Notes under the pieces: generated by a model
The model's input: only the letters and a program-made list of their open reading frames with translations
Told to the model about the DNA's origin: nothing
The model's database searches: none
Shown here: one piece after another, positions 1 through 64,000 of the stretch
How the letters are laid out: the number at the start of each line of letters is the position of its first letter
Numbering within the stretch: the first letter of the stretch is position 1
Source: an uncultured Verrucomicrobiales bacterium
Lineage (GTDB): Bacteria; Verrucomicrobiota; Verrucomicrobiia; Verrucomicrobiales; Akkermansiaceae
NCBI GenBank assembly: GCA_949373085.1
Contig: CASICJ010000020.1
Span: 11,657-75,656, forward strand
DNA: 64,000 nucleotides
Reading direction: 5' to 3'
Program-made: the position numbers and the translations under genes

Positions 1-2
1 CC

Positions 3-1346
3 ATGATCGGGAAATGGCATCTCAAGGACGAGCCTGCCGATTTCGATTACTATTCGGTCTTGGCAGGACAGGGCTCTTACTTCAACCCTGAGTTCCGTAT
101 TCGGGGAGACAGGGCGTGGAAGAAAAATACCATCAAGTTCGAAGGACAGCACTCCACCGACGTCATTACAAATCTCACTCTCGACTGGTTAAAAGACGGA
201 TGGAATCAAGAAAAACCCTTCTTTCTAATGCATCACTACAAAGCCCCACACGATTACTTTGAAAACGCGCCTCGCTATGAAGGATTTTTGAAAAACATTA
301 AAGTCCCTGAGCCAGAAACCCTTTGGAAGCGCCACCCAAAATGGGGCTCAATCGCCACTCGAGGACATCGCGATGAACTCATTCCGCACATTGGCACTTC
401 AAACGGTTCTCGTAATCCCAGACGTAACTACCTTATCGATCTTCCTCCACGCTTTCCTGCAGAATTTCCCAGAAACTTCGATTCAAAAAATTACAACGAA
501 AAGGACAACACGCGCCTAGCTTACAATGCCTATCTTAAAAAATTCCTCCGTTGCGTAAGAGGCATCGATGATAACCTTGCCCGCCTTTTCAAGCACCTCG
601 AAGAAACCGGTCAGATGGACAACACCATCATTATCTACACTGGAGACCAAGGCTTCATGCTGGGCGAGCACGATTTCCAAGATAAGCGCTGGATGTATGA
701 GGAATCTCAGCGAATGCCCCTCCTTGTTCGCTACCCCAAGTCCATCAACCCTGGCACCGTGATTGATAGCTGCGTCGAGAACGTCGACTTCGGACCCACC
801 ATGCTTGACATGGCAGGTCTCAAAATCCCTTCTTCAATGCAGGGTAAATCGTTCAAAAAACACCTTGAAACGGGCAAGGAACCCGAGGGGTGGAAGCAAA
901 CCGCTTACTATCGCTACTGGATGCATATGGTTCACCACGACAACCCGGCGCACGTTGGAATTCGCACCAAGACGCACAAGCTAATTTACTTTTATGGCTG
1001 CAACTATGATGGGGGTTATCAAACCCCTCCCGGCTGGGAACTCTATGACCTAACGACGGACCCGCACGAAACAATCAACCTTTACGATGACCCTAATCAC
1101 GCCGAACTTGTCGCTGATCTCAAGAGACAGCTCGCCGAGACCAGAAAACGGGTCGGCGATGACGGATCACATTTCCCGGCTGCGGAAAAAGTGGTTCAGG
1201 AATTTTGGGACTACGATCTCAAGGATCGCCAAAAGGCACAGATGATCTCTCGAGAGTTCCTCAAACGCCGTGAACTAGAACTCAAGGCGGGAGAACGTAA
1301 CATCAAAACTCACCAAGGCTTTAAGGAAGCCAGCTATCCGGAATAG
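3..1346 (+). CDS. Sulfatase family protein, 5' end cut by the window edge
   Basis: The reading frame is open from the window start. Sulfatase signatures are present: GKWHL, YTGDQGFMLGEHD, and a C-terminal WELYDL..DPHE..NL. The catalytic Cys/Ser motif would lie upstream of the window. Confidence 0.85.
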   Translation: MIGKWHLKDEPADFDYYSVLAGQGSYFNPEFRIRGDRAWKKNTIKFEGQHSTDVITNLTLDWLKDGWNQEKPFFLMHHYKAPHDYFENAPRYEGFLKNIKVPEPETLWKRHPKWGSIATRGHRDELIPHIGTSNGSRNPRRNYLIDLPPRFPAEFPRNFDSKNYNEKDNTRLAYNAYLKKFLRCVRGIDDNLARLFKHLEETGQMDNTIIIYTGDQGFMLGEHDFQDKRWMYEESQRMPLLVRYPKSINPGTVIDSCVENVDFGPTMLDMAGLKIPSSMQGKSFKKHLETGKEPEGWKQTAYYRYWMHMVHHDNPAHVGIRTKTHKLIYFYGCNYDGGYQTPPGWELYDLTTDPHETINLYDDPNHAELVADLKRQLAETRKRVGDDGSHFPAAEKVVQEFWDYDLKDRQKAQMISREFLKRRELELKAGERNIKTHQGFKEASYPE

Positions 1347-1380
1347 AAAAAACCGCATCCTGCCGTGAGGCAAGATGCGG
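1347..1380 (-). terminator. Rho-independent terminator between convergent genes, with the U-tract on the minus strand
   Basis: Positions 1353-1380 form CCGCATCcTGCC-GTGA-GGCAaGATGCGG, 11 bp with one mismatch and a GTGA loop. It is flanked by A6 (1347-1352), which reads as U6 on the minus strand, downstream of the beta-barrel gene stop at 1417. Confidence 0.65.
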
Positions 1381-1416
1381 TAATGCTATAGAGCTGAGAA
1401 TTAAAATTCTAAATCT

Positions 1417-2235
1417 CTAGAAGCTGATTGCGAGAGAAGCCCCGTAGTAGACCTCAGTGTCGCCGCGATCAGCACCTGAGTTGGTGGTATCACGAGCGTC
1501 CTTGGAAATGTTAGCCGAAACGTATGGAGTTAAGCTTGCTGTTTCAGTCAAGGTCATTGGGAGTGCCAAGCTAATTAGCACGTGTGTCCAATCGTCAGAC
1601 TCATCACCCTCAAAGGTGTAGTAGCTATCCAGGCTGTAACCTGCTGTCAGGGAGAAATCGAGCCCGACACTCTCACTGAGTTCATAGCTCTTACTCACAC
1701 CAATTTCGCCATATGTCCCATCAATCGTGAGGTCACGACCAATCAGCACATGCCCTGAAAAACCACCAAGAATATCTTGAGAGTACTTCAAATTAAGTTC
1801 GTTAGCCTCGTCGTTACCAGCGATGCCAGTTCCGCGAACACCACCGCGAGAAGTTCCGGCAAAACCATCATAGAAACGGAAGTGAACGAACCCAAGATCC
1901 AAGGTGCCGCAGCCAAGGTCGTAAGAAAGAGCTGCACCGAGATTACCCTCAGAGTAGGAAAGGGCATCATCCATCACGTCGGTGTAGAATAAATTCACGC
2001 TACCTGTTAAGTTTGAAGCAAGTTCCTTCGAGAACGAAGCGTTAGTCCAAGTGGTTTCGTCACCGAACCAAAGGCCACGGTAGAAGTAGCGGCTATCCCA
2101 GCCGGCGGAAATTTCCCCGGAAACTTCACTCCCGATAAGGGACTCAACATCGGCAGATGCTTGAGAGGCACCAGCAACAAGTGCTAAGCCGAGGATTCCA
2201 AAGGTTGCTTGAGTATGTCTTTTCATTAGTTTCAC
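1417..2235 (-). CDS. Outer-membrane beta-barrel protein (TorF/Gcw_chp-like putative porin)
   Basis: N-terminal signal peptide (ALVAGASQASA). Alternating aromatic/Gly-rich strands. GWDSRYFYRGLWFGDE motif. The C-terminal residue is Phe (LAISF). Confidence 0.5.
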   Translation of the reverse strand: MKLMKRHTQATFGILGLALVAGASQASADVESLIGSEVSGEISAGWDSRYFYRGLWFGDETTWTNASFSKELASNLTGSVNLFYTDVMDDALSYSEGNLGAALSYDLGCGTLDLGFVHFRFYDGFAGTSRGGVRGTGIAGNDEANELNLKYSQDILGGFSGHVLIGRDLTIDGTYGEIGVSKSYELSESVGLDFSLTAGYSLDSYYTFEGDESDDWTHVLISLALPMTLTETASLTPYVSANISKDARDTTNSGADRGDTEVYYGASLAISF

Positions 2236-2495
2236 TTTTTTGGTTTAATAAAGCCTTTCAACGACGTTGAGCAATCGATGCCTGAGACTCTGATTACAAT
2301 CAGCGTTTTTTGTGCCAACTCTTTAAGATTCTCACAAATTGGTTAAGCGCCGTCAGGCTTTTCGGTCTTGATCTTAATGAGATGTCATTTGACTCACAAA
2401 TAAATTAAGATGTCTTATTAATAAATTTATACATCATATCTATGAATGGAATTCATAGATTTTCGGTGCACCCAGCGCTGAGTCGTCCACGATTA

Positions 2496-3974
2496 TTACT
2501 CGTATTCCCACTTCATAATCCAAGGATCGCCCGTGCGCCTCTGCTCGATTTTGAGACGGTCTTTATAGCTAGCCAGAACAGCTTCATGAACCGGTTCATT
2601 CGCTAAATTGCGACTTTCGTTGGGATCGGAAATAATATCGAAAAACTCAAACTCGGGGCGATTAATATACGAGTCCACCGTTCGCCCACCATAGTCCGCA
2701 TTCTTACCTTTCGACCACTGGGCCTGCCAGGTAGCAGCAATCCAAAGGTCCGATGCAAAAGGATAAGGCTGACGGTGCGCGATATTCCAAATCAATTTGT
2801 ATTTGCGGTCACGAATCACACGCATCGGATAATACATTTGGATTTCATGAAACGTATGTGAGGCCGAAACCTCGTCCCAACCCTCTGGCTTCGTTTCTTC
2901 AAGAATTGGCAGCCAAGAACGACCGTGATATTTAACAGGCCGTTTGCCTGCATTTTCGCCAACCCCAACTTTATCAAAGGGAAGCGGCTTGCTTGGCGCC
3001 GTTTTTTTCTGATTTAACGCACCTGCGAGATCTAAAATGGTCGGAGTCAGATCCGTGTGCGACAGCATCGCCTCATTGGTCCTTCCCTTCTTCTCTACTC
3101 CAGGATGACGAACCACAAACGGCACTCGCAGTCCCGCTTCATAGACCGTTGTCTTTGCTCCAGGAAATGCCATTCCGTGATCTGCCGTGTAAATGATGAC
3201 GGTATTGTCCCACTTGCCATTTTTCTTAAGAAGCTCAACCAGACGACCCAACCCTTGATCAATTCGCGAACACGATTGGTAGTAGTTGGCGATTTCGGCA
3301 CGCGACTCCGGAGTGTCGGGAAGAAATCCCGGCACAATCACTTTTCCCGGATCATAGAACACCTCTTCCACTCCTGGGTATGCCTTCTTTTTGGGAAGAT
3401 TACCGAACCGATCCGGCTTATGCTCTCCCGAAAAAGTTTGATCACGTCCACCTCCCCGATGGGGATCAGAAGTCGCGAAATACAAAAAGAAAGGCTTCTC
3501 GCTTTCGTCTTTGAAAACTGGCTTACAAACTTCCGCCATTTGGACCGCATTCCGGGGGTTTCCTTTTAGGTATTGATCAAAATGAAAAACCGATTCGGGT
3601 GCCACATGAAGTTTGCCAATCTGCACCGTGCGATAACCAGCCTGCGCCATCAGCTGAGGAAGTGCAAAAGCTCGCATTGACGGAAAAGACTCAAACTTAT
3701 GAAAGTTATGAGTGTGGCCATATTGTCCATTAAAGTGGTTGTGCAGCCCGGAAAGAATCACCGAACGAGAAGCCGAACAGGAGGCCGTTGTGGCAAAGGC
3801 CTGGGTAAACATTGTGCCTTCTTTGGCCAGCGCATCTAAGTGAGGCGTTTTAATCACAGAATTACCGTAACAGCCTGCTATCGGCGACTGATCATCGGTT
3901 ATGAATAGGATAACGTTCAGACGCTCCGCGCCAAAACCCGGTAAAATTAAAATCAGCGAAAGTAGAATACGCAT
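2496..3974 (-). CDS. Sulfatase (N-sulfoglucosamine sulfohydrolase-like) with a CSASR formylglycine motif
   Basis: Signal peptide. ITDDQ metal-binding motif. C-S-A-S-R-S..LSG at aa 66-70 (nt 3765-3779). Also GKLHV, YTADHG and DPNE..NL. Confidence 0.9.
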   Translation of the reverse strand: MRILLSLILILPGFGAERLNVILFITDDQSPIAGCYGNSVIKTPHLDALAKEGTMFTQAFATTASCSASRSVILSGLHNHFNGQYGHTHNFHKFESFPSMRAFALPQLMAQAGYRTVQIGKLHVAPESVFHFDQYLKGNPRNAVQMAEVCKPVFKDESEKPFFLYFATSDPHRGGGRDQTFSGEHKPDRFGNLPKKKAYPGVEEVFYDPGKVIVPGFLPDTPESRAEIANYYQSCSRIDQGLGRLVELLKKNGKWDNTVIIYTADHGMAFPGAKTTVYEAGLRVPFVVRHPGVEKKGRTNEAMLSHTDLTPTILDLAGALNQKKTAPSKPLPFDKVGVGENAGKRPVKYHGRSWLPILEETKPEGWDEVSASHTFHEIQMYYPMRVIRDRKYKLIWNIAHRQPYPFASDLWIAATWQAQWSKGKNADYGGRTVDSYINRPEFEFFDIISDPNESRNLANEPVHEAVLASYKDRLKIEQRRTGDPWIMKWEYE

Positions 3975-4047
3975 CCATAAGACTTGCCATCCTCACACCT
4001 CTCGTCAACACCCGAGAGTAATTTAGGCCGTTCTTATTTTCAGCTTC

Positions 4048-5508
4048 CTAAGCCAAAATATCTTTTACCACGTGCGCTTCCTCCACTCCCGTAAGGCGTT
4101 GGTCCAGCCCTTGATACTTAAAGGTGAGCTTGTTGTGATCGATGCCCAACTGGTGCAGGATCGTGGCATTCATGTCACGGATATGAACAGGATTTTCGAC
4201 GATGTTGTAGCTGTGATCATCAGTCTTTCCATACTCGAACCCGCGTTTTACTCCGGCACCAGCCATCCACATTGAGAAGCATCGCCCATGGTGATCACGG
4301 CCATGATTATCTTTGGTCAGCTTACCTTGAGAATAGATAGTACGTCCAAATTCACCACCGAAGACGACGAGGGTGTCGTCGAGCATGCCTCGCTGATCAA
4401 GGTCTTTGAGCAGAGCGGCAGCCGGTTGGTCGATGTCCTCGCATTGCTGCCGGATTTTCGATGGCAGAGCGCCATGCTGATCCCAGCCACGGTGGAAAAG
4501 TTGAATATATCGAACTCCTTTTTCAGCCATCCGCCGAGCCAAAAGGCAGTTCCGAGCAAAGCTTCCAGGCTTATCAGTTTGAGGACCATATAGCTCCTTC
4601 ACGTGATCCGGTTCGCCTTCAATATCCATGAGGCCGGGCACTTCGGACTGCATGCGAAAAGCCAGCTCATATTGCGAGATCCGAGCCTGAATTTCTGGGT
4701 CCGCAAACTTATCATAATTCAACTCATTGAGTTGCTCGAGACTATCGAGCTGGCCACGGCGGGCATCACGATCGAAGCCCTTTGGGTTCTTGAGGTACAA
4801 GACCGGTTCCCCAGCACTGCGAAGCTTCACGCCTTGATGTTTTGCCGGAAGGAAACCACTCCCCCAAAGACGATCGTAAAGTGCCTGAAGCTGACCGCGG
4901 CCGCGCGAAATCATCACAACATATCCGGGCATGTTTTCATTCACCGAACCCATTCCATAACTCAACCAAGCACCCATTGAAGGTTTCCCCTGTTGCTGGG
5001 CTCCAGTGTTGATGAAAGTGATGGCTGGATCATGATTCACCGCTTCAGTGTGAAGCGACTTTATGATGGTGATCTTATCAACGACCCCCGCAGTGTGCGG
5101 CAGAAGATCCTTGTTCACCCAAGTTTGATGTTCGCCATACTGCCCAAACTCGAACATGGGAGCGACACAGGGGAAGGATTTCTGCCCGCTCGACATCCCA
5201 GTAAGACGCTGATCTTGGCGCACCGAATCAGGGAGCTCCGTGCCGTGAAGCTTCCGCTGGATGGGCTTGTAATCGAAGAGGTCAATATGACTCGGCCCTC
5301 CAGCCATGAACATATAAATGACACGCTTCGCCTTCCCGGGAAAATGAGGAATACTAGGCAATCCACCATATTGCTGCATCCCCTCGCCCATCGCTGAGCC
5401 GATAAGGGACGGGTTCAACATGGTGCTTAGAGCTGCCGCGCCGATCCCATTTCCCGTACGAAGAAGAAACTGACGGCGGGTTTCAAGAAGAGGATTAAAA
5501 GGTTGCAT
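4048..5508 (-). CDS. DUF1501 domain protein (sulfatase-like fold, Tat signal)
   Basis: N-terminal [17 protein letters not shown] twin-arginine signal. Typical DUF1501 blocks: [26 protein letters not shown]. Confidence 0.9.
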
Positions 5509-5531
5509 GGCTTTATAATTCGGGTGAGCGA

Positions 5532-8500
5532 CTAATTACGGGTGAGCGACTCGTCGAGGTTCATAATGGTTTGGGCAACGACCATCCAGGCGGCATGCTC
5601 AGATGCGTCAAAAGATTCGTCACGGGGCGACTCTCCCACTTTGAGGAATTCCTTGGCGGTCTCAGGAGCCGATTGGAAACGTGCCAGATTTTCTTGATAA
5701 AGCTTGGTGAGAATTTTGACTTCCCTCCCAGTGGCTAACCGGGCGGTCGCATAACGATAAGCGAGATCAATTCGGTCTGCCGGGCCGCTCTTGTCAGATT
5801 TGAGCAAGCGTTCGGCGAAAGCACGGGCCGCTTCCAGAAACTGCGGATCATTGAGAGTCACAAGGGCCTGAAGAGGGGTGTTGGTCCGCTGACGCTGGAT
5901 GACACATTTTTCACGACTCGGTGAATCAAAAATTAACATATTCGGCATGGGTGAACTGCGCTTCCAATACGTATACATCGAGCGTCGATAAAGTTTATCG
6001 CCCTTGTCCTGTGCGTACCGAAGTCCACCATTGAGGCTGACCTCATTCCAGATGTTCGCTGGCTGATAAGGCTTCACCCCGGGGCCCCCAACCATTGGAT
6101 TCAACAAGCCACTGACCACGAGAGCATGATCGCGAATAAATTCACCCTGAAGGCGAAACCGAGGTGCGCGGGCTAAAAGTTCATTTTCGGAATCTTTCTC
6201 ACGGTGCATCGACTCAATCTTTGAGCTTCTCCGGTAGGTTTTCGATGTCACGAGCTGCTTAAGCATGCGCTTCACGTCCCATCCACTTTCCATAAAGTCC
6301 ACCGCAAGCCAATCGAGCAATCCAGGATGAGTTGGTGGTGTGCTTTGTGCGCCAAAGTCACCAACCGAACGAACTAAGCCTTCGCCGAACAGCATCATCC
6401 AGTAGCGATTCACAGCAACCCTCGCAGTGAGCGGATGAGAAGGCTGAGTCAGCCACTGAGCAAGTCCCAGCCGGTTTGCAGGCGCGCCATCCGGCAGAGG
6501 AGGCAGAGCTTTAGGAACCGCAGCCGTAATGACTTCTTCCTTCTTGGGCGAATCATAAGCACCGCGATCAAGCACGTAGGTCATCCGCATTTTATTGGGA
6601 GGATTATCCTGCATGATCATCGAGGTGACCGGTTTGCGATTTAAATCAGAACGTTGTTTTTCGAGTTTTGCCTTATCCGCAATTAGGCCCTTAAAGGCCT
6701 TGTCCTGACTGGCCAAATAGCGAGCGAGAAGGATTTGGTTATCGCCCGGTGTGCGATCCTTGGTCGCAGCGGCAAGGATCTCCTGAACCGGATCACCTCC
6801 CGCGGCGGCGGCAAGTTCATCCTCCCTCAACGCCCGGCTGTATACGCGGAGATCGTCAACCTCGCCTTTCCAGTTCGCGCTAGTCGAACGACTTCCGATG
6901 CGCAGCGGTTGGCTGGTTTTGATCGTCCCTTTGAGAGTGTCCACTTGCACCTGGTTGGTCGCAAGCCTGCCATCAATGAAGATCTTCAAACCTGAGGCCT
7001 TTTGTTTCCCGTCGTAGGTCAAAACGACATGCTGCCATTCATTCGGCTTTAGAGTCTCATTCGTAACCACCTTGAGGGCATTTTCCTGCCAACTATTTAC
7101 GATGTGTGTTCCTATCTTCCCGCCTTCCATCCAGAGGTCAAACCCCCGAAAACTCGCCTTATCATCCATCTTGGAAAGGATGGCACCGGTCGGTTTCCCA
7201 TTCGGCTTAATCCAACCGGAGATACTGAATGGCAGATTGAATTCTACGTTCACCGGAGTATCGAATTTAAACTGCGTGCCTCCATTCAATTTGAGAGCCT
7301 TAGAAGTCTCGCGATCAGAGACTTCAAATTTTCCTTTCTCGGCCACAGCGGCTGAGCCTGTGAGTTCATCGCGAAAGTCTTTTGCCGAATCATTGATGGG
7401 AAACCAATGAACTAATCCCTCCGGTTGCTTCGTACCCCGGCTCTTACGCGCTTCCTCTGATTTTTTAGTAATCCACCCTTGAAATTCTGGGCTCTTGGCC
7501 GCAGTGGTGCGATAATCTTCAATCTCCTGATCAGAGGCAGTCACCTGTTTATGTAACTCCGCAAGACGCTTCAGGTGCGCCTCATCGGGCACCTCCACGA
7601 ACGGGGCCTGGTTTCCATTTCTGGTCTGCATTCCCGGGTCAGTGGTGTTATTAAAAAACGCGAAAAACTGGTAATATTCTTTTTGAGAAATTGGATCGTA
7701 TTTGTGGTCGTGGCATTGGGCACACTCCATAGTGAGCCCCATCCAGACATTTGCGGTGGTTTGAACACGATCTGCAACATACTCAACCCGCAACTCTTCG
7801 GCGAATGCCCCTCCCTCATCGCTCGTTGCATGATTACGATTGAACCCCGATGCAACCTTCTGGGAAACAGTGGCCTCGGGAAGAAGATCGCCAGCAATTT
7901 GCTCAATCGTAAATTGATCAAAAGGCATATTGCTGTTGTAAGCCTTGATAATCCAATCGCGCCAAGGCCACATGAAGCGGGGCCCATCGGCATGCATCAC
8001 ACTGGAGTCGCCATAGCGTGCGGCGTCCATCCAAGCCAAGGCCATCCGCTCACCGTAAGCTTTCGAAGCGAGGAGACGATCAACTAATTTTGGGTAAGCT
8101 TCCGGTGACCTGTCAGCGATAAATTGCTCCACTTCTTCCGGAGTTGGAGGCAAGCCGGTGAGATCAAGCGTGACACGGCGAATTTGGGTTCGTCGATCAG
8201 CTTCCGGTTGTGGCTTGAGACCGGCCTCCCCGATCCGTTTATCGATAAAGTGGTCGAGCGAGTTCACCGCATCATCGCTCCTTGGCGAAACTAGGGACCA
8301 GTGATCATCATATTCCGCACCTTCCGCGATCCAGGTTTCGAGGATCTGGATCTGCTTTGGAGTCAAAGTTTTGTTGGACTCGGGTGGAGGCATTAGGTCG
8401 TCGGGATCAGCCGTCTTGAGGCGCTTGACGATCTCGCTCTTTGCGACATCTCCTGGAGAAAGAACTCCGGCATCCAGCGCATCCTCTCGATCGTCGAGGC

Positions 8501-8639
8501 GCAAGTCGCCTTTCGTTTCACCCGGCCCGTGACATTTAAAGCAGGTATCCGAAAGGATCGGGCGCACGTCACGATTAAAATCGATCGTTCCAGCGGACAA
8601 AACGCCTGGAAAGAAAGCCAAAATGAAGAGTTTTTTCAT
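5532..8639 (-). CDS. PSCyt (planctomycete cytochrome c) / DUF1549 / LamG / DUF1553 protein
   Basis: Signal peptide. CFKCHGP haem-like motif near the N-terminus. DUF1549-like block ([14 protein letters not shown]). [12 protein letters not shown] central LamG-like insert ([10 protein letters not shown]). C-terminal DUF1553 block. It lies immediately upstream of the DUF1501 gene. Confidence 0.9.
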
Positions 8640-8889
8640 AACTTAGAACTGCAGGAAGTTTCATTGACCATCATCTCCATAGTTTAGCACAGAGTGGCGA
8701 AAGCAGACTTCCAATTATAAAACGAAAACCAAGCCGAAAGTCTTGCGGTTTCGCTACAATAGTTTTCCGGTAAAATACTCACGACCGACTAAATCTGCCG
8801 AGACATCAGGGTTTTGGTGTCTACTTGGGTAGCTTACAAACGAAATCAACAGATATTCATCTGCTTGAAATAACGCGTCACCCCTGCCC

Positions 8890-10173
8890 CTACCATTTCG
8901 CGACCACTTGTTCGATGACATCGAGAGTATCGTCGATGTCACCTCTAGTGTGAGCCGCTGAAATAAAACCGGTTTCGTATGGACTTGGGGCCAAATAAAC
9001 CCCGGCTTCGAGACATCCCCAGAAGAGCTTCTTAAAAGTCTCAAAATCCTGCTTTTGCACAGTTTCGACATTCACGATCTCCTCGTCCACGAAATAGAGG
9101 CAAAACATTGAACCCACTTGGTTCACGCGATGAGGCATACCCTTCTCAGTGAAAATTCTTCGGAGCCCATCCGCCATTTGAGCCCCGATATCCGCGAGAT
9201 AATTGTAAGCACCTTTTTGTTCAAGTTCGCGGAGCTGAGTCAGGCCCGCTGTCATCGCAAGGGGGTTTCCGCTTAAAGTTCCGGCCTGATAAACGGGGCC
9301 ATCCGGAGCGAGCATATCCATAATGTCAGCGCGTCCCCCGAATGCCCCAACCGGAAGTCCACCTCCAATCACCTTGCCCATAGCGGTGAGGTCAGGGTCA
9401 AAGTTCTCAAGCTCCTGCACTCCACCTTTAGCTAAGCGAAAACCCGTCATAACCTCATCGAAGATGACGAGCGCTCCGTTTGCTTTGGTGATCTCACGAA
9501 GCTTTGTCAGATATCCTTCACGCGGAAAAACGAGGCCAGCATTGGCAGGGTAAGATTCAACAATGATGGCCGCAATCTGCTCCCCGAACTGCGCAAAAAC
9601 CTCTTCAAGGCGCTCAACATCATTGTAAGGTAAAGTGATCGTCTCATTCGCGAAAGACTTCGGAACCCCTGCTGAATCAGGCTCTCCAAAAGTCAGCGCG
9701 CCCGATCCCGCCGCCACCAGCAAAGAGTCAGCATGACCATGGTAACAACCCTCAAATTTCACGATCTTATCCCGCCCCGTGAAGCCGCGGGCCAGACGGA
9801 TCGCCGACATCGTAGCTTCCGTTCCTGAGTTCACCATTCGCACCTTCTCAACCGATGGAACCCACTCTGTAATAAGCTGGGCCATTTCGACTTCCTTGGG
9901 GTTAGGAATCCCGTAAGAGATACCATCTTTAGCAGCCTGGTGGATCGCCCCGATGATAGAATTTGGAGCGTGCCCGAGAATATTAGGGCCCCATGAACCA
10001 ATGTAGTCGATCAAAGAATTGCCATCAACATCTTCAATGCGAGCCCCTTTGGCACGCCGCACAAAAAAGGGATCACCGTCGACATTCCGAAAAGCTCTCA
10101 CCGGCGAATTCACCCCACCGGGAATCACAGTCTTAGCCTTGGCGAAAAGCTTCTGAGAAAGTGTCTCGTTCAT
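8890..10173 (-). CDS. hemL: Glutamate-1-semialdehyde 2,1-aminomutase
   Basis: Full-length match to the HemL pattern: IPGGVNSPVRAF, EGCYHGH, FDEVMTGFR. The ATG at 10173 (MNETLSQ) is preferred over the longer ORF start at 10221. Confidence 0.95.
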   Translation of the reverse strand: MNETLSQKLFAKAKTVIPGGVNSPVRAFRNVDGDPFFVRRAKGARIEDVDGNSLIDYIGSWGPNILGHAPNSIIGAIHQAAKDGISYGIPNPKEVEMAQLITEWVPSVEKVRMVNSGTEATMSAIRLARGFTGRDKIVKFEGCYHGHADSLLVAAGSGALTFGEPDSAGVPKSFANETITLPYNDVERLEEVFAQFGEQIAAIIVESYPANAGLVFPREGYLTKLREITKANGALVIFDEVMTGFRLAKGGVQELENFDPDLTAMGKVIGGGLPVGAFGGRADIMDMLAPDGPVYQAGTLSGNPLAMTAGLTQLRELEQKGAYNYLADIGAQMADGLRRIFTEKGMPHRVNQVGSMFCLYFVDEEIVNVETVQKQDFETFKKLFWGCLEAGVYLAPSPYETGFISAAHTRGDIDDTLDVIEQVVAKW

Positions 10174-10257
10174 GGAGAGAAGTTGGCGCAAGACCCGCCC
10201 GAAAAAAAGCCCCGAAATCAAAAGACCTCCTCGGTCTCGCTTGAAGTGGAAAAGATC

Positions 10258-13200
10258 CTATTTCAATTGTAATTTAAGCCGGTAAAAACCGCGCGTGCTT
10301 GTAATAGGGTCATTTGTTCGGAAGGTCACACGGCTAGTCTCACCTTCCCCGAAAACCTCTGAAACTTTCGTGACCTGTGCATTGCTCCACGCTTCGACAT
10401 CAGCTGAGGATTGCACGAGGATACGGGCGCGATCGGCATTAATCTGACGATCAAAAGACACTTCGGCAAAAAACTCGCCGCCTAATTCGACCACTGAACC
10501 CTCAGGGAGACTTCGTAAAGCATAGAGATTTAAATCGCCTGTGAACGGAAGCCCGTCATCGACAGCGGGAGCACCATTCTCTCCCACACTCGGGCGCCAG
10601 TCACCAGCCGTCTCACCAAATCCATCAACCCACACCAAACTCGCCCCGCTCCCGTCTGCCGACTCCGGCCAAGGCAATCGATCATCATAGCTGACTTCGC
10701 GCACCAGAGTTCCGGCACCAAAAGATAGCTTAATACGCTCTCCTCCATTCGAGAGACGATTCGAAAACTCGCCCAAGACAAAATCAGGGGTATTTGCAAA
10801 TCCGTGACGTAAGTTAAAGGCTTCCACGTTTGCAACCACCAGCAGGCGCTCCCCTGCCGCAATCGTCGATTTGCTTCCATTTACAAAGTCGAATTCAACC
10901 CCCTTGGTGAAACGCAGATTGTTCAGGTCAAGTTCTCCTGCGCCAATGTTCATGATCTCAATCCATTCGAAATCACCTTCCTCTAAAGAAGGGATCGCGG
11001 CCAATTCGGAAGCAGACGGTGGCAGCGGATGATACATGATTTTACTGATGACAATGCCATCTAGAAAAGACTGGATAGAGGGTGTGCCAACCATGAATTC
11101 GACTGGTTCCGACCAATTACTCCAGCGCCCGGTCGTGTCTTCATGTCGGACCCGAGCTCGGTAAGTCAGACCAACCCGCGCGACCGATGGCACACCAACT
11201 TCGGCCTTAAAGGTAGTGAGCTCGCCGGATTCCCAAGTCGTTGTCCATTCAAATGAGGGGTTTTCACCAGGAGGAAGAAGCACTTCCTGAGCATCAAGCG
11301 ACATTTCAAATCCCATGTCATTACTTCCCAGAGAGGTATTATGAACCTCAATCGCAATGACATTCTCTCCTTCGATAAAGAAGTCGGCATTCACTACAAA
11401 TTCATCAAAATCAGATTCGTTCCCCGAAGAATCTGAGAGCACGTCGTGACCCACTACGGTATCCGGATCGAAGCCCTCGCGAAATGCTTCCTGACCATTG
11501 ACATAAACAATTGCGCCATCATCGACGAGCAACTTGAAGAGAAAGCCATCGATCAAATCTAAATCGACCACATTAACAGTAGTCCGAAAGTAAGTGGTCG
11601 GGATTCGTGAGGTGGTGGTGGTGGCCATATTAATACCATTCACGCGGCCAAACCCAAGCGGAGCAGCTCCAGTCTTCCAACCACTGTCATCAAAGCCAAC
11701 TTCACGCCAAGCTACGCCCTCATCAATGTTGTTATCCTGGTAACTCCAAATCCGACCTGGGGCCATGATCGCGCGCACTCCTCCACCGAGGCTTGTGACC
11801 TCAGCGAGACGCCATTCCATGGACTGGAAAGTATTGACGCCCTGTGGATCTGAAAAATTGCTACTCGTAAATGAAAGACCATCCTGTGGGAACCCTGCCT
11901 CACCCGAATAATTGATCTCGGGCTTAGCCGGTAACTTAGCATCAGCAACAAGAGCATCAAGATAGGCATCCCTCCCAAAATCTCCCGATGCCCCGTTGTC
12001 CTGGGAAATAGACGGCATGGTATTATTTCCACCTGTCCAAATCTCCCCGGAGCCATCCCGATTGCGACCAGCGAAGGCAAACTTCTTCATATCAGCCACG
12101 CGAGGCTCAATCAGCGGATAATTTTGAGAACCGTTTGGCGAGCCCAACCACCGAGCTCGGTCAGCCGGAACCAATTGGTCAATCTTGGCCGCCAAAGGAT
12201 CGATCATGAGTGAGATCTGCTCCTCGGTCCACACGAGATCACGCATCTCCCTTATCGTATTATAATATTCTAGCCCAAACTCGCCTCGTGGCACGGGATT
12301 AGTCTGATTGGAACCAAAAATGGCTTGCTTGGGGAAGTCCATACCATCGTTCCAATTTGGTCCCCAACTGGTGTCAGAATCCCAAGGAAGAACATTTAGA
12401 CGACCTCGCGGATTAGTCGCAGATGGCTCAAAATAGTAAGCTCGGTTTTTTAAATGCTCACCGCGATTTGGTCTCACATCGTAGTGCCGAATCATGTCAA
12501 CCACCGCATGGTAACGATTCCAGCTATCCCAATTCACCTGTTCACGGAGCCAATTATCATCGCGCGCTGGTGTAAGCTGGTTGATGATCGTGGAAAAGTC
12601 AGAGGCGTTGGCAACTGATTCAGCACCTTGATACCGCTGCACATCCTTACCGTTGGTTCGCCCACTGATTAACTTGTAAAGATTCCCCTTTTCCATGTCG
12701 TGAGAATCAAGAAAGCGCGAATCATATTCCTCCATCGCGAGCAACATCCCGTAATAATCGCCAACATGTTGAGTGGTGTATTCCTCCGCACCTTGAACAA
12801 TCCGAAAGTGTCCCCAATGCGTGTATGGCGCCGGTGTTCCAGTTAGGTTCCACATCAAGTGATTCGTTGCCTGAAACAATCCCCAAGTATAATAATTAGA
12901 ACGAGAACTCAGCATCTTGTGGGTTGAGAGAAATTTCCAAGGTTCGGTATATTTATCGCCATTCATATCGCGGAAAGTGGGATAATTTCCGCGATTAAAT
13001 CGGAACTTAAGACTTCGCTTCCCACTCCCGCTGTAACGAGCATTTCGCTGACGAAGTCGATATTTCACGTTATCGAACACCTTACCCTCGTAGACAAAAG
13101 TACAATTCCAATTGTATTCACTCCGGGCATCGTAATTGTCACGGCTAATTTGGTCCGATCCATTGTAACCCACCGCTTGGTTAAAATTCGCAGCTGTAGT

Positions 13201-14793
13201 TAAGACGTGATAGACCGGAACCGACTGAACTTCGCTCGAAGAAAAAGTACCGACGTTCGTCTGGTAATCTGGAATCCCGTCATACTGGAAATACGCAAAG
13301 TTCAAACGCTCGTCATCTGCATAGGGAACCCTTACCGATTCCCCTTCCATATCCTCTACCGTGATGCGGTAGCGCACCAAGGTCCGGTTCGGCCGCGATT
13401 CTAAAATCGCCGAATAAACCCCATCCCCAGCCACTTTGTCAGCACCAATTCCATCATCAGTCATGAGCCGTGAAGCCCAATCCCGCTCGTAAGCGGGATT
13501 CTCAGCGCGAGGCGCTGTTGGATTAGAAAGGAGCGCCCGAGTTGTTTTTGCCACAAATGCGGGCACATAAACTCCTGGAGCGACATCCTGAACTTCCAGT
13601 CTCACTGAAGCCACACCACCGGGGTCCGTCACTTTCGCCGTGATCACGGTTGACTCGCCAACCGCCGGTTGTTCGGGAGAATGGCTAACCTGCCGGATAG
13701 AGGGAGGGGCCACTTCTGAAAAAACCGTGTTCACCAAACCCGCTGATGGTTCTGGGTCAGCTTCGGTGTCTGGCTCTGGACGAAGCAACTCTATATTCAA
13801 ACCAAAATCATTACTTCCGAGCGAGGTATTAAAGGCATGAATCGCAATCACATTGGTTCCCTCCTTCAGCCCAGCTGCACCGCCAGTAATCGACGCTTCC
13901 TGCCAATTATTTTCATCACCCGAACCTCCTGATTCATCATCGTAAGCCAACTGGCCAGCCGCCATATTATCCGTCCGAAAAACCTCCGATCCATTGATGT
14001 AGACGACCATGCCATCATCGAGAAGATATCGCAGCAGGATCTCCTGAGGTACTTCTCCATCGACAATTTGAAATTCATTCCGGAAAAAACAACTTGTGTA
14101 ATTTCCAACCATTCCAGTGATCGGTGGATTAAAGCTCTGCGTCCCAACCCTACCAAAGCCAATCGGCAAGATTTGTTTCACCCAAGTTTCGTCTTCCACA
14201 AAGCTCGCTTCGGTCCACGAATTGATGGGCGCCGAAGCCTCACTAGTTCCAGGTCGCCAACGCCACCCCGGACCGTCCTCGGGCAGATAAGTCAACTTAG
14301 GCAAGACCACGATCTGGGAACTACGCCAAGATCCACCCAGATCATTATCTAAACCCGGATAAATTAACTCCATCGAGGATCCACCGCCACCTGCTGCCGT
14401 CGGCCACGGGAAATTATCCTGATAGTTAACTTCATCAGCCACTGAACCATCTGCTCTTCGTAGTTCGATCCGCTCCCCTTCACCCGATAGTCCACCCTCA
14501 AACGGCCCTAGCGCTCTTATGCCATAGCGTCCGAGCAAGGCTACCGGATTCTTTGCGACTACCACATATCCACCCACTCCGATTTGCGTTCCCACCGGAA
14601 ATGTATAATCAAATCCATCGTTGAAAAACCACTCGCTCAGATCAACAAGAGTGTCTCCCGAATTGTAGAGTTCCACAAATTCATCCTGCGCATCATTAGG
14701 GCGACTGTTGTAGTGGATCTCGTTAATTACGATCTCTGCTTGCGTCGCTCCGAAAACCGAAACACCAATTATGATACTTCCCAATATGTTCAT
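10258..14793 (-). CDS. Giant secreted protein with lamin-tail domains (LTD) flanking a CotH kinase-like domain
   Basis: N-terminal LTD (IVINEIHYNS..DEFVELYNSG..VDLSEWFF). C-terminal LTD (ISKIMYHP..FEWIEIMNIG..LDLNNLRF). CotH-like blocks: GKRSLKFRFNRGNY and YYFEPS..LNVLPWDSDTSWG. Two copies of a beta-sandwich module (LLDDGMVVYINGSEVFR / LVDDGAIVYVNGQEAFR, each ending NTSLGSND.G). Confidence 0.8.
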   Translation of the reverse strand: MNILGSIIIGVSVFGATQAEIVINEIHYNSRPNDAQDEFVELYNSGDTLVDLSEWFFNDGFDYTFPVGTQIGVGGYVVVAKNPVALLGRYGIRALGPFEGGLSGEGERIELRRADGSVADEVNYQDNFPWPTAAGGGGSSMELIYPGLDNDLGGSWRSSQIVVLPKLTYLPEDGPGWRWRPGTSEASAPINSWTEASFVEDETWVKQILPIGFGRVGTQSFNPPITGMVGNYTSCFFRNEFQIVDGEVPQEILLRYLLDDGMVVYINGSEVFRTDNMAAGQLAYDDESGGSGDENNWQEASITGGAAGLKEGTNVIAIHAFNTSLGSNDFGLNIELLRPEPDTEADPEPSAGLVNTVFSEVAPPSIRQVSHSPEQPAVGESTVITAKVTDPGGVASVRLEVQDVAPGVYVPAFVAKTTRALLSNPTAPRAENPAYERDWASRLMTDDGIGADKVAGDGVYSAILESRPNRTLVRYRITVEDMEGESVRVPYADDERLNFAYFQYDGIPDYQTNVGTFSSSEVQSVPVYHVLTTAANFNQAVGYNGSDQISRDNYDARSEYNWNCTFVYEGKVFDNVKYRLRQRNARYSGSGKRSLKFRFNRGNYPTFRDMNGDKYTEPWKFLSTHKMLSSRSNYYTWGLFQATNHLMWNLTGTPAPYTHWGHFRIVQGAEEYTTQHVGDYYGMLLAMEEYDSRFLDSHDMEKGNLYKLISGRTNGKDVQRYQGAESVANASDFSTIINQLTPARDDNWLREQVNWDSWNRYHAVVDMIRHYDVRPNRGEHLKNRAYYFEPSATNPRGRLNVLPWDSDTSWGPNWNDGMDFPKQAIFGSNQTNPVPRGEFGLEYYNTIREMRDLVWTEEQISLMIDPLAAKIDQLVPADRARWLGSPNGSQNYPLIEPRVADMKKFAFAGRNRDGSGEIWTGGNNTMPSISQDNGASGDFGRDAYLDALVADAKLPAKPEINYSGEAGFPQDGLSFTSSNFSDPQGVNTFQSMEWRLAEVTSLGGGVRAIMAPGRIWSYQDNNIDEGVAWREVGFDDSGWKTGAAPLGFGRVNGINMATTTTSRIPTTYFRTTVNVVDLDLIDGFLFKLLVDDGAIVYVNGQEAFREGFDPDTVVGHDVLSDSSGNESDFDEFVVNADFFIEGENVIAIEVHNTSLGSNDMGFEMSLDAQEVLLPPGENPSFEWTTTWESGELTTFKAEVGVPSVARVGLTYRARVRHEDTTGRWSNWSEPVEFMVGTPSIQSFLDGIVISKIMYHPLPPSASELAAIPSLEEGDFEWIEIMNIGAGELDLNNLRFTKGVEFDFVNGSKSTIAAGERLLVVANVEAFNLRHGFANTPDFVLGEFSNRLSNGGERIKLSFGAGTLVREVSYDDRLPWPESADGSGASLVWVDGFGETAGDWRPSVGENGAPAVDDGLPFTGDLNLYALRSLPEGSVVELGGEFFAEVSFDRQINADRARILVQSSADVEAWSNAQVTKVSEVFGEGETSRVTFRTNDPITSTRGFYRLKLQLK

Positions 14794-14918
14794 AGATGAA
14801 AAATTGCCCCGCTCTTCCCCTCAAAGCAAGCCCACACGACAAAACAAGAATCCCTTTCGCAAAAACTCATTAGAGCAAGCTTCCAAGAAAGCCCCAGGGC
14901 TCGTGTTACAGGCGTCGA

Positions 14919-15614
14919 CTAGTGTTTCAACAGCTCTGCAACTCGCTTGAGGACAAGTTTTTCCCCCATGATGAACGTGTGGTCAGCGTCCACCACTTCG
15001 AGGCGTTTGATACCCTCGACTTGACCACCCTCGACAGTCACTATCCCGTCATGCTCTCCCTCGAGCAGAAAGTCGAAAATCGGCACCAGATTCCTGCGGC
15101 CCATAATAACCGAAACATCATTGCTTCCATCAAAAGGCGGCACCTCCTGGGGCAATCGATTCGTCGATAGACTCATTCCACCCGGTCCTAGTGATAAGCG
15201 CCCGAGCGGAGAATCTTCTAACCAATCGATAATCTCGCTCCCCTGATTTGGCGGAGCCAGCATGACCACATTACCCGTGATCAGCTCGGGATGGCGCTTC
15301 GCCAGACAGCGCAGAACAATTCCGCCCATTGAATGGGTCACAAAGTGTGTCCGCTTAGAAGATGGAACAATCTCCCGAGCAATATGATCAACAATCTTAT
15401 CTACCGATTGCCGAAAAGACGGATAAGGAAGGTTCAGAGTCTCGAACCCAGAATGATGTAAATAACGCGCAGCCCCTTCCATTGCCCAGACGCTTCGCCA
15501 AAGTCCGTGAAGCAAAACCACCCGGTCACCATCATTCACTCGTATACGGGGGCTGTGCCACGGCATCGGCGGAATGATCATCTTCAATCGGTTCATGAAT
15601 CTTGATTTAATCAC
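14919..15614 (-). CDS. Alpha/beta hydrolase (lipase/esterase-like)
   Basis: VVLLHGL oxyanion region, nucleophile elbow HSMGG, and a later DADH motif. Confidence 0.7.
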   Translation of the reverse strand: MIKSRFMNRLKMIIPPMPWHSPRIRVNDGDRVVLLHGLWRSVWAMEGAARYLHHSGFETLNLPYPSFRQSVDKIVDHIAREIVPSSKRTHFVTHSMGGIVLRCLAKRHPELITGNVVMLAPPNQGSEIIDWLEDSPLGRLSLGPGGMSLSTNRLPQEVPPFDGSNDVSVIMGRRNLVPIFDFLLEGEHDGIVTVEGGQVEGIKRLEVVDADHTFIMGEKLVLKRVAELLKH

Positions 15615-15791
15615 AGTTTATACCACCTTGGAAATCGATATACTTTGCCACTAAAATTGACTGGGATGATAGTCAAACCCTTGAAAAACTATTTATCTCA
15701 CCTTCTCCTTGTCGGGTTGTGACAGAATTGTTTGACTGACGAGTCCGCGAGGACGAAATTGTTTTTGCACACACATACGCAACCAATATAT

Positions 15792-15823
15792 AAAACCCGC
15801 TTCTGTGAAGGAGCGGGTTTTTT
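15792..15823 (-). terminator. Bidirectional-looking rho-independent terminator downstream of the zinc-ribbon gene
   Basis: CCCGCTTCT-GTGA-AGGAGCGGG forms a 9-bp stem with one G-U pair. It is flanked by A4 (15792-15795) and T6 (15818-15823), and sits 27 nt past the minus-strand stop at 15850. Confidence 0.6.
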
Positions 15824-15849
15824 CATGAACGAGATTTCTCCCTCAACTT

Positions 15850-17448
15850 CTAGCGGCCTTTAATCGCTGCGATCGCGCGTTCCACCAAAGCTTTTAGCTC
15901 ACGGTCAGATGAACTCTGGTATTTAGCGAGCGGTTGGAGTGCCCTTTCGGTGCCGATGCTAGCGAGGACAGAGGCAGCAGCTTTCGTGATTCGAATAGAC
16001 GGCCCATTCAAGTGGAAGATCATTCTCTTCTCAGCAGAAACTCCGAGTGCAATATATTGGCTACTCCAAACTTCTGGCTTGTTGCTCCAGAGAGTGTCAA
16101 TTATTAGCGAGGCCTTTTCCCCATTCGCTTTAACTAAAAAATCGACAAACGATGCTGGAGCATCGGAATTCGTTCTTACCATTTGCTCAACTTTTTCGGT
16201 AACGACATCCACCGCTACCGGGTTGTCCGTAGCCCAAATCGAAAGAGCTCGTCCTAGGTCCGAAAAAAGCTGAGGATCAGTCTCAGTCCGGATCAAGCGG
16301 ATAAACTCTGCGATGATCTCTTCGCCGTAACGACGCTCAACGTTTGGCGGGATCCCAGCTAATTCTCTGACAGCGTCTTTCCTTCTCAATGGATCTAGCG
16401 CTCTAAGTTCATTGAGATTTTCTTTAAAGTACGAGGGGTTCTGCGGATTAGAAAGCTTGTTTCTCAGTTCAACATCCGCCTTCGAATCATGCAGAGCAGA
16501 AAGCTCTAAATCGATAAGGCGTAAGTCGGAATAAGTTGTCACACGCCCCAACCTCGGATCACAAACCTTGACCACCAAATCAAAATCGATCGGGAATCCC
16601 GAAATCACGATCAAACTGTCCTTCTCTCCATTACGGGAATAACGACTAATCGCTTCCGTAGGCGGGATTTTGAGTTCGATCGTGAAATATTTCTCGATGT
16701 TGTGGAACTGACTGCTGGAAAGATCCTTGATGAAGATCCCCACAAGGTGTTGAGGGGCTAAGCCACCAAACTTTCCCTTAAGATCTTCCAACTGTTTCTC
16801 AATCGCATAATAACCTGCCTCTTCGCGAATTAGGGCGATCGGGTCAGCTCCTGAATCATCCAAACCTGGCTCTGGAGCCGAATCCAAAACAGCCTTAGGT
16901 GTCAAATAGACAGGACGAATAAGAATGAGAGCAAAAAGTGCACCTCCGAACGTGAGCAGGAGTAGAAATGCCCTACCCTTCCAATTCTTGGCACCAAAAA
17001 GCATCAGGCCACCTGCTACGAGACAAACAAATCCCCCAAGGATATAACGTTTACCCCTCATCATATCCTGAAAAATCCCCCCATCAGAAGTCCCCACAGA
17101 AAAAATGAAGGCATAGAGGAAAAGAAAAATGATTCCCGCACCTACCGCGATATTTTGTCCTGCTCCAGCCGGCATGATGGCATCCACTCTAGGCTGGCCC
17201 GCCCCTGCCGTAGATTTCCCCTTCCGATGCGATTCCGAGGCCGATTGATCACGCCCTAATCGACTCAAAAAATCATCATCTCGTTTTATATTCTCTCCGG
17301 GATAAACCTTCGAACGCTCAGTAAAAATCGACTCCTCCCCTACCAGGAAACGGTGATTACAGGAACCACACTCAACCGTCTTACCGACAAGATCATCGTT
17401 CACCGTGAACCTCTGGGGGCATTTTGGGCATTCAATTTGCAGCTTCAT
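15850..17448 (-). CDS. Zinc-ribbon (MJ0042-type) membrane protein with a C-terminal HEAT-like repeat region
   Basis: N-terminal CPKC..(17)..CGSC ribbon. Three or four hydrophobic helices at about aa 100-190. The helical C-terminal half has HEAT-like periodicity. Confidence 0.55.
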   Translation of the reverse strand: MKLQIECPKCPQRFTVNDDLVGKTVECGSCNHRFLVGEESIFTERSKVYPGENIKRDDDFLSRLGRDQSASESHRKGKSTAGAGQPRVDAIMPAGAGQNIAVGAGIIFLFLYAFIFSVGTSDGGIFQDMMRGKRYILGGFVCLVAGGLMLFGAKNWKGRAFLLLLTFGGALFALILIRPVYLTPKAVLDSAPEPGLDDSGADPIALIREEAGYYAIEKQLEDLKGKFGGLAPQHLVGIFIKDLSSSQFHNIEKYFTIELKIPPTEAISRYSRNGEKDSLIVISGFPIDFDLVVKVCDPRLGRVTTYSDLRLIDLELSALHDSKADVELRNKLSNPQNPSYFKENLNELRALDPLRRKDAVRELAGIPPNVERRYGEEIIAEFIRLIRTETDPQLFSDLGRALSIWATDNPVAVDVVTEKVEQMVRTNSDAPASFVDFLVKANGEKASLIIDTLWSNKPEVWSSQYIALGVSAEKRMIFHLNGPSIRITKAAASVLASIGTERALQPLAKYQSSSDRELKALVERAIAAIKGR

Positions 17449-17533
17449 GAGAGAGACAGCTTATTTGCTATTTAAAAATATTGTCTGCTCATTTGTCCAC
17501 GCTGACAACCAATCCGTTCAAAATTCGAAAAAT

Positions 17534-18154
17534 TCAGTTCTCAGACGGATGCTTAATCTTGGCGATTTCTGCCATGATCCGATCTGAAATTGCCTGATAA
17601 GCCTCGCGCCCTTTGGCTTTCTTTTCCTCCGAAGTCAATGTAACCGGATCTCCCACAACGATCGTTACCGGATGAAATCGCAGGCGCCCACTTCCTCGCG
17701 GTAAAGCTTTAAAAGCCCCAAAGATCCGCACCGGCTGGATGACCGCCTGACTTTTGGCCGCGATCAATCCCACTCCGGCTTCACCTGGCTGCAAGTCACC
17801 ATCCAAAGTGCGTGATCCTTCCGGAAAAACGACTACCTGTTCACCACTCTTGAGGATCCTGATAATTTTTTTAAGGCTGCTCATATCTGGAGCCTCCTGA
17901 TCAATCGGTATGGCATTCCAGCTTGAGTAAAGCCATTTCGTCACCCCTCTAAAGAGGGTCTTGCGAGCCAAGTAATAAACTGAATCATTGTAAGCGATTC
18001 CAACTAGCGGCGGATCCAAAAAGCTCTCGTGGTTTGAAGCAATCAAGACTGATCCGTCCGTAATCAACTTATCACGGCCTACCACTTGATATCGAAAAAA
18101 TGCCTTTGCCGCTGCACGGAAAATGGTGTGCCCAAACCAATAAGTCGTCTTCAT
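17534..18154 (-). CDS. plsC: 1-acyl-sn-glycerol-3-phosphate acyltransferase
   Basis: NHESFLDP (HX4D) and FPEGSRT acyltransferase motifs. Confidence 0.85.
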   Translation of the reverse strand: MKTTYWFGHTIFRAAAKAFFRYQVVGRDKLITDGSVLIASNHESFLDPPLVGIAYNDSVYYLARKTLFRGVTKWLYSSWNAIPIDQEAPDMSSLKKIIRILKSGEQVVVFPEGSRTLDGDLQPGEAGVGLIAAKSQAVIQPVRIFGAFKALPRGSGRLRFHPVTIVVGDPVTLTSEEKKAKGREAYQAISDRIMAEIAKIKHPSEN

Positions 18155-18157
18155 ATT

Positions 18158-18808
18158 TCAGTCTTTCCAGCCAAGTTTAATGAGTGCTTCTCGAGCCGCG
18201 TCAACAGTGCCATCAATCGTAAGATCTGAGGAATCAATTATGATAGAACCCTCTGCAACTTTAAGCGGGGAGGCCTTACGATTACTATCTTCGGCATCCC
18301 GCTTTGCGACTTCGTCGGACTCTCCATCTTTTGCACGCCGAGCCGCCCTGACCTCTTCAGACGCGCTAACGTACAGCTTAAAAGGAGTATCTGGAAAGAC
18401 AACCGAACCAATGTCACGGCCCTCCATCACAACATCATATTCCCCAAGATAGTCGCGCTGCATGGCCACCAGCCTTTCGCGCACTTCGGGAATTGATGCC
18501 ACCTTAGAAACATGTTCGTTCACTCTAGCACTACGGATCTCCGTCGTTAGCAAACGATTATTAATGGTGATGGTGGAGAGATTATTTCTAACGCCGCAGT
18601 CGATTCGCATCCGGGACATCGCCTCTAGCACAGCGGCCCTATTTTCCGGATCAATCCCCTCCTGTAAAACCTGCCAGGTGACCCCGCGATACATGGCACC
18701 GGAATTCACCATAACGAGTCCAAGCGATTCAGCGAGACGCTCGGCGACCGTGCTTTTCCCCGAGGCAGCGGGACCATCTATTGCCACGGCACGATGGGTT
18801 TGACTCAT
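18158..18808 (-). CDS. cmk: Cytidylate kinase
   Basis: AIDGPAASGKST P-loop and the overall Cmk pattern. The ATG at 18808 gives an ATGA overlap with the aroA stop. The ORF could instead start at 18817. Confidence 0.9.
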   Translation of the reverse strand: MSQTHRAVAIDGPAASGKSTVAERLAESLGLVMVNSGAMYRGVTWQVLQEGIDPENRAAVLEAMSRMRIDCGVRNNLSTITINNRLLTTEIRSARVNEHVSKVASIPEVRERLVAMQRDYLGEYDVVMEGRDIGSVVFPDTPFKLYVSASEEVRAARRAKDGESDEVAKRDAEDSNRKASPLKVAEGSIIIDSSDLTIDGTVDAAREALIKLGWKD

Positions 18809-20118
18809 GATTGGCAAAACATTTCAAGGTGTTGAGTAAAAGTCGGATACGACGTAGAAACGCAAGCCGTATTCGCAATGGTGGTTTGGCCTTCTTTGGC
18901 CAAAAGTCCTGCTATCGCAAAGGCCATGGCAATGCGGTGGTCGCCATAGCTTTCCATCTTAGCTCCCTTAAGATTCCGCCCACCAGTGATGACCATTCCA
19001 TCTTCAAATTCCTCAATCTCGCCACCCATTAAGCGAAGATTCCTGATGGTAGTTTCGATACGATCCGTCTCTTTGACCCGGAGCTCGGCAGCATTACGAA
19101 TTGTCATCACCCCTTCTGCCAAAGCGCCTGCCACCGCTAGAATGGGAACTTCATCAATAAGGTTAGGCACTTCCTCTTCCAAGATCTCAGTACCTTTGAG
19201 CTTGCCGCCCGTAATTTCAATTCGGCCCAAGGGTTCTCCACCATCTTCATACTCAAGCTGAACTTCGATTTTTGCGCCCATTCGGATCAAAACATCCAGT
19301 AATGCGGTCCGGGTTGGGTTAAGCCCCACGTTGTTAATAATGAGATGCGATCCAGGAGCACAAGCTGCTGCCACAATCCAAAAAGCTGCGCTTGAAATAT
19401 CTCCTGGCACGACTAGATCGCAGGCCTCAACCACCTGCCCCCCATCGATGGAAATGGTGTTACCCTCAGTTTTCACATTCACCCCAAAGGAGTTTAAAAG
19501 CCGCTCGGTGTGATCTCGATTCGTCGCCGGCTGAATCACAGTAGTAGTCCCGGGCGCGAACAATCCTGCTAACAAAATTGCGCTTTTTACCTGAGCGCTC
19601 GCCATAGGCATCTCATAGGTGATCGGCTTCAACTCTCCGCCCGTGATCTGAAGAGGGGCGCAACCAGGCTTTGCCCCACGCGTTTCAAACTGCGCTCCCA
19701 TTTTGGCAAGCGGAGTAATAATCCGGTCCATCGGACGGCCAGAAAGCGATTCGTCACCAATCAGAGTGCTATCAAATTTCTGCGCGGCCAGGACACCTGA
19801 CAGAAGGCGCATTCCAGTCCCGGAATTGCCACAATCGAGTTTGCCAGCCGGAGCCTGTAATTCCCCGCCACATCCATGAATGAGGAGATCAACTGGCAAA
19901 TCGTCAGTCCCTTTCTTAACCTCAAAACGAACCCCAAGTTGCGCCATTCCAAGCAGGGTATTCAAACAATCCTCGCTCGAGAGGAAATTTTCTACAAAGC
20001 AAGACCCATTGGATAGACCCGCAAGAATAGCAGCACGGTGAGAAATACTTTTATCTCCAGGGACCGCGAGCTCGCCAGTGATCGATTTTAGCGGACTAAC
20101 TTGGATGGTCTCACTCAT
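18805..20118 (-). CDS. aroA: 3-phosphoshikimate 1-carboxyvinyltransferase (EPSP synthase)
   Basis: PGDKSISHR, LDCGNSGT and DHRIAMAFAIAGL motifs. Confidence 0.95.
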   Translation of the reverse strand: MSETIQVSPLKSITGELAVPGDKSISHRAAILAGLSNGSCFVENFLSSEDCLNTLLGMAQLGVRFEVKKGTDDLPVDLLIHGCGGELQAPAGKLDCGNSGTGMRLLSGVLAAQKFDSTLIGDESLSGRPMDRIITPLAKMGAQFETRGAKPGCAPLQITGGELKPITYEMPMASAQVKSAILLAGLFAPGTTTVIQPATNRDHTERLLNSFGVNVKTEGNTISIDGGQVVEACDLVVPGDISSAAFWIVAAACAPGSHLIINNVGLNPTRTALLDVLIRMGAKIEVQLEYEDGGEPLGRIEITGGKLKGTEILEEEVPNLIDEVPILAVAGALAEGVMTIRNAAELRVKETDRIETTIRNLRLMGGEIEEFEDGMVITGGRNLKGAKMESYGDHRIAMAFAIAGLLAKEGQTTIANTACVSTSYPTFTQHLEMFCQS

Positions 20119-20948
20119 AAATTTCCGGAGGGATTCTCTTTGCGGGCTTTAACTTTCGCAAGATAACTTTGCAGCCCTTTCTTGTCCGATTTAGCGAGGT
20201 GATCAAGCATCTCTCGCAGCTCCACTTGCGCATCATGCAGCGCAGCTGTCACCGCGGCCCGATTCTCCACCATAATTTCAGCCCACATCTCGGGATCTCC
20301 TGACGCCACTCGCGTGGTATCTCGAAACCCTCCCGCCGCTAAAAATTCATCACCAGAAAATCGCAAGGCGGCACCAGCTGTTGCAACGGCCATGGCATGA
20401 GGAAGATGACTGATCCGTGCGACCGCCCGATCGTGATCTTTCGAATTCATGACTGAAATAACGCATCCTAAATTTTCCCAAAAGCTTGCAACCGCTCGTA
20501 GCTCCTCGTTTGGCCTCTCTTGATCATTAGTCAAAGCACAAGCAGCTCCTTTAAAAAGATCAGCGCGCGCCGCTTCAATTCCTGTTTGCTCCGATCCAGC
20601 CATCGGATGGCTCCCGATAAACGGGATCCCATGTTCTTTTGCCACCCGGTGGGGAAGCGCCTTCACACTGCCCACATCAGTCACGATTGCCCCTGGTTTT
20701 AAATTCCCACTTATCGACTCAAACAAGAGCCCCATCACTCCAACAGGAACTGCCAAAATAATAAGATCAGCTTCCTTCATTGCATCCTTCAAATCAGTAG
20801 TCGCTTCTAACCCAATCTTTAGGGCTACCTCGACTCGCTCAGGATTTCTTCCCCATAAAATCACCTCGTGTCCTGCACCAGACGCGGCCAGCCCTACCGA
20901 GCCTCCAAGAAGGCCTGGACCAAGAATCGTAATTCGGGAAAATGACAT
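20115..20948 (-). CDS. tyrA: Prephenate/arogenate dehydrogenase
   Basis: N-terminal ILGPGLLGGS Rossmann motif and GSHPMAG. ATGA overlap with the aroA start. Confidence 0.85.
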   Translation of the reverse strand: MSFSRITILGPGLLGGSVGLAASGAGHEVILWGRNPERVEVALKIGLEATTDLKDAMKEADLIILAVPVGVMGLLFESISGNLKPGAIVTDVGSVKALPHRVAKEHGIPFIGSHPMAGSEQTGIEAARADLFKGAACALTNDQERPNEELRAVASFWENLGCVISVMNSKDHDRAVARISHLPHAMAVATAGAALRFSGDEFLAAGGFRDTTRVASGDPEMWAEIMVENRAAVTAALHDAQVELREMLDHLAKSDKKGLQSYLAKVKARKENPSGNL

Positions 20949-20955
20949 GAAATTG

Positions 20956-20990
20956 AAAAAAAGAGCCGGATTTCCTTTGGGAAATCCGGC
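20956..20990 (-). terminator. Rho-independent terminator after the lipoprotein gene
   Basis: Perfect 11-bp stem GCCGGATTTCC-TTTG-GGAAATCCGGC (20965-20990), followed on the minus strand by U7 (A7 at 20956-20962). Confidence 0.8.
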
Positions 20991-21013
20991 GCCGGAAAAC
21001 TCAGATGCCCCCC

Positions 21014-21487
21014 TTAGGGGACTCTAAACTTGTGATCGGGATCCCCATCGTTCGGGTCGCGAATGAGCGTTCCGCTTGGGATTCCACGCACATCAACAGC
21101 CTTATTAGTCCATGGGTTAAAAACATATCCAGGCTTGGTAACGATCGCACGAGCTGTGCGATACTTGCTAACTCGCTTGATTGGCTCGCGCGGGATCGGC
21201 TGAATCACATCAGTCGTTCCAGAGTCAGGATTGATTCCATTAGCTAGCTGCTCATTTTGTAGTCTTTCGCGACGCGCCTTAGCCTCAGCATTGGCCCTAT
21301 CGCGCGCTTCTTTGAGCTGAGCCTCAGTTCCCAATTGCCCAGTTGTATTTGGGAACAGAGGGTCCACCGCTCGGGCAACTGGCAAATTTTCAGGAGGAGG
21401 GGATGATGGCGAAGGCCTTAGCATCGTACAGCTGAAACAGAGCAAGCTGCAAAGAAGAAGCATGAGGGCGTGTTTCAGAGAAAACAT
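21014..21487 (-). CDS. Hypothetical lipoprotein
   Basis: Signal peptide with a lipobox-like LLCFSC, a Pro/Ser linker, a charged coiled segment, and a C-terminal GYVFNPW..VDVRGIPSG motif. No family recognised. Confidence 0.5.
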   Translation of the reverse strand: MFSLKHALMLLLCSLLCFSCTMLRPSPSSPPPENLPVARAVDPLFPNTTGQLGTEAQLKEARDRANAEAKARRERLQNEQLANGINPDSGTTDVIQPIPREPIKRVSKYRTARAIVTKPGYVFNPWTNKAVDVRGIPSGTLIRDPNDGDPDHKFRVP

Positions 21488-21590
21488 GGCTTTTAAAATA
21501 ATAAGGGTTGATGATAGTGCATCAATGCACTGCGACTACCCCCTTCATCGCGATCTTTGACCAACTTGTCAAGTCACCACCCGAAGCGAA

Positions 21591-22628
21591 ATGACTGAAA
21601 TCGAAGACCTCACACCACAAGACTCGGACGAGTCTAACTTGATTCACCGAGTCAAAAAGCTGATCTCGAGCCCCAGTGACGAGGAATTCTCTGCGCTCGC
21701 TCTCGATATTTTTAGATACCAATTCGACCGCAACCTCCCTTACGCAGCCTTCGCGCGATCCACAGACAAAACTCCCAAAACTGTTGCCCGCTGGGAAGAA
21801 ATCCCCGCAGTCCACACCGCCGCCTTCAAACTCCCCGATTTCCCCCTGACTTGCGGCCAAGAAACCCGAATCACCTTTCTCACCTCTGGCACGACCACCG
21901 AAACTAAGGGCTCGCACCATTTTCCATCAACCCATCTTTACGAAAAAGCCATTTCCTATGGCTGGCCACTTCCAAAACTCCCTACCTTTTTCCTCGCTCC
22001 TTCCGATCTCGAATCTCCCCAATCATCTCTCAGCCACATGTTTCGCCACCTCAATGATGGCAACGACTCCCGCTTTCTCCTGAAGAATTCCAAATTTCGT
22101 CTTGGTCAACTTTTCCTCCACTTGGCTTCTGGCCAGCCTCTCATCCTCATGGGCACCGCCCTCGCCTTTCGGCACCTCATGGAGATCCATGGCTCAATTC
22201 CTCTTCCCTCCGGCTCCCACCTTCTCGAAACCGGAGGATACAAAGGCACTTCTATTACGCTTTCCAAGCCAGATTTCTACTCTCAGGTCTCCGGATTTTT
22301 CAAGCTCCCGCTCAACCATCTTCATAACGAATACGGCATGACCGAGCTCTCCAGCCAGGCCTACGCCACCGGCCCTGATGGGCCGCATCGTTTCCCCCAC
22401 TGGTGCCGCCATCTCATCCTAGATCCCGAAACTGAACGTGAAGCCGCACCTGGCGAAACGGGCTACCTTGTCATCCACGATCTCGCTAATCTCCACAGCG
22501 TTTGCGGGATCCGGACTCAAGATTTTGCAGTGCGCCACGAAGACGATTCGTTCACCCTCATTGGCCGCGATCCCGGAGCGCTCCCGCGAGGTTGCTCCCG
22601 AACCATCGACCAAGCCCTATCGTCATGA
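21591..22628 (+). CDS. LuxE-family acyl-protein synthetase (adenylate-forming)
   Basis: Aligns by eye with Vibrio LuxE blocks: FRYQF..N.PY..F, IPAVHTAAFK, TSGTT..KG, ETGGYKG, NEYGMTEL, and PHW..LILDPET......GETGYL..HDLAN. Confidence 0.8.
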   Translation: MTEIEDLTPQDSDESNLIHRVKKLISSPSDEEFSALALDIFRYQFDRNLPYAAFARSTDKTPKTVARWEEIPAVHTAAFKLPDFPLTCGQETRITFLTSGTTTETKGSHHFPSTHLYEKAISYGWPLPKLPTFFLAPSDLESPQSSLSHMFRHLNDGNDSRFLLKNSKFRLGQLFLHLASGQPLILMGTALAFRHLMEIHGSIPLPSGSHLLETGGYKGTSITLSKPDFYSQVSGFFKLPLNHLHNEYGMTELSSQAYATGPDGPHRFPHWCRHLILDPETEREAAPGETGYLVIHDLANLHSVCGIRTQDFAVRHEDDSFTLIGRDPGALPRGCSRTIDQALSS

Positions 22629-23599
22629 CCCTCAGCAAACGTATCGACCTCATTCTAGCTTCCCGCGAGCAACTTGAGCCTTTCACGGGGAATCTTACGC
22701 GCAAACTGCTCGAGGAGACCTTCTTACGTGAAGCCTCCGGCACCACGGTCCGGCTTCCAAAAAATATCGTTCACATTATCAGCGGCAACACTCCACACGC
22801 CGCTTTTCAAACTCTTCTAAATGGAGTTCTCCTCGGTGCTCAAAACCTCCTCAAACTCCCCTCGCAAACCCTCCTAGATTTCGAAGTCCCAATTCCACTT
22901 CAACCTTTCGTCGAAGTCTCCCGAGAACTGCCCGCGCACTGGATTCCGAAGGCCGATGCCATGGTCGTTTTTGGCTCCGATAATACGATCCGCCATTTCC
23001 AAAGCCTTTGCCCGCTAGAAATTCCCTTTGTCGGACACGGTCATCGCATCGGCATTGCCATCATTGATGAGCCCACTCCCAAAGCTGCCCAACTCGCCGC
23101 ACGCGACATCGGCCTCTTCAACCAATCCGGCTGCCTCTCCCTCCAAACCATCTACCTCAAAGATCCCTGTGCCTTCGGACCACTCCTCGCCGAAGCCATG
23201 ACCAATTTCGAAAAACAGAATCCCCGCGGTCCACTCTCTCTTTCCGAAGCGGGTGCCATCACCAACCTCCGCGAAGAAACCCGCTACCTTATGGCGCAGG
23301 ATCCTAAATCCCACGCCCTCTGGCACAGCCCCCGCTCTACCGCCTGGACCATTATCTTTGAGAATAATTCACGCCTCGCCCTTTCTCCCGGTAACCGGAC
23401 AATATTCCTTCGCCCCGTGCCGGATGATTTTTCGAAGTTCAGTCACCTCTCCGGCATCGCCCTTCATCCCTATGAAGAGCGACCCAACCTTCCTTCCCCT
23501 AGAATCTTCCCTCTAGGAGAAGCTCAATTCCCACCGGCCCTTTGGCCCCATGACGGGATTCTTCCACTCGCCTCACTTGTGAGGCATCAATCATCGTGA
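22625..23599 (+). CDS. LuxC-family acyl-CoA reductase-like protein
   Basis: ISGNTPHAAFQTLL (the GN.P block) and FNQSGCLSLQ (candidate catalytic Cys). The start ATG at 22625 overlaps the LuxE-like stop (ATGA). At 324 aa it is shorter than Vibrio LuxC. Confidence 0.7.
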   Translation: MTLSKRIDLILASREQLEPFTGNLTRKLLEETFLREASGTTVRLPKNIVHIISGNTPHAAFQTLLNGVLLGAQNLLKLPSQTLLDFEVPIPLQPFVEVSRELPAHWIPKADAMVVFGSDNTIRHFQSLCPLEIPFVGHGHRIGIAIIDEPTPKAAQLAARDIGLFNQSGCLSLQTIYLKDPCAFGPLLAEAMTNFEKQNPRGPLSLSEAGAITNLREETRYLMAQDPKSHALWHSPRSTAWTIIFENNSRLALSPGNRTIFLRPVPDDFSKFSHLSGIALHPYEERPNLPSPRIFPLGEAQFPPALWPHDGILPLASLVRHQSS

Positions 23600-23637
23600 T
23601 CCCGGCACTCCTGTGACCACTCTAAGCTCATCACAAT

Positions 23638-26600
23638 CTACTTCTTCACCAGCGATTCGAGATAATCTAACAAGCTGGCGGCTTCATGCACTGTAAATCC
23701 AGAAAGTAATCCCGGAGGCATTAGAGAGGTTGGCAAAGTAGAGCGCTCCTTAATTGCGCTCTTCTTGAAAGTGTGCTCAGCACTGCTGATGTCGCGAATA
23801 CTTACGCTAGCTCCCGCTTCGTCGGTGACAAATCCCACGAAAGACTTGCCATCCTTCAAGCTGAAAACATTGGTCGTAAATCCCTGTGCAATCGTCTTAT
23901 TCGGAACGAGGATTGCTTCGACGAGTTCATTGCGCCGATAAGTCTCGGCGATATTACCCAGATAAGGTCCTTTTTGCTTCTCACCCTGCGATACGGTGTG
24001 ACATGCATTGCAGGTTGCTCGGGCGAAAATGGCCTGGCCTAGGGCCACTTCCCCTTTGTGAGCCGTCACCTTTTGCAAAGCTTCCTCTGGTTTTAGGGTG
24101 GCAATCTTTGGAGTTTTATCCGCTCCAGGAGCCTGAATTTTAAGTCGACCTGCGGCATCTTTTGCGGCTTTCGCCACCGCTTGATCAGGATCACTGAAAG
24201 CAATACGGATCCGATCATTGATCACAGGATTCCGTAAATCGCGTGCCGCATTGATGAAGGCAATCTTCTGCTTAGGGTCAGACCATCCTTTATCGATCGC
24301 CTTGAGCGACATTTCACGTGACTCGGGAGATCCGCCCTTGCGGGAAGCCAAAGTCACCACCGCCATCGCCGCATATTTTCCTGCAGGACTGCCGAGCATC
24401 TCCGCCGCCATCTTCTCAAGTGCAAGGTGGTGGTTCTCCAACTTGGCAGCTTTGAAAAAATGGCCTTTGGCAGCCGTTTGCTGCTTACCCGCACCCTTAG
24501 TTTTGTCCAATTGTGCCAAAGCTTTGAGAACCGCGGGAAGAGATGATTTATCATCGGAGTTCACGAGAATCTTTACCGCACCAGCAAGAGCATCGGCTGG
24601 CGTTTTAGGATCGCTGGCACCCTTCACAACCAAAGGTATAGCCTTGGCCGAAACTGCTCCACCCGTCGCGATTTGTTTAATGACCACTGGGATTAACTTA
24701 TCGTCCTTAAGCGCAAGATCGATCATGCGGTCCAAAGCGTCATTCGCTGGAATACGATTCTTGTTTAGTTTGGTGATAATAAAGGCCGCTTCCTCGGCGG
24801 GAGCATCTTTCAGGATTACTTTGAGATTTTCTAAGATCCGGCCCGACTCTTCCCAAGTCGCTAGCTCATAATAAGGCCCGCGTGTATCGGGACGAGTGCC
24901 CCATGAATCGCCCTTCCACTCGGCTTCTTTGTGATAAAGCCGAGCGAGGGTAGAAAGAAGCGGGCGGCGCTTTTCAGGAATATTCTCAGACTTCAAACGC
25001 ACTAGCAAACCATCCACAACCTCCTTCTTGTGCATCCGCATCAGTGCCCATGCAGCCGCTTTGCGAGTTTCGGTGTCATCGGAGTTGACCTTGGAAAAGG
25101 CCGCTTCGTGCGCCGACATTTTCGCCAAAGCACGATAGGCCGTATGGCGGATGGCGGGATCCGTAGAGGAAAGATACTTTGAGATAAAGACAGCCGCTTT
25201 AGGGGATTCCTGTTTCTCATTGAGCTTAGAAAGCGCAAAGATTGCCTCAACAATCTCTCGTGGAGTGCTCTCTTCCGGAATTTTTGTGAAAACGTCCAAG
25301 GCACCATCAACGCTAACCGGATGCGCCACCTCTCCATAAGCCCTAATTAAAAACGGCTGAATTTCTGGAAGGGTTCGCCCAGCTACCAAAGCCATCAGCG
25401 CTCCCGACTCAGGTGATCTCAACGACATTGTAAAGATAGCCGCAATCCGAGCGGAAAGTGCTTTATCGGTATTACAACTTAGTTTTACCAAAGACTCAGT
25501 CAGTTCGATGCTGTCCGCACGCCCCAAAAGGGTCCGCTGCGCCGCCAAAGTCCGAATATGCGACGGCGAATCGAGAGCCTTCACCAAGGCCTCATCACTC
25601 ATCTTCTCAAAATCAGGAAGCGGCTTCGGGGTGTAACCCTTAGGAGTCACGCGGACGATGTATCCTTGATCTGGGCCAGCCCAATTGAAGGTCGCGGGGC
25701 CTTTCCACGCTGCTTGATAGACCGCAGACATCCCATCGACATCAGCATCGGTGGGACGGCTCACTTTAATAAATTTTTGCGGGGCCGCGGCTTCTTTAAA
25801 GGTCGCACCTAGAGGCTCAACAGTGTGACGAAAGAGCCCCGCTCGACCCCAATCGCAAGTGAAAGGAGCTTTGTTCCATTCATCGGGGAAACCCGGCTCG
25901 TGAATATAGACACCCCCACATCCGGAACCACCACCGTAGTCGGCGAGCGGTTGGATATGCTCCTTTTCGAAGTTCTTATAAAGTCGTGGGTAACCGTGAT
26001 CGGAAAGCGGGGTAAAGTGATGAAAGCGCACATCCCAGCCGCCACCATCGTTGGTGTTATCGCGGGCGAACATGTCGAGAGTGGGTGAAATCGGCGTGGC
26101 TAAAATGTTGCGAGTCCCTGTGGAGAATAACTCAAGATTGGAGCCGTCGGGCCGGAACCGAATGACACCACCGCCACGATGTTGCAAGGTCCGCCCATCA
26201 GTGCCGGTCGCCTTCATGAAGCCAAAGTCACCACCCGCAATATAGATCCACCCGTCGATACCCATTGTAATATCATTCGTGGTGTGATCGGCAGGGCGGT
26301 CTTTGAACCCGAAAGCGATGTCGGATATAAGCCGTTTTGATTCCTCAGCCACTCCATCATGATCACGATCAAAGAAGACCGAAATGTGCGGCGGGTGCAG
26401 AAGGTAAAGTCGATCGTGATCCCAAATTAATCCGCGCGGCGAATCGATATCGCGAATAAACTCTGTCACTTCATCAGCGCGGCCATCCTTGTCAGTATCA
26501 CGAAGTCGCAAAACACGGCCGCGATTAGGCTGACGCCCCAGCGAGCCATTCCCATCGGACGAAACATAAAGATCACCTCCAGGCGAGGCCGCCACATAAA

Positions 26601-28065
26601 CGGGATAGTTCGCCGAATGCCAAGAGGCGAAAAGGGTCTTTTCGAATCCTTTGGGAACCTCACAATCTTTTAAGATCGCAGCTTCCTCTTCAGGACTTAG
26701 TTTAGCAATTTGGGGTTTAATGTTGCCGGACTTCTCAAAGCCCTTACCGGACGCGCCTTTGGTCTGATTGATCTCTTTTTTATCGAGAATGGGGGAGAGC
26801 TTAAGTTTACCCTTCGGTCCTTTCAGGCGAATTTCCCAGAGGGCGGGCCACTTACCGGTTTGCTGACCCAGGGTAGTCACACGGAGGAATTTGATATTCT
26901 GGGCATTGAAGCTGTCCTTGGTATCCGACTTCCGCTTGTTCTTTGAACCATCATAAGCGATCTCCCAATTTTTCCCATCGTCCGAAGTTTCGATCTTATA
27001 GTGATACCATTCAGTCCGTTGCTCCCAGAGGATCTCGGCTGATGTCACCGTGGTGGGCTTTTCAAATTCGAGCTGTAACCAAGCCGGATGAGTAGCCCCA
27101 TTGGCGGTCCAGCGGGTTTCAATGTTGCCATCAATAGCTCTCCAAGGATAGTGACTATCGCTAACCTGGACTGACGAAGCGGTCAACTTTACCTTCACCG
27201 CATCTTTCGAAGGCTTACCAAAAAGCGATTCCACTTTCTCTTCCTTTGCCCCCATTTCGGTGATGAGGTTGGATCCGGTATAGGGTTTAAGATAATTATC
27301 ATTCAACTTACCGGCAGCCCAGAGTAATCCGCGGGTGACCAAATCAAGGTAGCGAGGATCTTCAACCGTATAAGTATTGTGCCCGACGGTAGTTGAGAAG
27401 GTCGGCGCGCCCTTTTTGGTATTGGTCCATGCAACAACAGCTGAATTTTCGCGGTCACCCACTTTCTGGGTCGCGAGAGCGAGTGGCTCAGCATCAAAAA
27501 TCTCGCGGTTGTTATAAAGCTCCTCATTTTTAGTGACCCAATTCTCCAGCGTCTTAGTGATAGGATGATCGGGATTCGTATAAGTGATTTCGAGAGGCTT
27601 CTGCGGACCATGTCCGGTGGAGTGAAGACCGAGGTGCTTAGCCCACTTGTCTGTGCCATTGCGGAAGGAATGCATCGCACAATGGAGATGCACCGCAGGA
27701 ATCGTTTTGTGAACTTCAAGAATGTTCTCCATCACCTTGAGGTCCTTATTACTCGCGGCACATTCATCGTGAATGATGATGTCATAACCTTTCGCCCAAT
27801 CAGGATCATCGTAGAGTGGCAGTGGCGGATTCGTAGTCCTGTCGCGCGTCCACATCACATCGACACGAACGTTGGCACGCTCCTGAATTCCTTTGTAAAG
27901 AATCTCATGCTGCTTCACATAATCGTGGCAACAACCACCAGCAATTAAGAGAGCCTTGAGCGGACGAGTAGAGTCCAACGAAAGAAGCTTTTTTTCCTGC
28001 CCGTTGGCAAGAAAAAGAGAACTAAGGGCCGCAACGGCGAGGAAGAGTGGCAGAAGGCGCTTCAT
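23638..28065 (-). CDS. Multidomain secreted protein: ThuA-like, F5/8 type C (discoidin), SGDH-like beta-propeller dehydrogenase, HEAT repeats, and a C-terminal c-type haem domain
   Basis: Signal peptide. ThuA-like N-terminus (ALLIAGGCCHDY, GHN). A discoidin-like block (AIDGN..TRWT..WLQLEF). A propeller block (RGL.WD, GDFGF, RN). A long helical repeat region. CNACH at nt 23998-24012, with a downstream LMPPGL Met ligand. Confidence 0.8.
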   Translation of the reverse strand: MKRLLPLFLAVAALSSLFLANGQEKKLLSLDSTRPLKALLIAGGCCHDYVKQHEILYKGIQERANVRVDVMWTRDRTTNPPLPLYDDPDWAKGYDIIIHDECAASNKDLKVMENILEVHKTIPAVHLHCAMHSFRNGTDKWAKHLGLHSTGHGPQKPLEITYTNPDHPITKTLENWVTKNEELYNNREIFDAEPLALATQKVGDRENSAVVAWTNTKKGAPTFSTTVGHNTYTVEDPRYLDLVTRGLLWAAGKLNDNYLKPYTGSNLITEMGAKEEKVESLFGKPSKDAVKVKLTASSVQVSDSHYPWRAIDGNIETRWTANGATHPAWLQLEFEKPTTVTSAEILWEQRTEWYHYKIETSDDGKNWEIAYDGSKNKRKSDTKDSFNAQNIKFLRVTTLGQQTGKWPALWEIRLKGPKGKLKLSPILDKKEINQTKGASGKGFEKSGNIKPQIAKLSPEEEAAILKDCEVPKGFEKTLFASWHSANYPVYVAASPGGDLYVSSDGNGSLGRQPNRGRVLRLRDTDKDGRADEVTEFIRDIDSPRGLIWDHDRLYLLHPPHISVFFDRDHDGVAEESKRLISDIAFGFKDRPADHTTNDITMGIDGWIYIAGGDFGFMKATGTDGRTLQHRGGGVIRFRPDGSNLELFSTGTRNILATPISPTLDMFARDNTNDGGGWDVRFHHFTPLSDHGYPRLYKNFEKEHIQPLADYGGGSGCGGVYIHEPGFPDEWNKAPFTCDWGRAGLFRHTVEPLGATFKEAAAPQKFIKVSRPTDADVDGMSAVYQAAWKGPATFNWAGPDQGYIVRVTPKGYTPKPLPDFEKMSDEALVKALDSPSHIRTLAAQRTLLGRADSIELTESLVKLSCNTDKALSARIAAIFTMSLRSPESGALMALVAGRTLPEIQPFLIRAYGEVAHPVSVDGALDVFTKIPEESTPREIVEAIFALSKLNEKQESPKAAVFISKYLSSTDPAIRHTAYRALAKMSAHEAAFSKVNSDDTETRKAAAWALMRMHKKEVVDGLLVRLKSENIPEKRRPLLSTLARLYHKEAEWKGDSWGTRPDTRGPYYELATWEESGRILENLKVILKDAPAEEAAFIITKLNKNRIPANDALDRMIDLALKDDKLIPVVIKQIATGGAVSAKAIPLVVKGASDPKTPADALAGAVKILVNSDDKSSLPAVLKALAQLDKTKGAGKQQTAAKGHFFKAAKLENHHLALEKMAAEMLGSPAGKYAAMAVVTLASRKGGSPESREMSLKAIDKGWSDPKQKIAFINAARDLRNPVINDRIRIAFSDPDQAVAKAAKDAAGRLKIQAPGADKTPKIATLKPEEALQKVTAHKGEVALGQAIFARATCNACHTVSQGEKQKGPYLGNIAETYRRNELVEAILVPNKTIAQGFTTNVFSLKDGKSFVGFVTDEAGASVSIRDISSAEHTFKKSAIKERSTLPTSLMPPGLLSGFTVHEAASLLDYLESLVKK

Positions 28066-28122
28066 GAGTAGGGTCTATTCGTGCCGATCCCGCCAATTCT
28101 TTCAGTCCAGCGCATCCCCATC

Positions 28123-31100
28123 CTAATTCTCAACCACCCTGAGACGCAGGAATTGCTTCGTGACCTCAGAAACCGGAACGGGAACCCGAAAGGTACGCCT
28201 AACACTGCCATTCCCATTCGAGACTACCGGTAAAATCTCCTTAATATCGACAGAACTAGAAGACCAATCGGTGAGATTTGAGGAGGCCTCGACTACTCCT
28301 ACCAGGTCTCTCTGACCAAGGACCTGAGAGAAACTAAAGGTGAGATAATCTTCACCATTCGCATCCGTAATTGATACCCGGGGGCCGCGAACTACCGCAT
28401 CATTTTTCCCGGGAAGTGAACCAAGGAAGAACTCAACAAGATTAGGAAGACCATCACCATCAGGATCATCTAAAGGTCCTGAGGCTTGCTCGGCAGTAAA
28501 GACATAACTTTGCCAAGAGGCGTAAGCCAAAGATCGTAGCAAGCCTCCGGGGAGCCCGCCGACTTGCGCAGAGCCAGCCCAACTTGCAGCAAGTGTGTGA
28601 TCGGGGTTTAAAGATGGATTGAGGAGGACCAATGAGATTCCCTCGCCATCTGCACAACCCGGCCAAGGTTCTGCATCGTCATAGCTGAAACTCTTTACGA
28701 CACTGGCAGAGGTCTCCACTACGACTTGCTCTCCACCATTGGAAAGCCCACCACCATATTGACCAGCCACTAAAGACTCAAATCCATTCCCATAACGTTG
28801 CCTGAAGGCTTCGAGGCTTCGAACCAAAATGACCGAAGAGTCTGGTGCAAGCGAAGTGACAAACCCGTCGGCAAAGCTAAAACTGATCCCATCAGTGAAG
28901 GAAAGATCTGTGAGATCAATTGTCTGCTTGCCAATATTTTGTAACTCAATGAATTCAAAATCGTCAGGATCGGAGAACCCCGCCGCAAGCTCATCAGTAT
29001 TCGGTGGAGCCGGATGATAATGAATCTCGGATACAACGAGGTTTGAGGAATCAGGCTGAATTAGGCCAACCTTGAACTGGGCCTCGGTAAGCGCGCTCCA
29101 TTCTCCTCCCGGACTACGGAGTCGAGATTTTACGGTCACCACAGATTGAGGCAGCGAAACGGGAGCAGAATAGGTGAGAGCTCCATCAGCTACCATATTC
29201 CCAAACCGACGGGGATCCGAACCATCGAGAGTATAGAAGATGGTGCCAGGCCCTCCAGAAATCCTAACCTGAAAGCTACCACCAACCTCTCCGCCATACT
29301 GGTTATAACTAGGAGGCTCGGTGTTCGGCCAATATCCAGCATCGCGGAAATACTCATTATTTGGCCCTAGAAGATAACTCCGGCGAGACGTCCCCGAAGC
29401 AGTCCAGTATCGCCAAAATTCGGTATCCACCGACTGGTTAGAACGTTCATCAAGCAGCGGCGAAAACTCAGAAATCGCGGTATCAATCACTTCTCTAATC
29501 CGAGAATTATTTGGCAAGGAATCGTCAAGTGTTCCGCGGTTAAAGAAGTGCTTATGAATACGATCAGCAAGAATGAGACGGAACTCCGGCCAACGCTCCA
29601 GTCGTTGGAAAATCCGAGAGGTTGAGTCAGTTCTTAAAAGTAAATCCTCAGAGATCGTATTAAAATTCACCGGCTTGTTGCTATTGCTATTACCGGTTCG
29701 ACGTGGATGTCCAAAGGCCCCCTCAGCATCCCAGACATAGAAGCGATATCGTCCATCGAGCGAACGCTCACGAGCCGAGGCCCAATTATTATTTGGCCAA
29801 TCCCAGGTCGCACCATAAATATTGAGTAAGAAATAATCAGCCATTGCGATGGGATCAACAAGCTCCATCGCCCTTTCCCAATTACTTCGACTATTTACGT
29901 TGGATGCCTGAAGCCGGTTATTGAGAGTATTCCAGGCGGCATTATCGCCTTCGGCAAGCCCTCCGTCGGCGTTACCCGCTTGACGGATATCCCACTGGCC
30001 CGATCCTGGGTAGTGAGATTGAAAAAATGGCTCCCGTAATCTCTCGCAGGTATTGTAAAATCCTTTCCACTCGCCGTTTAAATAGAGGCTATTGAAAATA
30101 CCACGTGATCCGACATTCCCCATATCAATAAAAAGACGGCGCATCACCTCGTCCTTGATATAGGGGTTGTTAATATCATTCTTTCCAGCCCGCGGACGCA
30201 GTTGCTCGAAAGTATCAACCGGGTAGTCTTCTCCAAAGATCGGAAAAGTCACCGAAGAGTCCTCATACTCGTCACGGAAATAAATATTAAACGATGGCTT
30301 GTCCCGCGAGTTCGTTGACCACGGTGAGTTTTCAATCCCATTAAAAGTCATGCGGGGCCGAGAATAATTACTTGCAGCCATACGAAGACCTGCATCTTCA
30401 CGAAAGCCCATCGTCGAGTTTGCAGCATAGAACTCGATAAATGCTGGCCGTTCAAAGGCACGACCACGTTCAAGTGCCATATTATAGTCGCTCTTCTGAA
30501 CTACCTCCCATTTTTTATCGACATAACGCCCACCATCAATCGAGAGGACCCCATAGGGTTTAGTGAAAGAACGTTCAGTATCGGCAGTGAACAACATTGC
30601 CGGGGCCTTAGTGATGTTAGAACTCTGACCAACAAGAAAACTCCCGCATTTAATCTTAGATGGAATCGCTCCATCCAAAAACGCACGGGCACGGATACTG
30701 TGCCCAGTTCGCGGATTAATCTGCGAGAGGGATAGAGGGGCGACATAATCAATGCCATTTTTAAGCGTAGGCTCGGTCCCATCAGTCGTGTAACGAATCG
30801 TCGCGCCGGGAGTGGAAGTGGTGATTCCCAAGGTTACTGATCTGGCATGAAAACCACTTGGGGTATCGAAGTCTGGTTTTCCCACAACACCTGCATACGC
30901 AGGGCCGCCATTCGCCGCACCAGGCGATGGCTCAGAGAGATATGCGTAGCCCCCTCCGCCAGAAAGTAAACCGAGAGAATAAAAATCAAGCTGGCGAGGG
31001 AAGCCCCCAGCAAACTCAGTCTGCAGCACTCCAGAATCATCAACCAAGGCAAGATATTCCCCACCGGCATCCAATTTAAAATTCGCATGTAAATAGACTG

Positions 31101-33447
31101 GGGAAATTCCAGCGATGTCGAGATCGTCCGCCAATACGAGGAGATATCCTCCTGCTGGAATAGTCGTACCCGGAGGGAAACTCCATTTCTGCAAATCGGT
31201 CTCATTGTCGCTAAGGGACCACCCGGTCAGATCAACCACCGAGGCCCCGTTATTTGATAGCTCGATCCAATCCACAAATTCAGCCCGCATCTCTTCGACT
31301 GGCGCCGCCGGCTCAAAGACTCCTCCAGACGGCTCACCGATCCCAGCTTGATAGCGCCAAATTTGATTATTCTTCACGAGATCGCCACTCGCTCCGCCTT
31401 GGGTGTAGTCAACCTGAAAAGAATCGAGAGAAATCGTCCGACCTGCCTCCGAGTAACTCTCTTCACGAACCCGCAAACCCGGAGTAAAGGCAGTCAGATT
31501 ATTGGAATTCAAATAATTAATAAGAGCGGTTTGCTCATCAACATCACCCTTCGCCAGATCGATTTCGTAAGTGGCCCAAGCTCCCGGATCATTATCGACA
31601 ACTCGAAGGAATTCATCTTGATCGAGGGGGCGCCCAGTGTAACGAATTTCGTCGATCAAGACCCCGTAGTTTCCTCCAAATTTTCCAAATTCAATTGCCG
31701 AAGAAGGATGGGCATATCCACTCTCATCGTTGTCGACAAGAGCTCGAGTTTGCATGAGTTCATAGTCAAAGTAAAATTTAACTACCCCGCTATTTTCATC
31801 AAGAGATAAGGCGACATGATGCCACTCCGGACGATCATTAAACCCATTTCCATCGCGCGACCAATCGGAAGGGTCATTGTAGCTGGAAACCAAACCATTA
31901 CCCGAGTCGGTATCAACCCAGATTCTTCTCTCAGCTGGAACCGACGACCCACCAGTTGGCCCAAGAACAAAGTTAGCATTGTCACCGTCTGGCGTATCAA
32001 GGCGGGAACGCATTCTTCCAAATGCTCCGGCATTACCATGATCAAAATCGATCTGCCACCGTGAATTACTGCCAGCATTACGACGTAGAAAAGTATGGTA
32101 ACCAGCCGGCTCTCCATTAATTTTGACGAACATCTCTATCGTGAAAGAAGTGTTAAAAGCACTATTGTTTGGCACCGAAAGGCGACGATTTGAGGCCGAT
32201 ACGTCCATCGAGAATTGGTTGCTTCTTGCGGCATTCGCGAGCGGATCAAAAATGATCGTTCCGGGGACATCATTTGAGTAGGTGCCACCTCCGCGGCTGG
32301 TTGGTATCGCATTAAATCCATTGCTGCTAGAATCATTGGCGACCAACACGACCGCTCCATTACTTGCTACTCCATCATCAAAACGCCAGTAGCCAAGAGT
32401 CTCGTCACTAGAAGCTGCAACCACAGGAAATCCGGATGCCGAAATAAGTCCATCGCCTGACTCAGCGACGAAGTCAAAGACGGTCCCCGGTGACCCCTGA
32501 TATAAAAATGAGATTCGCGTCTCATTCAAATTTAAAGCAGTGATCGCTCCAGTTGTCCAATGAGCAGACATGTCAACCGGAGGAAATAGCAAGGTCGCTT
32601 CATCTTCGGTTCCCCGGCCAGATAGAGTGTAGGTAATCGCCCCATCACCATTCTCACCCGCTCCAGGATCAGAGAGAACTCCTACTTTAAAATCCGTCCA
32701 ATTACTTCCACTCCGAACTGAGGGCGACTGATCAAGCCATCCTCCTGACCTGAGATTCCCTGTTGTAATATTCGAAATTAATCCTCCGCTATTTGTATGG
32801 GTAATAGAGCTCCCATTAGCACTCGAGAAATCCTTGGATACGATATTAATCAAACTGATTCCGGCATCAATACGGAGCGCTCCATCGAAAAACAAAGACG
32901 AGTCAGGGTCGCGATTCACCACCTGCACCGCGATCGTATTCTCTCCTTCCACCAATAGATCCGAGGCCCTTCCAAGATTCAAACCTGTGGGGTTCCCTTC
33001 CGTCGCATCTTCATTGAATGCGATCTGGTCGGAATAAATAAACATTCCCGGAGCACCAAGATTACACCGGACCGCCTCTTTCCCATTAATAAGAACAATA
33101 ATTCCGTCATCAAACTCTGTCGTTAAAATCAGATCAGCCAACGAAGCGGCCTGACCCGCAGATACCGTAAAGGTATGTCGCAAATACAGCGATGGGGTCT
33201 TACCCTTAAGATCGGAAGCCAAATTGGTAGAGACGCGGCCATACCCAAAACCAAAGGGGGCTGATCCAGAGAGCCATTTTGAGTCGTTAAAATCGGATGA
33301 AAACCACGGTATACCCGCGCCGAGACTGGGTTGTCCGAGCTGAGAAAACTTCAGAAGTCTATCTGACGAAGCACCACTTATTTCGCTAATCACGACATCG
33401 CCGTAAACAAATGAAGGATAAAGGAGCAAAAGAGGGATAAATTTCAT
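28123..33447 (-). CDS. Giant secreted LTD / LamG / CotH kinase-like protein, paralogous in architecture to 10258-14793
   Basis: Signal peptide. N-terminal beta-sandwich (EFDDGIIVLINGKEAVR..NTIAVQV). LamG-like region (EWHHVALS). Internal LTD (FVDWIELSNNG..VDLTGWSL). Two TDGT/SDP chitobiase-C-like modules. CotH blocks (KPSFNIYF, RFYVWDAEGAFG). A second LTD (VVSEIHYHP..FEFIELQNIG). A DPDGDGLPN Ca-binding-like motif. Confidence 0.8.
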   Translation of the reverse strand: MKFIPLLLLYPSFVYGDVVISEISGASSDRLLKFSQLGQPSLGAGIPWFSSDFNDSKWLSGSAPFGFGYGRVSTNLASDLKGKTPSLYLRHTFTVSAGQAASLADLILTTEFDDGIIVLINGKEAVRCNLGAPGMFIYSDQIAFNEDATEGNPTGLNLGRASDLLVEGENTIAVQVVNRDPDSSLFFDGALRIDAGISLINIVSKDFSSANGSSITHTNSGGLISNITTGNLRSGGWLDQSPSVRSGSNWTDFKVGVLSDPGAGENGDGAITYTLSGRGTEDEATLLFPPVDMSAHWTTGAITALNLNETRISFLYQGSPGTVFDFVAESGDGLISASGFPVVAASSDETLGYWRFDDGVASNGAVVLVANDSSSNGFNAIPTSRGGGTYSNDVPGTIIFDPLANAARSNQFSMDVSASNRRLSVPNNSAFNTSFTIEMFVKINGEPAGYHTFLRRNAGSNSRWQIDFDHGNAGAFGRMRSRLDTPDGDNANFVLGPTGGSSVPAERRIWVDTDSGNGLVSSYNDPSDWSRDGNGFNDRPEWHHVALSLDENSGVVKFYFDYELMQTRALVDNDESGYAHPSSAIEFGKFGGNYGVLIDEIRYTGRPLDQDEFLRVVDNDPGAWATYEIDLAKGDVDEQTALINYLNSNNLTAFTPGLRVREESYSEAGRTISLDSFQVDYTQGGASGDLVKNNQIWRYQAGIGEPSGGVFEPAAPVEEMRAEFVDWIELSNNGASVVDLTGWSLSDNETDLQKWSFPPGTTIPAGGYLLVLADDLDIAGISPVYLHANFKLDAGGEYLALVDDSGVLQTEFAGGFPRQLDFYSLGLLSGGGGYAYLSEPSPGAANGGPAYAGVVGKPDFDTPSGFHARSVTLGITTSTPGATIRYTTDGTEPTLKNGIDYVAPLSLSQINPRTGHSIRARAFLDGAIPSKIKCGSFLVGQSSNITKAPAMLFTADTERSFTKPYGVLSIDGGRYVDKKWEVVQKSDYNMALERGRAFERPAFIEFYAANSTMGFREDAGLRMAASNYSRPRMTFNGIENSPWSTNSRDKPSFNIYFRDEYEDSSVTFPIFGEDYPVDTFEQLRPRAGKNDINNPYIKDEVMRRLFIDMGNVGSRGIFNSLYLNGEWKGFYNTCERLREPFFQSHYPGSGQWDIRQAGNADGGLAEGDNAAWNTLNNRLQASNVNSRSNWERAMELVDPIAMADYFLLNIYGATWDWPNNNWASARERSLDGRYRFYVWDAEGAFGHPRRTGNSNSNKPVNFNTISEDLLLRTDSTSRIFQRLERWPEFRLILADRIHKHFFNRGTLDDSLPNNSRIREVIDTAISEFSPLLDERSNQSVDTEFWRYWTASGTSRRSYLLGPNNEYFRDAGYWPNTEPPSYNQYGGEVGGSFQVRISGGPGTIFYTLDGSDPRRFGNMVADGALTYSAPVSLPQSVVTVKSRLRSPGGEWSALTEAQFKVGLIQPDSSNLVVSEIHYHPAPPNTDELAAGFSDPDDFEFIELQNIGKQTIDLTDLSFTDGISFSFADGFVTSLAPDSSVILVRSLEAFRQRYGNGFESLVAGQYGGGLSNGGEQVVVETSASVVKSFSYDDAEPWPGCADGEGISLVLLNPSLNPDHTLAASWAGSAQVGGLPGGLLRSLAYASWQSYVFTAEQASGPLDDPDGDGLPNLVEFFLGSLPGKNDAVVRGPRVSITDANGEDYLTFSFSQVLGQRDLVGVVEASSNLTDWSSSSVDIKEILPVVSNGNGSVRRTFRVPVPVSEVTKQFLRLRVVEN

Positions 33448-33548
33448 AATAATACTCGGGAGGCGCCTTAGTAGAAAATGTCAGGTGATGCTTACATAAA
33501 CAACGCCCCCCGATTCGGAGATTCCTCCTTTCTTAGGTGATTCGGAGT

Positions 33549-34205
33549 TTACTTAATCTCCTTTATCTCGAGCTTGCGATACCAAACCTTATCGTTGTGG
33601 TCTTGCAAAAAGATCCGGCCACTTTGATTGTGTGCGAAATTTTCCTTGCCCTTAAACTTTGATTGCTTGTGAGCCTCTTTCCAGCGGTCGCTACCCACAA
33701 CGATCTCAACGACGAGCTCGCCATTGAGATAGTGCTTAAGATGCTTCCCCTTAGCGACTACCCGTGAGGAATTCCACTCACCCACCGGATTCAGCTTCTT
33801 TTTATCATTCGGGGCCAGAAAATCATAAAGCGACGATGCCTGCCGCTTCTTACTCTTCGCACCATCTGGGTGAGCATCATCAAGCACCTGATATTCCGGT
33901 CCCAGATTCGTTGAACCATATTTCGTAACACGATACTTCACCCCGCTATTGCCCTTGGAAGAAATCTTCCACTCCCAGCGAAATTCAAAGTCGGCATATT
34001 CCTTCGCAGTGTAGAGATCTCCTCCCTTTGCTTTCCGATACAATACCCCATCTTTTGCTAGCCAGCCCCCCTCCTTGACCTCTCCACCATTTGAGTTGGT
34101 CCAGCCTTTGAGAGTTTCTCCGTCAAAAATTGAAACCCATTCCTCTTCTGCCTTAGAAGCGGCAGCTAGGACCGAAAAAGCCATCGTGTATGCTAGTATT
34201 TTCAT
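33549..34205 (-). CDS. DUF1080 (3-keto-disaccharide hydrolase family) protein
   Basis: Signal peptide. W..F.G..L.GW near the N-terminus. NSG.KYR, EYQVLDD, and a C-terminal IFLQDHNDKVWYRKLEIKE. The ATG at 34205 is preferred over the TTG at 34217. Confidence 0.85.
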   Translation of the reverse strand: MKILAYTMAFSVLAAASKAEEEWVSIFDGETLKGWTNSNGGEVKEGGWLAKDGVLYRKAKGGDLYTAKEYADFEFRWEWKISSKGNSGVKYRVTKYGSTNLGPEYQVLDDAHPDGAKSKKRQASSLYDFLAPNDKKKLNPVGEWNSSRVVAKGKHLKHYLNGELVVEIVVGSDRWKEAHKQSKFKGKENFAHNQSGRIFLQDHNDKVWYRKLEIKEIK

Positions 34206-34291
34206 AGTGCGATTCAAAACGGTCCAAAACTGCGTGAAATTTCACCCATTCCTGAACTTGCGTATCAGAAAATCAAGACGATCTGTTAGAA

Positions 34292-35524
34292 ATGATAAAA
34301 AGAGTCCTCACCTTACTCATCCTAGGGATGTCCTTTCTTTCTGCCGCAGACTGGACCCAGTGGCGTGGGCCGACCCGCGACGGTAAAATCTCCAAAAAAG
34401 CCGCTCCTTGGCCCAAATCACTGTCAAACGAGAACCTTAAACTTATTTGGTCCGTTGATCTTGCCGAAGGATACTCCAGCCCCATCGTCGCTGGTTCCAA
34501 GGTTTTTACCGTTGAGACTAAAGACAAAAAGTCCGAGATCGTTAGAGCTTTTGACCGAAAAACTGGGAAACAAATCTGGGACAATGATTGGGCAGGCTCG
34601 ATGCGAGTTCCATTTTACGCTGCGAAGAATGGCTCATGGGTTCGCTCTACTCCTGCCACTGACGGTAAAACTCTCTTCGTCGGAGGAATGCGTGATATCC
34701 TCGTTGCGATCGATGTCGAAACTGGAAAAGAAAAATGGCGCCGCGACTACCCATCCGAGGAAAAGACTCCACTCCCTTCTTTCGGATTTGTTTCCTCCCC
34801 TCTACTCGATAAGGACCACATCTACGTGCAGGTGGGCACCGCCATGCGAAAAATCAAAAAGAATGATGGTAAGACCGTCTGGCAATCTCTTGCTGACGAG
34901 CGAGCCATGTTCGGCAGCGCTTTTTCCTCACCATTTCGCGCCACCATTCAGGGGGTTGATCAGATCCTTGTGCAAACCCGGAGCACCCTCAGCGGGATTC
35001 TTCCTTCAAATGGAAAAGCGGTTTGGACCATGCCCGTTAAGGCTTTCCGTGGCATGAACATTCTCCCACCAACCCCCTTGGGCGACAAAATTTTCACCGC
35101 AACCTACGGTGGAGGTTCATTCCTCTACGATATCTCTAAGAAAGACAAGTTCCTCGCCGCAACTCAACTCTGGAACGACTCGAAGCGCGAAGGTTATATG
35201 TCCTCACCTGTTGTCATTGATGGAAAAATTTACCTCCACGGACGCGACAAGCGCTTCCACTGCCTCGATCCTAAGAGTGGTAAAACGCTCTGGAGCTCAG
35301 GTGATAAATTTGGCGAATACTGTTCTATGGTCACCCAAGGCAACCACATTCTCGCCCTCGATCAGCGCGGGATCCTCCTCCACATCGATGCCAATTCCAA
35401 AAGCTTCGAACTCCTCTCCGAAGTGAAATTAGAAACCCCCTCCACTTGGGCTCACCTGGCGGTCTGCGGCGACGAACTCTACGTCCGCCACCTAAAAGGC
35501 CTCAATGTCTATCGTTGGAAATAA
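34292..35524 (+). CDS. PQQ-like beta-propeller repeat protein
   Basis: Signal peptide, then DWTQWRGP.RDG. Repeated ...G..vf....d..v.A.D..tGk..W propeller blades. Confidence 0.8.
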   Translation: MIKRVLTLLILGMSFLSAADWTQWRGPTRDGKISKKAAPWPKSLSNENLKLIWSVDLAEGYSSPIVAGSKVFTVETKDKKSEIVRAFDRKTGKQIWDNDWAGSMRVPFYAAKNGSWVRSTPATDGKTLFVGGMRDILVAIDVETGKEKWRRDYPSEEKTPLPSFGFVSSPLLDKDHIYVQVGTAMRKIKKNDGKTVWQSLADERAMFGSAFSSPFRATIQGVDQILVQTRSTLSGILPSNGKAVWTMPVKAFRGMNILPPTPLGDKIFTATYGGGSFLYDISKKDKFLAATQLWNDSKREGYMSSPVVIDGKIYLHGRDKRFHCLDPKSGKTLWSSGDKFGEYCSMVTQGNHILALDQRGILLHIDANSKSFELLSEVKLETPSTWAHLAVCGDELYVRHLKGLNVYRWK

Positions 35525-35527
35525 AAC

Positions 35528-36394
35528 TTACTTGGGTAAATTGGATGCGGGCTTGGGAACCGATTCGGTCTCAACATCGGTATCCCCGAGGATATAGCGG
35601 AATCCTTCCACCCACATTTTGAGAATCTCGGGATTGTAAAAAACTTCTTTGTTGTGACCAAAGGCGCTCACGAAGACACGCCCTTCACCATACTTTTTCA
35701 CCCATGCGAGAGCGTAATCATTATCCTCACGGGGGCCCTTCCTCGTCCCATTGACTTCACTCTTCATATCTAGCGCCATCAAGACTCGCTGATCGCCACG
35801 GTCAAAGTCGTTATACACGTAGAGCTCGTCCTTTAACTTAAATCCTTTACCGCCGTGAACGTCCTTCACGATGGGGTGTTTCGGATCTTCGTTAGAAATA
35901 TCCCACGTTCCGCCTGCTCCCCAAGGATGACCCCGGAAGTTGCCACCAATCATATCAATATACTCAGGCCATCCTCCATCAGTCGCCGAATGAATCGCGA
36001 AAATTCCGCCGCCATTCTTAACGTAAGCAATCAGTGACTTCCGAAGTGCCTCATCCTTCATCCCCTTCTGGATGTGGGTATTGTTGTTAAAACAAATCGC
36101 ATCAAACTTCTTAATGTTTTCCGGCGCGAAATTCGAAAGTTCGTCTGAAAACGTCACTTCAAAAAGTCCCGTCTCTTGACCCATTACACGCAGCATTGTT
36201 TCGCCAATTTCAATCGAATTGTGCCGAAAGCCAAAAGGCTTCGAGAAACAGAGAATTTGGTGCTTAGTTTTCGACTTTTCGACCTTAGGTAAATTGGCTT
36301 GAACTAAATCCGCCTCGGACATTGGATCTACCTTAGCCGCATAGACGCCAAGACCAATAATTGGGAGTAGAGCAAGGGAAAGAGAATTCTTCAT
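35528..36394 (-). CDS. ThuA (trehalose-utilisation) domain protein
   Basis: Signal peptide. ThuA blocks: GGGIFAIHSAT, GHPWG, and W.KKYGEGRVFVSAFGHN. Confidence 0.85.
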   Translation of the reverse strand: MKNSLSLALLPIIGLGVYAAKVDPMSEADLVQANLPKVEKSKTKHQILCFSKPFGFRHNSIEIGETMLRVMGQETGLFEVTFSDELSNFAPENIKKFDAICFNNNTHIQKGMKDEALRKSLIAYVKNGGGIFAIHSATDGGWPEYIDMIGGNFRGHPWGAGGTWDISNEDPKHPIVKDVHGGKGFKLKDELYVYNDFDRGDQRVLMALDMKSEVNGTRKGPREDNDYALAWVKKYGEGRVFVSAFGHNKEVFYNPEILKMWVEGFRYILGDTDVETESVPKPASNLPK

Positions 36395-36712
36395 AGGAAA
36401 GAATTACCTGGTCTCCCGCCACTTTCTTTCGTCTTGGCATCTGAGCTCAGCCTTCGACTCCCCAAAAGAGCACCTCCGGAGAATGAAAACAACCAAGATA
36501 TCTAGGCGCATGGTAACCAAGCCCCTAGTTCTCTAATCCAGATACCCCAAACCTTGAACCAGGTTCGCCCGAGGGCCTCCCTGATGGCTCTAAAGTCGCT
36601 AAGAAGCGTAACGAGGGCCAAACTCGCATCACACCTTAGAATTCCCAGCCAAAATCCGGGATCGGCAGGTTTAGGGTTTCAGATTTTCCGATTTCCCGTT
36701 TAAACAAAGCCC

Positions 36713-38176
36713 GTGCCAGTTTCAGACTACATCGTCACCATCGGGCTTGAGGTCCATTGCCAGATCAAAACGAACACTAAAATGTTCTGCGGATGTGAAA
36801 CCTCCTTTGCCGACGAGCCGAATACTCACACCTGCCCGACCTGCCTTGGCCTACCCGGCGCCCTTCCGGTTCTAAACGAGTTTGCTATCGAGCGTACTAT
36901 TCTTTCCGGCATGCTTCTTGGCTGCTCCACCCCGCCCACAGTGGTTTGGGATCGCAAGAACTACTTCTATCCGGACATGCCCAAAGATTACCAGATCACC
37001 CAGATGGATCTGCCCCTCTGCCTCGGCGGTGGCGTCCCACTCTACGATCATAACTACCCCAAGGATGCCCAGAAAAAGATCAAGAATCCTGGCAAGGTCG
37101 TTGAACTCAATCGCATCCACCTTGAGGAGGACGTCGCCAAGTCAACCCACCTCGCTAAAACCACTCTCATCGATTTTAATCGCGCCGGCACCCCTCTTAT
37201 GGAAATCGTCACCGAGCCTGATATCGAGTCTGCCGAAGAAACCTTCGCCTACTTAAAGTCTCTCCAACAAATTCTCATCGCTGGAGGCATCTCAGATGCC
37301 GATATGGACAAGGGCCAAATGCGTTGTGATGTAAACATCTCAGTTCGCAAAAACGAAAGCGACCCCCTTGGCACCAAGATCGAGCTCAAAAATATGAACT
37401 CCACCTCCGCCGTGCGCCGTGCCATTCATTACGAGGTTGCCCGCCAGTGCGAAGCACTCGACAATGGGGAATCTCTTGTTCAAGCCACCTGGCGGTGGGA
37501 CGAGGACCTCGGCGAAACCCAAGAAATGCGAACCAAGGAAGATGCTCACGACTATCGATACTTCCCCGACCCCGATCTCCTTCCGGTCGAAACAGCCGCC
37601 TACATCGAGAAAGTCCGCCCTCTGGTCCCCGAACTCCCCCACGAAAAATCTGCGCGCTTCCAAAAAGAACTTGGCCTGACTCCCTATGACGCCTCCGTCA
37701 TCACTTCAGATATTCAGCTCGTCTCTTATTTTGAGACCACGATCACCTTAGCCAAGACTCCAGGAAAGAAGGTAGCGAACTGGATCATCAATAATTTTCT
37801 TGGGCTTCTCAACGAAAAGTCAGTTGAGATTCAAGCCTCTCCCGTCACCCCAGCCAAGCTCTCTGACATCCTAAACCTCATCGAGGCTGGTACTGTCTCC
37901 AACAGCCAGGCCAAGGATCTCTTTGCCGCGCTCTGGAGCACACCTGAAAAAGATCCTGCTGCTTTGGCCAAGGAAATGGGGTTTGAGCCCGCCGACACCG
38001 GAGCCATTGATGCTCTCATCGACGAGGTTATTACTAACAACCCTGGCAAAGTAGCCGAGATTCAAGGAGGCAACGAGAAGCTCCTTAACTTCCTCACTGG
38101 CCAAGTTATGAAAGCTTCGAAAGGTAAAGCTAATCCAAAGATTGTTACCGAAGGTTTGAGGTCAAAGCTTCTCTAA
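36713..38176 (+). CDS. gatB: Asp/Glu-tRNA amidotransferase subunit B
   Basis: IGLEVHCQ..KMFCGC and CPTCLGLPG..P motifs, plus the GatB C-terminal domain. GTG start. Confidence 0.95.
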   Translation: MPVSDYIVTIGLEVHCQIKTNTKMFCGCETSFADEPNTHTCPTCLGLPGALPVLNEFAIERTILSGMLLGCSTPPTVVWDRKNYFYPDMPKDYQITQMDLPLCLGGGVPLYDHNYPKDAQKKIKNPGKVVELNRIHLEEDVAKSTHLAKTTLIDFNRAGTPLMEIVTEPDIESAEETFAYLKSLQQILIAGGISDADMDKGQMRCDVNISVRKNESDPLGTKIELKNMNSTSAVRRAIHYEVARQCEALDNGESLVQATWRWDEDLGETQEMRTKEDAHDYRYFPDPDLLPVETAAYIEKVRPLVPELPHEKSARFQKELGLTPYDASVITSDIQLVSYFETTITLAKTPGKKVANWIINNFLGLLNEKSVEIQASPVTPAKLSDILNLIEAGTVSNSQAKDLFAALWSTPEKDPAALAKEMGFEPADTGAIDALIDEVITNNPGKVAEIQGGNEKLLNFLTGQVMKASKGKANPKIVTEGLRSKLL

Positions 38177-38259
38177 TAATTAGGCCTTCCGTTAAGGAAT
38201 CGGGCCCTGCCTCTTTGCAGGTATTTCCTCATCCTAAACGGACACCTCTTTAAAATCGC

Positions 38260-38928
38260 TTACCCGATTGGAAGATCGCCCAGCGACATCCGCCGCGATT
38301 TCCCGTCCTCGTTAGCTTGCCAGATAACCCCGGACTCAAGATCCAACGCGCTAAGCCAACCGCCACCATAGGCACAGGTATCCAGACAAATTGCGTATCC
38401 AAGATTGGTTGGCATGTCCCCCTGAATCGTATGACCACACACTACCGTCTTTCCCGACTGGTGGGGCCGCTGACTATAAAATCTCTGGTAGTAATAGGTC
38501 TCTCGCTCCTGTTGATTAACCGGCAATCCTGCCTCTACTCCAGCGTGCACCAAAATATAATCATCCAACTCGTGGTAAAGAGCCGCGCTTTTAATAAACT
38601 CCCAATGCTCGCTCGGAACATCCTCGAAACCGCCTCCGTAAGAATCAAGCGTATCGCGACCTCCACAAAGCCCACTCAAAAAACGCTCGCAGTCCTGCTT
38701 AGTCTCTAAAGCCCGAATCATCTGAATTTCATGATTCCCCATCAAATGAAACAGATTATGTGTCTGCTTCTTCTCTAGCAGACAATCGATCACTCCTTTT
38801 GAATTAGGCCCCCGATCTACATAGTCGCCCAAAGTGACTATCAAGTCTTTGCTTGATGGCATAACCACCTGAAACATCGTCTCCAGCGCCGTCAGACAGC
38901 CGTGAATATCTCCAATCACTAATTTCAT
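38260..38928 (-). CDS. Metallophosphoesterase (PPP-family Ser/Thr phosphatase-like)
   Basis: GDIHGC, GDYVDRG, GNHE and a GH motif, in canonical order. Confidence 0.85.
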   Translation of the reverse strand: MKLVIGDIHGCLTALETMFQVVMPSSKDLIVTLGDYVDRGPNSKGVIDCLLEKKQTHNLFHLMGNHEIQMIRALETKQDCERFLSGLCGGRDTLDSYGGGFEDVPSEHWEFIKSAALYHELDDYILVHAGVEAGLPVNQQERETYYYQRFYSQRPHQSGKTVVCGHTIQGDMPTNLGYAICLDTCAYGGGWLSALDLESGVIWQANEDGKSRRMSLGDLPIG

Positions 38929-38930
38929 TT

Positions 38931-39290
38931 TTAAAGAATCTCCCTCGTTTTTTGGGGCATGCCTTTTACCACCAATTGATAGGAATGATCAATGAGCTCG
39001 CCCACTAAATGGCTCGATAATGAGCCATCCAGTATTAATGTATTCCAGTGTTTCTTGTTCATATGGTAGCCCGGCAGGATAGTTTCATGCTCATCTCGCA
39101 ACTGCAATGCGCGCTCAGGATCACATTTTAAATTCATTTGCCCTACTTCGTCCTCAAACCTCAGGGTCGCAAATATTTTTCCTAGGATCTTATAAACTAA
39201 AACCTCGGGGCCAAATGGCGTCTCCTCAACCACCCTCGGCTTTATCATGATGTAACTTCGCACATCGTCCACCGAAAAGGTCATAGTCAA
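38931..39290 (-). CDS. MmcQ/YjbR family protein
   Basis: PGYHMNKKHWNT signature and appropriate size (119 aa). Confidence 0.8.
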   Translation of the reverse strand: MTMTFSVDDVRSYIMIKPRVVEETPFGPEVLVYKILGKIFATLRFEDEVGQMNLKCDPERALQLRDEHETILPGYHMNKKHWNTLILDGSLSSHLVGELIDHSYQLVVKGMPQKTREIL

Positions 39291-39420
39291 TCATTTCGGT
39301 TTCTTGCCATATTTCAACCCCACATTATAAGACTTTCTTTGTCGCAGTTTTAACCTAGTCCCTCCACAAATAGGGTAAATCAACGATTGCCACCTTCACA
39401 ATCAACGCTAACCCTCCCGC

Positions 39421-40062
39421 ATGGAACTCGACGCCATCCTCTTTGACTTTGACGGAGTCATTCTCGACACCGAATGGTCCATCTATGAATCGATGCGCGA
39501 GACCTTCATCGCGAACGGCCACGACCTCCCGCTTCAGGAATACGTCAAGTGTATTGGCTCAGACTTTAACACTTGGTCGCCAGAGAATAGGCTCGAGGAA
39601 CTCACCGGAAAAACCTTCGACTGGGAAGCGATTGGCATCGCCCGTAACAAGTGGATCCGTAAGGAAATCAACAAGCTCGACGCCATGCCCGGTGTCCGTG
39701 AAACCGTCAACCACTGCCAAGAAAGAAAGATACCCATCGCTATCGTTTCCAGCTCCAACCACAGCTGGGTGGATGGCTGGCTCGACAAACTTGGTCTCAT
39801 TAAGTCCTTCGATCACATCGTCGCGCGTGAGGATGCTCCTCGTATCAAACCCGCTCCCGACCTTTACGCAGAAGCCGTCAAACGCATTAAATTACCTGCA
39901 TCAAAATGCCTCGTCATCGAAGATTCCCTCAACGGAATGAAGTCCGCTCACACGGTCGGGTGTCCCGTTGCCGCTATCCCAAACAGGATCACGCAATGCA
40001 TTGATTTCTCGGCAGCAGAATACCAATATCTTTCCCTCGTTGAGCTTCTCGAGGAACTGTAA
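39421..40062 (+). CDS. HAD-superfamily hydrolase (beta-phosphoglucomutase-like subfamily)
   Basis: DFDGVILDTE motif I, VSSS motif II, KP.PD, and EDS.NG motif IV. Confidence 0.85.
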   Translation: MELDAILFDFDGVILDTEWSIYESMRETFIANGHDLPLQEYVKCIGSDFNTWSPENRLEELTGKTFDWEAIGIARNKWIRKEINKLDAMPGVRETVNHCQERKIPIAIVSSSNHSWVDGWLDKLGLIKSFDHIVAREDAPRIKPAPDLYAEAVKRIKLPASKCLVIEDSLNGMKSAHTVGCPVAAIPNRITQCIDFSAAEYQYLSLVELLEEL

Positions 40063-41063
40063 TGCGCTGTCTCTTGCTTTCCCTTCTCGTCCTCTCGTCA
40101 TGCCGTCAGGACAAAAACACGGCTGAAGAGACAAAATCAAATGAGCCCACGATCGTGCGCATCGAAAGCGAGCGGCCACTCATGGGTTCGCTCTTTAAAA
40201 TTATCACATATACCAAAGACCCCCAGGCAGGTTATCTTGCCATGGAAAAAAGTTTCGATCTTGCCGAAGACTTTAGCAAACGCGCCACTGACTACGATCC
40301 AGACTCTGAGCTAAACCGCCTCACCAAGTCGAAACCCGGCATACCGATTTCCGTCAGCAAGGAGCTTTTCGACGTTCTGATCCTCGGGAAAAAATTAACC
40401 AAAGAATCCGAAGGAATCTTCGACCCCACCTTTGGCCCACTCACCCACCTTTGGCGTGAAACCAGAAGAACCAAAGAAGTGCCATCCGAGGAAGAAATTG
40501 CTGCTGCCCGCAGCCGTTGCGGGATCGAATTTCTGGCCTTCGATGAAAAAAAACAGACGGTTACCGTGAAACGCCAAGGACTTCAACTCGACCTTGGAGG
40601 AATTGCCAAAGGCTTCGCTGCAGATCTTATCTACGATCACCTTGCCAAAAAAGGGTTCACCCAAACCTTGGTTGCTGCGGCCGGAGATCTACGCATAGGT
40701 GATCCACCTCCAGAAAGAGAGGGCTGGAATATCGGCCTTCGGACCTTCCGTCTCACGCCCAACAAAAGCCTTCCGCTCAGAAATTGCGCGGTCTCTACCT
40801 CGGGCGATCTCTTCCAAAATGTTACCACCGGCGGAAAAACCTACTCTCACCTTATCGATCTTCACACAGGACTTGGGCTCACCACCCGCCGGGCCGCTTC
40901 GGTTATAATGCCCGAAGCAAAAATGACTGATCCCCTCGCAACCGCAGCCTGCCTTTCTGGCAATCCTAAAGCCCTCTTCAGAAAATTCCCAGAAGCTTCG
41001 ATCCGCATCGTTTATGAAGATCGCAAGATCCCACCGATCACCACCGGAGTCTTTACCGAGTAG
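40062..41063 (+). CDS. apbE: FAD:protein FMN transferase (ApbE family lipoprotein)
   Basis: Lipobox LSSC. LMGS.F.I, FDPT.G, and LDLGGIAKGFAAD. TAATG overlap with the HAD gene. Confidence 0.9.
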   Translation: MRCLLLSLLVLSSCRQDKNTAEETKSNEPTIVRIESERPLMGSLFKIITYTKDPQAGYLAMEKSFDLAEDFSKRATDYDPDSELNRLTKSKPGIPISVSKELFDVLILGKKLTKESEGIFDPTFGPLTHLWRETRRTKEVPSEEEIAAARSRCGIEFLAFDEKKQTVTVKRQGLQLDLGGIAKGFAADLIYDHLAKKGFTQTLVAAAGDLRIGDPPPEREGWNIGLRTFRLTPNKSLPLRNCAVSTSGDLFQNVTTGGKTYSHLIDLHTGLGLTTRRAASVIMPEAKMTDPLATAACLSGNPKALFRKFPEASIRIVYEDRKIPPITTGVFTE

Positions 41064-41125
41064 ATCAACCAGAATATTTTCCTTTGCTCATTGCCCATTC
41101 ATGCAGACCAGTGGATGTTTTGCCA

Positions 41126-42181
41126 ATGACTCTCGACGTACTTGAAACAGCCATCAATGAATGGCTCTCCCAAGGGGCAACCGATATCTTTTTGAGTGAA
41201 GATCAACGGACCCGAGTTCGAATAAACGGCGAGGTCGTTCCAGTGGCTGACTCAACGATGTCACGGCAAGATCTCTCCCATCTTTGGCAGGCCTGTAAAA
41301 TCGATCCAGCCTCTACCAATGAGATTGATTCGCGCTACCAAATGAAAAACGGTGGTTATATCCGGGCCAATCTTTACCGTGCCATGGGAAACCTTTGCGC
41401 CGCCATTCGCCCCATTAAAGCAATCATACCGCCACTCGATTCCCTCGGCCTTCCCACCGATCTGATCCGCCACTGGATTCATCGACGCTCCGGACTCATT
41501 CTTGTCACCGGAACCACTGGGTCAGGAAAATCCACTACCCTTGCTTCAGCTCTCGAAGAACTCAACGAAAGTCGACAGAACCATATTATTACCCTCGAAG
41601 ACCCCATCGAGTATCTCTTCCAAAACAAGAAGTCGTTCTTCTCCCAACGCGAACTGAACTCAGATACCGCTAAATTTTCCACAGCTCTTCGCGCCTCTCT
41701 TCGTCAAAACCCCGACGTAATTATGATCGGCGAGATCCGTGACGAAGAAACCGCCCAACTCGCTCTTCGCGCTTCCGAAACCGGACACCTTGTCATCAGC
41801 ACTCTTCACAGCTCAGGAGTTGTTGAATCGATCGAAAGACTAGGCAACTTGTTCCCCGAGAACCACGGGGCCACTTCGCGAATGCTTCTTTCCCGTCAGC
41901 TCGTCGGAGTGATCAACCAGAACCTCTTACCCGGCACAGATGGATCACTCAAGCTCGTCTCTGAATACCTTCAAAACGAAGGAGCTGTGCGTGGGTGGAT
42001 CCGCGAAGGACGCTATCACGATATTATCGATCACCTACAACGCCCACAGGATGCTCAAACCAGGAACATGCTTACCAGCATCGTGGAAATGTATCATCAG
42101 AACCTAATATCAGAGGACATTGCAAGAGATGCCGCCCCAAACCCAGGTGACTTTGACCGCCAAATCCGTGGCATTTCCTAA
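41126..42181 (+). CDS. PilT/PilU-like type IV pilus retraction-family ATPase (divergent copy)
   Basis: Walker A GTTGSGKSTT, the ITLEDPIEY Asp box, Walker B DVIMIGEIRD, and the TGHLVISTLH His box. ATG at 41126, though a TTG at 41084 is also possible. Confidence 0.8.
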   Translation: MTLDVLETAINEWLSQGATDIFLSEDQRTRVRINGEVVPVADSTMSRQDLSHLWQACKIDPASTNEIDSRYQMKNGGYIRANLYRAMGNLCAAIRPIKAIIPPLDSLGLPTDLIRHWIHRRSGLILVTGTTGSGKSTTLASALEELNESRQNHIITLEDPIEYLFQNKKSFFSQRELNSDTAKFSTALRASLRQNPDVIMIGEIRDEETAQLALRASETGHLVISTLHSSGVVESIERLGNLFPENHGATSRMLLSRQLVGVINQNLLPGTDGSLKLVSEYLQNEGAVRGWIREGRYHDIIDHLQRPQDAQTRNMLTSIVEMYHQNLISEDIARDAAPNPGDFDRQIRGIS

Positions 42182-42200
42182 ACACACTTCTTTATTAACT

Positions 42201-43289
42201 ATGACCACACCACAAGGAATCCGAGACTACCTTGCCCAGACCGTCACCAAAGGTGGCTCCGACTTACATCTCACCGTCGGTGCCCCCCCAGCCGCAAGAG
42301 TCCATGGGAACCTGCAAGCGCTTGAAGAAATGTCTTTCGACGCCAGCCAAGTTCGCGAATTAATTCTCGGGACCATGAACGAAACCCAGCGCTCAAAGCT
42401 GGAGGACGATTGGGAGCTCGACTACGCTATCGAGGTCAGTGGCGTTGGGCGTTTTCGCGGGAACGTGCACTTCTGCCGTCAAAATATCGAAGCAGTCTAT
42501 CGCTACATCCCAGCAGAAATTCCAGAGCTTTCAACCCTAGGACACTATCCGATTTTAGAGGAAATTTGCCACCTGCAGCGGGGCCTCGTTCTCATCACCG
42601 GAGTAACCGGCTCAGGAAAAACAACGACTCTTGCTTCATTAGTGCAAAGGATCTCTGAGATTCGCTCCGGCACGATCATCACTTTGGAAGACCCCATCGA
42701 GTTTTCTTTTCAGCACAATTCCTCGCTTATTAAACAGCGGGAGATCGGACGAGACACTAAATCATTCTCACTCGGGCTTCGTCAGTGCATGCGTCAGGAT
42801 CCCGACGTAATTGTCGTAGGCGAACTTCGCGATCGCGAGTCGATGCAGATCGCAATGACCGCAGCCGAAACCGGGCACCTCGTGATCAGCACCCTTCACA
42901 CAATCGACGCCCCAAAGTCGGTAGAGCGTATCATGGATCTTTTCCCCTCCGACCAACAAGTGCAAATCGCCTCGCAGCTTTCTAATGTTCTCGAAGCAAT
43001 CATTTGCCAAAGGCTTCTCCCAAGAGCCGATACCGATGGACGCGTCCTTGCCACCGAGGCTCTTCGCGTCAACTCCGGGATTCAATCCAGTCTCCGAAAA
43101 CGAAAGATCGAACAAGTAGTCGGCCTCATGGAAATTGCCCGACAAGAAGGCTGTCACACTATTGATGACTGCCTCGAAACGCTCGTCGCCCACAACTACA
43201 TCACCCAGCAAGATGCCATCCAAAACTGCAGAGATCCGCACCGATTTACTTCAGAAAGCCTTGCCAGCCGCCAGGCCGTAAAGAAGTAA
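42201..43289 (+). CDS. pilT: Twitching-motility ATPase PilT
   Basis: GSDLHLTVG, GVTGSGKTTT, ITLEDPIEF, DVIVVGELRD, and TGHLVISTLHT. ATG at 42201. Confidence 0.9.
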   Translation: MTTPQGIRDYLAQTVTKGGSDLHLTVGAPPAARVHGNLQALEEMSFDASQVRELILGTMNETQRSKLEDDWELDYAIEVSGVGRFRGNVHFCRQNIEAVYRYIPAEIPELSTLGHYPILEEICHLQRGLVLITGVTGSGKTTTLASLVQRISEIRSGTIITLEDPIEFSFQHNSSLIKQREIGRDTKSFSLGLRQCMRQDPDVIVVGELRDRESMQIAMTAAETGHLVISTLHTIDAPKSVERIMDLFPSDQQVQIASQLSNVLEAIICQRLLPRADTDGRVLATEALRVNSGIQSSLRKRKIEQVVGLMEIARQEGCHTIDDCLETLVAHNYITQQDAIQNCRDPHRFTSESLASRQAVKK

Positions 43290-43304
43290 GAACGCCCTTA
43301 AATT

Positions 43305-43823
43305 TTACCTGGGCGGCGCAAACTGCCCCTTCAGCTCCTCAGAGATTTCAACTTTCGGGTGAACATATTCGGCTTCTTCGCGCCACCCGAGATGTTTCAG
43401 CGGGTAAAGTTCGCCACCTAGGATTGCGTTTCTTCGGCGCTTAATGACACGGCGACCACGGCGATCTAATCGCTTCACCCCGAAAACGATAATGGCATCT
43501 CCAAGCTCCACATCCTGCATCGGACCAAAGGCAAGATCAATAAGACGGCTATAAATTTCAAGATTCCTTGGGTGAACTTTCAAATACTGCCGAAAGACAT
43601 GGAAAGCATCTCCCACTCTCCCCTGCATCGCCAAAGCATCTCCCTTACTTAAAAGCGGAGGAGGCTTTCGAAATTTCTCGAGCGAAAAGAACGAAAGCAC
43701 ATCTGCCATCTTCTGGCTCACCCAGTCCGTCGTCGGGAGAGCGAGTAAGATCGCGACGAGCAGCCCCGCCGAAACCAATAAGAAGATGGCAAGTGGACTT
43801 TCACCAATGGCCCCTAAAACCAT
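43305..43823 (-). CDS. Hypothetical membrane-anchored protein
   Basis: One N-terminal TM helix. No recognisable family. Its start lies 4 nt after the upstream FtsX-permease stop, suggesting co-transcription. Confidence 0.4.
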   Translation of the reverse strand: MVLGAIGESPLAIFLLVSAGLLVAILLALPTTDWVSQKMADVLSFFSLEKFRKPPPLLSKGDALAMQGRVGDAFHVFRQYLKVHPRNLEIYSRLIDLAFGPMQDVELGDAIIVFGVKRLDRRGRRVIKRRRNAILGGELYPLKHLGWREEAEYVHPKVEISEELKGQFAPPR

Positions 43824-43827
43824 AACT

Positions 43828-46800
43828 TTAAAGACTATGAGGGGCTCGAGTTCCTATAAAATTTGCGATGAAGGCCATTGCCAATACCAACCCTGCCATC
43901 CATAGCAAGTCCATCACCCCAACCGTTCCGCCCAAAACCGGAATCACCGCAATCAAGGCCGATACCAAACCTATCCCAAGCCCCCAGGCAACCATTGACC
44001 TAACCTCATTTTTCACGATCTTGGACCGTCTCAGCTTGGAGATACCCAGCATCCTCAGGGTTTCAAATTCTGCCTTCCGCTCGACCAAATTACGGGCAGT
44101 GACAATACCAACCCCAACACTACCGAGAATGATCCCCAAACCTCCAAGCACATTAAAAATTGCGATATAGGTATTCTCGACCTCATGAAAAGCCGCGAGC
44201 CTATCCTTTGTTGCCGTCACTTTCCCTCCCAGATCAGCCGTCTCTTCCTGCAAAATCTCACGCCCTTTTTCGTCAGGAGAAAGGAAGAGTTGGTAGCCGC
44301 CAAGCGAGGGATACTTCTCCAAAAGCTTCTTCTCACTCAGAATCAAACTTCCTTGAAAAACCGAGTCCTTCACCACTCCAGCAATCGTCACAGAGAAATC
44401 ATTTCCCCACTCGTCCTGATAGATCAGTTCATCCCCCACCTTCTTCTTCAAAACCCACATCATCGTCGTTTCATCAACGATCGCCGGAACCCCATCACCT
44501 TCTAAGATTGACCACTTATCGCTTGTCTTGAACCGACCCGCAAGAAGGTCGGGGTCCACGCCCAGTAGGCGAGGTTGGCTGGAAGCAGTGAGATTAAAAC
44601 AATCGACATCATCGCCCTCACCAATTCGGAAAGGCACTAGGGTCTTCAGTCCAAACCAATCAACCTCCCCTTTTGCATCAGCAGGCCGATTTACAGATGA
44701 AGTGGTCTCTACCCACCATGCAAAGCCACCCGCCCCACTGGTCTTATCCTCCCAATTTTCTCCTCCGTTCTTCCGGAAAGAAGCCACCGAAAGGACCAGA
44801 AAAACTCCGGCTGCAAGCACGCCCACCACCGTCAAACTTCGTGAAGCCCGACGGGCCAGGTTCACCTTAGCCATCCCATCTGGTGAAAATTCCCCCAGAG
44901 AGCCAATCCGCGACAGTCGTTTCCGGAAAACCGCCAACCCCGTAACTAAGACCCCGAAGCCCACTAGAAAAAATGCTCCTTGGGCCGCTGCTGTATAGCT
45001 CATTGCGATTCCACCTACTACTACGAGAAGGCCAAAAACGAGGAAACCCGTCGCCCATTTGCTGGGTTTCCCAACTTCTTCCTCAGCACCCGAATTAAGG
45101 CGTAGACTAGCACTCTGGCTAACCTGCTTGCGATTCGTTAACCAAACCGAAAGCAAGGTGAATCCCGCAATCCCAAAAAGCCCCTTAGCGATCGTCCAGC
45201 CACTTAAGTGCAGATCAAAAGCTGTGCCATCGCCCCAAATCGAACTGATCACCTTAAGCACGATCGTGCAGAAAACTATCGCGAGAAGGGCCCCAATGAT
45301 CGCGCCTGCAAGGACTACAAAAAAAGCTTCTCCCATTCGCCAGTTGGCAATCTTCTTCACCGAAATCCCCACCGCCGAAAGAAGAGCCCCTTCTTCCGCC
45401 CGCTGCTCTACATTGAAACGAAACAACATCGTCACCAGCGCAATTGCTGCGATGATTAGAAAGAAGCTCATCGCAAGAAATAGGATCGCAAAATCCACCG
45501 GCGACTTCGCCGCCTCCTTCGCTTGCTCCGAGAAATCCATCACCTCCATTCCCGCCAAAGAAGGTTCCAGTATCTCGCGAACTGACTTCGTCACCCCGTC
45601 AACCTGCCCTCCTAGCACCCTCATTCCAGTCACCTTTCCCCAGCGATTGGCCCAAAGTTTCTCTCCGGTTTGATGCGAGACAAAAGCCTTTGGTGTCCCC
45701 TTGAACTCCTCCCAATACTCGTCGTCCTTGTCCCGGATTCGAGTCAGATCCAGAGGCATGCCCGGCTCCCAATCGCGGGCACTCTCGACATCAGCCACTC
45801 CGGGGAAATCCGGCATCCAGCGTTGATCAGCTGCCGGGCCTTCCATCTTCACGATCGCTTTCACCGCAAATACTCCACGCTTCTCAACCAGCTTGCTGCC
45901 TGATTCAACCACGAAGTAGTCCATCGTCAGCTCATCACCGACTTGGGCCCGCAAATCCTCCGCTAACCAATCGTTAATCACGACCTCTCCTTCACCCGGC
46001 TGCGTTGGAAGAAACATCGCGGACTTCCCGCTCACCGCCGTCACCATGGAATACGGAGTTTCCCCGACTTCAGTCGCCAGGGTATTAATCAAATAAGTCA
46101 ATACCGGCTCACCTACGATTTTTTCCGCAATCCTCGGCTCCATGAAAATCCGCTCGGACCGCACCTCGACTCCATTCGGCACTTCGACGACCGAGATTCC
46201 GTAATCCGCCAATTCCAATTCTCCCGGATCGAAAGACTCGTCTTCATCCAGCAAAAGAGCATTGGCCTTCCCCTTGAGATCGAGGACTTTTTGAAGTCGC
46301 TTCAGCGGCACGAAAACCGAGGACGGCGGGACTTGAGTTTGTTCAAGGCTGAATCTTCCGAACTCTTCATCGCTCAAAACTTTCGCCACCGTAATCCGCA
46401 TCGAAGAGACCGATTCGCTCTCACCCGAGAGTGGAGCATCACGCGAAAGAAGCCCTGGCTTTTGCAAACGCACCACCCCCGAATCACCTTCTTTGAGATT
46501 TAGCGCCCGCGCCAAAGGCCCACTGATGGCAGCGTCGAAATTCGACAGATCCACCGAAGTCTCTTGCGGTGCGAAGTCCCAAAAATCTTCCGAAACTCCC
46601 ATCACCTGAACCTGCCCCTCGGCCCGTTCCTCCACATTAACCTGCCCCTTCAGATAAATCATGGCCGACCCACCATTTCGCGAAGCCAAATCGTCGCGAA
46701 AAAAACGTTCACCACCCGAAAAGATCTTCGCAACCTTCCCAATCCGTAACTCTGCTGACTTAGTGAGGCTTTCCTGCACCGAATCCCCCGCCATCAGGGC

Positions 46801-46902
46801 GCCCAGAAGGACCATGGCCCCCACTGCAGCGCCCGCGAGCACACCCCAGTAGGCTGACCGATAATGGCAAATCCCTTTCCAAATAAATCCCGTGCTCTTC
46901 AT
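43828..46902 (-). CDS. ABC-transporter permease with two FtsX/MacB-type domains
   Basis: Two blocks of four TM helices, each preceded by a large extracytoplasmic domain. FtsX-type R..E...L...G loop motifs (EEGALLSAVGIS, EFETLRMLGIS). Confidence 0.85.
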   Translation of the reverse strand: MKSTGFIWKGICHYRSAYWGVLAGAAVGAMVLLGALMAGDSVQESLTKSAELRIGKVAKIFSGGERFFRDDLASRNGGSAMIYLKGQVNVEERAEGQVQVMGVSEDFWDFAPQETSVDLSNFDAAISGPLARALNLKEGDSGVVRLQKPGLLSRDAPLSGESESVSSMRITVAKVLSDEEFGRFSLEQTQVPPSSVFVPLKRLQKVLDLKGKANALLLDEDESFDPGELELADYGISVVEVPNGVEVRSERIFMEPRIAEKIVGEPVLTYLINTLATEVGETPYSMVTAVSGKSAMFLPTQPGEGEVVINDWLAEDLRAQVGDELTMDYFVVESGSKLVEKRGVFAVKAIVKMEGPAADQRWMPDFPGVADVESARDWEPGMPLDLTRIRDKDDEYWEEFKGTPKAFVSHQTGEKLWANRWGKVTGMRVLGGQVDGVTKSVREILEPSLAGMEVMDFSEQAKEAAKSPVDFAILFLAMSFFLIIAAIALVTMLFRFNVEQRAEEGALLSAVGISVKKIANWRMGEAFFVVLAGAIIGALLAIVFCTIVLKVISSIWGDGTAFDLHLSGWTIAKGLFGIAGFTLLSVWLTNRKQVSQSASLRLNSGAEEEVGKPSKWATGFLVFGLLVVVGGIAMSYTAAAQGAFFLVGFGVLVTGLAVFRKRLSRIGSLGEFSPDGMAKVNLARRASRSLTVVGVLAAGVFLVLSVASFRKNGGENWEDKTSGAGGFAWWVETTSSVNRPADAKGEVDWFGLKTLVPFRIGEGDDVDCFNLTASSQPRLLGVDPDLLAGRFKTSDKWSILEGDGVPAIVDETTMMWVLKKKVGDELIYQDEWGNDFSVTIAGVVKDSVFQGSLILSEKKLLEKYPSLGGYQLFLSPDEKGREILQEETADLGGKVTATKDRLAAFHEVENTYIAIFNVLGGLGIILGSVGVGIVTARNLVERKAEFETLRMLGISKLRRSKIVKNEVRSMVAWGLGIGLVSALIAVIPVLGGTVGVMDLLWMAGLVLAMAFIANFIGTRAPHSL

Positions 46903-47044
46903 GTTATTGGCCTAGAGTATAAAAGTGTTTATCCTCGTGGCAAACCCAAGGATTGGCGATCGAACGACCGTCAGTCGACATCCCCAGCAGGCTGAAGACA
47001 CGCCGCCATGGCTAGAAAAAACTGAGTGCCCTCCTTCATAATCT

Positions 47045-49285
47045 TTATTGGCTCAAGGCAAATGCCTCTTCAAGAGCTTGTAGCGCTTCATCCGGCCCAA
47101 AAACTTCCGGCATCACAATAATCGGAGCACTAGGATCGGCTGGCACCACCAAATTCACGGGCAGATTGGCGCGGCCATAGCGCTTGAGGTCATCATTGAT
47201 TGATTGAAGCTTATCAGTGTTATCAGCTTGAATGAGGAGAACATCCAAGGCCTCCAAACGATCAAGAACTTTTTGATTCGAGAACACACGGCCCTCGTTC
47301 ACTTTACAAGTCGCTCACCAATCAGCAGTGTAGTCGACCCATATTATTCGTTTCTTGGAACGCGACTGCTCCATTATTCCCGGATACCACTCATTCCAGG
47401 CTAGTCCTGATTCGGGAGGCTTCGCCGTTGAGTAAGCCCATGCGATTCCGCCCACTGTCATAAGCCCAGCTAGACCAAACCCAGTGACGTAACGTTTCGT
47501 CTTTGTAATAGCTTGATTGCCATAACGGCCATACATGTAAACTCCGAGACCAATCAGGCAGAGCGCAAAGAGGAAGACGTTAAAGTGATCGTCACCGACC
47601 AACTTGAGATATCCCTTCATAAAAAAGACAGCGGTTGCGAAAACAAAGAAGGCCATGACCTGCTTAAAAGTTTCCATCCAGGCTCCCGGGCGAGGAAGCT
47701 TCTTGATAAGCGCGGGGAAGAAGGACAACAAAATATAAGGTGAGGCAATTCCGAGTCCAAAGACGGTGAATACCGCAAACTGGATTACCTTGTTATCCTG
47801 CGAAAGCGCAAAAGCCATCACCGCTCCCAGGAAAGGTCCAGAGCAAGGGGTCGCAACGAGGGTGGTCAAGGCTCCTGAGAAGAACGACCCAGAGTAACCT
47901 TTCTTCCCCTGTAGCTCTCCGCCAACACTTGTCATGCTCGTTCCAATTTCAAAAACCCCATAAAGATTAAGACCCATCAGGAAAAAAACGATAATCATCG
48001 TCCCAAGGAAGATGGGATTGGCCAATTGCTGCCCCCAATCAAGTTTGAGGGAAATGATAAATGCGGCAAGGATCCACATCGTAATCAGAAGTCCAAGACC
48101 GAACACCAAACCATGTAGCTTGATCTTATCTTCATCCTCCCCGGCTTGCGAAACAAAGCCCATGATTTTGAGACCTAGCACCGGAAAGACACAGGGCATA
48201 AGGTTGAGAATCAACCCTCCGAGAAAGACCAAACCAAGCGATGAAATAAAGGTCACTTGCTTCTCTTGTTCGCCGCCTAAAAGAACAACTTCGGGCCGGG
48301 CATCCGCATCATAAACCGCAAGACCCGCTTCGCGGTCCTCTTTAGACGCCTTGATCACTTTTTCGCTTGGACCGTTCATCTGCACATCGGCATCCGGAAT
48401 GAATGCAGCTGCAACCTCCAAACCAATGGGGCCATAATCGGACTGAACAGTCAGTAGGCCAGACAAGCTTTCCTGGACTTCCCCGGCATCAATGAAGAGA
48501 TCTTCATTCCCTTCATTCCGTGTGAGCGTCACGATGATTTCACTCTTGCCAATCTCAACCTTCTGATTGGCCTGCGAATCAATCTGTTTGTCAGTCGAGA
48601 AAAAGTAAACTGGCTCACTGAGCTCCAGACCTTCCGGATAAATGGCCTTTAGCGTAATTACATTACTTTTCTCGGTTGCGAGAAAACCCCATGCCGAACT
48701 ATCCCTTGGCAGCTTCTTGCCAGCCTCCTCAAAAAGAGCCTCATCGGCTTCAACCATCAAGGTTTCATCGCCAACTTTAATCATGAAGGAGAAATCCTGA
48801 TTTCCGAGCATACAAGTCTCATCACATTCCTGCCAATTGAAGCTGCCCTTGATGTTAAAATCCTTGCCCCTTTCAAGATTTTCATCGGCTACGATCTCGG
48901 TCACAAAGATCGCTTTGCCTTCATATCCATACCCCACCGACTCGACTCCGGTCGATATCGATTTAAAAGCCTTGGGGAGAGGAAACAGTAATTCACCAGC
49001 CGTAAATCCATCAGGAAGCTCCCACTCGACGGACGGAGGATCCCCCACCATTCCAGCATTCTTAAAATAGGCATGGAACTTGGGCTGCAGATCTAGAATA
49101 AATGCCACCCTAAAAAAATCGCCCGGCTCGATCTGAGTGACCTCCGACTTAATCGTCGCAGTCGTTTCCTTCGTCAGAAACGCCGGTTCGCCAAAAGGAT
49201 CTTGCGCAGAAACAAGCGGCGCGAGGATTGCAGTGAAGATAAAAATGAGAAATCGATGCTTCATTGGTTCTGACTGATTGTCCAT
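47045..49285 (-). CDS. DsbD/ScsB-type protein-disulfide reductase with an in-frame TGA (predicted selenocysteine) in the thioredoxin-domain UxxC motif
   Basis: ORFs 47315-49285 and 47045-47302 are in the same frame, separated only by TGA + GCG ACT TGT AAA. The joined sequence reads IIWVDYTADW-[TGA]-ATCKVNEGRVF, which aligns with the E. coli DsbD gamma domain [21 protein letters not shown]. Upstream are a DsbD_N-like domain (WQECDETC) and a CcdA-like core (LNLMPCVFPVL, ATPCSGPFLG). The downstream piece has no ATG, only an in-frame GTG. Confidence 0.7.
47274..47301 (-). promoter_or_regulatory. Candidate bacterial SECIS hairpin downstream of the in-frame UGA
   Basis: The mRNA reads UGA-a-CGAGGGC-CGUGU-GUUCUCG-aa-UCA. 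The upper stem is 7 bp (5 Watson-Crick + 2 G-U), the lower stem is 3 bp, and the 5-nt loop contains G and GU. The lower stem starts 13 nt after the UGA at 47315-47317, and the upper stem starts 17 nt after it. Confidence 0.45.
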
Positions 49286-49430
49286 TGGAGCGACGTGGTA
49301 GCCAGTTTCTTCCCGCTTTTTTTTCGAAACCTGACAATCAATCAGGAAGATTTCACCTCAGCCCCGGTAATATTGTCCCTCAACCAACTCCAAACTGGAG
49401 CCTTACAGATTCTTCCTCCAATCTCTTCTT

Positions 49431-51533
49431 ATGCGACTCACGGTACACGGAAAGCACTTCCATCTCGATGGAAGACCGCACTTTCTGCGTACCATCACTT
49501 ATGGCCCCTTTCACTCGACCTCAGGCCACTCGCCTGAAAAAGACTTCCCGGAAATCCGCTCCGCCGGATTCGATTCCGTCCGAATATACGCCCTCCCGGA
49601 TCGCCGTCTCCTCGATAACGCCGCTCAAAACGACCTGATCGTCATCGCCACCCACGCCTGGGGACACGGTTGCGACTTCATCACGGAGAATCCCGGCCTC
49701 CTCAACCAAGCCAGACGGGACCTCACCGCCTGGCTCGAAAGTCACAAAGATCACCCCGGCCTAGGCGCGATTCTCGTCGGAAACGAAATCCCTTCCGACA
49801 TGGCCCGCTGGATGACTCCGTGGAAAGTTAATCGGGCCCTCGATGGCCTCATCCGCGCCTGCCAAAAAGTGGCGCCTGGCATCCCCGTCGGCTACGCTAA
49901 CTTTCCCACCACCGAATACCTTGAACCACCCTCGGCAGACTTCACCGCCTTCAACATTTACCTCGAAGACGGCAAAGCGCTCGCAAGCTACCTCCCGCGC
50001 CTTCACCACCTCGCCGGCGACCGTCCCGTTTACCTCACCGAATTTGGCCTCGACACCAACCGTAACTCCGAGGACGTCCAAGCCGCTCTCCTACCTGCCG
50101 CCATCAAATCCACCCGCACCGCCGGATTCGCGGGAGCCACCCTTTACGCTTGGTCGGATCACTGGCTGAACAACGGCCAAATCATGGACGACTGGTCCTT
50201 CGGACTGATTCGTCGCGATGGCTCTGAAAAATCCGTCGTCCCCGCTCTTCGAGAACTCATCCTGCCAACTCCTCTCCCCTCAAACCCACCCCGCTTCTCC
50301 GTCATCATCTGCACCCGCAATGGTGCCGGCCGGATCGAAACCTGCATCAAGGCCTGTCAAAACATCGACTACCCCAACTACGAAATAATCATCGTTAACG
50401 ACGGCTCGACCGATGGCACCGCAACCCTTCTCGACAAACAGGAAAAAATCCGCATCTTTCACCTCGAACCCTCCGGGCTCTCCGCCGCGCGTAATCACGG
50501 TGCTGCAAAAGCAAACGGCGAAATCTTCGCCTTCACCGATGATGATTGCCGCCCTGACGAACAATGGCTCACTTGGCTCGCACGCGCTTATTCCGAATCT
50601 GACTACGCAGCCATTGGCGGACCAAATCTTGCTCCAAAACCCGAATCTCTGGCACTCGCCCTCACCACCGCCGCCCCCGGCGCTCCCACTCATGTCATGA
50701 TTGATGACATCACAGCCGAGCATCTGCCCGGCTGTCATCTTACTGTTAAAAAATCCGCCTTCGATCAGATCGATGGCTTCGATCCCATCTTCCACACCGC
50801 AGGCGACGACGTCGATTTCTGTTGGCGGCTGCGCGACGATGGCTTCACTCTCGGGTTTTCCGGAGCTTCCTTCGTCTGGCACCACCGCCGTGCCACTCCC
50901 TGGAAATATCTTAAACAACAAATGGGATATGGCCATGCTGAAGCCCTCCTCTTCAAAAAACATCCTCATCGCTTTTCCGAGGGTGGGATCCGCTGGGAAG
51001 GCTGCGTCTATCGGGGCGTCGCTCTCGGCATCGAGCCCGGCGACTTTATCTACTCTGGCCCGACTGGAGAAGCTCCCTACCAATCGCTTAGCAAAATGCT
51101 CCGGCAACCTATGCGTGGACTTCACCCTAATTACGACACCCCATTCAACCGTATTCTTCTTACGCTTCTGAGCTGCCTACAAAGCCACCTTCGTCACTGG
51201 AAACGAAAGCAAAATGGAGAACCATCTGCTCGCAGCAATTGGCCGGAATCACCCCTCGCAAATTCTCATACGACTTCGCAGCTCATTCTGACTCACGAAA
51301 ATGGCTTGGGCCGGCACGAGCTCTACCTCCTCCTCCTAGAACACGGATGGCAACCTTGCCCTGACCCTAATTTCGACTTGCAACGCGGAAGCTGCAAAAT
51401 CCTAGCCGCCACCGAGCAGACCGGCACCCCGACCAATCGGACTTTTATTGCACTGAGCGAGCCCTCCAACAGTCTACCCGCCCTTGCCTTCGAGGCTGGA
51501 TTTACGAGCGCTAATAGAATGGTGATAAGTTAG
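49431..51533 (+). CDS. Fusion protein: clan GH-A-like TIM-barrel glycoside hydrolase domain + family 2 glycosyltransferase
   Basis: N-terminal half has VGNEIP (acid/base NE) and YLTEFG (nucleophile E). The second half has GT2 blocks FSVIICTRN, IIVNDGSTDGT, FTDDDC and DVDFCWR. No signal peptide. Confidence 0.75.
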   Translation: MRLTVHGKHFHLDGRPHFLRTITYGPFHSTSGHSPEKDFPEIRSAGFDSVRIYALPDRRLLDNAAQNDLIVIATHAWGHGCDFITENPGLLNQARRDLTAWLESHKDHPGLGAILVGNEIPSDMARWMTPWKVNRALDGLIRACQKVAPGIPVGYANFPTTEYLEPPSADFTAFNIYLEDGKALASYLPRLHHLAGDRPVYLTEFGLDTNRNSEDVQAALLPAAIKSTRTAGFAGATLYAWSDHWLNNGQIMDDWSFGLIRRDGSEKSVVPALRELILPTPLPSNPPRFSVIICTRNGAGRIETCIKACQNIDYPNYEIIIVNDGSTDGTATLLDKQEKIRIFHLEPSGLSAARNHGAAKANGEIFAFTDDDCRPDEQWLTWLARAYSESDYAAIGGPNLAPKPESLALALTTAAPGAPTHVMIDDITAEHLPGCHLTVKKSAFDQIDGFDPIFHTAGDDVDFCWRLRDDGFTLGFSGASFVWHHRRATPWKYLKQQMGYGHAEALLFKKHPHRFSEGGIRWEGCVYRGVALGIEPGDFIYSGPTGEAPYQSLSKMLRQPMRGLHPNYDTPFNRILLTLLSCLQSHLRHWKRKQNGEPSARSNWPESPLANSHTTSQLILTHENGLGRHELYLLLLEHGWQPCPDPNFDLQRGSCKILAATEQTGTPTNRTFIALSEPSNSLPALAFEAGFTSANRMVIS

Positions 51534-51774
51534 TATTGATCATGAATCAATTTTCAATTTAGTAGTAATGACTTTGCTCTGAGACACCCACTAAAAAGAT
51601 TTTATTTTGTTTTCATCTGTTGAACACAACGAAAAATTCTCAGAAGTAAACCTCTACTTTTCGGGGTAGGTTTAATCCAAAAAATTATTTGAAACTGCTC
51701 GTCTAAGCCATGTATTTTCTTAGTTATCCTAACAACAAACGAGTAAAATTTTATAATAAAACCAAAGCCCCAAA

Positions 51775-52921
51775 ATGAAAATTAAGAATACTAAGACGCC
51801 ACTTCTTACCGCCCTGACCAGCCTCATCGGCCTCACTGGGACAGCTTCGGCTGACCTCCTGATCTACGAACCTTTCGATTACGAATCAACAGCCGAAATT
51901 AACGCAAACGGATTTTTCGGAGACGGCAATCAAGACGGAGCTTTTGGAATCGGAATCTGGAGCCAGATTTCCAACGGAATAGTCGGAACTGCCGCTGCGC
52001 CACCTACCAATGAGGGTGATGTTGCCGACGAAGGAGTGATTTTTACCGACGCTGAAGGCAACGAGCTCCCGGTTGCTGGAAATGCCTACGAACGCCGGGG
52101 GTAGAGTCGGCCAAGTCGCTTGCTTCTCTCCAATTGATGCAGTAGCCACTGCCGGACTAACTGCTGATAATTCGACAATGTGGATGACCTTTCTCTTCGA
52201 GGACTTTGGGTTTAGCGGGCCTGACTTCGGTATCGGACTCCACTCCGAAAAGATGATTGGTAATGATAATCAGGACCTTGAAGCTCCGGGTTTCGGCATT
52301 GGATTTGGGATTGTTGCCACTGGTGGGCAGGCCCGTAATATTGGCACTGCAGTTTATAATGATGCCGTCAATTTCACCCGCCAGTTTGAAGAAACTCCGA
52401 CCTTTAATGGCCCAGCAGCGAGCGAAACCTTCTTCCTTGCAATGAAGGTGAACTGGAAACCGGAAGGCACACCAGATGAGATTTTTGTATTTATTATCGA
52501 TAATCTAACAACCGAACCAGATGAGGCTGACGCCATTGCAAGCGACACTTTCGACTGGGATCTCGCCACCCAACAATCTCTAGATGTCTTCAACTTTAGT
52601 GACACTCAGGTCGGATATGTAGACGAAATTCGGGTTGGTAATTCCTTTGGCGATGTGGTCGGCGGCACCATCGCCTCATCATCTCTTCTGCAAATCACCA
52701 AGATCGCCTATACTCCAGGCGATCCTTCGGTATCGCTGACTTGGAATTCTAAAGAGGGTACCTCATATGCCGTGAGATATTCACGGGATATGGTCAATTG
52801 GGACTTTGACCTTGATGATGCCGTTCTTGGGACGGCCGATTCGACCACTCAAACCTTCAATCTCTCTGAATTTGGAATAGAGAACGAAACAAAATTGTAT
52901 TTCCGGGTCGAAAAGCAATGA
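51775..52921 (+). pseudogene. Secreted protein gene interrupted by a +1 frameshift in a G5 run (pseudogene or sequencing error)
   Basis: ORF 51775-52104 has a signal peptide and the LLIYEPFDY motif. ORF 52073-52921 overlaps it. Deleting one G from GGGGG (52097-52101) joins ...GNAYERRG to RVGQVACFSPID in one frame. Confidence 0.6.
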
Positions 52922-52983
52922 CGCTTAGAGGTGGGTAACCCCGGATGATTTACCGGCTCCGCTACAATCAGAATTTACTCAAA

Positions 52984-53019
52984 GGGAGTTGTCGAGCTTG
53001 CACTTCAACTCCCTTTTTT
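52984..53019 (+). terminator. Rho-independent terminator
   Basis: GGGAGTTG ... CAACTCCC forms an 8-bp stem (52984-53013) followed by T6 (53014-53019), about 60 nt after the stop at 52921. Confidence 0.75.
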
Positions 53020-53114
53020 CGTGTCGCCAAAAAACTAAGGGATAGTTTTAAATACCAGATCTTAAAGCGCAATTGCAAGACCTCCGACACCCACTAAGCT
53101 GCCGTCACTACTCC

Positions 53115-54398
53115 ATGAAGCACCTCCTTTTACTTCTCTGTTTGGTTACCTCTTCCCTCGCGGGAGAATGGACCATTCCACTTGCAGGCAATGCCTACCG
53201 TAACGCACCAGAACCCGGCAGCGGCATCAACCGTAGCGGAAAACTTGTCTGGTCTAACCCAAAAGACGTTCACTCGATCTATGTCCACCTCAATCAACCC
53301 GCCACTTTTGAAGTCGCTCTCCGAGGTGCCGCACCCGCACCCGCACGCTGGCAACTGGCCTCAAATGGCCAAAGCTTCAAAATCAATGTCAATGGAGCCA
53401 AACCAAAAAAACTTCTAGTAGGGAAAATCACCGCAGTAAAAGCAGGATATCTGAGACTCGACCTTTCTGGCCTCAAAAAAACAGGAACGAACTACGGCGA
53501 GATTGGCGATCTGATCCTGCGGTCGGAAAAGGACGGCCTGCAATTGAATTACGTTAAATCGAACAAAGACAATATGTTCTACTGGGGTCGCCGGGGGCCT
53601 TCCGTCCATCTTGGCTACCAAGTTCCAAAAGGGAAAAAAATCGAATGGGCTTACAGTGAAATTACGGTTCCAACAGGGGAGGACCCAATCGGCTCCTACT
53701 TCATGGCGAACGGTTTTAGCCAAGGTTACTTTGGTTTCCAGGTCAAAAGCCCTACCGAACGCTGGGTCCTCTTCTCGGTATGGAGTCCCTTTAAAACCAA
53801 CAACCCAAATACCGTCCCGGAAAAGGATCGTGTCACCACGCTAGCCAAAGGAAAAAACGTCCGCGCCCAAAAATTCGGAGGCGAAGGCTCCGGAGGACAG
53901 AGCTTTTTGAAATACCCATGGCAGGCCGGAAAAACCTATCGCTTTCTTACCCGCGTCCAGCCCAACGATGATAACACCACTATTTACACCTCCTGGTTTG
54001 GTGACAAGGAAGCTAATGAATGGCAACTCATCGCCACCTTCCGCCGCCCTAGCACCAAAGTACACCTCACCGGTTTCCACTCTTTCCTTGAGAATTTTTC
54101 GGTAAACTACGGATCCGTCAGGCGCCTCGGACTCTATGGTAATCAATGGGTTTGTGATACTGAAGGAAGGTGGCACGAAATCACCCGGGCCCGCTTCACG
54201 GCAGATGCCACCGCCCGCGGCGATCACCGACTCGACTATGCTGGCGGGACTAAAGACGGCTTCTTCTTCATGAAAAACGGGGGGTTCTTTGACGACCGAG
54301 TAAAGTTCGATCAATGGTTCGAAAAACCATCCAATCCGAAGGCTAAACCGGCCATCGATTTCAAAAGCTTACCCGGAGGCGAGCCAATCGGGAAATAG
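53115..54398 (+). CDS. DUF5077/DUF3472-like secreted protein
   Basis: Signal peptide from the ATG at 53115 (MKHLLLLLCLV). DUF3472-like blocks: MANGFSQGYFGFQV, WVLFSVWSP, and GGEGSGGQS. Confidence 0.7.
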   Translation: MKHLLLLLCLVTSSLAGEWTIPLAGNAYRNAPEPGSGINRSGKLVWSNPKDVHSIYVHLNQPATFEVALRGAAPAPARWQLASNGQSFKINVNGAKPKKLLVGKITAVKAGYLRLDLSGLKKTGTNYGEIGDLILRSEKDGLQLNYVKSNKDNMFYWGRRGPSVHLGYQVPKGKKIEWAYSEITVPTGEDPIGSYFMANGFSQGYFGFQVKSPTERWVLFSVWSPFKTNNPNTVPEKDRVTTLAKGKNVRAQKFGGEGSGGQSFLKYPWQAGKTYRFLTRVQPNDDNTTIYTSWFGDKEANEWQLIATFRRPSTKVHLTGFHSFLENFSVNYGSVRRLGLYGNQWVCDTEGRWHEITRARFTADATARGDHRLDYAGGTKDGFFFMKNGGFFDDRVKFDQWFEKPSNPKAKPAIDFKSLPGGEPIGK

Positions 54399-54461
54399 AG
54401 CTTTCTGCTACCCAAATTCAGGACCGATTTTCGAACTCCGTTACCAAAGCTTAACCCGGAT

Positions 54462-55433
54462 ATGCGAACCTCTGACTTTCACTACGAACTCCCACCGGAA
54501 CTTATTGCCTCGCGCCCTCTTGTCGACCGCGAGTCGTCGCGTATGATGCTCATCAACCGCGCTACCGGCGAGATCTCCCATCATCACTTCAGCGATTTTC
54601 CTGATCTCCTTCCACCGGATCACCTCCTCGTCCTCAACGACACCAAGGTCATTCCGGCACGGCTTTTCTCGAATGATAAAAAGATCGAGCTTGTTCGTAC
54701 CGATGCCCCCGACCCCAATCAATGGTGGTGCCTTGTTCGCCCCGGGAAAAAGATGAGAGACGGTCGGTCCGTGGAAGTCGGTAAAAGTACAGGAACCGTT
54801 ATACAAACGAATGACAAAGGAGAGCGCCTTATTAAATGGGACAGGCCTCCCGATCTCGAAGTGCATGGCCATCTTGCCCTCCCCCACTATATGGAGCGCG
54901 AGCCAGATAAATCTGACCGCGATCGTTATCAAACCGTTTACGCTAAAGAAGAAGGTGCGATCGCAGCCCCTACCGCTGGACTTCACTTTACTCCTGAACT
55001 CCTATCAAAACTCGATCATACCTTTCTGACCCTGCACGTCGGTGTGGGCACCTTTCGCCCCGTCAAAACTGATGATCCTCGTGAGCACGACATGCACTCG
55101 GAGCGCTACGTTCTCACTCAGGAAGCTGCAGGTAAAATCCAGACCGCCAAAAAAATCGCTGCAGTCGGAACCACTGTGACCCGTGTCCTTGAACACCTCG
55201 CCCGTGACCGGAGACTGGAAGCCTGCCACGGCGAAACTGACATCTTCATCTACCCCCCCTATGAATTCAAAGTAATAAGCGCCCTGCAGACTAACTTCCA
55301 CCTTCCTTGTAGCACCTTAATGATGCTCGTCTCAGCCTTCGCCACCCGCGAACTTATCATGGAAGCTTATGCCAAAGCAGTTGAAGAAAAATACCGTTTT
55401 TATTCTTATGGCGACTGCATGTTGATTATCTGA
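54462..55433 (+). CDS. queA: S-adenosylmethionine:tRNA ribosyltransferase-isomerase
   Basis: DFHYELPPELIA..P, AAPTAGLHFT, VGTT..R.LE, and FYSYGD. Confidence 0.95.
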   Translation: MRTSDFHYELPPELIASRPLVDRESSRMMLINRATGEISHHHFSDFPDLLPPDHLLVLNDTKVIPARLFSNDKKIELVRTDAPDPNQWWCLVRPGKKMRDGRSVEVGKSTGTVIQTNDKGERLIKWDRPPDLEVHGHLALPHYMEREPDKSDRDRYQTVYAKEEGAIAAPTAGLHFTPELLSKLDHTFLTLHVGVGTFRPVKTDDPREHDMHSERYVLTQEAAGKIQTAKKIAAVGTTVTRVLEHLARDRRLEACHGETDIFIYPPYEFKVISALQTNFHLPCSTLMMLVSAFATRELIMEAYAKAVEEKYRFYSYGDCMLII

Positions 55434-55529
55434 TCGCCTCATCAGGAACATCTCGAACCCTCCTCAAGATCATGAATACTGCCTTCGCTTTTCTTTTGCC
55501 CACTCACCCGCTTCCCCTAAAGTATCGAC

Positions 55530-58184
55530 GTGGCGCTTGATCTCACTTCCTTTTTTAAAGATCCCGATTGGTTCCACCGATTTGATGAGCACGTCCTCGC
55601 CCAAGGGAAAAAACTCTCATCCCCGCGATTCCTTTCCGCACTGAATCTCGAGAGAGTTGATGATGGCTACCTCCTCACCGCTCGCTCCGACGAACATGAC
55701 GTGGAGATCAACCTATGGCCAGAATCTGATTCACGATGGGGATTCGACTCATCCTGCACCTGCGAATTTGGTTCATTTTGTCCACACGCAGCTGCCGCCT
55801 TACTCCGCGCCTCCCGGCCCAACACTCTAGCGCGCCTCATGCGAGGAGGCGGCACGACAGCATCACACGCTCAATTCCAAAAAAAAGAGGCCGTGGTCGT
55901 AAAAGAAGACAAAATCTACAAGCCCACCTTTCATCTGGAAGTCGCCGAAGAACCCGCGCGCGCGCGGGTGGTCCAACTCCTCCTGCAAGCACTCAAGATG
56001 AAACAACGAGACACTTGGCTCGTGGCTCGTCCATCCGTTCACTATGGCCCACACACCTTTCCTCTCATCAAGACGAGTAGCGAATCTCAAGTAACTCGGG
56101 ATAAGCCCGCCGAATTTCGTGCCATCGAACAGCTCACCAAACTAGGCCTTACCAATCTCTCCACCAATCCGACCTACCGCTTCCTTCTCTCACTGGCTAA
56201 AAAACAATCCTCTGAGCTCTCCGTAGAAGGCTGCTGGTTTCCAGATCCCCATCTTTCCACTCCTTCTGTTTATTGGCCCTGGTTTCGAGCTAAAGCTGCT
56301 CGTATGCTTGCTGAAGCCGAATGGCAAATCACGATCGATGAAAACTTCGGCCATGATGTTCATGAACTCTCTGATGATGAAATAGAGGCTTCCCTCGTCC
56401 CCGCTCCGGGAGGCTGGTTCACCCTCTCCGTTGGTATCGATCTTGATGGTGAACGCCTTGACCTCCTTCCCATCCTCACCAGCCTACTTGACAGCGACAC
56501 GATCGAACAACTCCAAGAACTAGACGACAACGAGCCTCACCTCATCTACCTCCCCAACGGAGGAGCTTTACAGGTTCCCGCCGGTCGACTGCGAGCCATT
56601 CTTCATCACCTCGCCGCCCTTACCAATCCCAAGGCCCCCTCACTGCACCCACTTGATGCCACCGCGCTCCTCGAGGACGAGGCCCTTCCTATCGACCCCC
56701 CCGCCGAACTCAAAGGCCTCCGCTCCCGCCTCCTAAATAAACAAAAAGAAACGAAGGAATTCATTCTACCCGATGGCTTACATGCCGAACTTCGTGACTA
56801 CCAAAAAACCGGCACCGAGTGGATGAACTTCCTCTCCAACCATGAACTCAATGGCATTCTCGCAGATGATATGGGGCTGGGAAAAACCCTGCAGACTCTA
56901 ACCCACATCTTACAACTTAAAGCCGAAGGTAAAAACGGACCTGTTCTGGTGGTTGCTCCTACCTCAGTGGTTCCGAATTGGCTGGCCGAAACCAAAAAGT
57001 TTACACCATCACTCCGCGCCATCATTCTCCAGGGGCCACAGAGAAAAAAACTCTTCACCCACATCCCGCACGCCGACCTGGTCCTCACTTCTTTCGCCCT
57101 TTTACAACGCGACGTCGCCGATCTCAAAAAGCACGACTTCCAGCTCATCGTTCTCGACGAAGCTCAGCACATCAAAAACCCCTCCGCTAAGGTTAGCCAA
57201 GCTGCCTGCGAACTCACATCCCGCCAGCGGCTCTGCCTCTCCGGCACTCCGATCGAAAATAACCTTGGCGAACTCTGGTCACTCTTCCGTTTCCTCATGC
57301 CCGGATTTCTTGGTCCACTCGAACGCTTCCGCAGGAACTACCAAACCCCCATCGAAAAAGACAATGATGAAGAACGCCGTGAATTTCTCCGTGCTCGTCT
57401 TGGTCCACTCATCCTGCGCCGCACCAAAGACCAAGTTGCCACCGAGCTCCCACCTAAAACAATCCTCGTCCATCCTGTCGACCTAAACTCCGCCCAACGT
57501 GACCTTTATGAAACTGTCCGTGCAACGATGGATAAACAAGTCCGAGAAGCGATTGCCGCCCGCGGTTTAGAGCAATCGCAATTCGCCATCCTTGATGCAC
57601 TCCTCAAACTCCGTCAAATCTGCTGCCACCCCGCTCTCCTCAAGCTTCAAACCGAAGAAGCAAAAAAGGCAAAGCGATCTGCAAAGCTCGATTATCTTTT
57701 TGAACTTCTCGACACCCTCTTTGCGGAAGGCCGCCGCGTCCTCCTGTTCTCCCAGTTCACTTCTATGCTTGAGTTAATCGAGCGTGAGTTAAACGTCCGA
57801 AGACACTCATTTTTGAAGCTCACCGGAGAGTCAAAAGACCGCGGTAACTTGGTCGAGCGTTTCCAAAACGAAAACATTCCCATCTTCCTCATCTCCCTCA
57901 AAGCCGGCGGTACTGGCCTCAACCTGACTGCCGCCGATACCGTGATCCACTTTGACCCGTGGTGGAATCCCGCCGCCGAAGCACAAGCTACCGACCGGGC
58001 CTACCGCATCGGGCAGGACAAACCCGTGTTCGTTCACAAACTCATCTGCTCCGGCACAGTTGAAGATCGCATTCACCAACTTCAGCAAAAGAAAGCTCTT
58101 CTTGCCGACTCTCTGCTCTCTGGGGCCGTCAAAGCCACCCCTGACGCCGATTCCCTCCGCGAGCTCCTTAAGCCACTGGCCTAA
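55530..58184 (+). CDS. SNF2-family helicase with an N-terminal SWIM zinc finger
   Basis: The SWIM motif CTCEFGSFCPH. SNF2 motifs: LADDMGLGKT, DEAQHIKN, and LSGTPIEN. Helicase C motifs: LISLKAGGTGLNLT and QA.DRA.RIGQ. Confidence 0.9.
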   Translation: MALDLTSFFKDPDWFHRFDEHVLAQGKKLSSPRFLSALNLERVDDGYLLTARSDEHDVEINLWPESDSRWGFDSSCTCEFGSFCPHAAAALLRASRPNTLARLMRGGGTTASHAQFQKKEAVVVKEDKIYKPTFHLEVAEEPARARVVQLLLQALKMKQRDTWLVARPSVHYGPHTFPLIKTSSESQVTRDKPAEFRAIEQLTKLGLTNLSTNPTYRFLLSLAKKQSSELSVEGCWFPDPHLSTPSVYWPWFRAKAARMLAEAEWQITIDENFGHDVHELSDDEIEASLVPAPGGWFTLSVGIDLDGERLDLLPILTSLLDSDTIEQLQELDDNEPHLIYLPNGGALQVPAGRLRAILHHLAALTNPKAPSLHPLDATALLEDEALPIDPPAELKGLRSRLLNKQKETKEFILPDGLHAELRDYQKTGTEWMNFLSNHELNGILADDMGLGKTLQTLTHILQLKAEGKNGPVLVVAPTSVVPNWLAETKKFTPSLRAIILQGPQRKKLFTHIPHADLVLTSFALLQRDVADLKKHDFQLIVLDEAQHIKNPSAKVSQAACELTSRQRLCLSGTPIENNLGELWSLFRFLMPGFLGPLERFRRNYQTPIEKDNDEERREFLRARLGPLILRRTKDQVATELPPKTILVHPVDLNSAQRDLYETVRATMDKQVREAIAARGLEQSQFAILDALLKLRQICCHPALLKLQTEEAKKAKRSAKLDYLFELLDTLFAEGRRVLLFSQFTSMLELIERELNVRRHSFLKLTGESKDRGNLVERFQNENIPIFLISLKAGGTGLNLTAADTVIHFDPWWNPAAEAQATDRAYRIGQDKPVFVHKLICSGTVEDRIHQLQQKKALLADSLLSGAVKATPDADSLRELLKPLA

Positions 58185-58292
58185 GAGCAAACGCCTCAGT
58201 CTAACTCCGGAAGTTGCATCCTCCTCTAATGTGTCAATAAATGCAATTCGCCTAATCTACGCTAAATAAAATGTGCTAGGATACCTCACCAC

Positions 58293-58895
58293 GTGAGATC
58301 TTCCCTTTTTGACCCTCATAACCTTCTTCCTTTGGATGGCAAGGCCATCAATCACGGTCCTATTTTCTCGATGGAAGAGTCTGATCAGTTCTTCATGAAG
58401 CTCATGTCCGGCCTACCATGGAAAAGCGATATCATCAAAATGTTCGGAAAGACCATCACAACCACACGTAAAGTTGCTTGGGTCGGTGACGATAGCCTAG
58501 ACTACACTTACTCCGGAGCCACTAAACGCCCCCTCCAGTGGACGCCTCTTCTCACACAGTTAAAGGATAGAGTAGAAGAGCAACTTGGAGAGTCTTTCAA
58601 CTCCTGCCTTCTTAACCTCTACCACGATGGTGGTGAGGGAATGTCATGGCATCGCGACAATGAGCCGTCCATCATCCCCCATTCAACTATTGCAAGTCTG
58701 AGCTTTGGTGCAAAGCGGCGATTCCACTTCAAACACATCGAAACCAAAGAGCGTATCACCACCGAACTTGAACACGGCAGCCTCCTCGTCATGGCTGGTG
58801 AGATTCAGACCCACTGGCTCCACGCCCTTCCCAAGAGTAAGACAATCACCGCGCCCCGCATTAACCTGACCTTCCGCAAAATGAAACCCTCATAG
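58293..58895 (+). CDS. alkB: Alpha-ketoglutarate-dependent dioxygenase AlkB
   Basis: LLPLDG, WHRD.E (HxD), HW.H..PK, and RINLTFR. GTG start. Confidence 0.85.
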   Translation: MRSSLFDPHNLLPLDGKAINHGPIFSMEESDQFFMKLMSGLPWKSDIIKMFGKTITTTRKVAWVGDDSLDYTYSGATKRPLQWTPLLTQLKDRVEEQLGESFNSCLLNLYHDGGEGMSWHRDNEPSIIPHSTIASLSFGAKRRFHFKHIETKERITTELEHGSLLVMAGEIQTHWLHALPKSKTITAPRINLTFRKMKPS

Positions 58896-59005
58896 GTCCG
58901 GCTCTCATCAACCTTTGCGCACACCTCCTCCAAACGGAGCTCAAATCATCACTCAATCTAACAGAATTGAAGAAAATGTAATTTACTACCACTAACTCGC
59001 GTTAC

Positions 59006-59953
59006 TTGGAGATGCGCGCGCTTTCGCTCACACTCTTCGGAATTACCTTGGCATCAGCTGATCCGCTCACCTTCAATACCACTCCTCTCGGGCAGAAAGA
59101 TCGCCCCATTATTCTGCGGACCTACGTTCCCGATCCAGGGCTGGCTCCGGCAGTCCTTTCCAATCATGGCGAAGCCTCCAAATCGCCAAAATACAGTCCC
59201 AATAGTGGCCGTGACGTTGGGGGAGAATACCGTATGATGAAAGTTATTCCCGCAGCGCTCGCAGTAAACCACGGCCCTGCACTTTCCTACGTTTGGGACA
59301 CCACCGAATGCCGTCTCCTTTATGCCTGGCAAGGTGGGTTTATCGATCTCTATCCCTACTGGGGTGAGAAAACCCGGGGTGGACGACGTTCTTTCGATTA
59401 CGGTGCCCGCCTCGTTGGAAACCTTTTTTACATGGCTCAACCCATCAAAAGAGAGAAGCCCACCTTCATTGGATATGACCTCTCGGATCAGGGAGTTCCC
59501 ACCTTCCACTATAAGCTCGGTGACACTAAATACGCCGAAACCATTCTCCCGAACGATCGCCAGTATTCCTTCGCGATCAATCAAGGCTCTAAAAAATTAA
59601 CGATCAAAGGCAAGCTGATTTCAGAACACCAAGGCTTTGATCGTAATCTAAAAATTAAATCCGTTACCGTAAAATCCGGACAACAAGTCTTCGGCGCTTA
59701 TGGATGTGTCGCTTGTCATTCCACCGACGGATCGAAAGGCCACGGCCCAAGCCTAAAAAACCTCGCCGGCTCAACCCGGCCTATCGAGGGAAGCGACCCC
59801 GTTCTCGCCGACGCCGCCTATCTCACCGAATCGATCAAGAACCCCAACGCCAAAACCGCACAAGGATTCCCGCCTGGCTATATGCCGCCTTATCAACTCA
59901 AGGACAAGGAAGTCGAATCCCTAGTGCTCTACATTCAATCTCTCGCCAAATGA
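59006..59953 (+). CDS. Secreted protein with a C-terminal c-type cytochrome domain
   Basis: Signal peptide. CVACHS haem motif with a downstream GYMPPY Met ligand. The N-terminal ~220 aa are unassigned. The start is the TTG at 59006 or the ATG at 59012. Confidence 0.65.
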   Translation: MEMRALSLTLFGITLASADPLTFNTTPLGQKDRPIILRTYVPDPGLAPAVLSNHGEASKSPKYSPNSGRDVGGEYRMMKVIPAALAVNHGPALSYVWDTTECRLLYAWQGGFIDLYPYWGEKTRGGRRSFDYGARLVGNLFYMAQPIKREKPTFIGYDLSDQGVPTFHYKLGDTKYAETILPNDRQYSFAINQGSKKLTIKGKLISEHQGFDRNLKIKSVTVKSGQQVFGAYGCVACHSTDGSKGHGPSLKNLAGSTRPIEGSDPVLADAAYLTESIKNPNAKTAQGFPPGYMPPYQLKDKEVESLVLYIQSLAK

Positions 59954-61401
59954 AACATTCTCTCCTTTTTATCCTTCTGTCTACTCCTCTCCTCGCAACT
60001 CCCTACAAAGTTGAGGATATCAAATTCCCTGCCAGCGTTCCCCCGGAAGTAGGTGGGATTGACTTCGCGCCTGACGGCACCCTCTTCGCGGTTCTGCGTC
60101 GTGGCGATGTCATGCGCGCAAGACCCGCCGCCGACCCTACTCAGTGGAAATGGGAACTTTTTGCCACGGGCTTTCACAACGGCTGCGGCATCGATGCCGT
60201 CTCGCGTGACAAGGTGCGTGTCACCCAAATGGCCGACTTTACCGAAGCCACCGATACCGACAACGATGGTATTGCCGATCAATACCGTATCTTCGCGGCC
60301 GGCTGGGGGCTCTCCGGAAACTACCACGAAACCAACACCATCGCTGAAGACGGTAAAGGTGGATACTATATTGCCATCGGCACCGCCTCACACAATGGGC
60401 CCACCGCCGAGCACACCCTTGGCGAGTATTCTAAATTCGGCCGGCGCGGCCGTAACTTCGCCTCAGTGAAGTGGCGCGGTTGCACTCTCTATTGTGATCC
60501 AAAAGGAAACCTCTCACCTTTTTGCTTTGGCTTCCGAATGCACAACGGCATCCACCAAGATTCTTCCGGAAACCTGTGGTGTGGCGACAATCAAGGTGAT
60601 TGGCGGGCTACCACTCCACTCTATCACCTAGAAAGAGGTAATTTTTATGGCCACCCTAGCGCCCTCGTCTGGGATGAACGCTGGCCCGAGGATAAGGATC
60701 CACTCCACACCTACCGCGAAGATCTCGAGGCCTACAACAAACATCGAACTTGGCCTTCCATACAGATTCCTCACAGCGAAATGAATCGCTCAGCTGGCGA
60801 ACCTTACGAGATCCCCAAAAACTTCCCTCACTTCCCCGGCCAGATGCTCCTACCCGACAACAACAGTAAACGCATCACCCGTATTATGCTAGAGAAGGTT
60901 AATGGTAAGTTCCAGGGAGCCTGTACTCACTTTCTTAATGGTGGAGGTCTTCGCAGCGGAAACCACCGCATCCGTTTCAGCTCGGACCAACAGAAAATCT
61001 ACGTCGGCCAAACTGTTCGCGGCTGGGGAAAAGAAGCCGAGGGACTGCAACGCATCACCCCGATCAGTGAAGAACCTTTCGACATCACCGCCTTCAATAT
61101 CACTCCACAAGGCTTTAAAATTACCTTTACTCGTGAACTTGAGAACGATCTAGCTGCCAAAGATCTCAAGTTCAAATCCTTCACCTATCAATCGAAGTGG
61201 ACCTACGGTTCACCTCAAGAAAATACGACTAATAACAAAGTTCAGAGTGTTAAGCACCTCAGCGCAAAAACCGTCGAGATTACTCTGGATAGATTCAAAC
61301 CTGGTCGAGTTTACCAACTCGACCTTGAGGAACTAAAATCAAAAGACGGCGATGAAATCCAAAATCGCCTTTTTTACTACACCGCCAACCAACTTCCCTA
61401 A
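59950..61401 (+). CDS. Secreted beta-propeller protein (SGDH/PQQ-dehydrogenase-like)
   Basis: The ATG at 59950 overlaps the upstream stop (ATGA). Signal peptide MKHSLLFILLSTPLLA. Propeller-like blocks (GIDFAPDGTLF, DTDNDGIAD, RN, NLWCGDNQGDW). Confidence 0.65.
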   Translation: MKHSLLFILLSTPLLATPYKVEDIKFPASVPPEVGGIDFAPDGTLFAVLRRGDVMRARPAADPTQWKWELFATGFHNGCGIDAVSRDKVRVTQMADFTEATDTDNDGIADQYRIFAAGWGLSGNYHETNTIAEDGKGGYYIAIGTASHNGPTAEHTLGEYSKFGRRGRNFASVKWRGCTLYCDPKGNLSPFCFGFRMHNGIHQDSSGNLWCGDNQGDWRATTPLYHLERGNFYGHPSALVWDERWPEDKDPLHTYREDLEAYNKHRTWPSIQIPHSEMNRSAGEPYEIPKNFPHFPGQMLLPDNNSKRITRIMLEKVNGKFQGACTHFLNGGGLRSGNHRIRFSSDQQKIYVGQTVRGWGKEAEGLQRITPISEEPFDITAFNITPQGFKITFTRELENDLAAKDLKFKSFTYQSKWTYGSPQENTTNNKVQSVKHLSAKTVEITLDRFKPGRVYQLDLEELKSKDGDEIQNRLFYYTANQLP

Positions 61402-61402
61402 A

Positions 61403-61443
61403 TTCTGCCCTAAGCCGAAAAAAGACGGCAGAAATTTTCTCTT
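61403..61443. terminator. Possible bidirectional terminator between convergent genes
   Basis: TTCTGCC ... GGCAGAA forms a 7-bp stem with a large 17-nt loop (61403-61433), followed by a T-rich tract. An alternative inner pairing is GCCG/CGGC. Weak. Confidence 0.35.
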
Positions 61444-61448
61444 CCAGA

Positions 61449-62697
61449 CTATCCCAAGCCCCTCATCGTTCCTGTTGAGGTCGCAAATTTCTGAGCCTCC
61501 ATGCCTAGGTTTTGCAACATGGAAAGGTAAAGGTTTGGCAGCGGATAATTGTTGGTATTGCTGAAGCCGAGGTGCTGACCATGCTTGTAGCCGCCGCCAC
61601 CAAAGAGAACCGGCATATTACGGTTATCATGGGAGGAGGCGTTTCCAAGATTTGAAGTCAGAAGAATCATCGTGTCATCAATTAGGTTCGCTCCCTGAAG
61701 CTTTCGAAGGAAATCACCCCATCGATTAACGGTAGCTTGCTCTACGATGGCGAGCTGATCGAGCTTTTCGCCGCTCTGGCCGTGGTGCGAAAGCGAGTGG
61801 TAGGATTCATCAACACCTTCAAGCGCACGCACCGAAGTATCAGGACAATGAAGGGTAACAAAGCGAGTCGAGTCAGTTTGGAGAGACAAGAAGACGGTAT
61901 CGAGAAAGGCGCGCATTATGTCAGGCGCATTGTCACGGTCCGGACTTTCGGGCTCCTTCCCGACTTTAGGTTTTGCTTTGTCAATCCAAGCCTCATTAGC
62001 TTCAAGGCGAAGCTCCAGCTCACGAACCGATGTAAACCACTCATCGAGCTTCTCGCGGTCTCCGGGACCGACCTGCCGCTCGAGCGATTTGGTCTCGGAA
62101 CGAACGATGTCCATAATAGATTTGCCACCGCGAGCAATATCACGCTGACGCTCCTTAGCATCTGGTGAATCATTAACGAAGAGAGCGGTAAAAAGTTTTT
62201 TGGGATCGTCAATGGCCGGAATCATAGCACCACTCTCCGAATAAGACGGCGACCGCTGGCTTGAAGTACTAAGAACCAACGAGGAAAAGCGAGTCTCATC
62301 TCCCATGTATTTGGCCATGTGCTGATCGAGAGAAATCGTATTTTTACTATTACTTCCGCGGCCCATCGGACAGGCTGAAAAAATGGAAGCTTCGGCAGTG
62401 TGTCCGCCTTTCACGCCAGGATGAGAAGTTCCTGAGATTACAGTGAATTTGTCTCGAATGTCCTGTAAGGATTTAAGGTAAGGGGAGGGGGGTGTAACCA
62501 TCACCCTTATCCTTGGGAACGAGGTAGGGGTTATGCAATCCTAGGCGGAGAGAAACGCCAACGAAACGCTTGGGTCTAGCAGGCTCAGAAGCCCCGAAGG
62601 CCGGCGACATGGCATCAAGCATAGGCAGACCGAGTGCAATCCCGGCTTGCTTGAGGACGGTGCGACGAGGGAGAGCTTTGCGGGTAGAAATGTGCAC
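61449..62697 (-). pseudogene. DUF1552 protein gene interrupted by a +1 frameshift in a C6 run (pseudogene or sequencing error)
   Basis: ORF 62473-62697 carries a Tat-like signal and the DUF1552 N-terminus. ORF 61449-62504 carries the remainder (VISGTSHPG...). Removing one C from CCCCCC (G6 at 62487-62492 on the plus strand) joins ...KGDGYT to PPSPYLKSLQD. Confidence 0.7.
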
Positions 62698-62711
62698 AGG
62701 CCTAGATACGC

Positions 62712-64000
62712 TTACTTATTTAGAAAAATTTCGCTACTGAGTGCAGCTTGGATGATACTCTTGATACCATACCCCTTTTTGGAGGCCTCGGCAACAATCT
62801 GCTCAAGGTGGGGGCGATCACTAAATCTAAGTTTTCCCCCGACACCATAGCTCAAAACCTGCCTTGCGAAAGTTCGTGTCAAAATTTCAGGGCGCTCTAG
62901 GTAAATTGCCCGCCAAGAATCGAAAGTTTTAAAGCGTATTCCATCTGGTGTGACTCCCGAAGGATCGACTTTGGCCGAGTTCTTTTTATTTCCATAAGCG
63001 ATCCGGTATTGCCCAATAGGATCGTAACTTTCGAGTGCAAACCCAGAAGGATCAATCTTGTCGTGACAACTCGCACAAGAGGTCGAGTCGGTGTGCTTGG
63101 CAAGTTGATCTCGGATGGAAACAGCACCCCGGATATCTGGTTCAATCGCAGGGACACTTTCCGGTGGCGGAGGGATGTGACGACCCAAAATCCGCTCATT
63201 CACCCAGACTCCACGAAGAATCGGAGAGGTCACTGAGCCATCAGCAGTGACCTTAAGGATAGAAGCCTGAGTGAGAAGCCCAGATCGCTGAGCGGGAGTA
63301 AGTCTCACTTTTTGCAGACCCCCACCAGGAGTCAACTTGATCCCTTTCAGCTTATAATGATCGCGGAGGCGAGTGTTGAGAAAGCCTGTGTCTGACTTCA
63401 AAATCTGGGTGACAGGACGATTTTCGGCGATGAGTCCCGCCACGAAACCCTGGGTCTCAGTCTTGAGCGATTGCTGTAATGGTAGATCAAAATCTCGGAA
63501 GCGCCGCGGGTCCAGCTGGGTGGCATCAATATCGCGCAGGTCCAGCCATTGGTCAGTGAAGTCTTCGATAAAACGCGACGATCTTTCGTGAGTAAGGAGA
63601 CGCTCAATTTGACGTTGAAACACATCAGGCTCGCGGAGTCTCCCCTCATCAGCAAACTTGCGCAGCTGGCTATCAGGAAGAGTCTTCCAGAGCAAGAAAC
63701 TCAGACGAGCGGCGATCGCATGGTCATCAAGAGGCCCCGGCTTCTCGACAAAGGTCAAGAAACTCGGTGAGCATAAAATCGCGTGGTAGGCCGAGCGAAG
63801 CGCCTTTGGAAAGGAATTACCTGACTTGAGTTGCTCTGCCGCAAGTTTCTCGTAAGGAGCGATCTGCTTTTTGGTGACGGGGCGCCGGAAAGCACGCGAA
63901 GCGAAGCGACGAATAAGCTTGGAGAGAGCTGGACCAGAAATCGTTTTAAGTTCCTCGAGATCGAAATCGGCAAAGAGATGAGAGCGGACCTGCTTCCGTT
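62712..64000 (-). CDS. DUF1592/DUF1588/DUF1595-family protein with a CxxCH-like motif, N-terminus beyond the window
   Basis: My own translation shows this frame stays open from 63758 to the window edge (...RRFASRAFRRPVTKKQIAPYEKL...), so the TTG at 63758 is not the true start. CASCHDKIDPSGFALESYD block. It lies directly upstream of DUF1552, the usual pairing. Confidence 0.8.
   Translation of the reverse strand, partial: RKQVRSHLFADFDLEELKTISGPALSKLIRRFASRAFRRPVTKKQIAPYEKLAAEQLKSGNSFPKALRSAYHAILCSPSFLTFVEKPGPLDDHAIAARLSFLLWKTLPDSQLRKFADEGRLREPDVFQRQIERLLTHERSSRFIEDFTDQWLDLRDIDATQLDPRRFRDFDLPLQQSLKTETQGFVAGLIAENRPVTQILKSDTGFLNTRLRDHYKLKGIKLTPGGGLQKVRLTPAQRSGLLTQASILKVTADGSVTSPILRGVWVNERILGRHIPPPPESVPAIEPDIRGAVSIRDQLAKHTDSTSCASCHDKIDPSGFALESYDPIGQYRIAYGNKKNSAKVDPSGVTPDGIRFKTFDSWRAIYLERPEILTRTFARQVLSYGVGGKLRFSDRPHLEQIVAEASKKGYGIKSIIQAALSSEIFLNK

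Follow-up and report, generated by a model that had tools for sequence, protein, structure and literature searches.

The window analysed here, a stretch of 64,000 nucleotides from an uncultured Verrucomicrobiales bacterium, carries a gene that is broken in two by an in-frame TGA when open reading frames are called mechanically. Very probably this is one gene, which encodes an inner-membrane reductase of about 740 residues belonging to the ScsB type of the DsbD superfamily, and its UGA is predicted from sequence comparison to be decoded as selenocysteine (Sec). The features of the gene are the following.

47045..49285, minus strand: read-through coding sequence of the ScsB/DsbD-type reductase, 746 codons from the first ATG, with the stop codon TAA at 47045-47047.
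49205..49285, minus strand: N-terminal signal peptide region (MDNQSEPMKHRFLIFIFTAILAPLVSAQ, then D), read from the sequence, with a putative cleavage site before the D.
48791..49132, minus strand: first Ig-like subdomain of the alpha domain (DsbD_N, residues 52-165), from Pfam and the 6C29 matches.
48824-48826 and 48812-48814, minus strand: CxxxC pair of the alpha domain, C154 and C158 respectively, both invariant in the alignment.
48262..48790, minus strand: second beta-sandwich subdomain of the alpha domain and linker, about residues 166-341, from the model of a Cys homolog, with approximate boundaries.
47615..48238, minus strand: beta (transmembrane) domain, DsbD_TM residues 350-557, from Pfam.
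48191-48193 and 47843-47845, minus strand: redox cysteines of the beta domain, C365 (MPCVF) and C481 (TPCSG) respectively, invariant in alignments A1 and A4.
47144..47401, minus strand: gamma domain of thioredoxin fold (Thioredoxin_7, residues 629-714), with the predicted active site U657-A-T-C660 and the cis-Pro motif LPVN.
47315..47317, minus strand: in-frame TGA, predicted Sec codon, residue 657, equivalent of mature Cys461 of E. coli DsbD.
47306..47308, minus strand: TGT for C660, the resolving Cys of UxxC, placed after the TGA and ahead of the earliest codon at which translation could restart.
47279..47297, minus strand: predicted bacterial SECIS hairpin, 7-bp stem formed by 47291-47297 with 47279-47285, loop 47286-47290.

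The upstream ORF of 656 aa (47315..49285, minus strand) has the C-terminus ...RIIWVDYTADW, directly followed by the TGA at 47315-47317. Past this codon the same frame goes on with GCG ACT TGT AAA (A-T-C-K), and 89 further codons lead to the TAA at 47045-47047, while the mechanically called ORF of 85 aa opens at a GTG 12 nt past the TGA. An earlier note on this DNA had described the frame as closing after VDYTADW and resuming in phase twelve nucleotides later, and this layout is borne out, on the minus strand and with GTG as the start codon of the second ORF. The remark made there that the downstream ORF alone lacks the redox motif also holds, the codons of the invariant x-x-Cys lying before any candidate start. 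The likely true start of the gene, judged from the alignment, is M8 (ATG 49262-49264), because alignment A1 has this residue without exception and the majority of homologs begin there. The 39 main ORFs of the window stop at TAG (15), TAA (15) and TGA (9), and reassignment of UGA is therefore rejected. A scan of the 64-kb window for other in-frame TGA codons read through in a UxxC or CxxU context gave no convincing candidate besides the reductase gene. For the two other genes of the window that the earlier note took to be disrupted by homopolymer indels, the analysis yields candidates only.

Pfam placed all three domains of the read-through product above their curated cut-offs. PF02683 (DsbD_TM) reached 66 bits against a cut-off of 27.1, and PF13899 (Thioredoxin_7) reached 40.3 bits against 27, the latter on the read-through product and with the motif UxxC instead of CxxC; the Thioredoxin_7 match extends across the TGA position. 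The two invariant P-C cysteines of DsbD_TM and the gamma domain of thioredoxin fold with its cis-Pro are those of the DsbD superfamily. The fold of the window protein was seen through a homolog, the structure model being that of P0033, a Cys form 58% identical to it. This model begins with a helix (residues 2-20) and a linker of low confidence, and its alpha region is a tandem beta-sandwich matching all of 6c29_A (Foldseek, E = 1.2e-11, TM 0.73, 273 columns). The family profile likewise matched the ScsB-alpha structure PDB 6C29 with the CxxxC aligned (E = 1.3e-7); phmmer of the full protein against the PDB gave no match at E <= 0.001, and at sequence level 6C29 was reached only by the profile. 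In the gamma region the model matched the DsbD-gamma structures 2fwf, 1uc7 and 1vrs_D (Foldseek, TM 0.58-0.67), with the active-site residue directly N-terminal to helix alpha-1 and LP[VT]N preceding a strand. Taken together, the domain matches and the homolog model show a predicted layout of signal peptide, periplasmic tandem-Ig alpha domain, DsbD_TM and periplasmic thioredoxin-fold gamma domain with U657-A-T-C660.

ScsB is the third branch of the DsbD superfamily, known from Caulobacter crescentus, Proteus mirabilis and Salmonella (Cho et al. 2012, PMC3322552). It is defined by an enlarged alpha domain of two subdomains with two conserved cysteines in the N-subdomain, and has been described from Proteobacteria and Chlamydia (PMC3322552). 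The window protein has an enlarged alpha region (about 310 residues) with the two cysteines and the 6C29 fold, so that by profile and homolog model its alpha domain is of the ScsB type (CxxxC, tandem Ig folds) and not of the E. coli DsbD type. With ScsB it shares the large two-subdomain alpha domain with CxxxC cysteines, the DsbD_TM beta domain, the thioredoxin gamma domain and, presumably by homology, a role in exporting electrons to periplasmic reductases, isomerases and peroxiredoxins. The described members of ScsB all have Cys in the gamma CxxC, whereas the window protein has a predicted Sec. The DsbD/ScsB-type assignment of the earlier note was thus right for the superfamily, by Pfam and alignment, and is refined here to a ScsB-type alpha domain.

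Over the membrane and gamma domains the window protein is 25% identical to E. coli DsbD (384 residues, E = 4e-22). C365, C481 and U657 align to the mature C163, C285 and C461 of that protein (C182 and C304 of the precursor for the first two), which agrees with the proposal that the TGA stands at the first Cys of the gamma CxxC. The cysteines of the alpha domain and membrane core, C154/C158 (WQECDETC), C365 (MPCVF) and C481 (ATPCSG), are ordinary TGT/TGC codons, as had been stated. E. coli DsbD (DipZ) is therefore alike in its gamma fold (2fwf, 1uc7, 1vrs_D) and in its co-aligned redox residues, but the window protein has an alpha domain of the ScsB type with about double the length, and a predicted Sec replaces Cys461. 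The NCBIfam DsbD model gave the window protein 121 bits, with a cut-off of 330.

About 110 of the best 120 homologs (38-97% identity; Akkermansiaceae, Verrucomicrobiales) stop at ...DYTA[DE][WTG], and a few full-length relatives go on with C-x-x-C and the thioredoxin domain. Metagenomes were searched without regard to the codon, the seeds being peptide patterns upstream of it only. The 68 loci recovered had TGA in 67 cases and TGC in one, with no TAA or TAG. The same TGA was found in six genome loci from Akkermansiaceae, Pirellulaceae and Vicinamibacteria MAGs, and in two named-strain genomes, those of Rubritalea halochordaticola (GCA_039544995.1) and Verrucomicrobiaceae bacterium 227 (complete genome, CP144259.1). 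The genome and metagenome set holds 74 distinct TGA-form loci (75 in the raw total, which includes the window twice), all with TGA and none with TAA or TAG, and the clade comprises marine Verrucomicrobiota and Planctomycetota plus one Vicinamibacteria MAG. Cys codons (TGC/TGT) stand at this position in P0033, P0058, P0070, P0090, L002, L009, L118 and about 70 more distant DsbD genes, so that the Cys alternative expected among relatives does exist.

In the TGA-form loci the frame extends 83-101 residues past the TGA, and the equivalent of C660, three codons past it, is invariant in all of them. The dN/dS ratio is 0.062 over the 45 codons after the TGA and 0.028 over the 80 codons before it. From the purifying selection and the invariant Cys the downstream frame is judged to be translated. 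The orthologs offer no independently started downstream gene: what follows the codon, which is only ever TGA, is the invariant x-x-Cys and a conserved in-frame thioredoxin domain. The identical window protein with its TGA context was found in three independent assemblies, and it is very unlikely, on these comparisons, that resequencing would turn the codon into TGC/TGT, because named-strain genomes and independent assemblies show precisely the same TGA context.

The hairpin consists of the stem arms CGAGGGC and GUUCUCG around the loop CGUGU, the stem beginning 17 nt and the loop 24 nt after the UGA. The earlier note had proposed a hairpin at 47274-47301; it is real and at the distance given, though the range was slightly too wide, the actual one being 47279-47297. 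Folded alone in a context of 60-66 nt, the window sequence is indistinguishable from shuffles (z = -0.1 to -0.55), and the significance of the hairpin comes from the comparison of sequences. In the 64-kb window the motif GARNNNCGTGTNNNYTC is present a single time, where chance would give 0.08 occurrences. Across 49 distinct sequences, 95.3% of hairpin cells are paired. Three pairs show compensatory changes in this set, and the loop CGUGU is an invariant feature of the hairpin. The changes are as follows: U-A 26 and C-G 13 in one, G-C 45 and A-U 4 in another, and C-G 33 and G-C 16 with none unpaired in the third. The pairs score 0.384 for covariation, whereas shuffles give 0.221 and none of 500 comes up to the real value; sliding the partner yields no more than 0.13. 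Of the 45 TGA forms, 33 make all seven pairs, while most of the 75 Cys forms make 1-4 of the seven. In the Cys form P0033 the peptide KRVFS is likewise encoded, but by other codons, and the hairpin is missing. By these alignments the hairpin is specific to the TGA forms.

The stem overlaps the conserved peptide N-E-x-R-V-F-S, and the conservation of the hairpin is therefore partly at the protein level; constraint on RNA and on protein can be told apart only by the covariation at third positions and by the invariant CGU Arg codon. The bSECIS model asks for a loop of 3-9 nt, a stem of 4-16 bp, a G in the first two loop positions, 16-37 nt between UGA and loop and an energy <= -7.5 kcal/mol (PMC13188914). 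The hairpin agrees on every point, with a loop of 5 nt (C-G-U-G-U), a stem of 7 bp, a spacing of 24 nt and -7.6 kcal/mol, so that the SECIS proposed earlier fits the model and is besides conserved, covarying and confined to the TGA forms. Like the bacterial SECIS of the E. coli fdhF/fdnG type and the bSECISearch consensus, it forms a stem-loop within the coding region shortly past the UGA, with a small apical loop, G then U early in this loop, and spacing and energy within the same limits (16-37 nt, <= -7.5 kcal/mol). Unlike the E. coli elements, with which its primary sequence is unrelated, it has a CGUGU loop and a NGAGRRS/SYUCUCN stem specific to the Sec-ScsB gene family. An extended lower stem had no support in the alignment. 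Rfam gave no SECIS-like family at the gathering threshold over the whole window or at permissive E-values over 47150-47420. The sole Rfam match was a chance hit on the opposite strand.

The genes for Sec insertion were not seen in the DNA sampled. ARAGORN found no tRNA or tRNA-Sec in the 64-kb window, tblastn with E. coli SelA, SelB and SelD had no matches in the window, the homologous loci (about 1.0 Mb) and the two named-strain loci, and Pfam, run on about 40 ORFs of the window (150 aa or longer), showed no Sec machinery genes. However, related taxa are documented Sec users. Rubritalea marina is among the Sec-using bacteria, with exactly one selenoprotein (Peng et al. 2016, PMC5029168 Table S2), and complete gene sets for Sec insertion are described from some marine Planctomycetes (PMC4807772). 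By analogy with them we infer that the genome of the window would also carry the machinery.

Three other readings of the TGA were weighed against Sec insertion. It could be a genuine stop within a two-piece system, made of a 656-residue alpha-beta membrane protein and a small thioredoxin-like protein with a start of its own. Just such a split (656 + 80 aa) comes out of gene callers and of the NCBI/JGI annotation, and split DsbD-like systems do occur, as CcdA with separate thioredoxin-like proteins. The separate product, however, would be without the whole redox motif, the invariant x-x-Cys lying ahead of any candidate start; more than 70 loci have TGA, never TAA or TAG, and the two parts are always in phase with each other; the Cys-form relatives are single fused ORFs; and a conserved, covarying hairpin stands at SECIS distance from the TGA. 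This arrangement is accordingly held to be most improbable. That the TGA belongs to a pseudogene, or is a sequencing or assembly error of TGC/TGT, has next to no likelihood. A lone in-frame stop in an otherwise intact gene does look like a point error or a recent nonsense mutation, but more than 100 homologs, with identities as low as 38%, share this TGA, as do the named-strain genomes and three independent assemblies in which the protein is identical, and the downstream part is under purifying selection (dN/dS 0.06), so that the comparative data have already refuted it.

The third reading is read-through of another kind, in which the hairpin would stimulate near-cognate reading as Cys or Trp, or a local recoding, to give a Cys or Trp protein. 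Downstream hairpins are able to stimulate stop-codon read-through, and the absence of Sec machinery from the sampled DNA is in keeping with it. We nevertheless give it only a very slight chance. The TGA falls on the catalytic Cys of a CxxC motif, which is where UxxC selenoproteins classically have their Sec (Table 1, PMC13188914), and a Trp at residue 657 would abolish redox function; the hairpin conforms to the specific bSECIS constraints, including the G-U of the loop and the spacing; and the Sec-using relatives speak against it as well. Moreover Cys is a single base away (TGA to TGC/TGT), yet TGA is kept in nearly all members of the clade.

In the Sec reading, the hairpin 17 nt past the UGA would recruit SelB with Sec-tRNA(Sec) while the ribosome sits on the UGA, and Sec would be inserted in place of termination. 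By homology with DsbD and ScsB, electrons would pass from cytoplasmic thioredoxin to the membrane cysteines and on to a gamma selenenylsulfide, and from gamma to the alpha-domain disulfide and then to periplasmic isomerases, TlpA-like proteins or peroxiredoxins. The predicted Sec would occupy the position of Cys461, which lies exposed at the start of the CxxC and forms the mixed disulfides between domains. Selenolates are better nucleophiles and leaving groups and resist irreversible over-oxidation, and for these reasons Sec might hasten the relay under the oxidising conditions of a marine envelope.

Known selenoprotein families offer partial likenesses. Kryukov and Gladyshev reportedly described in 2004 a selenoprotein family named 'thiol:disulfide interchange protein' in Geobacter and Syntrophus. 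It is alike in its fold, of the DsbD-gamma/Thioredoxin_2/_7 type, and in having Sec at the first CxxC position. The Geobacter metallireducens reference is a soluble thioredoxin-like protein of 190 residues with a TPR and without alpha or membrane domain, and it matches the gamma domain of the window protein with 20% identity over 50 residues (E = 0.008). The family is one of small soluble PF13098 proteins with UxxC, whereas the window protein is a membrane protein of three domains, so that the two have in common only the place of Sec in the fold. The domain cd02953 used in the GOS survey is presumably the gamma domain of DsbD (CDD). In this survey 22 marine sequences were reported as 'Trx-like 2, cd02953, UxxC'. 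These reads come from the surface ocean, which is the habitat of the Sec-ScsB clade, and some of them could be fragments of the Sec-ScsB gene itself. Among catalogued selenoproteins, only TsoB (NF045694) contains a membrane and thioredoxin portion like that of DsbD. The window protein matches positions 176-528 of this model with 171.3 bits (cut-off 805) and falls outside TsoB by its score and its motifs, since TsoB has a rhodanese domain and two Sec in UxxxxU whereas the window protein has no rhodanese domain and one predicted Sec in UxxC.

A three-domain DsbD/ScsB selenoprotein is absent from the 2026 catalogue of 119 families, no explicit description of a Sec-containing DsbD or ScsB was found in the literature searched, and NCBIfam has no model for the Sec form. 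The membrane-bound, three-domain Sec-ScsB would thus be new to the catalogue, while small soluble UxxC proteins resembling the DsbD gamma domain have been a known family since 2004, and the prokaryotic selenoproteome would gain a widespread membrane-bound family. Public pipelines split or truncate the gene, NCBI and JGI calling the 650-residue products 'DsbD family protein' or 'CcdA', and with no NCBIfam model for the Sec form the marine Verrucomicrobiota and Planctomycetota therefore seem to be without a catalytic gamma domain. DsbD is a well-measured multi-step relay, and a natural Sec variant at the residue shuttling between the membrane and alpha domains would be a clean system in which to compare the rate, the redox potential and the resistance to over-oxidation that Sec and Cys confer. 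It would also tie selenium availability to the upkeep of envelope redox in abundant marine heterotrophs.

A more tentative idea, which we consider possible but rather unlikely, is that Sec-ScsB is the sole or nearly sole selenoprotein of some marine Akkermansiaceae, and that its spread over three phyla was horizontal, the gene carrying its own SECIS. The first part comes from the one listed selenoprotein of Rubritalea marina together with the TGA form in Rubritalea halochordaticola. If this were true, an entire Sec-decoding apparatus would be kept for one selenium atom in a periplasmic electron relay, and the reducing power of the envelope and its tolerance of copper and peroxide would depend on the marine selenium supply.

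Regarding the genomic neighbourhood, Pfam found no scsC, scsD, tlpA or peroxiredoxin partners among the approximately 40 window ORFs of at least 150 aa, and no thioredoxin-like, DsbA-like, redoxin or AhpC/TSA genes in the same set, so that the partner association of ScsB-type genes is not seen in the window. The neighbours of the reductase gene are a FtsX/MacB-type permease and a family-2 glycosyltransferase.

The gene encoding the ScsB/DsbD-type reductase (47045-49285, minus strand) very probably carries a genuine Sec-encoding UGA. Its reading frame is divided into two parts:

49285 to 47315-47317, minus strand: upstream ORF from ATG to TGA, 656 codons, with the C-terminal end ...RIIWVDYTADW
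from the TGA to TAA 47045-47047, minus strand: in-frame continuation beginning GCG-ACT-TGT-AAA (A-T-C-K), 89 codons past the TGA

The downstream part is called mechanically as an 85-aa ORF with a GTG start 12 nt 3' of the TGA. When the product is read through, Pfam matches above each curated cut-off are obtained for DsbD_N (52-165), DsbD_TM (350-557) and Thioredoxin_7 (629-714), and the TGA (residue 657 counted from the first ATG, U657) falls inside the last of these. The remaining four redox cysteines (C154, C158, C365 and C481) have ordinary Cys codons. The earlier note had described the ORF layout, the in-frame TGA, the A-T-C-K continuation and the Cys codons correctly throughout. Translation probably begins at Met8 (ATG 49262-49264) and not at the first ATG (49283-49285), since Met8 is invariant in the family alignment and the majority of homologs start there (MKHRFLIF...). 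This start would give a product of 739 residues in which Sec is residue 650.

The protein is an ScsB-type member of the DsbD superfamily. With BLASTP the membrane and gamma (C-terminal thioredoxin-fold) domains align with E. coli DsbD (25% identity, 384 residues, E = 4e-22), and C365, C481 and U657 are placed opposite C182, C304 and C480 of the precursor, that is C163, C285 and C461 of the mature protein. The periplasmic region at the N-terminus has about double the length of DsbD-alpha, and the family profile matches the alpha domain of Proteus mirabilis ScsB (PDB 6C29, E = 1.3e-7) with the CxxxC aligned. An AlphaFold model (mean pLDDT 82.8) was examined for the database entry P0033, a Cys homolog 58% identical to the window protein. 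In this model the alpha domain is a tandem beta-sandwich and the membrane region a bundle of helices; a thioredoxin fold is also present, with the active-site residue immediately before helix alpha-1. The model's top Foldseek match is 6c29_A (E = 1.2e-11, TM 0.73), followed by DsbD-gamma structures (TM 0.58-0.67). ScsB has been defined as DsbD-like in organisation with a larger alpha domain of two subdomains (Cho et al. 2012, PMC3322552), and the assignment is made because the length, the 6C29 matches and the domain layout agree with this definition.

In a single sequence the TGA might be an error, and the hairpin that follows it does not stand out on folding with its surroundings (z = -0.1 to -0.55); the comparative data decide. 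The window protein and its TGA context are identical in three independent assemblies. Among the best 120 homologs (38-97% identity, chiefly from Akkermansiaceae and Verrucomicrobiales, marine metagenomes) about 110 have some 650 residues and end exactly at ...DYTA[DE][WTG], and four are full length, with C-x-x-C and then the thioredoxin domain. Metagenome contigs were searched by peptide patterns (W[VLI]DYTADW, WYPG...), a search blind to the identity of the codon because all patterns lie upstream of it. The 68 confirmed readable loci have TGA in 67 cases and TGC in one, TAA and TAG being found in none, and in every one the frame runs on for 83-101 residues with a conserved thioredoxin domain. 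Across species-representative genomes, a broad scan gave TGA for two Akkermansiaceae, two Pirellulaceae, one Vicinamibacteria and one Verrucomicrobiales MAG, and TGC or TGT for about 70 further DsbD-family genes. TGA is also present in the named strain Rubritalea halochordaticola (GCA_039544995.1) and in the complete 6.3-Mb genome of Verrucomicrobiaceae bacterium 227 (CP144259.1). Thus orthologs have either Cys or TGA at this codon with conservation running on 3' of it, both of which the earlier note had proposed to look for.

A separately initiated downstream product would miss the invariant Cys three codons 3' of the TGA, because this residue precedes any restart. In 57 closely related pairs, dN/dS is 0.028 over the 80 codons that precede the TGA and 0.062 over the 45 that follow. 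Reassignment of UGA in this genome was ruled out, since TGA terminates 9 of the window's 39 main ORFs (TAG 15, TAA 15).

The candidate SECIS occupies 47279-47297; the earlier note had recognised the hairpin and drawn its limits a little too wide. In the gap-free alignment A3, in which 49 distinct TGA-form sequences are anchored on the TGA, RNAalifold gave a single structure, a 7-bp stem starting 17 nt past the UGA with an invariant CGUGU loop, and 95.3% of cells in the stem are paired. Compensatory double changes occur at three stem pairs, counted as follows in A3:

outer pair: U-A 26, C-G 13
fourth pair: G-C 45, A-U 4
loop-closing pair: C-G 33, G-C 16, unpaired 0

The covariation score of 0.384 (0.221 in shuffles) was reached by none of 500 shuffles and falls to 0.13 or less when the 3' partner is shifted by 1-3 columns. 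Variation in the stem falls on third codon positions, in the codons for N, E, x, V, F and S of the peptide N-E-x-R-V-F-S, whose Arg codon is always CGU in the TGA forms. At the matching offset all seven pairs are formed in 33 of 45 TGA forms; 75 Cys-form genes mostly have 1-4. The Cys form P0033 keeps the peptide KRVFS with the codons CGA GUU UUU AGU and no hairpin, and for this reason constraint on the RNA can be told apart from constraint on the protein. The bSECIS model (PMC13188914) describes a loop of 3-9 nt with G in its initial two positions, a stem of 4-16 bp, a UGA-to-loop distance of 16-37 nt and an energy of at most -7.5 kcal/mol; the hairpin agrees with it on every point (5 nt, C-G-U-G-U, 7 bp, 24 nt, -7.6 kcal/mol). 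The window has a single copy of the motif (0.08 expected), and each TGA-form locus likewise has one, at a constant offset. The hairpin is therefore SECIS-like as had been suggested, being conserved, covarying and mostly missing from Cys forms.

A neighbour-joining tree built from 127 distinct sequences places all 54 Sec forms in one clade of 57 leaves, in which only the loci L002, L009 and L118 are nested Cys forms, the remaining 70 Cys-form DsbD genes lying outside. The closest Cys relative, L118, keeps six of the seven hairpin pairs, which would be expected if Sec had changed to Cys recently. The clade covers Verrucomicrobiota, Planctomycetota and one Vicinamibacteria MAG, which suggests horizontal spread among marine bacteria, although MAG binning may be imperfect. 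No selA, selB, selD or tRNA-Sec was found in the 64-kb window, nor selA, selB or selD homologs in about 1 Mb of related loci. Indirect support comes from the literature: listed Sec users include Rubritalea marina DSM 17716, with one selenoprotein, and two marine single-cell Verrucomicrobia (Peng et al. 2016, PMC5029168), and full Sec-insertion gene sets are documented in marine Planctomycetes (PMC4807772).

Two side observations concern related loci. A more divergent TGA form (L048:4834, Verrucomicrobiales MAG CPC300; DYTAVW-U-AIC-QTNEQFVLH) has neither the N-E-x-R-V-F-S peptide nor the CGUGU hairpin, in a locus with N runs; it may have a different SECIS or be an independent Cys-to-Sec event. 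In the TARA contigs L094 (3566-3612) and L095 (equivalent place) an insertion of about 35 nt, missing from the near-identical L093 and L001, lies in the gap that separates the reductase stop from the FtsX-like gene. The module of UGA, 17 nt and hairpin is copied in it (GGG-TGA-GTGACTTCCGTGGTGAA-UGAGAAA-CGUGU-UUUCUCC) with 69% identity to the genuine Sec/SECIS segment; with its flanks the insertion forms a 6-bp CGUGU hairpin at equal spacing, in frame with the FtsX-like ORF that follows. This may be a functionless small duplication or a SECIS-like regulatory decoy.

Direct observations are a single reading frame under selection, the UGA in the catalytic position, the covarying SECIS-like hairpin and the DsbD/ScsB domain identity. 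The UGA at 47315-47317 would be decoded by SelB-dependent Sec insertion, and electrons would pass from thioredoxin to C365/C481 of the membrane (beta) domain, then to U657/C660 of gamma, C154/C158 of alpha and periplasmic partners. In E. coli DsbD, Cys461 is the exposed gamma residue, which makes a mixed disulfide with alpha (structure 1VRS). With Sec at this position, two successive exchange reactions would turn on a residue that is better both as nucleophile and as leaving group.

UxxC selenoproteins with a thioredoxin fold are well established, and cd02953 is presumably the DsbD-gamma model. A "thiol:disulfide interchange protein" selenoprotein family has been known since 2004, entered in the GOS marine metagenome survey as "Trx-like 2, cd02953, UxxC" (22 sequences, 13 samples). 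Its reference member (PMC1794560 supplement) is a soluble protein of 190 residues (thioredoxin-like plus TPR), different in architecture and only marginally similar to the window gamma domain, although some GOS "Trx-like 2" reads may be fragments of this type of reductase gene. None of the 119 prokaryotic selenoprotein families catalogued in 2026 is a three-domain DsbD/ScsB protein; the closest entry, TsoB, is a rhodanese/DsbD fusion with a UxxxxU motif, and the window protein scores 171 bits against its model, far under the 805-bit threshold. As a family with three domains, Sec-ScsB/DsbD has apparently not been catalogued; in principle it is no surprise, and it is widespread and systematically mis-annotated. 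The truncated products of about 650 residues are named "protein-disulfide reductase DsbD family protein", "cytochrome c biogenesis protein CcdA" or "thiol:disulfide interchange protein DsbD" by NCBI/JGI (entries P0006, P0028, P0030, P0114, P0122, P0123 and P0128), and the downstream piece of 80-90 residues is annotated as a gene of its own, for which no Pfam match is recorded. The family is a useful natural experiment on Sec versus Cys within a defined electron relay.

The reductase gene is flanked by genes for an FtsX/MacB-type permease and a glycosyltransferase, and no thioredoxin-like partner was found by Pfam among the window's larger ORFs. Other large genes are:

43828-46902, minus strand: FtsX/MacB-type permease, 1024 residues, 143 nt downstream of the reductase gene
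10258-14793 and 28123-33447, minus strand: giant ORFs of 1511 and 1774 residues with Lamin-tail (LTD) and CotH kinase domains

The reductase-permease order is also found in Verrucomicrobiaceae bacterium 227 (L154:12600-15671) and is absent in Rubritalea halochordaticola. Overlapping stop-free segments in different frames of the same strand, with a homopolymer in the overlap, occur only at 58982-61398 (plus strand, A6 at 59755) and 38263-39290 (minus strand, A6 at 38953), which may be the two other genes reported as disrupted in the earlier note. A frameshift is not clearly needed to explain the Pfam matches there (cytochrome c up to near 59944, DUF7133 starting at about 60148, Metallophos within 38260-38928). 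At 41084-43289 (plus strand) two neighbouring ORFs each match the type II/IV secretion ATPase family T2SSE and look like tandem PilT/PilU-like genes, not one broken gene; they overlap by 60 nt because the upstream-most TTG start was used. Also present in the window are sulfatases and DUF1501/DUF1549/DUF1553/PSCyt genes, as is characteristic of the Planctomycetes-Verrucomicrobia group.
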